Positions 1-34,974 of a stretch of DNA of 34,974 nucleotides are shown here, one piece after another. Numbering within the stretch: position 1 is the stretch's first letter; the number at the start of each line of letters is the position of its first letter. A program made the position numbers and the translations under genes. The notes beneath the pieces were generated by a model. It did not search any database. It had not been told where the DNA came from and worked only from the letters and a program-made list of their open reading frames with translations. The stretch covers positions 1 through 34,974 of the forward strand of contig JBEPYC010000007.1 of the NCBI GenBank assembly GCA_041641555.1. Direction: 5' to 3'. This DNA is from Chitinivibrionales bacterium. Lineage in GTDB: Bacteria; Fibrobacterota; Chitinivibrionia; Chitinivibrionales; WJKA01.

Positions 1-89
1 TGCCACCCAACCAAAAAAACGGATCCATCTTTTCTATGAGGTGCGGGTAAACGGGAGTTTTTACCTGCCGACACCCCAACCACCCCCCT

Positions 90-108
90 ATGCTTCGACC
101 CGCTCAGC
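90..108. repeat. REP-like short dispersed repeat, copy 1 (ATGCTTCGACCCGCTCAGC)
   Basis: 18/19 identical to 15384-15402; both copies are intergenic. Confidence 0.55.
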
Positions 109-255
109 ACACCGCCCTGGCTCGGTCGCCCAGCAATGATCTGATTCTATCCATACTGATATGGTGTATGGCCAAAGACGGAACGTCTAAGGCTACCGAA
201 CCCGCCAGGAACACGCCATAGCACTCCCTGATCTCATATTTTTCCCAATAGAGTA

Positions 256-283
256 CAAGATTTCCCTGTTTCCTGCGTCATAT
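256..283 (+). promoter_or_regulatory. Putative autoregulatory ECF sigma promoter (CAAGATTT-N12-CGTC)
   Basis: Directly upstream of the ECF gene; CGTC is a typical ECF -10 core; the motif recurs at 911-938 and 1962-1987. Confidence 0.55.
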
Positions 284-301
284 ATATCGTATACCTCACG
301 C

Positions 302-967
302 GTGACCAACTTCGGGGAGTTGTGTGTGCCGCCTGATGCGGAGCTGATACAACGAATCAACAAGAACGATCGAAAAGCCTTCGATGCCGTGGTGCGTGAG
401 TACCAGTCGATGGTGTTCACGGTGTGTGTGCGGATCGTGGGGAATCGGCAGGACGCCGAAGACGCCGCGCAGAACACATTCGTCTCGTTTTTCCGGAAAT
501 CCGGCTCGTTTCGGGGTGATGCCAGTATTTCGACCTGGCTCTACCGCATTGCGGTAAATGCATCGATAAGTCAGATCCGGAAACGCCGATGGTCTCAGAT
601 GTTTGATTTTCTCTCGATTGGTGAGCAGCACGATGGACGCTCGGTAGACCCGGCCGGTGATCCAGCCGAACGCCCCGATATAGCCGCAGAAATAAAGCAG
701 CAGCGCAGGGATCTTGCGCACGCACTCGGAAAACTTCAGGAGAAACAGCGAATCGCCTTTATTCTCCATAAGTATCAGGGATTACCACATAAGGAGATTA
801 CCGAAATCATGCAGCTTTCGCATTCGGCGGTGGAATCGCTCATATTTCGCGCCAAAAAGGCTCTTCAGAAACACCTGTCCGATACCGCCGAACAGTTTTC
901 AGAAAAAACGCAAGATTTCGGTGGTGGGAGACGTCTAAGGTATGTGAGTCAGGAGCAGAAATCATGA
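302..967 (+). CDS. ECF (sigma-70 group 4, RpoE-like) RNA polymerase sigma factor
   Basis: Region 2 DAEDAAQNTF...FRGDASISTWLYRIAVN; region 4 LQEKQRIAFILHKYQGLPHKEITEIM...VESLIFRAKKAL. Confidence 0.95.
   Translation: MTNFGELCVPPDAELIQRINKNDRKAFDAVVREYQSMVFTVCVRIVGNRQDAEDAAQNTFVSFFRKSGSFRGDASISTWLYRIAVNASISQIRKRRWSQMFDFLSIGEQHDGRSVDPAGDPAERPDIAAEIKQQRRDLAHALGKLQEKQRIAFILHKYQGLPHKEITEIMQLSHSAVESLIFRAKKALQKHLSDTAEQFSEKTQDFGGGRRLRYVSQEQKS
911..938 (+). promoter_or_regulatory. Putative internal ECF promoter (CAAGATTT-N13-CGTCTAA) for the anti-sigma/Spy genes
   Basis: Same 8-mer and CGTC as 256-279; lies in the 3' tail of the sigma gene, ~25 nt before the anti-sigma start. Confidence 0.55.
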
Positions 968-1422
968 ATTGCAGCTTTATTCAAGACAACAAAATAGCGA
1001 TCGTGGACAAGAGCCTTTCAAACGAAGAAGGATTCGGAGTTGAATCGCATCTTGAATCATGCACTTGTTGCGCCCGATCGATCGCAGCATTCCGCGCAAC
1101 CTGGGACACACTCCAGGAGCCTTCGGAATTCCGCCCGGATTTGGGGTTCGCCCAGGCAGTCGAAGAAAAGTATGAACGGGTTCGATGGGTGCCTCGTTTC
1201 GTTTTTGAGCTCCTGAAGCCTGGGATCGTCCAGCCTATTGCTGCAGCGGCAATGCTTGCATGCGGGATATGGGCCGGTTCCTTTCTGGCGGCCACACCTG
1301 TCGGGACCGACACCCAGCAAATGAGCGTAAGCTACTACAATGTGTTCAGTGAGTACCCCGATGGGTACACCAGTGATGTTTACTCCGAGCTGGCCGAGTC
1401 CGGACAGGAGCTGTCCGAATGA
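964..1422 (+). CDS. Zinc-binding (ZAS, zf-HC2) transmembrane anti-sigma factor
   Basis: HLESCTCC matches HxxxCxxC; one TM segment (IAAAAMLACGIWAGSFLAA); ATGA overlap with the sigma gene. Confidence 0.88.
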   Translation: MNCSFIQDNKIAIVDKSLSNEEGFGVESHLESCTCCARSIAAFRATWDTLQEPSEFRPDLGFAQAVEEKYERVRWVPRFVFELLKPGIVQPIAAAAMLACGIWAGSFLAATPVGTDTQQMSVSYYNVFSEYPDGYTSDVYSELAESGQELSE

Positions 1423-1949
1423 AAAAGATTGCCGTCATTCTTCTGGTCCTTCTTACAGTGATCAATGTCGCGGCTCTCGGTTTTTTTCTGCACCACCGTT
1501 TCGCAGATCTGAGAACACAGCGTCCAGCACCACACCGGCGACTGGCACGAGAACTGAAGCTCGAAGAAGAGCAGGTAAGACAGATGCGAAATGTTCGAAA
1601 AGATTTCCGGAGGCGCTCGCAACCGATCCGGGCATCGTTGTGCCACAACCACAGAGCACTGATCGAACACCTTCAGGCAGCATCGGTGGATACCAGTACG
1701 ATCGACTCCCTGCTCGGGCAGATATCCACCCTGCAGGCATCGATGCACCGCGAAGCCATTTACGCTATGCACCGGGAAGGAGAGAAACTGGACCCGGATC
1801 AGCGTGCCCGGTTTTACGGCATTCTCAAACAACGAATATGTAATGGTGGAGCATTTTCAATGATGCACAAATCACATCGTCATCACCGCAGACCGCATGA
1901 TTGCAGGAAAGGAGGAACGCGGGAGGCACCAGATTTTCAGGAACGATAA
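1419..1949 (+). CDS. Periplasmic heavy-metal sensor / Spy-CpxP family protein
   Basis: N-terminal TM (…LTVINVAALGFF), ELKLEEEQ and LDPDQR (LTxxQ-like) motifs, His-rich C-terminus; ATGA coupling. Confidence 0.8.
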   Translation: MKKIAVILLVLLTVINVAALGFFLHHRFADLRTQRPAPHRRLARELKLEEEQVRQMRNVRKDFRRRSQPIRASLCHNHRALIEHLQAASVDTSTIDSLLGQISTLQASMHREAIYAMHREGEKLDPDQRARFYGILKQRICNGGAFSMMHKSHRHHRRPHDCRKGGTREAPDFQER

Positions 1950-1961
1950 AGGATCCATTCT

Positions 1962-1987
1962 CAAGAAATCAACAAATTCACATCTTA
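1962..1987 (+). promoter_or_regulatory. Putative third ECF promoter (CAAGAAAT-N11-CATCTTA)
   Basis: Degenerate copy of the motif, just upstream of the AAGGAG RBS of the second Spy gene. Confidence 0.4.
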
Positions 1988-2004
1988 TAAGGAGATGAAG
2001 TACC

Positions 2005-2532
2005 ATGAAACGATCGAAATTCGTACGGACAATCGCCCTGGTTTCAGCAGTAGCTTTGGCAGGATCAACCGCAGCTATCGCACGTCCCGGCGGTAGTGGA
2101 TGTATGGGAGGTGGAGGAGGCTGCAAGGGTGGAAAACATGGGGGCGGCATGGGTGTTCTGAAAATGATCGACAAAATCCCCGACCTCACCGACCAGCAGG
2201 AAGACCAGTTGTGGGATCTTGCACGCAAATTCAAAGATGAAGCAGGCGCTACGCGCGAGAAAATGATGACTCTCAAAATGGAATACCACAAGCTCATCCA
2301 GGAAAACGCCGAAGAAAAGCAGATCGAGGCAAAGGCCGAAGAGATCGGGAAAGCACATGCAGAAATGCTCACGATGAAAGCATCACATAAGAGGCAGATT
2401 GCGCAGGTGCTTACCGAAAAGCAGCGTGAGTACATGAAAGAGAACATGTGGGGCGGCAAGGGCTGCCGAATGAAAGGGCGTCGCGGTGGTGGCTGTCCTC
2501 ACAAAAAGGGAATGGCACCTTCCAAGAAATAA
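2005..2532 (+). CDS. Spy/CpxP (ZraP-like) periplasmic chaperone
   Basis: Signal peptide, LTDQQ and LTEKQR motifs, Gly/Met/Cys/His-rich termini, AAGGAG RBS. Confidence 0.85.
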   Translation: MKRSKFVRTIALVSAVALAGSTAAIARPGGSGCMGGGGGCKGGKHGGGMGVLKMIDKIPDLTDQQEDQLWDLARKFKDEAGATREKMMTLKMEYHKLIQENAEEKQIEAKAEEIGKAHAEMLTMKASHKRQIAQVLTEKQREYMKENMWGGKGCRMKGRRGGGCPHKKGMAPSKK

Positions 2533-2565
2533 TCCTGCCGGCTCATTCGTCCGGGCAGTGATATC

Positions 2566-2599
2566 AAGCGCTCACGAAAACACGGTGGGCGCTTTTTTT
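2566..2599 (+). terminator. Rho-independent terminator
   Basis: Stem AAGCGCTCAC/GTGGGCGCTT followed by a T run, between convergent genes. Confidence 0.8.
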
Positions 2600-3371
2600 A
2601 TTTGCTTTTCCATTTCCGGTGTACACGTTGTGGTTTGCGCGCCGAAATGAGTATGTCACGTCCGGCCACTCTCCCGGGAACACGAGCGTGATACGAGGTA
2701 TACGTGGCGTTTTGAACGAAACCGGTTTCCCGCAGCAGGTAAAAAAGGTACGGCACTGGCAACACCGCCATTGTGTCTTCACGGGCAACGCTTTCGGTGA
2801 TTTCTGGAGTTGCATACCATTCGTAATGATCTTTTACATGCACGAGTGCATCGTGGTAATCTATCTCGTATCGCCGTTTCAGCACGACTTTTTTTCCTCT
2901 CGTCGTGCTTTCCATCTGCTTGTCGGGAGATAGGTTAGCCAGAAACCAGAGCATATTTGGAACTTCCAGAAACAATACCCCACCAGGCCTGAGCGCATCG
3001 AAGCATTTCTGAAGAGCTCGTGCCTGCTCGGTGAGAAAGAGCATGTAGGCAAACGGGGCATTGATTGCTGTAATGAGATCATACGATTCCTGCTCGGTAA
3101 TCTCATCAAAGCCCCCGCGTACAACATTGACCTCCTTTGATTCCACGCGCTCACATGCAGCCTCGAAAAAGCCTTCATCGGGTTCCATTCCCCTGACCGA
3201 CCATCCGTACGAGGCAAAATAGGGAAGGAAATGTCCTGGCCCGCACCCGATATCGAGTTGTTTGAGGTTATCGGGTAAGCCCGAGGCCACCGCCAGCCAA
3301 TGGAGAAACTCGACTTTCGGTTCGGGGTTATCGGTAAACGCCAGATAGAGATCGCTTTGAATATTCGACAT
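2598..3371 (-). CDS. Class I SAM-dependent methyltransferase
   Basis: Motif I LDIGCGPG, YDLI, ALRPGGVLFLE. Confidence 0.9.
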   Translation of the reverse strand: MSNIQSDLYLAFTDNPEPKVEFLHWLAVASGLPDNLKQLDIGCGPGHFLPYFASYGWSVRGMEPDEGFFEAACERVESKEVNVVRGGFDEITEQESYDLITAINAPFAYMLFLTEQARALQKCFDALRPGGVLFLEVPNMLWFLANLSPDKQMESTTRGKKVVLKRRYEIDYHDALVHVKDHYEWYATPEITESVAREDTMAVLPVPYLFYLLRETGFVQNATYTSYHARVPGRVAGRDILISARKPQRVHRKWKSK

Positions 3372-3545
3372 GATAAATCCGAATCATCTGTGCTGAGTTC
3401 GATAGTGCGTGGATGTAGTAATAGCAATATCCGTTCCGATCACCGGCTTTGGGGGGGGCAAATGGTCATTGGCCCTGCTGGAAGCCGAGGCATTTTTCTG
3501 CAGCCTACGAGAAATTCAGGGTTCATGTTTCGTATTTTCTACCCG

Positions 3546-6059
3546 ATGATTTTTTCAGATCTACCCATACTTCAGTACCGCGACCAGATCGTGGCAGGCC
3601 TTACCGATCAGGCGATGGTCGTTCTTTCCGCGCCGACAGGATCGGGTAAATCAACTCAGGTGCCACAGTTTCTCCTCGACAGTGAACTCTGCCCGGGAGA
3701 AATCCTCGTTCTTCAGCCCCGTCGAATAGCAGCGAAAATGCTTGCCTACCGCATTTCGCAGGAACGCGGCGGACGGGTTGGCGATGAGATCGGTTTTCAG
3801 ACCCGCTTCGAGAAAGCGGTCGGATCTCAGACCAGGGTCAGATTCATTACCGAGGGCATTCTTCCGCGGATGCTCATGGGCTCTCCGGAGCTTGCCGGTA
3901 TTTCTGCAGTGGTATTCGATGAATTCCATGAGCGGAGTATCACCACCGATATCGGACTTTCATTGGTGCGGGAACTGAGAAACCGGTCACGTCCTGATCT
4001 CAAAATGGTTGTCATGTCGGCAACGCTCGAATCTGGTCCTGTAGCAGAGTTTTTGGATGGTTCCCGGGAGATTTCTGCCGAGGGGATGATGTACCCTGTC
4101 GATCTCCGCTACCGCTCCCCCGGCGATACTTCGAAACCCTGGGAAAAAGCTTCGCGAGCAGCAGCGGACCTGATCAAAGAGACTTCAGAGGGCGACATAC
4201 TGGTTTTCATGCCCGGAGCCTACGAGATCCGTCGCACGGTCTCGTCGCTGGAGAATATCAGTTTCGGCGAACCGGTTCAGATCGAAACACTTCATGGAGA
4301 CCATTCTCCCGAAGCACAGCAGCGGGCACTAACCCCTGGCAGTCGACGGAAAGTGATTGTCGCCACCAATATTGCCGAGACATCGCTTACCATCCCGGGG
4401 ATTCGTCATGTGGTCGACAGCGGATTGGCACGGATCAGCCGGTACGATCCAGCCCGTGGTTTTTCAACCCTTTATGTAGAGCCCATCAGCGTGGCATCGG
4501 CAGACCAGCGCGCGGGACGCGCCGGGCGCGAAGCACCCGGGGTCTGTGTGCGCATGTGGACCAGGGGTTCGCATGCCGGACGACCGCAACGCACTCCACC
4601 GGAGATTCTCCGGGTTGACCTGGCAGAAACAGTTCTCACCTTATCGCGTTTGGGCTACACCGACCCATTCTCCTTTCCGTGGTTCGAGACACCTCCCGAT
4701 GAAGCGCTCCACCGTGCGGTGGACCTTCTGGATGACCTTCATGCGCGCAACCGAACAACCGGAGCACTGACACCGGTCGGTGAAGACATGTCCCGTCTGC
4801 CGATGCATCCGCGACTCGGGCGCCTGGTACTCGAGTCCTCGAAACGAGGGGTGTTCTCGCTGGGGGTACTCAGCGCCGCGATACTCTCCGAACGAGGAGT
4901 ATTGACAAGTCGTCCTATGGTAGAAACCCCGTCCGATCAGCCGGCATCGGATTATGTCGCCCTGGCGATTCTTTTGACAAAAGCCCGTGATGCCCGGTTC
5001 GAAAGAAATGCCTGTGCCCGCCTGGGAATCAACGGATCGGCAGCTCGAGCAATTGACCGAACGGCACGCTACTATGCGGATGTCTGCAGCCGGCAGAATC
5101 TCGATTTTCTGGACACCTCGATTGAACCGGGAGTGGAGCTTGCCAAATCACTTCTTATCGCTTACCCCGACCATCTGGCCAGAAAGCTCAGTCCGGCGAC
5201 ACTTCAGTGCGAGATGAGAAACGGCAGGAAGGGAGAACTGTCGACCCTGAGTGCCGTGCGCAAAGCGCAGCTTTTGATCGCAGCGGATATCAGGGAAACG
5301 AGAAATGTCAAAAAAACCATGAAAGTGGTGTTATCTCTTGCCGTTGAGGTCTACGAGGAGTGGCTCGAAGAGCTCTTTCCGGAGACGGTCAGAAATGAAT
5401 CGGGTCTTGTATGGAATCCGGCGAAAAAAGCTGTGGAGCAGCGTCGTGCGAAAAGTATCCTGGGAGTCGTTGTGCAGGAACAGACGGATACACCGGAGAA
5501 TAGTGCGGATGCTTCGGGGGTTCTTGCCGATACCATATTCGAATCGAACCTGAAATTAGACGGTTGGGACACCCGCATAGACAATCTTGTCGAGCGGATC
5601 AGGTGGGTATCCCAGCGGTACCCGGATCAGGGTATCCCCGGTCTGGACCAAGAAGATATCCGGTTGCTGCTCCATGATCTTTGTGCCGGAGAAACACGGT
5701 ACGACAAGGTCAAGAAACGGCCGGTCGATCCGCTTATTCGTTCCTTTGTCTCACCTTCAGCCATGAAATTCATCGACTACGTTGCTCCTGAGATTCAGCA
5801 GCTCCCCTCTGGTCGTAAACTCAGGATCACCTACGCTCCCGGACAGCCCCCGCGGGGCCGGGCACGGATTCAGGATCTCTACGGACTCGATGAATCACCC
5901 CGGGTGGCCGAAGGAGCGGTGGTGGTGCTCCTTGAGGTACTGGCTCCGAATAACCGCCCGGTACAGATCACTGAGGACCTGAAATCATTCTGGGTGAATG
6001 CCTATCCGGAAATAAAGAAGAGTCTTTCAAGGCGCTACCCGAAACACGAGTGGCGATAA
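3546..6059 (+). CDS. hrpB: ATP-dependent DEAH-box helicase HrpB
   Basis: APTGSGKST, DEFHER, MSAT, ATNIAETSLTI, QRAGRAGR and C-terminal RRYPKHEW. Start is probably 3525 or 3546, not 3300, which would overlap the divergent gene. Confidence 0.93.
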   Translation: MIFSDLPILQYRDQIVAGLTDQAMVVLSAPTGSGKSTQVPQFLLDSELCPGEILVLQPRRIAAKMLAYRISQERGGRVGDEIGFQTRFEKAVGSQTRVRFITEGILPRMLMGSPELAGISAVVFDEFHERSITTDIGLSLVRELRNRSRPDLKMVVMSATLESGPVAEFLDGSREISAEGMMYPVDLRYRSPGDTSKPWEKASRAAADLIKETSEGDILVFMPGAYEIRRTVSSLENISFGEPVQIETLHGDHSPEAQQRALTPGSRRKVIVATNIAETSLTIPGIRHVVDSGLARISRYDPARGFSTLYVEPISVASADQRAGRAGREAPGVCVRMWTRGSHAGRPQRTPPEILRVDLAETVLTLSRLGYTDPFSFPWFETPPDEALHRAVDLLDDLHARNRTTGALTPVGEDMSRLPMHPRLGRLVLESSKRGVFSLGVLSAAILSERGVLTSRPMVETPSDQPASDYVALAILLTKARDARFERNACARLGINGSAARAIDRTARYYADVCSRQNLDFLDTSIEPGVELAKSLLIAYPDHLARKLSPATLQCEMRNGRKGELSTLSAVRKAQLLIAADIRETRNVKKTMKVVLSLAVEVYEEWLEELFPETVRNESGLVWNPAKKAVEQRRAKSILGVVVQEQTDTPENSADASGVLADTIFESNLKLDGWDTRIDNLVERIRWVSQRYPDQGIPGLDQEDIRLLLHDLCAGETRYDKVKKRPVDPLIRSFVSPSAMKFIDYVAPEIQQLPSGRKLRITYAPGQPPRGRARIQDLYGLDESPRVAEGAVVVLLEVLAPNNRPVQITEDLKSFWVNAYPEIKKSLSRRYPKHEWR

Positions 6060-6120
6060 ACGGGTAAAAATGTTGTCCCTTTTGCCCGCCGCTGCGTTTT
6101 ATTATTTTTCATAGATTGAT

Positions 6121-6197
6121 CGGGGCGTGGCCCAGCCTGGTAGGGCGCCTGAATGGGGTTCAGGTGGTCGCTCGTTCAAATCGAGTCGCCCCGACCA
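6121..6197 (+). tRNA. tRNA-Pro (GGG)
   Basis: Acceptor stem CGGGGCG/CGCCCCG plus ACCA; D-loop AGCCTGGTA; anticodon arm CCTGA-ATGGGGT-TCAGG; T-loop TTCAAAT. Confidence 0.97.
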
Positions 6198-6198
6198 T

Positions 6199-6241
6199 AC
6201 ACGAGAGGTCAGTACCGCAAGGTGCTGGCCTCTCGTGTTTC
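6199..6241 (+). terminator. Long GCAA-capped hairpin (terminator) after the tRNA
   Basis: ACACGAGAGGTCAGTACC-GCAA-GGTGCTGGCCTCTCGTGT followed by TT. Confidence 0.8.
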
Positions 6242-6378
6242 TGCGTTGGTGGCATCGAAGAGTGAAAGAGGTTCACTCAAAGGCCAGGGACGGCCGGAGA
6301 GCACTCCGCAGCGAAGCGAGAAGCCCCTTGAGGGCAGCAAACCGGATGATTGCTGTGAAATCGAATCGCCCCGACCAT
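6242..6378. mobile_element. Hairpin-rich tRNA-linked mini-element ending in a duplicate of the tRNA 3' end (att-like)
   Basis: 6358-6378 AAATCGAATCGCCCCGACCAT versus 6178-6198 AAATCGAGTCGCCCCGACCAT (20/21); the intervening DNA is a series of inverted repeats. Confidence 0.65.
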
Positions 6379-6594
6379 TTAATCCTTCCGCATGAGGCAT
6401 TCGATACCCCTTTGATATATCACCGTGACATGCATCACACGAGTTCTTAGCTCTCCCGCTCTCCAGGACGGTACCAGTTGAGGCCTGTGGCAGTACTGGC
6501 CACTTGGCACAATCCTTGATTATTACCGGAACCATCGGCTGCAGATCATACCAGCATTTCACGCGCAGCCACACTCTCACCCCAGGACATTCTG

Positions 6595-6975
6595 ATGAGA
6601 CCTTTTCTTATGCTGATGGTATTCACATTGGCCGTGATAACTTCTATCATGTCCAGTTGTATCGATGTAGATGAGATGATGGGCCCCCTGGAGTTGAAGT
6701 CCATCGACTTTGAATCACTCGAGACAGGCCGGTATTACGGAGAATACGACAGTATCGGACGGGCGAAGGTAGAGGTGGCAGTCACACAATCCCGGGTCTC
6801 CGAAATCACCCTGGTGGAACACGAATGCACATTTATCGGACGGCGGGCGGAATACATTGTCCCGAATATCATCGAGAAGCAAACACTCGAAGTTGACGCG
6901 ATCAGTGGTGCGACAGCCAGTTCGCGGGTCATTCTCAAAGCGGTGGAAGATGCCCTCCTGGGAGGTACCAAATGA
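6595..6975 (+). CDS. FMN-binding domain lipoprotein
   Basis: Lipobox-like MSSC; flavinylation motif VDAISGATASS. Confidence 0.88.
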   Translation: MRPFLMLMVFTLAVITSIMSSCIDVDEMMGPLELKSIDFESLETGRYYGEYDSIGRAKVEVAVTQSRVSEITLVEHECTFIGRRAEYIVPNIIEKQTLEVDAISGATASSRVILKAVEDALLGGTK

Positions 6976-7427
6976 AAAGAATGATTCACACCGCCCTGAT
7001 CTGTCTGGCGTTTACCGGGTCTGCCCTGTGCGGATCCCCGCATAGCGTATCGATCGAGGCAGGCGGTATCGGCGGTTTCTATTCGGTAAATTACGAGCGC
7101 GCCCTGGTCCGGAAAGGAGCGACACGCCTTGGCATACGCGCCGGCATTTCGCTGACATCCTCTACGATCATAGACTTTCCGATCGCGCTGACCGGTTTGT
7201 GGATGCCTGGACATAATGGTCTGGAAGCCGGAGCGTGTATTACCCCGGAGCTGTATGTCGCCGATGGGGTCACCGACGCGACGATGCTTCTGTCGGGAAT
7301 GCTTGGCTACCGACGACAGCTTGGCAGCGGCCCGGTGTTCCTGCGATGCTACCTCAATCCGGTGGTGGATCCTTCATCCAGAAAATCGTTCGCCTGGTTT
7401 GGGGCAGGTGCCGGCTACGGCTTCTGA
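6972..7427 (+). CDS. Hypothetical exported protein, probable small outer-membrane beta-barrel
   Basis: Signal peptide, amphipathic strands, terminal GAGYGF; ATGA overlap with the upstream gene. Confidence 0.7.
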   Translation: MKRMIHTALICLAFTGSALCGSPHSVSIEAGGIGGFYSVNYERALVRKGATRLGIRAGISLTSSTIIDFPIALTGLWMPGHNGLEAGACITPELYVADGVTDATMLLSGMLGYRRQLGSGPVFLRCYLNPVVDPSSRKSFAWFGAGAGYGF

Positions 7428-7477
7428 ATCCGGGTACCCACACAATAGAAAACGTACTCAACTAAGGAGCACGCTCA

Positions 7478-8317
7478 GTGAAACGCACGACAAAAATCAC
7501 CCTCCCGATAGTGTCGGCAGCAATGCTTCTGTGGACGACCGTGGCCTGTGGAGGATGGAATCTCAAACGCGCCTATAAGTCCGAAGTATCCGAAGGCACG
7601 AAGCGGACCAGAGCGCTCACTCCCCCAGTTGTCACCGAAGAGGACTTGGCGCATCTTCCGGAACTTGTACGCAAGTATCTCATATCGGTCGGGGTACTGG
7701 GCAAGCCGCAGGTGTACAGCATGAAGGTCACCTTCACAGCAGAGATGCGAGGTAGAGGGCAGGACTGGTTTCCGCTCACCGCCGAGCAGCACAATTTCTA
7801 TGATACCCGCGAGCGCCATTTCTATCTGGATGCCACCGTCAAAGGATTGCCGACTAAGGGATATCACCGGTACAAAGACGGCCAAGCAAGCATGCTCATC
7901 AAACTGCTCGGACTTATCCCAGTCATGAATGTCAAAGGCAATATGATGTTCAAAGCAGAAACGGTAACCCTCTTCAACGACATGTGCCTTCTTGCACCTG
8001 CCACCCTCATTGACAATCAAATCAAATGGGAAGCGCTCGACAGCAACCGCGTGAAAGCCACCTTCACAAACCGCACCTGCACAATATCCGCGGAGCTGCA
8101 TTTCAACGAAGCCGGCCAATTGGTCAACTTTATATCCGATGACCGCTACGATGTAAGTGAGAAGAAGCGTTACCGTTTTTCAACGCCACTCAAGGAACTC
8201 GGTGAGATCGACGGGTACGTACTGCCTACCTACGGCGAAGCCATCTGGCATTATCCGAAAGGCGAGTTTGTGTATGGCAAGTACCGCATCACGAGCATCG
8301 AGTATAATGTGCGATAG
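7478..8317 (+). CDS. Conserved exported protein (DUF6544-like)
   Basis: LAHLPELVRKYL, AETVTLFNDMCLLAPATL, FNEAGQLVNFISDDRY, GEAIWHYP motifs; AAGGAG RBS. Confidence 0.75.
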   Translation: MKRTTKITLPIVSAAMLLWTTVACGGWNLKRAYKSEVSEGTKRTRALTPPVVTEEDLAHLPELVRKYLISVGVLGKPQVYSMKVTFTAEMRGRGQDWFPLTAEQHNFYDTRERHFYLDATVKGLPTKGYHRYKDGQASMLIKLLGLIPVMNVKGNMMFKAETVTLFNDMCLLAPATLIDNQIKWEALDSNRVKATFTNRTCTISAELHFNEAGQLVNFISDDRYDVSEKKRYRFSTPLKELGEIDGYVLPTYGEAIWHYPKGEFVYGKYRITSIEYNVR

Positions 8318-8425
8318 AAGAGATGAGGCATAACACCCGATAGCTGCCATTTTCCCCTACAGGTTTTGGGTTTCCGCCGGTGAATTCCTTAAAGTCTGGC
8401 CGAGTTCTGGTTCTCTCGATGGCAA

Positions 8426-10456
8426 TCAGTGTACCATCCGATAGCCTGCTTGATACCCGAGTTCCGGAGCATGTATCACGTAAATTCCGGCCGGAAGAGG
8501 TGTGGCCGATCGAAGGCGTGACCCGTTTCTGGTGCAGAAGACCCGGGCGCCCTCGAGAGTGTAGATATGTACAGGGCCATCCGCCGTCGTATACCCGTCT
8601 ATAATCAAATACCCAGATGAAGACCGCGGGGTGAGAGCCGGTATGACGGGATGGAAAAGGGCCATGCTCCCAATCCCCGTGCTTTCGCTCCGCATTATCA
8701 GTGTTTCGGTAATACTGTTCCACAGATTGGCGCTGTTCCCGCCTCCGACATATCGCACGTATCTGGCATTTCCAGCGGCCCTGAATTCCTCCAGAGCAGT
8801 CGATGTGCCGCTGCTCTTACCGGTGAAAACCTTCGTCCAGGAAGTGCCGTCGGCTGAGAATTCAAGAGAAAAATCCGACTTCCGTTGATCGCCCTTGAAA
8901 AACGCCAGCTTCACGCTGCCGATATCTTTTTCTTCCCCAAGATCCCACCTGATCCATTCCCCGTCGCCCTCGGATGACCATCGGGTGGCCATGTCTCCAT
9001 CGATAGTGTTCTGCGCGACGTTACCGTCATCTCCACTGGCGGTAACACTCTGGATCGACAAAGCACCGTTGGGAAGAATGTGTATGACAAACGAAGCCCG
9101 GGCGATTTCACTGTCGAGCATACCTTGTTTGGTGGCAATAGCGCGAACGGTCGAAGAAGCCAATAGTTCAATGGGAGAGGTGTAGCGACTGGCATTGGCC
9201 GTAGGCACCGTGCCATCAGTAGTGTAGTAGATTGCTGCATTCTGCGTCGCGCACGTGATAGTAACATGTTGAGCGGTAGAGTATGTTCCACCATCGGGGC
9301 TTATTGACGGAGTCCCCACCCGAGGCATGGAAATCGCCGTGGATTTGGCCATAACGGTAAGCCAGGTGGGATACTCGGTGTTGCTGGAGTTCAGTATCAG
9401 CGCGGCCATTTGCGACAGCTCGGGCTCAAACCCGGACGCTATGGCATATATGTCCGCGTTTGACGGGTCATTGGGGTCAAACGGATGGGGGCAATACTTC
9501 TCGATACCAGCTTGGCAGCGCTCGCGGTCGAATGCGACCGTGCTGTTCTCAAACTCCGTATGCTGTTTCTCGCCCTTCACATACGGGTCGAGAAAATGCA
9601 CCGCCTTCTTTACCGATCCGCCATTGGAAGCTTCCCACTGGTACAGGCTGCTCCCATTGACACGAATCCGTGCCTGCTCGGCCAGGAGACAGAAAATCAA
9701 CAAGGGCCGAAGCCCCCCACGATGGTAGGAAAGGGCATCGCGTTTTGTAAAATCCACCGTCGACCCGTCGCCGTTGATCGCATTGGGTACATACCGTTTG
9801 AACCGATTCACCGCGTCGTTCATCAGAGAACTGCTCTCACAGGCCAGGGCGATTTCGGCAACGATCTTGAAGCGTTTCGTTTCCCAATTGGTATTCGACT
9901 GATCTCTCAGTTCTTTTCGCGCAATTTCCTTCATCCACGATTCGATTGTAATACGTTCTTCGGCCGTAAACGCGTTCTTCACAAGATAATATCCACCGTA
10001 CACCGCTTCCAGCTTGTTCTCGTTGATCGGGTTACCCGTCGGATTGTAAGTCGTGGCCCATGCCCATACGAACTTCTTTATGAAACTTTCGTATTTTGCC
10101 ACCGGCTTTCCGGAATACGCCAGTGTCACCAGCGCCAGTTTGTCCATGTCCCGAAGGTGATCTTCGGTATCGATTCGGCGCCGGTCGGTTTCCAGAATAC
10201 CTTCGTAGTGAATAGTGGCAATCGGTCGCGGAGTATCCCCCAGCACCCCTTCGGCTTCCTGCTCGATCGCGTTAAATGCGGTACGAGCCTGATCATTGGT
10301 CTGGTTTAAAATCGAACACTTCTGTCGGTTTACCGGAGAGAGAAAAATGACATCACGAATGCTGACTTCGGCACCTACATCGGCACAAAACCACAGCAGC
10401 AGCGCAAACGTCCACACCCACAGATATTTCGGACTAATCGTGCAACGAGTATTCAT
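8426..10456 (-). CDS. Secreted multimodular alginate-lyase-family protein (catalytic alpha/alpha domain, Fn3-associated/CHB_HEX_C domain, CBM32/F5-8 type C, C-terminal sorting-like tail)
   Basis: Signal peptide from ATG 10456 (GGGAG RBS); NTNW and DFTKRDALSYH; PSISPDGGTY...IYYTTDGTVPT; ASGDDGNVAQNTIDGDMATRWS; tail IYTLEG...LPAGIYVI. Confidence 0.78.
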   Translation of the reverse strand: MNTRCTISPKYLWVWTFALLLWFCADVGAEVSIRDVIFLSPVNRQKCSILNQTNDQARTAFNAIEQEAEGVLGDTPRPIATIHYEGILETDRRRIDTEDHLRDMDKLALVTLAYSGKPVAKYESFIKKFVWAWATTYNPTGNPINENKLEAVYGGYYLVKNAFTAEERITIESWMKEIARKELRDQSNTNWETKRFKIVAEIALACESSSLMNDAVNRFKRYVPNAINGDGSTVDFTKRDALSYHRGGLRPLLIFCLLAEQARIRVNGSSLYQWEASNGGSVKKAVHFLDPYVKGEKQHTEFENSTVAFDRERCQAGIEKYCPHPFDPNDPSNADIYAIASGFEPELSQMAALILNSSNTEYPTWLTVMAKSTAISMPRVGTPSISPDGGTYSTAQHVTITCATQNAAIYYTTDGTVPTANASRYTSPIELLASSTVRAIATKQGMLDSEIARASFVIHILPNGALSIQSVTASGDDGNVAQNTIDGDMATRWSSEGDGEWIRWDLGEEKDIGSVKLAFFKGDQRKSDFSLEFSADGTSWTKVFTGKSSGTSTALEEFRAAGNARYVRYVGGGNSANLWNSITETLIMRSESTGIGSMALFHPVIPALTPRSSSGYLIIDGYTTADGPVHIYTLEGARVFCTRNGSRLRSATPLPAGIYVIHAPELGYQAGYRMVH

Positions 10457-10618
10457 GTAGTCTCCCGTCAAAGCTACTGAGAACCCGGGTTTGTAGCAAC
10501 CCCTCTCCGCCACGCGAGCGCAGGTCTCACGCATAGCTCCCTAAGTATAGAATAATTTATCTTCCCGTGAAAGGCAAAACAGGACTTTAGGGGCAATGAA
10601 ACCAGGCGGTTCTATCAG

Positions 10619-11650
10619 ATGAGTACGCACACCTGCCTTCATATTCACTGCGGCGATGCTTCCGCCCGGATGCTGCACGATAGCGGTGTGCCCGGCAACA
10701 CCCTTGTCTGGCGGGAGATCTATATCGAAGGACCGGTGCCGGGGGATGTAACCGAAAAAGATCTTCAGAAGATTCGGGCGCACTACCTGAGCCAATCGGT
10801 AGGAATCCCCTACGATCGGGTACTTCAAGGGACACATGCCCGGTACGAAACACTTAAAAATGCCGGGAGCTACGATGAAGTCGTTCTCTGGTTCGATGCC
10901 TGCATGTTCGATCAGACAATCATGACCAAAGTGCTTGACCTCTGCAGGCGACAGGAATGGTTGCGGGATAATGTCACACTCATTTGCGTCTCCGACCGCG
11001 GACTGGGAGCATACCGACCAGAAGAATTTCCCGCGCTCTTCGAACTACGTCAGCATGTTGACCGTGAGCAGTTTTCACTGGCACAAGACGCATGGAAAGC
11101 GTTTACCTCAGATACCCCCAAAGCATTGGAGGATCTTCTCGCCCAAGACTGCTCGGCACTTCCGTTTCTGGCCGATGCCCTCAGGCGGTTTCTTCAGCAG
11201 TACCCATCGGTCCAAAACGGACTCAACCGGCTGGAAAACCAGACACTTTTCGCGGTGGCTTCGGGTACGGCAAAGCTCAATCCGATCTTCAGGGAGGTCT
11301 CATCCCACGAAGAGCAACCTTTTCTGGGCGATACCAGCCAATGGAAGGTCATCTACCAGCTTGCTACCTGCCCAAACCCCGTCCTCCGGGTCTCCGGCCC
11401 CGATCATTTCGAATCACTGACGCAATTCGATCCCGAGAACTATGATCAACCTACGGGGAACCAGATCGACCAATGGGACATCTCTCTGACGGAAACCGGA
11501 AAAAAGGTCCTCGAAGGAGAAGTGGATTTCGTTCATTTGAACGGAATCGATCGGTGGCTTGGGGGTGTGCACCTTTCAGGAGAAGAGGCACGGTGGCGGT
11601 GGAATAGCACCTCGTCCAGAATGCAAGACATCTTCTCCCGTGGAGCATAA
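10619..11650 (+). CDS. DUF1835 domain protein
   Basis: LHIHCGD, WREIYIEGP, EVVLWFDACMFDQ, NGIDRWLGGVHL. Confidence 0.8.
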   Translation: MSTHTCLHIHCGDASARMLHDSGVPGNTLVWREIYIEGPVPGDVTEKDLQKIRAHYLSQSVGIPYDRVLQGTHARYETLKNAGSYDEVVLWFDACMFDQTIMTKVLDLCRRQEWLRDNVTLICVSDRGLGAYRPEEFPALFELRQHVDREQFSLAQDAWKAFTSDTPKALEDLLAQDCSALPFLADALRRFLQQYPSVQNGLNRLENQTLFAVASGTAKLNPIFREVSSHEEQPFLGDTSQWKVIYQLATCPNPVLRVSGPDHFESLTQFDPENYDQPTGNQIDQWDISLTETGKKVLEGEVDFVHLNGIDRWLGGVHLSGEEARWRWNSTSSRMQDIFSRGA

Positions 11651-11894
11651 GATGAATGGGAGGATGAATCTGGGTAGAGAGGTTGAAAAAGCCGTTCTAT
11701 GCATAGATTAGCAATGATCAGAGGCTTCTGAAGCCATTTCGTGGCACCTGAAGCAGTGGCACGACTCTTGAATAAGCAGGAGGCCGGTGGTGGTATAGAT
11801 AGATGCGCCAAAAAGCTTATTACCTGTTGAAGCCCTCTGACCATAGACATAATTTCATATATAGGCCATAACCCGTCCCATAAGGAGAAATAGT

Positions 11895-13223
11895 ATGAGA
11901 ATCACAGCCGTGCGTGCAGTATCGATTCCGCTCATGGTAACTCTCGGGTTCTTGTTTCTTGGGTGCAACGAAAACAATGCCACCGGTGCCGGCGCCACCG
12001 GGGCCGGCACACCGTTTCAGGTGGCAAAATCCGAAGCTCAGCGGATAACCGAGCCGGCATCGAGCAGTTTGCTGGAATCCCAGGCTGTATCGATCAACCA
12101 GTTCGCCCTCGACATGTACAACCAGCTTGTCGACTCCACAAGCAACCTATTCTTCTCTCCCTACAGCATAACGGCCGCCCTTGGGATGACCGAAGCCGGC
12201 GCGAGGGGAGAGACGGCCGCACAAATCAGGAAAGCACTCTCGGTTCCCTTGTCCGGTGACGACTTCCACGAAGCTATCAACAGTCTGGATTTGTCGCTTG
12301 CCGATCATGCTGAGCAAACCGAAGGTCTGACTCTCAACGTAGCCAACAGCATCTGGGCGCAGACCGGATGGGATATGCGGGTGGGGTACCTCGATTTACT
12401 CTCGCGCTACTATGGCGCCGGAGTGAACCTTCTTGATTTCAAGAACCAGCCTGATTCAAGCCGGACAATCATAAACACCTGGGTGGCCGACCAAACCAAC
12501 CAGAAAATCAAGAATCTCATCCCCGCGGGCACGATCACGACGCTTACCAGACTCGTTTTGACCAACGCAATCTACTTTCTGGGAGATTGGCTGTACCAGT
12601 TCGACCCGGCGTTGACCAGCAACGAAACGTTTACCCTGCTGGATAACCAGAGGGTATCGGTGCCACTGATGCAACTGGGAGAAAACGGAAAAGAAGTACG
12701 CATGAACTATGCGCGCAAAGGAAATGTTCGTGCGATCGATCTCCCCTATCGCGGCAACCGTCTAAGCATGACGGTCGTGCTTCCGGACCAGGGTGCATTC
12801 AGGGAATTCGAACAGAACATGACCGCCGAATCTATCGACACCCTTATCCAGGCTCTCGACTCGACCGATCTCCCGCCGGTACGCCTGCCTAAATTCACCT
12901 TTACATCCGCATCTGTTTCTCTCAAGCCTGCACTCCTTTCGCTCGGGATGACCGATGCATTCACCGGGGCTGCCGATCTTTCGGGCATTGACGGTACAAA
13001 GAGCCTGTACGTGCAAGACGTGATTCACAAGGCCTTTATCGCTGTCGATGAACAGGGCACCGAGGCCGCCGCAGCAACCGCAGTGATCATAGGAAGAACA
13101 TCGGCGCCGGTCGATCCGCCGCACTTTGTGGCCGACCGTCCGTTTGTCTACCTGATTCGCGACACCCGGACCGGAGCGATTCTTTTCATGGGGCGAGTTA
13201 TGAATCCTACCGCAGAAGGGTAA
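11895..13223 (+). CDS. Serpin (serine protease inhibitor), lipoprotein
   Basis: Lipobox FLGC; NLFFSPYSI, LTNAIYFLGDW, hinge EQGTEAAAAT, FVADRPF...ILFMGRV. Confidence 0.95.
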   Translation: MRITAVRAVSIPLMVTLGFLFLGCNENNATGAGATGAGTPFQVAKSEAQRITEPASSSLLESQAVSINQFALDMYNQLVDSTSNLFFSPYSITAALGMTEAGARGETAAQIRKALSVPLSGDDFHEAINSLDLSLADHAEQTEGLTLNVANSIWAQTGWDMRVGYLDLLSRYYGAGVNLLDFKNQPDSSRTIINTWVADQTNQKIKNLIPAGTITTLTRLVLTNAIYFLGDWLYQFDPALTSNETFTLLDNQRVSVPLMQLGENGKEVRMNYARKGNVRAIDLPYRGNRLSMTVVLPDQGAFREFEQNMTAESIDTLIQALDSTDLPPVRLPKFTFTSASVSLKPALLSLGMTDAFTGAADLSGIDGTKSLYVQDVIHKAFIAVDEQGTEAAAATAVIIGRTSAPVDPPHFVADRPFVYLIRDTRTGAILFMGRVMNPTAEG

Positions 13224-13226
13224 CAT

Positions 13227-13868
13227 ATGCGTTTGAGACGCCAAGCCCCCGGCCTCGCGCTGCCGGGGGCATTGTTCTTGTTTTTTACCGGATTGTATGC
13301 CTGCTGCAATGCCGCACCGATAGTTGTCCCGGGAATTGGGAAGGATGGTTCCGCGCGAACAGTCTGGGTCACCGGAAAAGATTTCCCTCGTGTCTCCGCA
13401 CTGACCCTTACGTTCGCCTATGATTCTTCGGTGATAAACGCCTCGGAAGCGATCGCATCGTCTCCTATTCCGTCCACTGCCTTCGGGGCATCTTTGGACC
13501 CGGTGAATCAGAAGCTCAGCATTACCGTACAGGCAACCAGCTCATTTGCCGTCAACGATGGTGATGAATTAGTGAAACTGAGCATCCCCGACGTGTCTTC
13601 ATCTGTTTCCCCTGATGCGCTCACGCTCACCGAGGCAACGTGTCTCGATGCCCATGGAAACACAGTGATGGTACAGATCGAACCGGCTGCCCAGACAATC
13701 CTTCCCTCCTACCGTCCATCTGAGGTCTCTTCGGGAACGCATCGGCAGACATCCACCCTGTCGGCGGCAGTTCTGGCCAATGGCCGGAAATCACCCATTC
13801 GGGCGAATCGTCCCAGTGGGATTGTTGTGAATGAGAATGAAAAGATATCGGTTCGACTCGGAAGGTAG
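13227..13868 (+). CDS. Secreted cohesin-like beta-sandwich protein with a basic C-terminal tail
   Basis: Signal peptide; VSALTLTFAYDSSVI, GDELVKL, LTLTEATCLDAHG resemble cohesin-like domains; tail LANGRK...SGIVV. Confidence 0.55.
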   Translation: MRLRRQAPGLALPGALFLFFTGLYACCNAAPIVVPGIGKDGSARTVWVTGKDFPRVSALTLTFAYDSSVINASEAIASSPIPSTAFGASLDPVNQKLSITVQATSSFAVNDGDELVKLSIPDVSSSVSPDALTLTEATCLDAHGNTVMVQIEPAAQTILPSYRPSEVSSGTHRQTSTLSAAVLANGRKSPIRANRPSGIVVNENEKISVRLGR

Positions 13869-13874
13869 TTCCAC

Positions 13875-14444
13875 CTACTCCCCGGCAAATCGGATATCAT
13901 CTCCGGTCGCTGGTTTCTCATCGGGACCTTTGGAGAAGAGCACAAACCCTGAGCTATCGTCCTTCACCGCATACACATACGGCTCTCCCCAGGGATCGGT
14001 CAGCCAGGTTCGTCGAAGAGGGCGGCCGACGGTCAGGGAAGCGATCGATTCGGGGTAGGTTCCCTGGGTCTGATGGTAGGTAAGGATAGCCCGGCGGATT
14101 TCGTTTCCGTGTAGACGCGAACTGGAGGTAGTGGACCGGAATGCGGAAGCTCGCTTTGCTACAAGCATTGTTCCTTTGTATGCGACAAATGCCCCAAGTG
14201 GCACCACGACTAAGAGGAACACGAACACCCATGCGGCATCTTTGCCCGAAAAGGCGGGGATTGCACCTTGCTTTTGCGCCCGGATAATATCCACGATCGA
14301 CCAGATGAGTGTCACCGGATACAGAAAAGGAAGGAGCGTCAGCGCAATGAGAAGAAGCCCGAGCTTTGTGCGACCGTAGTAGATCTGCCCCAGACCCGGG
14401 AACAAAAGGGAAAGGAGAATGCCGATCACATGGAACCCCGGCAC
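13875..14444 (-). CDS. Membrane protein with a C-terminal type II secretion GspG-like domain
   Basis: N-terminal LSLLFPGLGQIY and three TM segments; C-terminal YPESIASL...DPWGEPYVY...LFSKGPD...TGDDI. Confidence 0.75.
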   Translation of the reverse strand: MPGFHVIGILLSLLFPGLGQIYYGRTKLGLLLIALTLLPFLYPVTLIWSIVDIIRAQKQGAIPAFSGKDAAWVFVFLLVVVPLGAFVAYKGTMLVAKRASAFRSTTSSSRLHGNEIRRAILTYHQTQGTYPESIASLTVGRPLRRTWLTDPWGEPYVYAVKDDSSGFVLFSKGPDEKPATGDDIRFAGE

Positions 14445-14923
14445 TGCCAGTTGGAAGACGTATCAACAGTCGACGAACCGACCGACTGGCTCAAGTCGAA
14501 CTCGTGCGAGTTTCCTTCAAACTCTACGGTCAGATTTTCCGCTTTGCCGACAGCCACTTCGCAATACAGATCGAAATAGCACATACACGATGCCTTAACC
14601 TTCGGGTCATTTTTGTCTTCGACCGATATAGTATACCGGCCGTCTCCCTGCGTCACCGACATTTCCGGTTTAACGGCACAGTTCATTAGCCGGCGGGTCA
14701 GATAAAGCTCGAGAACATGATCGTTTTCCCGATAGCTCCATCTCAGTTTTTCGGCGCTACAGTACTCGGCCGAGTCAATGTCTTCAGGGGTAAATTCAAC
14801 CGCCTTGCCCAGTCCCACAAAACCACCGCATTCACTTGTCTTGTGATTTTGTGAGATGCGATCCGGCCCGGTTGAACACGCCAATACCAATAGAACTACT
14901 GCAGAAACAATCACTCTTACCAT
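14426..14923 (-). CDS. Hypothetical Cys-rich lipoprotein
   Basis: MVRVIVSAVVLLVLAC lipobox from ATG 14923; SECGG, NC and CMCYFDL motifs. Confidence 0.72.
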   Translation of the reverse strand: MVRVIVSAVVLLVLACSTGPDRISQNHKTSECGGFVGLGKAVEFTPEDIDSAEYCSAEKLRWSYRENDHVLELYLTRRLMNCAVKPEMSVTQGDGRYTISVEDKNDPKVKASCMCYFDLYCEVAVGKAENLTVEFEGNSHEFDLSQSVGSSTVDTSSNWQCRGSM

Positions 14924-15035
14924 CAAAAACCCTTTCGCTCTCCTGGGACCATTCCCTGTAGTGAAACTATATCCGGTTTTCCGGCAAGGCAAGAGTGAAG
15001 GAAATTCCCCCGCAACACGCTCCTCACTCCTCCAT

Positions 15036-15254
15036 TCAAAAACTATACACCCCTTCGAAATAAACCTTATCCAGATCCTCCAGTGCCGAGAACGCACCTT
15101 TTTCCTCTGCATCGATAACCCGGACGCCAAGTGTCAAATTGAGATTATCGATTGCTTTCCAGGTCACTTCGGGTTGGTACAGGATTGCAAAGCTGTTCTC
15201 GATATCATCGAAATCGGCTACTTCCAGGCCAACCCCCAACCGAAGTATTCTTCG
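15036..15254 (-). pseudogene. C-terminal remnant of an outer-membrane beta-barrel gene
   Basis: Alternating strands ending VYFEGVYSF; upstream frame closed by a stop at 15330-15332, with no ATG or signal peptide. Confidence 0.55.
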
Positions 15255-15383
15255 AAGTTTTCCTGGGACGGCCGGAAAGGCAACAGGATAACAATGCGGT
15301 TTCGCCGATAATGCCGGTTTGCCACGACGTCATCGTGTGCGGTGCCGCAAGCAGTACACGCTACGGGTCTGGTTACCGCGCCC

Positions 15384-15402
15384 ATGCTTCGACTCGCTCA
15401 GC
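15384..15402. repeat. REP-like short dispersed repeat, copy 2 (ATGCTTCGACTCGCTCAGC)
   Basis: 18/19 identical to 90-108. Confidence 0.55.
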
Positions 15403-15468
15403 GGTCGCCTCCCGCTTCCTTGCTGGTAGTTCTTTCATCCTGAGCATCCTGGTGGTATTTTTCATTTT

Positions 15469-15864
15469 ATGTTTTTCCGACTCCTTTTACTATTCACACT
15501 GCTTCCGCTGCTCGAACTCTTTCTGCTGATTCGGGTGGGGCAGGTAATCGGGGCGCTCAGCACCATTGCGGTGGTGATCGTGACCGCGATGATCGGGGCG
15601 GTACTTACTCGTCAGCAGGGATATCAGACACTGGAAAGAATTCGGGAGAACCTCTCCCGTGGTACCATGCCGGCATCGGAGATAATCGATGCCCTCCTGA
15701 TATTCGTGGCTGGGGTGGTTCTACTTACTCCGGGATTCGTTACCGACAGCCTGGGATTTCTTCTTCTCATACCCCAAAGCCGACGCGGGGTTAAAAAGTG
15801 GCTGGCACGAAAATTCCGCGACTGGATCGATCGGGGCGATGTCCATATCCGCTTCTTTGGGTAG
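15469..15864 (+). CDS. fxsA: FxsA family membrane protein
   Basis: PLLELFLLIRVG...AGVVLLTPGFVTDSLGFLLLIP. Confidence 0.92.
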   Translation: MFFRLLLLFTLLPLLELFLLIRVGQVIGALSTIAVVIVTAMIGAVLTRQQGYQTLERIRENLSRGTMPASEIIDALLIFVAGVVLLTPGFVTDSLGFLLLIPQSRRGVKKWLARKFRDWIDRGDVHIRFFG

Positions 15865-15932
15865 CCCAAACGCTTGCACTTTACATGCATTCTGATGTGG
15901 TTTTGGTGTTGGTGTGGCGACGCACGGTCATA

Positions 15933-16541
15933 TCATTTTCGTGACCGGGCCTCGCGCCGCTGTGCGGCTTCGGCCTTACTCAGCCGGCACCCGCAATAAT
16001 CCTGTCGATAGAGTCCCAGCTCGTTGCTAAGCCTGACACTCTCCAAAAAACCATTCTTCTTCTTGAAATCAAACGGCACATACGAGAGACCGTAATCCTC
16101 GGCCGCGATCCGGCCGGTTTCATTGAGCATGGCAATTTTTTTGTGCGGGGAAACACTCATGACCGTTGTAAAGGCAGGATACCCATTCTCTTTGCAGAAA
16201 GCGGCAGTCCTCCGCAATCTCAGCAGAAAACACTCGTAGCACCTTCGGCCACCTTCGCCGCTCTCCTCGTGGCCATCTATCGCATTCTCCCAGCTCACCG
16301 GCGCATACGAATCCGTATCGAATGGAACACCGTAGCGCCCTGCTACCTTCCGCGCCTCATCGACACGCTTCCGGTACTCTTCTTCGGGTTGAATATTCGG
16401 ATTGCACCAAAAACAGTGAAGGTCATACTGATCCCGGAGCGTATGCACCACATAGGCTTCATCAGGTGCACAGCAGATGTGCAACACCAGCGGTTCTGTT
16501 TTGATGTCTTCAAGGGGAGCGGTCTGATCAGTGGTATTCAT
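15933..16541 (-). CDS. queH: Epoxyqueuosine reductase QueH (DUF208)
   Basis: LHICCAPD, NPNIQPEEEY, RCYECFLLRL, YRQDYCGC. Confidence 0.92.
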   Translation of the reverse strand: MNTTDQTAPLEDIKTEPLVLHICCAPDEAYVVHTLRDQYDLHCFWCNPNIQPEEEYRKRVDEARKVAGRYGVPFDTDSYAPVSWENAIDGHEESGEGGRRCYECFLLRLRRTAAFCKENGYPAFTTVMSVSPHKKIAMLNETGRIAAEDYGLSYVPFDFKKKNGFLESVRLSNELGLYRQDYCGCRLSKAEAAQRREARSRK

Positions 16542-16551
16542 GCCGTGATTC

Positions 16552-17853
16552 TCATTTCAAAAACAATTCGATAACCGGGACGGCCACCCGCGGTTTTTCC
16601 ACCGGCAGCTCCAATGTGAGAAGATCTGCATCCCTGGCTTCACCCATGTGATCGGCATCTTCGGGTCGAATCTCTTTCTGGATCATCCCGACCTCAGAGG
16701 CATCATTGAGCAGCTGGGCATACTCCACTTTCCCCCCGAGCCCGTCGAGGTGAAGCTGACGAAAAGGCCAGCTCATCACATGAAGGTAGAGAACATTTTT
16801 TTCCGGATTGAAGGTGAACAGGCACCCCTTGGGTGGAATATAATCCGAAGGAGCCTGGGTGCATCCGTAAATTGACCGTCCATGGCGTTTCACCCACTCC
16901 CCGATTCCCTCGAGCCGCTCCATTGTCCGTTCATCGAACTCCCCCCGACCGGTCGGTCCGACATTGAGAAGCAGGTTACCGCCCTTGCTGACCGACTCGA
17001 TAAGTAACCCGATCAGCTGCTCCACACTTTTCCAGTTGCGTTCATCGCGACAGTAGCCCCATGACCCGCCAAATGTGTGGCATGCTTCCCATACCACCGG
17101 TCGTCCGTTGACTTTCACCCACTCACGAGGCATGAACTGCTCGGGTGTTTTTACGTCCTGGTCGATCTGGAGCCGGTCATTGAGAATGATATTCGGCTGA
17201 TGCGTGCGTACAAGCCTGATAAGCTCATCGCCTCTCCACTGCTCCCGCCCTTTCCCGGGAAATCCATCGCGCTCAGGAAACGAAAAATCAAACCAGAGGA
17301 TATCGACCGTACCAAACCTCGTCATCAGTTCTTCGACCTGACCGTGAAGGTAGGAAACATACGTATCCCATTTCCGTGAGCTGTCTGCTGCAGCATACTC
17401 CCGGTCATCACGCATCGGATGGGCCCAGTCAAGGGTGTACTCAGGATGATGCCAATCCAGAAGCGAGTGGTAAAAGCCCACTTTCATGTTCTCTTCGCGA
17501 AAAGCATCTACCATTGGTGCGATCAGGTCTTTTCCGCACGGTGTCGCAGTCGTTTTGTAGTCGGTGAGTTTCGAATCCCACAGGCAGAAGCCATCGTGGT
17601 GTTTCGTGGTCACCACGAAATATTTCATGCCTGCACGGGAAGCCATTCGCGCCCAGGTGCGGGGATCATAGAGATCGGGATCGAACCGTTTGAAGTACGA
17701 CCGGTACTGTTCGGTGGTCATTTTCTCGTGGCTTTGCAGCCATTCGTGGCGGGCGCCAAGACTGTAGAGGCCCCAGTGAATGAACAGTCCGAAGCGATCA
17801 TGAGTAAACCAGCTGGTATCTCCGGGTGTGCACGCCGGACCGGGTACGGCCAT
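16552..17853 (-). CDS. Alpha-L-fucosidase (GH29), no signal peptide
   Basis: RFGLFIHWGLYS, TTKHHDGFCLW, YHSLLDW, ILWFD, SKGGNLLLNVGP. Confidence 0.93.
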   Translation of the reverse strand: MAVPGPACTPGDTSWFTHDRFGLFIHWGLYSLGARHEWLQSHEKMTTEQYRSYFKRFDPDLYDPRTWARMASRAGMKYFVVTTKHHDGFCLWDSKLTDYKTTATPCGKDLIAPMVDAFREENMKVGFYHSLLDWHHPEYTLDWAHPMRDDREYAAADSSRKWDTYVSYLHGQVEELMTRFGTVDILWFDFSFPERDGFPGKGREQWRGDELIRLVRTHQPNIILNDRLQIDQDVKTPEQFMPREWVKVNGRPVVWEACHTFGGSWGYCRDERNWKSVEQLIGLLIESVSKGGNLLLNVGPTGRGEFDERTMERLEGIGEWVKRHGRSIYGCTQAPSDYIPPKGCLFTFNPEKNVLYLHVMSWPFRQLHLDGLGGKVEYAQLLNDASEVGMIQKEIRPEDADHMGEARDADLLTLELPVEKPRVAVPVIELFLK

Positions 17854-17863
17854 GGCAATCTCC

Positions 17864-19441
17864 TTATCCGGTTGCGGTTTTGGCTATCTTACGCGACAAT
17901 CGGCGTTTTCCGTAGCGTACTCCGAGCCAGCCTCCCAGAAAGCCTCCCACAACAGCAAGCATGAACAGCACACCGGCGACACCAAAGAAAAAGCCTGCGA
18001 ACACGAATGCACCACCGGCAAGAGCAATGCCGGCCATACGAACGAAACGAAAAAGATAGTATCCGTGCAGGAATCGACGAAACTCGGGATTTCGTTCACC
18101 GAGAAACCGTAACAGCCGAAGTCCTTCCTGTGTGCGTTTGCCTTTCAGTCTGCGATTCCGGGAATACCTCTCCATGACATCATTCCACCCGCTCTGCCCC
18201 ACATACCGGGCGAACATCGGATACGTAAACGAGACATGCCCCTCATCGATAAGGATATCGATCATGGGAGGCATCAGTTCGCTCTCGCCGGGAACGAGTT
18301 TGTACGCTTTTCGTAGATTGTGGAAAGCTCTGAGATTCTGCCCCCGGCTCCGGTAATACTCCGCCAGAAACCAGTAGTCTTCGACACAGTACGGATACTC
18401 CTGCTTGATCACGCCCCGAACGATCTGTTCCATGCGCTCGAACTGTTCGAAATTCTGGAGGTGGTGATAGAAATCCCGCTGTATTTCCGGGTTATCAGGG
18501 TCCAGCGATAGGGCGTGTTCGAAATTCTTCTCGGCTTCCTCCGGTTTTTCAATTTCCGAAAAGAGAATGCCGCGAAGCCGGTATGCTTCGCCGTCGAGCG
18601 GGGATATGTCAAGTGCCTTACTCACCTCTTCGAGTGCATCGCTGAACCGGTTCTGATTGAGATAGACGAAGGCGAGATCGACATAGCCGACCGACGAATT
18701 CGGATAGAAGTTGATAGTTCGTCGTGCCTCCTCGGTAGCTTCATCATACTTCTCGTTCTGACAGAGGCAGAAAACCAGCCGGGAAAGACTTCGGATATGA
18801 TTCGGCGAGTTGCGAAGGTGCTCCCGGTAAATGGCGGCCGCCTGATCGGGCTTATTGCGCATCAGGTGAAGATCAGCCAGGAGATCCCTGGCTTCATCGA
18901 ATTGAGGGTTCAGGTCAAGTGCGGCCCGCAGGCAGGTTTCGGCTTCTTCCGGCCGCCGCATCCGCTGGTAGGCGATACCGGCGTTTCGGAGAGTTTCAGG
19001 ATTCTCGACCCCGGCTGCACGGGCTTTTTCGAAATACTGTATGGCGATATCGAAACGTTCTAATTCATTGTAGTACCAGATCATCGAGCCCAGCACAGCT
19101 TCGCTGGCAGGTTCGAGCTTCTCGGCTTGCTGAAGGTACTTGAAACCCTTTTTGAGGTCTCCCATCTGTGAGTAGGCATAGAACATGCCCAGAAGGCAAT
19201 CGGTATTGTCTTTATCTACTGCCAGCCCGTGTTCGAGACAGGGAATAGCCCGCTCGGGTTCGTCCCGTTCAGCATAGATTTGAGCATACAACTGGCACAG
19301 GTCGGGTTCATTGGGAAAGACGCTCTGATATCGGTCCAGTAACTCCAGTGCTTCATCGAGCAGTCCGATTTCGATCAACTCCCGGACTTTGTCTATCAGA
19401 TCGTCTAAATCCAGCCACTCATCACCGAGGGGTTCACTCAT
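17864..19441 (-). CDS. Tetratricopeptide repeat protein with two C-terminal TM helices
   Basis: Multiple TPR-like helical repeats (ALDLNPQFDEA, ALSLDPDNPE); hydrophobic C-terminus. Confidence 0.88.
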   Translation of the reverse strand: MSEPLGDEWLDLDDLIDKVRELIEIGLLDEALELLDRYQSVFPNEPDLCQLYAQIYAERDEPERAIPCLEHGLAVDKDNTDCLLGMFYAYSQMGDLKKGFKYLQQAEKLEPASEAVLGSMIWYYNELERFDIAIQYFEKARAAGVENPETLRNAGIAYQRMRRPEEAETCLRAALDLNPQFDEARDLLADLHLMRNKPDQAAAIYREHLRNSPNHIRSLSRLVFCLCQNEKYDEATEEARRTINFYPNSSVGYVDLAFVYLNQNRFSDALEEVSKALDISPLDGEAYRLRGILFSEIEKPEEAEKNFEHALSLDPDNPEIQRDFYHHLQNFEQFERMEQIVRGVIKQEYPYCVEDYWFLAEYYRSRGQNLRAFHNLRKAYKLVPGESELMPPMIDILIDEGHVSFTYPMFARYVGQSGWNDVMERYSRNRRLKGKRTQEGLRLLRFLGERNPEFRRFLHGYYLFRFVRMAGIALAGGAFVFAGFFFGVAGVLFMLAVVGGFLGGWLGVRYGKRRLSRKIAKTATG

Positions 19442-19944
19442 GATTTGCTATCTGCCGTTTCTCCGGTTTCCAGTATTTTCGCAGGATGCGCTCGTTCCCA
19501 GAGCCGCTCGGCTGCCGCCACCACACCGAATCCACCCACCAGGCAGACCAACGCGACAATAGCACCAAACGGGGATTCAGCTTTTGCAGGTGCCAGCTGA
19601 TACACTACCATCAGGGCGGCGACTGCGCAGATAATCGGAATGCCGAAAACAATACCCGCCGCAAGTGCTTCATTGGGGATAAACCTTTGAATCCTCAGCC
19701 GCTGTCCTTGCGATAACCCACTGGTTCCATCGCCACGAACGAACACCTTTGACTGAGTTCTCTTTCTGTTTCCTGCGGATCCACATCCTTCAGAGCCGCA
19801 CGAGGCACATCCTTCCGTGCTGTCGGGATCTCCGCAAACAGTCTCGACCCACGCACCGCGCGCCTCCACTTCCTTAACCCGCGCTTCTTCGATTTTGTAT
19901 TCGCCCAGCATTGCCACGTTGTTCCTCCACAATGATTTACCCAC
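19438..19944 (-). CDS. RseC/MucC family (SoxR-reducing system) membrane protein
   Basis: EEARVKEVE, Cys cluster GCASCGSEGC, then two TM helices with GIP; true start may be the ATG at aa 12. Confidence 0.75.
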   Translation of the reverse strand: MGKSLWRNNVAMLGEYKIEEARVKEVEARGAWVETVCGDPDSTEGCASCGSEGCGSAGNRKRTQSKVFVRGDGTSGLSQGQRLRIQRFIPNEALAAGIVFGIPIICAVAALMVVYQLAPAKAESPFGAIVALVCLVGGFGVVAAAERLWERAHPAKILETGETADSKS

Positions 19945-19976
19945 GCTTTGCTCACCTCCACCCGTTGGCCTGGAGG

Positions 19977-21137
19977 CTACAATAAAGGCCTTTTATAATG
20001 ATGTACGGTTTTCCCGCCCTCAATAATGTATCGATCGACCACAGAACTGAGATTGCAGAGAATTTCATACCCAATGGTGCCGGCCTTCCGCGCGATTTCA
20101 TCAGCCGTAATGCATTCTTCTCCCTGATATCCGAGAATTACAGCTTGATCTCCGGGTTGCACCGAGGTATTTGGCCCCAGGTCGACCATGATGTAATCCA
20201 TGGTTACTCTCCCCGCTATAGGATGCCTTCGCCCCTGGAGCAGAACGAAACCGTCGTTGCTGAGAAGGCGGGGCACCCCATGGGCATAGCCGGCGGCAAT
20301 TGTACCGATACAGGTATCACGGTCGGTAGTGTAGGTGCCACCGTAACTGACCGGCGTGCCGGCCGCCACAGACTGCACCCGTACAACGGGTGCTTTCAGG
20401 TTCACGACCGTTTTCAGCTCAAGACCGAAATCCTGTTCCGGATCCGGGTTACACCCGTACAGCACGATCCCGGGTCGAATGAGTGTCTGAGAGATTTCAC
20501 CAAAACGTGCAATCGCGGCACTGTTTGAGAGATGAACCAGCGGCTTTATTCCAGCCTCGTGTAACTGCACCAGAACAGCCGCGAAACGGTCATACTGACA
20601 GCCTACCGAATCGGTCGCCGGAATATCTGCCGAGGCAAAATGCGTGAAGATTCCCTCACACCGGAGCTGGTGACTATTCCCAAGAGCCTCCACCAGGTCA
20701 GAGGCACCCTCACAGGGTATACCAAGGCGCGTCATCCCTGAATCGATATTGACATGAAACGTTATAGGCACCCCGATGCTTCGCCAGAAATGCAGGTTTT
20801 CGAGTCGATTCAGCGTGAACCGGACATGATGACTGCTCCCCCACTCGATTTCATCGGCGGATGCTTCGCCAAGCACCAGGATGGGGGAAGTTATCCTGCC
20901 TTTGCGCAAAGCTTCTGCCTCGCCGGTCCGCGCTACGGCAAAAAACCGAACGCCTTCGCGTTCAAGTGCCTGGGCAATTGGCAGCGCTCCACATCCATAC
21001 GCCTGGTCCTTCACAACCGCAATCACTTCCGAACCGTGTGCCCGTGCTCCAATCCGGCGGAAATTGTGCAAGACATTGTCTATGAGTACCTCGATAAACG
21101 GAACATGATAAGGGCGGATATCGGATTTGCGGCTCAT
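19977..21137 (-). CDS. alr: Alanine racemase
   Basis: AVVKDQAYGCG (PLP lysine), DSGMTRLG, THFASAD, RPGIVLYG, VSYGG, GRVTMD, TIGYEI. Confidence 0.95.
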   Translation of the reverse strand: MSRKSDIRPYHVPFIEVLIDNVLHNFRRIGARAHGSEVIAVVKDQAYGCGALPIAQALEREGVRFFAVARTGEAEALRKGRITSPILVLGEASADEIEWGSSHHVRFTLNRLENLHFWRSIGVPITFHVNIDSGMTRLGIPCEGASDLVEALGNSHQLRCEGIFTHFASADIPATDSVGCQYDRFAAVLVQLHEAGIKPLVHLSNSAAIARFGEISQTLIRPGIVLYGCNPDPEQDFGLELKTVVNLKAPVVRVQSVAAGTPVSYGGTYTTDRDTCIGTIAAGYAHGVPRLLSNDGFVLLQGRRHPIAGRVTMDYIMVDLGPNTSVQPGDQAVILGYQGEECITADEIARKAGTIGYEILCNLSSVVDRYIIEGGKTVHHYKRPLL

Positions 21138-21143
21138 GGGGAT

Positions 21144-21503
21144 CTATTCTTCGATCTTTTCGGCAGTGATTTTCCACTCATTATCGACACGCGTCCTGAA
21201 AAAACACGAGTAGTAGTTCTCGTGACAAGCGGCACCGCTCTGCTCGATCTTAAACAGCAAAGCATCTCCATCGCAATCGATCTGAACGCTTTTTACCTTC
21301 TGCACATGTCCCGATGTCTCTCCCTTGAGCCAGCGTTTCTTCCGACTCCGGGACCAGTAGACCATGGTATCGGTTTCCAGTGTTTCCGCAAGTGTCTCGC
21401 GGTTCATATAGGCAAGCATCAGGACCTCCCCCGTTTTTGCATCCTGAGCAATTGCAGTCACCAACCCTTTTTCATCGAATTTTACAGCATCAATCAATGA
21501 CAT
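21144..21503 (-). CDS. hisI: Phosphoribosyl-AMP cyclohydrolase
   Basis: [30 protein letters not shown]...SCF. Confidence 0.96.
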
Positions 21504-21561
21504 TGTTCATCCTTTCACCTTTGGCATTGTTCTTCAAAAACTCTGATTGGCCTCCGAGCCC

Positions 21562-22827
21562 TCATTCCCTGATCTGACCAACCCCTTCCACAATCCATTT
21601 GTAGGTAGTCAGGTCGTCGACACCCATCGGACCGCGGGAATGAAGCTTGTCCGTCGAAATCCCGATTTCGCATCCCATACCATATTCACCGCCATCGGAA
21701 AACCGCGTGCTTGCATTGACAATAACCGAAGAAGTGTCTACACGACTGCGGAATTCTTCGATCTCTTTTCTGACGGTGCTGACAATCGCATCGGTGTGTC
21801 GTGAACCGTACTTGTTGATATGATCAATTGCCCCGGAAACGCCATCAACTTCTTTCACTGCAAGCCGAAGATCCAGGTACTCAGCACACCAGTCCTCTTC
21901 TGTCGCCTTTTTGACCTTCGAGGAGATCTTCTTAACGGCAGTATCCCCATACAGCTCCACGCCGCCTGCAAGCAGCTCTTCGATAAGAGCCGTTTTCTTT
22001 CCTGCCGACATCCCCTTGTCGATTAGGAGCGTCTCCATGGCATTACAGACTCCCGGACGCTGGGTTTTGGCATTCACTGCGATGGGAATCGCAATATTCA
22101 TGTCTGCCTTTTTCGAGACAAACACATGACAGACACCCTTGTAATGCTTGATAACAGGTATTCGTGATTTCTCGACAACCCTGCGAATGAGGCCCTCTCC
22201 TCCGCGCGGAATAATCAGATCGATGTGTTCATCCTGCTGAAGCAGAATGTCGACCGCGGCACGATCGGTGGTTCCAACCAGCTGCACCGCCGAATCGGGC
22301 AAGCCGTTCTCGGCCAGTGCCTTGGAGAAGAGCCGGGCCAATGCACGATTTGAATGAAATGCTTCGGAGCCCCCACGGAGAACCACGGCATTCTGTGATT
22401 TCAGGCAGATAGCCGCAGCATCGACCGTGACGTTTGGTCGCGACTCATAGATAATCCCTACAACACCAATCGGGACTTTCGTTTTATAAATTCGCAATCC
22501 GTTTGGCCGAACGCGTTCATCGAAATTCTTCCCCACCGGGCTTTTCAGCTTTCCCACCACTTTCAGGCCATCGATCATCGATCCAATGGTCTTGTCAGAG
22601 AGCGTCAGCCGATCGATCATTGCCGCAGAAAGACCCTTTTTTCGAGCTGCGGCCAGATCTTTTTCATTCTCTCTCTGAAGACGTTTCTTTTCGGAATCGA
22701 GAAGCTTCGCCATCGTTCCAAGCGCTTTGTTAATACGCGACACCGAAACGGTAGCCATCTCCTCTGAGGCTTTCCGGCTTTTCCGAACAAGGGAGAGAAT
22801 CGACTTCTGAAGTTTTTCATCACTCAT
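21562..22827 (-). CDS. proA: Glutamate-5-semialdehyde dehydrogenase (gamma-glutamyl phosphate reductase)
   Basis: IYESRPNVT, LRGGSEA, IPRGGEGL, CNAMETLL, NASTRFSDG, ISTDKLHSRGPMG. Confidence 0.97.
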   Translation of the reverse strand: MSDEKLQKSILSLVRKSRKASEEMATVSVSRINKALGTMAKLLDSEKKRLQRENEKDLAAARKKGLSAAMIDRLTLSDKTIGSMIDGLKVVGKLKSPVGKNFDERVRPNGLRIYKTKVPIGVVGIIYESRPNVTVDAAAICLKSQNAVVLRGGSEAFHSNRALARLFSKALAENGLPDSAVQLVGTTDRAAVDILLQQDEHIDLIIPRGGEGLIRRVVEKSRIPVIKHYKGVCHVFVSKKADMNIAIPIAVNAKTQRPGVCNAMETLLIDKGMSAGKKTALIEELLAGGVELYGDTAVKKISSKVKKATEEDWCAEYLDLRLAVKEVDGVSGAIDHINKYGSRHTDAIVSTVRKEIEEFRSRVDTSSVIVNASTRFSDGGEYGMGCEIGISTDKLHSRGPMGVDDLTTYKWIVEGVGQIRE

Positions 22828-23353
22828 TGCACATCCTCACTCTCTGAATTGACACTATCGGGTACGGAGGGGGCGGTCCTGCTGTGTATGTTTTCTGCAG
22901 GTGCGGCGTATTTACTGCCGCCTGCACTACTGTCTACCACCAAAGCGCCGGCATATTTTTCGGTGGTTGCCTGAACTCCGGCATGTCGATAAGATAACAT
23001 CGAACAGAGCATCTGCACTGTCCAGATACGACTTGGCAAGCAAAAACTGTCCGCAGAGAGCCGCCCAGGAACTGAGATACAGGCACTTGCTTTCTTCATG
23101 CAACGTATTCTGCTCATAACCTACAAACCGTCCGGCCAGGACTTTCTCCCGATTGTACTCGGAGAAACTGCTGTCGTAGGCAGCCCGGATCCGGTCCCAG
23201 GATTCGTTTCCCCAGTCCCTCTCCCCTGAAAAAGTCCTTCATAAAACACGAAGAAAACAGACAGGCTGTCACCAATCCGAGTGCAAAGAGAACCAGGGGC
23301 TGAGAGCCAGGGAAGAGTTTCCTTTGATACTTTTTCGTTTCTGAACCACGCAT
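22824..23353 (-). pseudogene. Lipoprotein gene apparently split by two +1 frameshifts
   Basis: Start 23353 (GGGGGG RBS) with lipobox FSSC; continues in a second frame 23238-22927 (SGERDWGNESWDRIRAAYDSSF...); a third frame ends in ATGA overlap with proA. Confidence 0.5.
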
Positions 23354-23584
23354 ACCCCCCGTGCAAGATGTACCGGATCGGGAGCCAAGCGAAAAGCTCC
23401 TCAGTGCGCCTGCGATCGACACCCTTTGCATGAGGCTTTCACGATTTAAGTGTTTCGTTCCCGCTGCATGCAAGAAACCGTTGGGAGCACCAGCGAAGAT
23501 GCCCGTGAACAACCGGCAGTGGCACTACTCCACAAGCATCGGGAAATACCCTTCGCAGCCGGCTCGACATCAGTGGAGTTGTCG

Positions 23585-23824
23585 CTATCCTCCAAGTGAA
23601 CAGGCCTGCCCACCGCCACAGGAGCCGGCACCGGGGCATCCCGACGACACGCACGATGGCACCGAGCCACTCTGGCTCATCGTGATTCCTCCCGGAGCGG
23701 AAACAAGCTTTTCGGTATCACCGGAAGTGCATTTGGGACAAGCAACCGAGTCGCTTTTCTCGCGAGAGATCAGTTCTTCGAACTGGTTTCCGCATCCGTT
23801 ACACCTGTATTCAAAAATGGGCAT
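23585..23824 (-). CDS. FmdB family zinc-ribbon regulatory protein
   Basis: MPIFEYRCNGCG..FE...CPKCTS..TEKLVS; Cys/Gly-rich tail; AAGGAG RBS. Confidence 0.92.
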   Translation of the reverse strand: MPIFEYRCNGCGNQFEELISREKSDSVACPKCTSGDTEKLVSAPGGITMSQSGSVPSCVSSGCPGAGSCGGGQACSLGG

Positions 23825-23980
23825 ACATTTCTCCTTTGCCGTACGACCGAATTACTCAGGAAAATACAACCGGGTGGCAAAAAACTCTGATTTCGCTGCC
23901 GCAGGAGCCTCTCTTTGAAATAGAAACGGCAGCCACAAAGGGGCTGCCAGAGATATTCCGAAGATACACGGAGGAGTCGA

Positions 23981-24241
23981 TTATGAGGCGAACTCCTCAA
24001 ACGGTATCCCTTCGTCGATCAACATTATGGGTATGTCTTCGCGTATCGGGTAGAGATATTTCTTGTCTTCGCGAACCAGGCCGGCACTTATTTTTTCCTT
24101 CACCGGTTCACCGGCACGATTCTTGAGAGTACCTTCTTCAATACGCTTATTAATAGCCTCGATCGGGGCGCCCTCGACCAATGTGACATCTTGCTTTGTT
24201 TCGGGGCAGCATAGAATATCCAGAAGCTCTTTGTCGACCAT
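23981..24241 (-). CDS. Trm112-like protein
   Basis: LLDILCCPETK...YPIREDIPIML. Confidence 0.88.
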   Translation of the reverse strand: MVDKELLDILCCPETKQDVTLVEGAPIEAINKRIEEGTLKNRAGEPVKEKISAGLVREDKKYLYPIREDIPIMLIDEGIPFEEFAS

Positions 24242-24465
24242 AGATTAAACCTTTCGGATGATTAAGTGGCCTGAAGGGCTAAATACCCGGAATCTATCAC
24301 ATGAGAAAATAATCTTATGCGAGCCTGTACGCGAATCCCGCAACCTATCCCGCAGTGCTTCTGCCATGAATCACCGCTGTTCCCGCCCATGCCCATTCAC
24401 CAATTTGAAGAATACACAAGAAGTCGCACTCGCAAGCACGTCTGTAGAAAGCACTCAGGCATCTC

Positions 24466-25371
24466 ATGAAAATCGGGTATCCATGCATAAACAGATCGCT
24501 GGGATGCACGGCGAGCTCGACATTTCGTCTGCGAAACCTCTGCGATGAACGATTGGTAGAGACCGTTGCGTACAATCTCACCTGTCTGCATCGCATACTC
24601 AATTACAACGTCGAAAACGAGCTGTATTTTTTTCGCATTTCCTCGGATCTCATCCCGTTCGCCTCACACCCGGAATGCACTTTCGATTGGCCATCATTTT
24701 TCTCCCCGGAACTTAGAAACATCGGTGCCATTATCAAACGGCACAGCATTCGCATCTCGATGCATCCCGATCAGTTCGTCCTGATCAACGCGAAAAAAAG
24801 TGATATTGTCGACAGGAGCATCCAGGAGTTACACTACCATGCGCGGGTTCTGGACGCTCTCGGACTGACCTGCGCCGCTAAAATCCAAATCCATGTTGGC
24901 GGTATGTACGGGGAAAAACAAGAAAGCATACGTCGCTTCATCGATGTTTATAAATCCCTGGATCGATCAGTTCGTCGTCGGCTGGTTATCGAAAACGATG
25001 ACAACAGGTTTACCGCATCCGACTGTCTTCGGATCAGCAACACCTGCGGTATACCCGTCTTGTTTGATAATTTTCATCACCGCATGCACAACTCAGGCGA
25101 AAAAATGCCTGACATGCTCAAAGAGTGTGCTGCTACCTGGCGTAAATCCGATGGTGCTCCAATGACCGATTACAGTTCGCAACAACCCGGGGCCCGTCCG
25201 GGGGCGCATGTTCGGTCTATCGATACCGCTGACTTCCGATCTTTTCTCCGGGAAACACTGAGTGTCGACTTCGATATCATGCTCGAAATAAAGGACAAAG
25301 AGGCCAGTGCCCTGCAGGCTATGGATATCCTGCGAGGTGACCCCCGATGTTTCAGAGAGGAAACCAAATGA
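24466..25371 (+). CDS. uvsE: UV DNA damage endonuclease UvsE (UVDE)
   Basis: KIGYPCIN, FRISSDLIPFASH, RISMHPDQF, IHVGG, IENDD, FDNFHH, IMLEIKDKE. Confidence 0.95.
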   Translation: MKIGYPCINRSLGCTASSTFRLRNLCDERLVETVAYNLTCLHRILNYNVENELYFFRISSDLIPFASHPECTFDWPSFFSPELRNIGAIIKRHSIRISMHPDQFVLINAKKSDIVDRSIQELHYHARVLDALGLTCAAKIQIHVGGMYGEKQESIRRFIDVYKSLDRSVRRRLVIENDDNRFTASDCLRISNTCGIPVLFDNFHHRMHNSGEKMPDMLKECAATWRKSDGAPMTDYSSQQPGARPGAHVRSIDTADFRSFLRETLSVDFDIMLEIKDKEASALQAMDILRGDPRCFREETK

Positions 25372-26324
25372 GCTTACCACCAATCAAGGTAGGAATCAGT
25401 GCATGCCTTCTGGGAGAAATGGTTCGCTACGACGGCCAGCACAAGCTCGACCGATACCTTCGAGACACCCTCGGCAAATATGTCCAATGGATACCGGTAT
25501 GCCCCGAGGTAGGGTGCGGCCTGAGTATTCCCAGAGAAGCCATGCGGCTGGTGGGAAGCAGCTCCGAGGAAGCGCGTCTGACCACGGTTCGATCCGGGAT
25601 CGACCATACCCTTCGAATGCTGGACTGGACACAAGAAGAGCTTGCGAGACTTGCCCCTCAAGAGCTGTGTGGATTCGTTTTCAAGACCAAATCTCCAAGC
25701 TCCGCAATGCGTGATGCCAAACTCTATACCGAAAAAGGTCACCCTTCCCAAAGCGGGCCAGGCCTATTTGCCCGGGAGTTCATGAAAAGCTTTCCCGACA
25801 TTCCCGTAGAGGATGATGGCAGACTGCATGATGCCGGCTTGCGGGAGAATTTTATCGAACGCGTATTCGTCTTTGCCCGATGGAAGCAGTTTTACTCCGG
25901 CAGGCGAATGGCCCGGGAGTTTATCGAATTTCATACCATCCACAAACTTCTTTACATGGCGCACAGCCCGAAACACTACAGTGCGCTCGGCAAACTGGTC
26001 GCAGGCGTGAAAAAGAAACCTTCAGACGCTCTTCTGGAGGACTACTTTCATACCATGATGGACTGCCTGCGACTCATTGCCACTGTTAAGAAACATGTAA
26101 ATGTCCTCTACCATGCAATGGGCTATTTCAAGACCAACCTTTCGGCCGAAGAAAAACGGGAACTGCGCGAGATTATCGAAGAGTACCAGAAAGAGCTGGT
26201 GCCGCTCATCGTCCCCGTTGTACTCTTCCGGCATTACACGCGAAAATACGCCCAGGAATACCTCGAGAAACAGGTATATTTCTATCCGCACCCCGATGAA
26301 TTGAAGCTGCGTAATCACGTGTAA
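25368..26324 (+). CDS. DUF523-DUF1722 protein (YbgA / RudS-like thiouridine desulfidase)
   Basis: GISACLLGEMVRYDGQH, VCPEVGCG..PRE, KSPSS, EDDGRL, LRENFIERVF, YPHPDELKLRNHV; ATGA overlap with uvsE. Confidence 0.9.
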   Translation: MSLPPIKVGISACLLGEMVRYDGQHKLDRYLRDTLGKYVQWIPVCPEVGCGLSIPREAMRLVGSSSEEARLTTVRSGIDHTLRMLDWTQEELARLAPQELCGFVFKTKSPSSAMRDAKLYTEKGHPSQSGPGLFAREFMKSFPDIPVEDDGRLHDAGLRENFIERVFVFARWKQFYSGRRMAREFIEFHTIHKLLYMAHSPKHYSALGKLVAGVKKKPSDALLEDYFHTMMDCLRLIATVKKHVNVLYHAMGYFKTNLSAEEKRELREIIEEYQKELVPLIVPVVLFRHYTRKYAQEYLEKQVYFYPHPDELKLRNHV

Positions 26325-26362
26325 ATGTATTTTAAAGATTACGAGCCAATTAATGAGGAGAA

Positions 26363-27871
26363 ATGATGGCGAGAAAAACAAAAAGGGTTGTCGTGATAGG
26401 CGCCGGTCCGGGTGGTCTTACCTCGGCCATGATCCTTGCGAAAAAGGGGTTTGATGTCCGAGTCTACGAAAAGCAAAATCGGGTGGGAGGAAGAAACGCG
26501 ACTCTCACCTTAGGGCCTTATACCTTCGATACCGGCCCTACCTTCCTCATGATGAAACATGTTCTCGAAGAGGCCTTTGCCGAGGCGGGAAAAAAACTCA
26601 GGGATTACTGCAACCTCGTCGAACTCGACCCGATGTACAAGCTGTCCTATACCGATCTCGATGTCTATCCGACACGAAAGCGGGCAAAGATGGCCAGACA
26701 TCTATCCGAGCTGTTTCCGGGAAGCGAAAAGGGACTGCAAAAGTTCTACAAAAGAGAGCAGGTGCGTTTTGATAAGATGTACCCGTGTCTTCAGAAGCCC
26801 TATTCTTCGTTCAAGGACCTTTTCTCTCCTCCTTTAATCAAGGCATTACCGCACCTCGCACTCACACGCTCACTGTTTCAGGTCCTGGGAGATTATTTCC
26901 CTCCCGAGCGGCTTCGCACAAGTTTCACCTTTCAAGCCAAGTACCTTGGCATGTCTCCCTGGGAATGCCCCGGCGCTTTCACGGTCATACCTTTTATCGA
27001 GCACAATTTCGGTGTTTTCCATGTGATTGGGGGCTTGAGCAGAATCTCGGAGGCAATGGCCGAAGTAGTCCGGCAAAATGGCGGCAGCATAACCCTCTCC
27101 TCGCCGGTTCGCCGGGTTCTGACTGAACGCGGGAAGGTAACAGGGGTTGAACTCACGACCGAAGAGCGAATCGATGCCGATGCGGTCGTGGTCAACGCCG
27201 ATTTCGGGCATGCAATGACAAGCCTGTTCGAACCGGGAGTACTGAAAAAATACACTCCTGAACATGTCGCGAACATGAAGTATTCCTGCTCGACCTTCAT
27301 GCTGTATCTTGGAGTGAATACCACCTATGATGAACCCCACCACAATATTATCTTTGCGCAGGATTACAAACGGAATATCGAAGATATCGCCAAACTTCGC
27401 GCACTGCCCGATGACATGTCGATTTACGTCAGAAATGCTGCGGCATCGGATCCAACTCTCGCCCCCGACGGACACTCAGCGCTGTACGTATTAGTTCCCG
27501 TTGTTAACAATAAAGGACCGGTAGAATGGACTGAATCGGTCATTTCCGAGTATCGTGAAAAAGTCCTCGACCGCATCGTCGCCCGCACCTCCATGAAAGA
27601 CCTGAGAAGCAGAATCGTTGAAGAGAAAGTCCTCACGCCATCGTGCTGGGAGAGGTCCTATGATGTCTTTGAAGGAGCGACGTTCAACCTCGCCCATAAC
27701 CTTCGGCAAATGCTTTACTTCAGGCCGCGAAATCGATTTGAAGAAGTACGGGGATGCTACCTTGTTGGTGGAGGCACGCATCCCGGCTCGGGCCTCCCGA
27801 CAATCTACGAATCAGGTAGAATTTCATCACGCCTTGTAGAACATGACCTGGGCGGTCCCGGGTCCAGGTGA
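26363..27871 (+). CDS. crtI: Phytoene desaturase family (CrtI/CrtN-like) FAD oxidoreductase
   Basis: VIGAGPGG, FDTGPT, VVVNAD, YLVGGGTHPGSGLPTIYESG; GAGGAG RBS. Confidence 0.88.
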   Translation: MMARKTKRVVVIGAGPGGLTSAMILAKKGFDVRVYEKQNRVGGRNATLTLGPYTFDTGPTFLMMKHVLEEAFAEAGKKLRDYCNLVELDPMYKLSYTDLDVYPTRKRAKMARHLSELFPGSEKGLQKFYKREQVRFDKMYPCLQKPYSSFKDLFSPPLIKALPHLALTRSLFQVLGDYFPPERLRTSFTFQAKYLGMSPWECPGAFTVIPFIEHNFGVFHVIGGLSRISEAMAEVVRQNGGSITLSSPVRRVLTERGKVTGVELTTEERIDADAVVVNADFGHAMTSLFEPGVLKKYTPEHVANMKYSCSTFMLYLGVNTTYDEPHHNIIFAQDYKRNIEDIAKLRALPDDMSIYVRNAAASDPTLAPDGHSALYVLVPVVNNKGPVEWTESVISEYREKVLDRIVARTSMKDLRSRIVEEKVLTPSCWERSYDVFEGATFNLAHNLRQMLYFRPRNRFEEVRGCYLVGGGTHPGSGLPTIYESGRISSRLVEHDLGGPGSR

Positions 27872-28047
27872 TGAAAGCCGGAGTTTGCGTCCTTGTTTGT
27901 GTCATTTTCGGCGTTTCAGGTGCAGATACCACATGCGTTTCTCCTGTTGGAATGCCAACCCGTACCAACGATCCAGAGACGTATCACCTCGAGCTGCGGT
28001 ACATGTGGTCTGGAGTAACCCCATCAATCCCTGGCGCCAGAGCTTGA
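27871..28047 (+). CDS. Small 58-aa ORF with a signal-peptide-like N-terminus (possibly a truncated gene)
   Basis: MKAGVCVLVCVIFGVSGADTT...; TGATG overlap with the crtI stop; below the ORF-track cutoff. Confidence 0.4.
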   Translation: MKAGVCVLVCVIFGVSGADTTCVSPVGMPTRTNDPETYHLELRYMWSGVTPSIPGARA

Positions 28048-28120
28048 CCCGAAAGCATCCGGATAAGTGCACTCAAACCCCGGGACTGACGTGATCCGCC
28101 GAGCACCACCACCGTCAGAG

Positions 28121-30451
28121 CTATAATCCCCGGTCCTGAATTTCATCGATGTACCCGATCGTACCGTTTTTCAGGTTTGCCGCATTGGCTTCGTCGGTAT
28201 CCAGATGCATCGACAGCTTGTATTCAGGACTCACCCGTACAAGTACATCCCCGAAAATCAGCTCCCGGTCTCCCTCGACTCGTACGCGCACAACGTAGCG
28301 ATCCCGCAAACCCATCCGAAGAGCATCTTCCGGAGTCATGTGGATGTGACGAAGTGCGCAAATGACTCCTTCGGCGAGTTCCACCGTTCCCACGACTCCC
28401 TCAAGCGCGATACCGGGGGTTCCTTTGAGATCCCCCGATTCCCGGATTGGAGGATGTAGACCCAGCTTGAACTGCTCGGTCATCGCAATTTCCACCTGTG
28501 TTTGCGACCGGGCGGGACCGAGAACCCGGACCCGCGCAACCCTTCCTTTCGGCCCTACCAGGTCCACCTGCTCTTTGCAGGCAAACTGACCGGGCTGGGA
28601 CAGATCGCTGATGGGTGTGAGTTCATGTCCGGCACCAAAGAGAGCCTCCACATGCGCCTGCGAAAGGTGAACATGGTGAGCTGAGATTTCGATGGGAACA
28701 GGCACCTTATCCGGCCGCTGAATAGCAGATGAAGCAGAGCGGCGGCCGATTGCCCTGAGAGCCTCGCGCGCAATCATTAGTTCTTCGTTGGCAGGTATGA
28801 CCAGAACATCGACCTGAGAGTCTTCGGTGGAGATCGCAACAGGATGCTTCACACATCCTGCTTCCCGGTTTCTCTGATCGTCGATTCTGATCCCCATATG
28901 TTCAAGTCCCTGGCAAGCAAGACTCCTGACCCCGGCGCTTCCCTGTCCGATTCCTCCGGTAAAGACAACGACATCCAACCCTCCCATCGCCGCGGAATAA
29001 GCGCCGATATACTTACGAATGCGATAGGAAAACGCTTTGTATGCAAGCAACGCCCGGTGGTCGCCAGCTTGAGCTGCCGATTCGATCTCACGCATATCGT
29101 TTGAGATTCCCGAAAGCCCCAAAAGGCCGCTCTTGTTCTGCAAGAGCTCATCCAGCTGCTCCGCGGCAACTGCCCCCGTACGAAGCAGGTAGCTGATCGC
29201 ACCCGGGTCGATATCCCCGCATCGCGTGCCCATTATCAACCCCTCCGTCGGCGTCATTCCCATGGTTGTATCCACTGACCGCCCATGGTCGACCGCACAT
29301 AACGAGGCCCCGTTTCCGAGATGGCAGGTCACGACCTCCAGCTCGTTGAATGGACGTTTGAGAAATTCCGATGCTTTCAGGGCGACATACATGTGCGAGG
29401 TACCGTGAAATCCATAGCGCCGTACGCCATCTTTCTCGTAGTATTCATACGGAAGCCCATACAGGTGAGCATACGATGGCATCGTGTGGTGAAAGGCGGT
29501 GTCGAACACGGCAACATGAACCGCCGAAGGAAACAAACGACGCGCTTCACGGATGCCCAGGAGATTGACCGGATTGTGCAGCGGAGCCAGCTCAGAGAGC
29601 CGATCGATTTCTTCCTCAACCTTCTCATCGATAATTGCCGCGCTTCCGTAGGTTTTCCCGCCGTGCACTACGCGGTGGCCAATAAGATCGACCGTACCAT
29701 TTCGATCAAGCGCGTCGATTTCCTGAGACCGCAGCATGTCAAATGCCGCTTTGAGTGCATCGGCATGTCTTCCTGCCCCCAGCTCTCGCGAAATGACGCG
29801 CCCCCCGTGGTGGATGCTGAGCGACATAGACGATGAGGTCCCGATTCGCTCTACTGCACCTGTGGTCTGCATTGTACCTGTCGTGTCGAACAGGCTGAAC
29901 TTGAGCGATGAAGACCCGTTGTTTATCACCAGGATTTTCAGGGGAGTTTCGGCATGAAGCCGCATGCCATAGGGGTCCTTGTCACGGTTTAGCAGCGCCT
30001 TTTCCACCCCTTCGCGCTCGTTTTCCACCGCAAGCGCCCTGGATCTATCGGTGATTATCCTTGAAAGCGCCTTTATCGCCGCTGGAACGGTCATCAACCG
30101 CTCTGTCACGACTTCTTCGGGAACAAGCAATGCTTTGCATCGTGTAACTCCGATCACATCTGCAACGGTCCGATCCCCGGTCATTACCGACATCTCACCG
30201 AACACCCCGGCCGACTCTACTGCCGACAGCCGCTTACGGTTGCCGGCGTTGTCAACTACCGAAATCTCTGCTTTGCCCTCGAGAAGAATACCCAGAAACC
30301 GACCGGTTTCACCAAATTCGATCACTGCTTCATGCGGCTCAAAGGTAACTATTCGCGAGTCTTCGATTGTTTCCCGCACAACATCTTCAGGAATATCGGC
30401 AAAGAGCGATGTCTTTTCTTTTAGAAAAGAAACAAGGTCATTGGATTTCAT
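28121..30451 (-). CDS. ackA: Three-domain fusion: cyclic-nucleotide-binding domain, acetate/propionate kinase, PduL phosphotransacylase
   Basis: aa ~15-135 cNMP (ILLEGKAEI, FGEMS); aa 171-~565 AckA (ILVINNGSSSLKF, GHRVVHGG, APLHNP, FDTAFH, RRYGFHGTSH, CHLGNGAS, ANEELMIA); aa ~582-776 PduL (SAHHVHLS, RVLGP, RHIHM, HLDTDEANA). Confidence 0.93.
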   Translation of the reverse strand: MKSNDLVSFLKEKTSLFADIPEDVVRETIEDSRIVTFEPHEAVIEFGETGRFLGILLEGKAEISVVDNAGNRKRLSAVESAGVFGEMSVMTGDRTVADVIGVTRCKALLVPEEVVTERLMTVPAAIKALSRIITDRSRALAVENEREGVEKALLNRDKDPYGMRLHAETPLKILVINNGSSSLKFSLFDTTGTMQTTGAVERIGTSSSMSLSIHHGGRVISRELGAGRHADALKAAFDMLRSQEIDALDRNGTVDLIGHRVVHGGKTYGSAAIIDEKVEEEIDRLSELAPLHNPVNLLGIREARRLFPSAVHVAVFDTAFHHTMPSYAHLYGLPYEYYEKDGVRRYGFHGTSHMYVALKASEFLKRPFNELEVVTCHLGNGASLCAVDHGRSVDTTMGMTPTEGLIMGTRCGDIDPGAISYLLRTGAVAAEQLDELLQNKSGLLGLSGISNDMREIESAAQAGDHRALLAYKAFSYRIRKYIGAYSAAMGGLDVVVFTGGIGQGSAGVRSLACQGLEHMGIRIDDQRNREAGCVKHPVAISTEDSQVDVLVIPANEELMIAREALRAIGRRSASSAIQRPDKVPVPIEISAHHVHLSQAHVEALFGAGHELTPISDLSQPGQFACKEQVDLVGPKGRVARVRVLGPARSQTQVEIAMTEQFKLGLHPPIRESGDLKGTPGIALEGVVGTVELAEGVICALRHIHMTPEDALRMGLRDRYVVRVRVEGDRELIFGDVLVRVSPEYKLSMHLDTDEANAANLKNGTIGYIDEIQDRGL

Positions 30452-30523
30452 AGGTGATTCGTTCTGTTTTTCTGGGTTCGGTGTTTTGAGGCCCGCGGTT
30501 GCCGGTGGAGGTACACATGCCTA

Positions 30524-31123
30524 TTAGAGTATAATCCGGGCAAATTCTCGGACAATAGAATTGGCATTCGTCTGGGACACTTGCTCGATTTCACCTTCAT
30601 TCTGTTCCGGATTCAGATTGAGAAAGAACTCACTCTTGTCCTCTCCCACAAAAACTTTTGTTGCAATCCATCCTCCCTCCGGTTTCAATTGGAAATAGCC
30701 GGTTTTCGAATCCCGACTCATGTCGGTGCCCGTGATGATGGCACGAAACTCCACGCGCTCTCTGGATGACACCTCGGAAAGGATGTCCGAGACGTTGGTT
30801 GCGCCGGTCTCGGTCGCCAGTGCATAAAGAAATGCTCGACTATGCGGGCCATCCACACGAAGCAATGCTCCGTCAGTGACTGCATATCCACTGTCTGGAT
30901 TGAATCGTTTCAGCAGGATTTCTATGCCGAACGCAGTACCCCCCGTATCTGTGCCGAACCGGGCGTAGTACGTCTTGCGCTTCCCGTCATCGGCTGTCTG
31001 GCTTTGGGTTTCAGTAATCTCAAACTGCACCCTGTTCTGCTGTCCGATTTCTTGTTGCCGTCCGCAGCCGGTAAGTACAACCAGAACGAACACAACGCAA
31101 CCGGACAAGAGCCTGGCCTTCAT
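30524..31123 (-). CDS. Hypothetical lipoprotein
   Basis: Lipobox LTGC; AGGAG RBS. Confidence 0.75.
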   Translation of the reverse strand: MKARLLSGCVVFVLVVLTGCGRQQEIGQQNRVQFEITETQSQTADDGKRKTYYARFGTDTGGTAFGIEILLKRFNPDSGYAVTDGALLRVDGPHSRAFLYALATETGATNVSDILSEVSSRERVEFRAIITGTDMSRDSKTGYFQLKPEGGWIATKVFVGEDKSEFFLNLNPEQNEGEIEQVSQTNANSIVREFARIIL

Positions 31124-31127
31124 GATA

Positions 31128-31994
31128 TTACTCCTGGTTTTTTTGCTGTATGTCTATGGCCTTCTGTACGAAACGCTGCATGGGATAGTACGTCCGAAAG
31201 CCCTCAAAAGCCTGCCTTGCTGTATCCTGAATAGCCGCCGGATTTGCAAGGAGGTTTGTGCACGTTTCCACGAGGTTTTCGTACGGGACAGAACAGAGTT
31301 CCACCCGGGGGTAGGGATTCACCGGAGACTCTTCTGTCACAACACAACAGCCGTTATTGAGCAGATACGAAATCCTGACTGCCTCGAAAATTCGAACCGC
31401 ATAGAAGTGAACATTCAGGATAACTCTTGACCTGGAGATTATTGCGTCTCTTTCTTTTCCGTAGACCCCAAAGAGCGTCTCGACACGAACTCCGTTTCTC
31501 TCTCTGAGTTGATCGACAATCTTTTTCCGTCGATCCCCGAGGCTTCCATAGAAGAGAACATCTATGTCGCGGTCTGCGATTGGTTTGTGAGGAATCTGCT
31601 GGAGATTGGGGTGATACCCCAGAGGCACGTGAACCGCAGAGATTCCCCTCTGCTTGAGAAACGCGATATTCTCGCTGGAGTAGTCCCAGACGGCAGAGGC
31701 ATTGCCCAGTACCGCACGAAGGTTATCGGAATAGGCTCCCTCGGTCGCGCTCAACTGCTCCAACTGGTAGGGGATATACCGGTATGACTTGAGATGGCTG
31801 CCGTAAGCAAGAAGATGACATCCGAGGATAATATTTGTGCTGTTGGGTGCCAGCTCATTGAAGGCTATGTCACAGGAGAACCGAAGGGACTGAAAGGTCG
31901 ATTTCAGCAGATAAGCAACTTCCAGGAAACAGGCAGCATGAGTGTAGCCGGGAGGAACTATTATGCAGACACGGTAGGAGTTCTGAAGAGCCAT
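31128..31994 (-). CDS. GT-B fold glycosyltransferase-like protein (CgeB-like C-terminus)
   Basis: YQLEQL, VWDYS, DIDVLFYGS..RR, VILNVHFY..FEAVR..YLL, VVTE; start placed at MALQNS. Confidence 0.72.
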   Translation of the reverse strand: MALQNSYRVCIIVPPGYTHAACFLEVAYLLKSTFQSLRFSCDIAFNELAPNSTNIILGCHLLAYGSHLKSYRYIPYQLEQLSATEGAYSDNLRAVLGNASAVWDYSSENIAFLKQRGISAVHVPLGYHPNLQQIPHKPIADRDIDVLFYGSLGDRRKKIVDQLRERNGVRVETLFGVYGKERDAIISRSRVILNVHFYAVRIFEAVRISYLLNNGCCVVTEESPVNPYPRVELCSVPYENLVETCTNLLANPAAIQDTARQAFEGFRTYYPMQRFVQKAIDIQQKNQE

Positions 31995-32156
31995 ACATGA
32001 GAATATACAATGTCGAGCTGTTTCATGGTCCTGGGCCTTGTTATGTTCCAGGATGCAGGTGGGAGCATTCCGGTCGAAAGCTCCTGTGGAGTGACCGTAC
32101 TTCCACACAGTGCTACTGGCAAGGAGTATCAGTGTTGGCGAGACAACAGCAACGGC

Positions 32157-32744
32157 TCAGTTTTCGGCAATGCCCACAAGCAATTCCCGTAGTGCGCTTT
32201 CGATTGCGGTGTGCAGCACATCTTCGATACGGCCAGTCGTATCCAAACCTTTCCAGGACCCGCTGGTTTCGATAACGATCCTGTTGACAAGCGTCGTATC
32301 CGTCATCTCCATAACGGCAGCTTCCAGCTTCAGCAGTATGTCGAGTTTCTGCCAGAGCTTGCCACGCTCGCGCATCTCCAGGTTCAGGACATCGATCTCC
32401 ACGGCATGCGTCGCCTCAGAACGGTAGTCCGCCTGAATCGCTTTTTTTTTGAGGAGTACATGAAGCGATTGCTTCAGCGAAGAATCGATGGATGGCTCGA
32501 TGAAAACCGACGAAAAGTTCACTGCACTGCTTCGAGTGCGTCCGAGATAATTCGGCACCGAGTCATCATAGGTTTTCTCCACGCTCCCGACATAAATCCT
32601 GAGATCGGTTCGGACCGGTGGGATTGAATCGAATTCACTCAACCGGGAGTCGATAATGACCGAATCGACAGCCGGTGGCGCAGCCTTGCTGCTTTGGGCA
32701 AATGTTCCCCCCACAAGCATTCCAACTACCAGTAGCGCTCTCAT
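32157..32744 (-). CDS. Hypothetical secreted protein
   Basis: Signal peptide MRALLVVGMLVGGTFA from ATG 32744. Confidence 0.65.
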   Translation of the reverse strand: MRALLVVGMLVGGTFAQSSKAAPPAVDSVIIDSRLSEFDSIPPVRTDLRIYVGSVEKTYDDSVPNYLGRTRSSAVNFSSVFIEPSIDSSLKQSLHVLLKKKAIQADYRSEATHAVEIDVLNLEMRERGKLWQKLDILLKLEAAVMEMTDTTLVNRIVIETSGSWKGLDTTGRIEDVLHTAIESALRELLVGIAEN

Positions 32745-32782
32745 AGGACAAAGATCTGACTTACCTCGTGGCATGAGTGCTC

Positions 32783-34792
32783 CTAAAACGGATCTATTAC
32801 CGGAGGCTGGATAATACACGTAGTCGTGCGTGAAAACGTGACTTCTTTCTCCTCCGACCAGGCTCCGTCACTGTCCTGCACCCGGAACGTAAGCGTGTCG
32901 GTGCCGGTCCAGTTACTGTCAGCGACAGCCTTGGGTACAACGGTAATCCGCCCCGTGAACACCGGCAGCACAATGCAGCCAAACCCCGGCACACAGCTTT
33001 CTTTGTAATGCATGACAGAGTCTACTTTCAGATGAGTCCCTCCAGAGAAATCCCACCGACCAGTCAGGTTTGCCGGATCTTCTTCATCATAGTAGGAACT
33101 CTCCAACGACAATGTATCGAACCAGGCACTGCATTGTTTGCGCTGATTGCCAATTGTGACGACCGGTTTATCGTTGACACCCGTCACCACGAACGCCAGA
33201 TTCACCTCATCGACCTGTCCCCGTGAATCCATTACCTGAAAGGATATGACTTCGCTGACCGTCTCCCCGACAGCAAGCGTCGAATCCGTCGAGGTAATCA
33301 CAACGCGCGGTGGACCCATGAGCGTGTCTACCGCAAGCTTACCCGGCTCACCAGCCACGGTCCATGTAAGAGAATCAAGTTTGTAGGAGGCCGGGTCGGT
33401 GATTTGTGGATTGGTTATCGACACCGAGTCCATAAGGTATATCGTATCGAACGCCTGTCCTTCGGCAATGCTTTGCCCGGAGATGGAAAGCTCTGGAGGA
33501 TAGCTTTTTTCTCCATAAAACTCCAGCTCTACATCGAGCGTCGTTTGATTTCCCGCACGGTCTCGAACCCGTATCGTCTTAACGGTAATTCCGGAATCCA
33601 GACTCGAAAGCACCGCTTCGGCAGTATCACCGATAACCGACATGAGATCGCCACCCATTGTAACCGAATCGATCCCCGACTGATCGGTTACAAGGGCCCT
33701 GATTGTTACAGGAAGATTCAGTATAGTGTCGGGGAGATTACTTATGAGCGAAAGCTCCGGATCAGCCGTGTCGATTACAACCACCGTGCATTGTGCCGTC
33801 GCACTGACCTGCTGGTCATTATCGATTGCATGCACGAAACAGAAAAGGCTGTCAAGCGAAGTTCCGTGAATGGTGCGTTCAACCCGTTTCGTGGTACTTG
33901 CAGACAAAAACACATTTGTATCGATTACGGTCCCCTCCGAAGATGTCAGGCGAAAGATCGAGGCAAGAAGAGAACCATCGGTATCTTCGAGCTCGAAGCC
34001 CACCGTTACCGAGTCTTGGATATGAACCGTATACAGGCCTTGTTCCGCATCGGCGGTTGGAAGGCTGTTATCGGATTCCACGATATGGATGGTCTTCAAG
34101 AGCGAATCTGCTCCACCGGCAGTCCTGGTGACGGTAGCTTTCAGGGTCCAGGTCCCCGGCTCAGCGATACTCAGGTAAAAAGGTATGAGTGCATCCACCG
34201 TATTTCCCGAGGCAAGCACCCTGCTGCTGGATTGGCCAGAAAGCATAATCTGGTAATTATCCAGATGTGACGGAAAACGCGTGACCAGCGTGCAGATAAT
34301 CGCCTGCCCTGCCGACAAGGAATCATTTCGCGACGATATTTGCCGGAACGAGCGCAGCGGATCCAGCCCCGCATCTCGTGAAGAGTCGGCTTGTCGGACA
34401 TGTATTTCGCGAGTCAACCGGTCTTCTTCCCCGTTGGTTTTCAGGATTGTAACCAGCAAGGTCCATTGCCCCGTATCCCCATCTCCGACGCTGAGCACAA
34501 GGGGTACCAGAGAATCTTTCACTACCCCCTCTTCGATACCGATGGTGGTGTTTTCCCGGGATATGTCCACGAAATAGCTGTCAACGTACCCCGGTTTTGT
34601 CACCATGAGCGTACAAAGCAGCTCCTGTCCTTCAACCAGTGAGTCCCCAAGAATGGTAAGCGTGGAAAGCGAGCGATTCTGATCGATCCGCGCGTCTTCG
34701 GCGGGATCCGTCGGAAGAGGAGGAGCGGCGCACGAAAGAAGCAAAATGATACTAACCAGAGGCTGGGCGTATAAGAGGTGAAATCTATTCAT
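32783..34792 (-). CDS. Surface lipoprotein with tandem Ig/cadherin-like domains
   Basis: Lipobox LLSC; Asp/Ser/Thr-rich beta domains; VRDRAGN, VNDKP, FRVQDSDG; internal duplications. Confidence 0.78.
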   Translation of the reverse strand: MNRFHLLYAQPLVSIILLLSCAAPPLPTDPAEDARIDQNRSLSTLTILGDSLVEGQELLCTLMVTKPGYVDSYFVDISRENTTIGIEEGVVKDSLVPLVLSVGDGDTGQWTLLVTILKTNGEEDRLTREIHVRQADSSRDAGLDPLRSFRQISSRNDSLSAGQAIICTLVTRFPSHLDNYQIMLSGQSSSRVLASGNTVDALIPFYLSIAEPGTWTLKATVTRTAGGADSLLKTIHIVESDNSLPTADAEQGLYTVHIQDSVTVGFELEDTDGSLLASIFRLTSSEGTVIDTNVFLSASTTKRVERTIHGTSLDSLFCFVHAIDNDQQVSATAQCTVVVIDTADPELSLISNLPDTILNLPVTIRALVTDQSGIDSVTMGGDLMSVIGDTAEAVLSSLDSGITVKTIRVRDRAGNQTTLDVELEFYGEKSYPPELSISGQSIAEGQAFDTIYLMDSVSITNPQITDPASYKLDSLTWTVAGEPGKLAVDTLMGPPRVVITSTDSTLAVGETVSEVISFQVMDSRGQVDEVNLAFVVTGVNDKPVVTIGNQRKQCSAWFDTLSLESSYYDEEDPANLTGRWDFSGGTHLKVDSVMHYKESCVPGFGCIVLPVFTGRITVVPKAVADSNWTGTDTLTFRVQDSDGAWSEEKEVTFSRTTTCIIQPPVIDPF

Positions 34793-34894
34793 ACAGACCT
34801 TCCATTTGATTGCCCTTCGTTTTTACACCAAAAAGGAATATACAATCACCACCTGCGTCGTGATCAACAAATCGGGTAATGTATTTTTTTCAGT

Positions 34895-34974
34895 ATGGCA
34901 CAGCGTACCGGAACCGCGAACCTCCCCTTGCACGGCGGGAAAGCCCCCGCATGGCTTTTCGGACGAATGGTAAA
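34895..34974 (+). CDS. DUF763 family protein, N-terminus only (cut by the window edge)
   Basis: MAQRTGTANLPLHGGKAPAWLFGRMV matches the typical DUF763 N-terminal motif. Confidence 0.75.
   Translation, partial: MAQRTGTANLPLHGGKAPAWLFGRMV

What the first reader, a model, noticed from the sequence alone, without database searches (positions are those of the whole stretch)
28121..30451. cNMP-sensor/acetate kinase/PduL fusion: a complete acyl-CoA to acid + ATP pathway in one regulated polypeptide
Seen: one uninterrupted 776-aa ORF with an N-terminal cyclic-nucleotide-binding fold (~30410-30050), a full acetate kinase (29941-~28757) and a full PduL (~28706-28121) with both His-rich metal motifs. 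Established: AckA normally pairs with a separate Pta, and PduL is the unrelated phosphotransacylase mostly known from bacterial microcompartment loci. No shell-protein or pta gene is present in this window. Inference: the fusion channels labile acetyl-phosphate between the two active sites and puts substrate-level phosphorylation, or the acetyl-phosphate pool, under direct allosteric second-messenger control. I know of no characterised enzyme with this architecture, though database homologues may exist.
Basis: partly seen in the sequence, partly recalled or inferred. Interest (0 to 1): 0.85.

Follow-up and report, generated by a model that had tools for sequence, protein, structure and literature searches.

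The report
Sensor-tagged acetate kinase–PduL fusion enzyme
One gene joins a sensor-like domain to the two enzymes that turn acetyl-CoA into acetate plus ATP; the fusion is real and widespread in bacteria, but its sensor lacks the residue that normally holds cyclic nucleotides, so what it senses is unknown.

Summary
Window 28121..30451 (-) is one 776-aa ORF with full Pfam matches to cNMP_binding, Acetate_kinase and PTAC/PduL. All checked catalytic residues of both enzymes are present. It is not an artefact. The 120 listed database homologues share the architecture. So do 41 of the 80 kept genome loci, which carry about ten phylum labels and include cultured isolates. One independent contig bridges both domain junctions. 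The genome has no Pta and no BMC shell gene. It does have PFOR and Acs. Among 41 related genomes, fusion and Pta are nearly exclusive: 15 fusion only, 9 Pta only, 2 both. The Ack-PduL fusion and the channelling idea were already printed in 2016. The second-messenger reading is weak. The cyclic-phosphate arginine is absent in 0 of 42 family members, replaced by Thr in the window protein. New here: the non-canonical sensor, a CNB-Ack form without PduL in relatives that have Pta, a single origin of the sensor-bearing clade, and a CRP-like dimer model. Verdict: a housekeeping Pta-Ack substitute with an uncharacterised sensor. Moderate interest.

The parts
28121..30451 (-). Whole gene, 776 aa plus stop: CNB-like domain, acetate kinase, PduL-type phosphotransacylase
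   Evidence: ORF list, translation, Pfam and NCBIfam. Met1 matches the family start in 113 of 120 sequences.
30101..30349 (-). cNMP_binding (PF00027) beta-barrel core, residues 35-117
   Evidence: At 49 bits it ranks 12th of the genome's 13 PF00027 matches.
30149..30202 (-). Non-canonical phosphate-binding cassette, residues 84-101 (F-G-E-M-S-V-M-T-G-D-R-T-V-A-D-V-I-G). Thr95 sits where canonical domains have the cyclic-phosphate Arg.
   Evidence: Family columns. The canonical motif is quoted from PMC2246266.
29984..30085 (-). Long C-helix, residues 123-156. Predicted CRP-like dimer helix.
   Evidence: AlphaFold2 models. Homodimer model with interface at 116-149 plus 87 and 90-93.
29957..29977 (-). 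Conserved linker D159-P-Y-G-x-x-L165 between the C-helix and acetate kinase
   Evidence: D159 and P160 are present in 120 of 120 sequences. The motif is kept in CNB-Ack proteins without PduL. Low pLDDT in the model.
28766..29938 (-). Acetate kinase domain, residues 172-562
   Evidence: Alignment to 1g99 with all checked catalytic and pocket residues kept.
28697..28765 (-). Ack-PduL linker, residues 563-585. Helical extension followed by a low-confidence stretch at 573-580.
   Evidence: AlphaFold2 model.
28169..28696 (-). PduL/PTAC domain, residues 586-761, with six Zn ligands H593, H595, E654, H702, H704, H749
   Evidence: Ungapped alignment to 5cuo. Residue roles from PMC4784909. Family counts.

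Best explanation
The gene encodes a microcompartment-independent bifunctional enzyme that stands in for the classical Pta + AckA pair. The C-terminal PduL domain would convert acetyl-CoA + Pi to acetyl-phosphate + CoA. The central acetate kinase would convert acetyl-phosphate + ADP to acetate + ATP. In this genome it is the only recognisable phosphotransacylase and the only acetate kinase. It most likely works downstream of pyruvate:ferredoxin oxidoreductase as the ATP-yielding acetate branch of fermentation, with AMP-forming Acs covering acetate uptake.

The N-terminal domain has the cyclic-nucleotide-binding fold of the CRP/FNR type and belongs functionally to the kinase. It probably dimerises through its long C-helix and is tied to the kinase by a conserved D-P-Y-G linker. 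Its binding cassette lacks the arginine that clamps a cyclic phosphate. If it senses a small molecule, that molecule is probably not cAMP or cGMP bound in the usual way.

Shown: architecture, intact active sites, distribution, the near-exclusive pattern with Pta. Inferred: direction of flux, dimer, allostery, ligand, channelling.
For: - **Architecture and active sites.** All three domains match over the curated cut-offs. The six PduL Zn ligands plus R103, S127, S45, R97, L99, Q74, Q77, Q107, R194 and N211 are kept; only K70 is changed, to Ser. In the 100-sequence family alignment the six ligands are 100 of 100. Ack equivalents of N7, R91, V93, L122, H123, D148, F179, H180, N211, G212, P232, R241 and E384 are all kept in the window protein.
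- **Sole route in this genome.** PF06130 gives 1 match and PF00871 gives 1 match, both this gene. PF01515 gives 0 and PF00936 gives 0. PFOR is present at 1821 bits and Acs at 988 bits. There is no PFL and no phosphoketolase over the cut-off.
- **Pattern with Pta in relatives.** Among 41 genomes of the same order, 17 have the PduL match. In each it lies on the same contig as an Ack match, and in the same open frame where the frame is not cut by a contig end. Eleven have a strong Pta. Only 2 have both, and these have 7% and 9% contamination. That leaves 15 fusion only, 9 Pta only and 15 neither.
- **Independence from microcompartments.** BMC shell genes occur in 1 of 41 genomes (G045). There a separate 234-aa PduL and a separate Ack sit in the BMC locus beside the fusion elsewhere.
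- **Gene context.** In 5 of 81 loci the gene is followed by serine dehydratase, pyruvate formate-lyase and its activase.
- **The sensor goes with the kinase.** CNB-Ack proteins without PduL, with the same linker, occur in 3 relatives that have a separate Pta. The CNB-bearing fusions form one side of a branch with 99 SH-like support, needing 1 change among 78 rows.
- **Dimer.** The homodimer model of residues 1-170 scores 0.53, best of 3 controls 0.01. The mark was reached by 20 of 30 proteins solved as pairs of one chain and 1 of 23 solved as single chains. Runs agree in at least 86% of contacts and partner pLDDT is at least 76. My own alignment was used, so the counts hold only roughly.
- **Non-canonical cassette.**
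Against: - No enzyme of this architecture has been assayed, as far as my searches show. Activity, direction and specificity are inferred from residues.
- The genome is 91.65% complete in 550 contigs, so a missing Pta or BMC gene is not proven absent.
- The exclusive pattern does not hold everywhere. All 5 cultured or named carriers searched (Dechloromonas sp. ARDL1, Azonexus sp. IMCC34839, Zoogloea oleivorans, Verrucomicrobium sp. BvORR106, Ca. Magnetobacterium casense) have a PF01515 match. Several of these are 760-820-aa frames that may be malic enzymes, which I did not resolve.
- Related genomes are not independent samples.
- The window protein keeps Glu86 and has Arg94 one position before the canonical Arg site. 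The genome also has a class III cyclase domain (89.7 bits) and 12 other CNB domains. cNMP binding is therefore not excluded.
- The dimer pass may reflect the model's memory of solved CRP/FNR dimers.
- Conservation of the cassette could serve the dimer contact rather than a ligand.
Confidence: 0.7

Rival explanations
1. One reading: the N-terminal domain is a true cAMP or cGMP receptor, so substrate-level phosphorylation and the acetyl-phosphate pool are under direct second-messenger control.
For: The Pfam cNMP_binding match is above the cut-off. The window protein keeps F84-G85-E86 and Gly50 of the beta2-beta3 loop, and has a basic residue (R94) next to the canonical Arg site. The genome encodes a class III cyclase domain and 12 further CNB domains. 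cAMP-bound CRP, GlxR and Clr are among the closest folds.
Against: The canonical Arg position is Thr95 in the window protein. In the 120 close homologues it is Thr in 106, Ser in 9 and Ala in 4 (only the three commonest residues were printed, so the last one is not known). It is Arg in 0 of 42 genome-derived members. The neighbouring basic residue is not conserved: R 19, P 16, K 3, A 3 of 42. The ribose-binding Glu is Val in 10 of 42 and Leu in 1. Kannan et al. 2007 treat loss of Arg209 as the mark of non-canonical cassettes that bind other ligands. The closest sequence and fold matches include the cAMP-independent trypanosome PKA regulatory subunit, whose Arg is likewise replaced by Thr or Asn.
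Confidence: 0.17
2. The CNB-like domain binds no ligand at all. It is a dimerisation or scaffold module that fixes the geometry of the Ack and PduL dimers.
For: The predicted dimer interface uses the C-helix and cassette residues 87 and 90-93. Cassette conservation could therefore serve the interface. Fusions without the domain (36 of the 80 kept loci) evidently work without it.
Against: Ack and PduL already dimerise on their own in solved structures (recalled for Ack; PduL dimer in PMC4784909). A 170-residue domain with a strongly conserved pocket motif and linker in about ten phyla is costly for a mere clamp. CNB-Ack proteins without PduL keep it.
Confidence: 0.2
3. The enzyme mainly runs in reverse, activating acetate (acetate + ATP + CoA to acetyl-CoA) for assimilation or storage-polymer synthesis.
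For: Both reactions are reversible (PMC4784909 introduction). Many carriers are Rhodocyclales-type respirers (Dechloromonas, Azonexus, Zoogloea) that have other PTA_PTB proteins.
Against: This genome has an AMP-forming Acs (988 bits) for uptake and a PFOR that supplies acetyl-CoA. In 5 loci the gene is followed by serine dehydratase and PFL genes, which make pyruvate and acetyl-CoA.
Confidence: 0.15
4. It is a propionyl-CoA to propionate + ATP enzyme, a PduL + PduW/TdcD equivalent, rather than an acetate enzyme.
For: NCBIfam names both halves 'acetate/propionate family kinase' and 'phosphate propanoyltransferase'. The propionate kinase equivalog scores 419 bits, below its 580 cut-off. R. palustris PduL prefers propionyl-CoA (PMC4784909).
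Against: The four residues that I recall as the acetate pocket of M. thermophila Ack (V93, L122, F179, P232) are identical here. There are no propanediol or BMC genes in the genome. It is the only Ack in a genome with PFOR.
Confidence: 0.08
5. The fusion is an assembly chimera or a frameshift artefact.
For: The genome is a 550-contig assembly. There is an assembly-graph branch at 28181-28210.
Against: The 120 listed homologues share the architecture at 57-62% identity and 98-100% coverage. So do 41 loci, including complete chromosomes of isolates. One Logan contig covers 28181-30800 with 0 differences.
Confidence: 0.01

Closest known systems
Ack-PduL multidomain proteins noted by Erbilgin et al. 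2016 (PLoS Biol, PMC4784909)
   Same: PduL (two PF06130 halves) joined to an acetate kinase, with no encapsulation peptide. The authors proposed that it replaces Pta and channels substrate (passage read). Of the 80 kept loci, 36 are this two-domain form.
   Different: That paper gives one passing sentence, with no assay and no mention of a cyclic-nucleotide-binding domain in the passages I read. The window protein belongs to the clade that also carries the N-terminal sensor.
Classical Pta + AckA pathway (PF01515 + PF00871)
   Same: Same two reactions and the same acetate kinase family. Near-exclusive occurrence with the fusion among 41 related genomes.
   Different: The phosphotransacylase is the unrelated PduL fold with a di-zinc site. 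The two enzymes are one polypeptide, and a sensor-like domain is attached.
PduL of bacterial microcompartments (R. palustris 5CUO; Salmonella PduL) and free PduL that replaces Pta in acetogens
   Same: Full-length PF06130 match and all six Zn ligands kept. Free PduL substituting for Pta is cited in PMC10579272.
   Different: No encapsulation peptide, no shell genes in the genome, and fused behind Ack. In G045 the BMC locus has its own separate PduL.
CRP/FNR-type sensor domains (CRP, GlxR, Clr, DNR; 3e97)
   Same: Best PDB sequence match is 3e97 (E 1.1e-08). Same fold, long C-helix and predicted C-helix dimer in which the cassette touches the partner's helix.
   Different: No helix-turn-helix domain; an enzyme follows instead. 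The cassette lacks the Arg used by cAMP-binding members.
Trypanosomatid cAMP-independent PKA regulatory subunit (6FLO, 6HYI, 6FTF), which binds purine nucleosides
   Same: Among the top sequence and fold matches. The canonical Arg is replaced by Thr (T318 there, T95 here) and followed by Val (V319 there, V96 here).
   Different: The Glu at the Ala202 position that makes the 'ribose-binding cassette' is absent here: it is Ser88, with Ser or Ala across the family. No capping Tyr was tested. Fold E-values (about 5e-11) barely differ from those of cAMP-bound CRPs (about 1e-10), so this is a lead and not a ligand assignment.
Mycobacterial cAMP-regulated protein acetyltransferase Pat (CNB domain + GNAT)
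   Same: A CNB domain fused directly to an enzyme of acetyl-CoA/acetate metabolism. Weak NCBIfam hit NF058543 (E 0.00088, 18.2 bits against a cut-off of 460). The biology of Pat is recalled and was not read here.
   Different: Different catalytic domain. Pat binds cAMP through a canonical cassette (recalled). The hit is far below the cut-off.

Membership tests
Acetate/propionate kinase (PF00871, TIGR00016) | Full-length profile match above the curated cut-off | tested here: met
   PF00871 1-392 of 392, 479 bits (cut-off 22). TIGR00016 472.9 bits (cut-off 293.4)..
Acetate/propionate kinase (PF00871, TIGR00016) | Catalytic and substrate residues of M. thermophila Ack (N7, R91, H123, D148, H180, R241, E384; pocket V93, L122, F179, P232). 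Roles are recalled and were not read here. | tested here: met
   All are identical in the alignment to 1g99. In the family of 100, R91, H123, D148, H180, P232 and R241 are 100 of 100.
Acetate/propionate kinase (PF00871, TIGR00016) | Acetyl-phosphate + ADP to acetate + ATP activity | not testable with these tools
   Needs an enzyme assay.
PduL / PTAC phosphotransacylase (PF06130, NF011652) | Full-length profile match above the curated cut-off | tested here: met
   PF06130 1-176 of 176, 256 bits (cut-off 25). NF011652 261.8 bits (cut-off 209)..
PduL / PTAC phosphotransacylase (PF06130, NF011652) | Di-zinc site His48, His50, Glu109, His157, His159, His204, and phosphate contacts Arg103, Ser127 (PMC4784909) | tested here: met
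   H593, H595, E654, H702, H704, H749, R648, S672. The six ligands are 100 of 100 and 80 of 80 in the two alignments.
BMC-associated PduL (metabolosome core enzyme) | N-terminal encapsulation peptide and shell genes (PF00936) in the genome | tested here: not met
   The PduL N-terminus is joined to Ack. PF00936 gives 0 matches in the genome at 91.65% completeness. Of the 17 fusion carriers among the 41 relatives, 16 have no shell gene.
Cyclic-nucleotide-binding domain (PF00027) | Profile match above the gathering cut-off, and the fold | tested here: met
   46.1 bits against 27.5. AlphaFold2 model with beta-barrel and helices. Foldseek matches at E about 1e-10 to CNB domains.
Cyclic-nucleotide-binding domain (PF00027) | Canonical phosphate-binding cassette with the Arg209-equivalent arginine (PMC2246266) | tested here: not met
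   Thr95 in the window protein. Arg in 0 of 42 genome-derived members. Thr in 106 of 120 close homologues.
Cyclic-nucleotide-binding domain (PF00027) | Binding of cAMP or cGMP | not testable with these tools
   Needs a binding assay.
CRP/FNR transcription factors | C-terminal helix-turn-helix DNA-binding domain | tested here: not met
   Acetate kinase follows the C-helix and Pfam finds no HTH.
CRP/FNR transcription factors | Dimer through the long C-helix | tested here: inconclusive
   Model score 0.53 against a best control of 0.01, with the interface on residues 116-149. The pass may come from likeness to solved CRP dimers.
Trypanosomatid nucleoside-binding 'ribose-binding cassette' | Glu at the Ala202-equivalent position (E311/E435 of TbPKAR), which is critical for nucleoside binding (PMC10959531) | tested here: not met
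   Ser88 in the window protein. Ser in 90 and Ala in 30 of 120 homologues.

The most novel reading that the evidence does not exclude
The N-terminal domain is a receptor for a ligand that is not a cyclic nucleotide. Candidates are a metabolite of the pathway or an energy-state signal such as acetyl-phosphate, CoA or acetyl-CoA, AMP or ADP, or a nucleoside. The ligand would bind between the altered cassette and the partner's C-helix of a CRP-like dimer, and the conserved D-P-Y-G linker would pass the signal to acetate kinase. That would make this a self-regulating acetyl-phosphate/ATP valve present in about ten bacterial phyla, and a new ligand class for bacterial CNB domains attached to a central metabolic enzyme.
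Probability: 0.35. Interest if true: 0.7.

Novelty: new variant of a known kind. Interest (0 to 1): 0.48.

Why it matters
Acetate excretion through acetyl-phosphate is a central ATP source of anaerobes, and acetyl-phosphate is itself a global acetyl and phosphoryl donor. Textbook control of this node is transcriptional or by mass action. Here a large family puts a sensor-type domain directly on acetate kinase, with or without a fused PduL. The family spans at least about ten phylum labels and includes cultured Dechloromonas, Azonexus, Zoogloea and Verrucomicrobium strains.

If the domain is allosteric, it would be the first direct small-molecule switch on the Ack step. It would also give a handle on acetyl-phosphate levels.

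There are practical consequences too:

- **Genome annotation.** Metabolic reconstructions that look for Pta will wrongly score these organisms as lacking the acetate-ATP branch, because the gene is named only 'acetate/propionate family kinase'.
- **Engineering.** The fused, shell-free Ack-PduL is a compact two-step module for engineering and for testing channelling of a labile intermediate.

The gene itself is otherwise an ordinary housekeeping enzyme of a known family.

Tried and rejected
- **Conserved operon partner.** I clustered ORFs within 6 kb in 81 loci. No universal neighbour emerged. The largest cluster (12 loci) is generic histidine-kinase/response-regulator proteins and was set aside as domain-driven clustering. 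In the window the four upstream ORFs (30524-34792, minus strand) have no Pfam match at E<=0.01, apart from one weak glycosyltransferase-like hit.
- **Extra N-terminal domains in long open frames.** L006, L021, L073, L061, L051 and L048 showed none. These are open frames upstream of the true start.
- **Promoter and terminator scan of 27800-31300.** It found 1 promoter-like site against 2.1 expected, and 2 terminator-like sites against 3.3 expected, both of them inside the gene. This is no evidence.
- **Protein atlas search with residues 1-170.** It returned only generic CNB clusters, one of which carries Acetate_kinase in 46% of members. Nothing new.
- **Representative search with residues 1-170.** It gave 3029 hits at E<=0.001, 214 at <=1e-10 and 5 at <=1e-30. 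Many of the best are short fragments, so I drew no architecture census from it.
- **Foldseek on the CNB model.** It does not separate ligand classes: trypanosome cAMP-independent PKA-R at about 5e-11 against cAMP-bound CRPs at about 1e-10. I considered a nucleoside ligand and did not adopt it, because the key Glu is missing.
- **RNA evidence.** No RNA holder is listed for the stretch. Only run X1, a possible source of the DNA, holds it. X2 and X3 hold next to none of its words.
- **Literature.** These searches found no paper on a CNB-Ack-PduL or CNB-Ack enzyme: 'acetate kinase' + 'cyclic nucleotide-binding domain' + 'phosphotransacetylase' (0 papers); 'acetate kinase' + 'phosphate propanoyltransferase' + 'fused' (2 papers, judged unrelated from title and abstract start only); 'PduL' + 'cNMP' (3 papers hold the terms, 1 listed, judged unrelated from title and abstract start only); 'cyclic nucleotide binding' + 'acetate kinase' + 'domain architecture' (0); 'acetate kinase' + 'PduL' + 'Pta' + 'lack' (16 papers; I read passages of 2). 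Subscription journals are not covered and supplements were closed. The supplementary tables of PMC4784909 and PMC2246266 may list such architectures.
- **Organism name.** I did not establish the taxonomic name of the window's organism.
- **Pta in the five named carriers.** I did not run TIGR00651 on them. One search used only PF01515, which also matches malic enzymes.
- **Rows dropped.** L060 (in-frame stop inside Ack) was left out of alignment A2 and the tree. L041 and L049 (cut by contig ends) were left out of the tree.


Full report
**1. What is there**

Window 28121..30451 on the minus strand is a single ATG-initiated ORF of 776 codons with no internal stop. Pfam places three domains on it:

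| Domain | Residues | Profile coverage | E-value |
|---|---|---|---|
| cNMP_binding | 35-117 | 2-84 of 89 | 4.8e-12 (46.1 bits, cut-off 27.5) |
| Acetate_kinase | 172-562 | 1-392 of 392 | 8.7e-144 |
| PTAC/PduL | 586-761 | 1-176 of 176 | 1.8e-76 |

NCBIfam agrees, with TIGR00016 ackA at 472.9 bits and NF011652 phosphate propanoyltransferase at 261.8 bits, both over their cut-offs. No solved PDB chain spans more than one of the three parts. The best matches are M. thermophila acetate kinase 1g99 (E 1.2e-120), R. palustris PduL 5cuo (E 1.6e-45) and a Crp/Fnr-family protein 3e97.

**2. Are the enzymes intact?**

The PduL part aligns to 5cuo without a gap. I took residue roles from passages of Erbilgin et al. 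2016 (PMC4784909).

- The six zinc ligands His48, His50, Glu109, His157, His159 and His204 correspond to H593, H595, E654, H702, H704 and H749.
- Arg103 and Ser127, which position phosphate, are R648 and S672.
- Ser45, Arg97, Leu99, Gln74, Gln77, Gln107, Arg194 and Asn211 are kept.
- Only the CoA-contacting Lys70 is changed, to Ser615.

In a 100-sequence family alignment the six ligands are 100 of 100, and in an 80-sequence alignment 80 of 80.

The kinase part aligns to 1g99 over residues 1-394. The equivalents of N7, R91, V93, L122, H123, D148, F179, H180, N211, G212, P232, R241 and E384 are all identical in the window protein. The roles of these residues are recalled from the Ferry laboratory's work and were not read here. 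Asn211 is the least conserved, at 77 of 100. I see no sign that either domain is inactive.

**3. Artefact?**

No.

- The search for homologous proteins returned 7375 proteins at E<=0.001 among 8000 scored. Many of these will be plain kinases. The 120 listed all carry the same three Pfam families, at 57-62% identity, 98-100% query coverage and lengths of 763-851 aa.
Of those rows, 589 encode some relative, which need not be a fusion, and the best 80 loci were kept.
- In all 80 kept loci the match runs through kinase and PduL in one frame.
- A Logan contig of run X1 (2958 letters) lies on 28181-30800 with no differences, so it bridges both junctions. X1 may be the source sample, which makes this a second assembler and not second data. 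The assembly graph branches at 28181-28210 near the gene's 3' end.

**4. Three architectures**

I built an HMM of residues 1-168 from the 120 homologues and scanned the loci.

- 41 of the 80 loci have the CNB domain.
- 36 are complete Ack-PduL proteins of about 585-620 aa without it.
- 2 are cut by contig ends (L041, L049).
- 1 has an in-frame stop in the kinase (L060) and was dropped.

Long upstream open frames in six loci hold no further Pfam domain.

Record titles of the CNB class name Fibrobacterota, Planctomycetota, Bacteroidota, Margulisiibacteriota, Pseudomonadota, Verrucomicrobiota, Binatota, Thermodesulfobacteriota, Chloroflexota and Nitrospirota. One record is labelled Bifidobacteriaceae. 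The Pseudomonadota include isolates: Dechloromonas sp. ARDL1, D. hankyongensis, Azonexus sp. IMCC34839 and Zoogloea oleivorans. The Verrucomicrobiota include Verrucomicrobium sp. BvORR106. The Nitrospirota include Ca. Magnetobacterium casense. The sensor-less class is mainly Myxococcota, Lewinellaceae and marine Gammaproteobacteria.

On a FastTree of the Ack-PduL part (78 rows, 615 columns) the CNB label needs one change, on a branch with 99 SH-like support. Phyla are mixed within clades. This is FastTree with a midpoint root. It is consistent with one gain or one loss plus lateral transfer, and does not prove either.

A third form turned up among close relatives. In G019, G030 and G038 the kinase sits in 568-670-aa ORFs that carry cNMP_binding + Acetate_kinase and no PduL. 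They score about 100 bits against my CNB HMM and keep the D-P-Y-G-F linker. Those three genomes have a separate Pta. The sensor therefore travels with the kinase and not with PduL.

**5. Role in the cell**

In the window's genome (4.2 Mb, 550 contigs, 91.65% complete, 4.17% contamination) this gene is the only PF06130 match and the only PF00871 match. There is no PF01515 (Pta/Ptb) match and no PF00936 (BMC shell) match. The genome has a nifJ-type pyruvate:ferredoxin oxidoreductase (1821 bits) and an AMP-forming acetyl-CoA synthetase (988 bits). It has no PFL and no phosphoketolase over the cut-off.

Among the 41 genomes of its family and order the picture is as follows.

| Category | Genomes |
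|---|---|
| PduL match present, on the same contig as an Ack match (same frame of 656-886 aa where not cut by a contig end) | 17 |
| Strong Pta (TIGR00651, E<=1e-90) | 11 |
| Both fusion and Pta (G006, G017; contamination 7% and 9%) | 2 |
| Fusion only | 15 |
| Pta only | 9 |
| Neither | 15 (13 of these also lack any Ack match) |

Shell genes occur in 1 of 41 genomes (G045). There a separate 234-aa PduL and a separate kinase lie in the shell-gene contig, while the fusion lies elsewhere. This serves as an internal control: the BMC version stays unfused.

Related genomes are not independent, and absences in incomplete genomes are not proof. The pattern also breaks outside this order. All 5 named carriers searched have a PF01515 match. 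Several of those are 760-820-aa frames that I suspect are malic enzymes and did not resolve.

Gene context is not conserved overall. In 5 of 81 loci (L006, L009, L010, L012, L014) the fusion is followed by serine dehydratase, pyruvate formate-lyase and its activase. That is a pyruvate to acetyl-CoA to acetate + ATP string.

Together this supports a housekeeping substitute for Pta + AckA, most likely running towards acetate and ATP in this organism. The direction of flux is inferred.

**6. The sensor domain**

Kannan et al. 2007 (PMC2246266, passages read) define the canonical cassette as FGE[LIV]AL...[PV]R209. They single out Arg209, which holds the cyclic phosphate, and list families with other residues there as non-canonical and likely to bind other ligands. 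In the passages I saw, none of their 30 families is an acetate kinase fusion.

The window's cassette is F84-G-E-M-S-V-M-T-G-D-R94-T95-V-A-D-V-I-G. In ungapped register with the consensus, Thr95 falls on Arg209 and Arg94 falls on the preceding Pro.

- **In the 120 close homologues** that column is Thr in 106, Ser in 9 and Ala in 4. Only the three commonest residues of each column were printed, so the remaining one is not known. The preceding column is Lys in 62, Arg in 46 and Gln in 6.
- **In the 42 more diverse genome-derived members** the Arg209 column is Thr 14, Ile 7, Leu 5, Ala 5, Met 4 and others, with Arg in 0 of 42. The preceding column is Arg 19, Pro 16, Lys 3, Ala 3. The ribose-binding Glu is Glu 31, Val 10, Leu 1. 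What stays conserved is T/S91, G92 (40), A97 (37), D98 (40) and the linker D-P-Y (36-38 of 42).
- **The three CNB-Ack proteins** also lack the Arg.

Against Pfam's model the domain is the second weakest of the genome's 13 CNB matches. The genome does encode a class III cyclase domain at 89.7 bits, so cNMP signalling exists in the cell. This domain, however, does not have the usual means of reading it.

By sequence and by fold, the closest solved relatives include the cAMP-independent regulatory subunit of trypanosome PKA. In that protein the Arg is replaced by Thr318 or Asn442, and purine nucleosides bind instead (Ober et al. 2024, PMC10959531, passages read). The Glu that is decisive there is Ser88 in the window protein, and cAMP-bound CRPs score almost as well. 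I treat this as a precedent for re-tuned CNB pockets and not as a ligand call.

**7. Shape and mechanism**

AlphaFold2 on a 100-sequence alignment gives mean pLDDT 86.7 and pTM 0.72. It shows a 34-residue C-helix (123-156), a low-confidence linker that contains the conserved D-P-Y-G motif, and a low-confidence stretch at 573-580 between the kinase and PduL.

A homodimer model of residues 1-170 scored 0.53 against a best control of 0.01.

- The mark was reached by 20 of 30 proteins solved as pairs of one chain and by 1 of 23 solved as single chains.
- Runs agree in at least 86% of contacts, and partner pLDDT is at least 76.
- My own alignment was used, so these counts hold only roughly.

The interface is the C-helix (116-149), with cassette residues 87 and 90-93 touching the partner's helix. 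This is the CRP arrangement. CRP dimers are solved, so the pass shows likeness and may come from the model's memory.

My working mechanism, inferred throughout: a CRP-like dimer sits on the N-termini of the kinase dimer. Occupancy of the pocket between cassette and partner helix shifts the helices, and the conserved linker passes this to the kinase's N-terminal domain. Channelling of acetyl-phosphate between PduL and the kinase is plausible and untested. The tool does not return coordinates, so I could not measure the distance between active sites.

**8. Comparison and novelty**

The two enzyme halves are ordinary members of their families. The Ack-PduL fusion, its lack of encapsulation peptides and the channelling idea were printed in 2016. 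Free PduL replacing Pta is accepted in genome papers.

My six relevant searches found nothing in print on several points (and the passages):

- the sensor-bearing form;
- its non-canonical cassette;
- the CNB-Ack variant;
- the near-exclusive pattern with Pta;
- the single-branch origin of the sensor-bearing clade.

Supplements and subscription journals were out of reach. Databases name the protein only 'acetate/propionate family kinase' or 'acetate kinase'.

I rate it a new variant of a known kind. It is a real, widespread and unassayed regulatory architecture on a central enzyme, but not the cAMP switch that was proposed. Interest 0.48.

Noticed in passing
L085 1141-2886 (-), L086 1125-3137 (-), L087 1094-2800 (+) (genomes G019, G038, G030): Two-domain CNB + acetate kinase proteins without PduL, with the same D-P-Y-G-F linker. 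They occur in relatives that carry a separate Pta. This is a third architecture of the family.
   Followed up: partly
G045:C187:1432-4911 (relative genome; no locus was fetched): The only BMC shell-gene cluster among the 41 related genomes. It has five PF00936 matches with its own 234-aa PduL and a 383-aa Ack. The same genome also has the fusion on another contig.
   Followed up: partly
L006, L009, L010, L012, L014, downstream of the fusion gene: Serine dehydratase, pyruvate formate-lyase and PFL-activase genes follow the fusion on the same strand in Verrucomicrobiota-, Binatia- and Margulisiibacteriota-labelled records.
   Followed up: partly
window 30524-34792 (-): Four consecutive ORFs (199, 326, 220 and 669 aa) directly upstream of the fusion gene have no Pfam family at E<=0.01, apart from one weak glycosyltransferase-like hit (17 bits) in the 326-aa ORF. 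The 199-aa ORF ends 72 bases before the fusion's start.
   Followed up: no
window 11895-13223 (+): A full-length bacterial serpin (PF00079, 378 bits).
   Followed up: no
window 8426-10534 (-) and 16552-17853 (-): An alginate-lyase-like protein with CHB_HEX_C and F5/8 type C domains, and an alpha-L-fucosidase. These suggest a polysaccharide-degrading lifestyle.
   Followed up: no
window 28181-28210: Assembly-graph branch in run X1. A second contig (490 letters, depth 5) shares only these 30 letters and then diverges. It may be a related strain or another PduL-bearing organism.
   Followed up: no
L060 8001-9770: An Ack-PduL gene in an Alphaproteobacteria-labelled MAG has an in-frame stop inside the kinase domain. 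This is either a pseudogene or a sequencing error.
   Followed up: no
L088 581-2107 (+) (genome G025): An acetate kinase in a 508-aa ORF with an N-terminal extension of about 110 aa that has no Pfam match. The TTG start is uncertain.
   Followed up: no
window 24466-27871 (+): UvdE UV-endonuclease, a DUF1722/2-thiouracil-desulfurase-like protein and a phytoene-desaturase-like flavin amine oxidase lie in a row, converging on the 3' end of the fusion gene.
   Followed up: no
P0001 residues 105 and 136: Cys105 (87 of 100) and Arg136 on the C-helix (98 of 100) are strongly conserved in the sensor domain. Arg136 is not among the predicted dimer contacts and could face the pocket.
   Followed up: no
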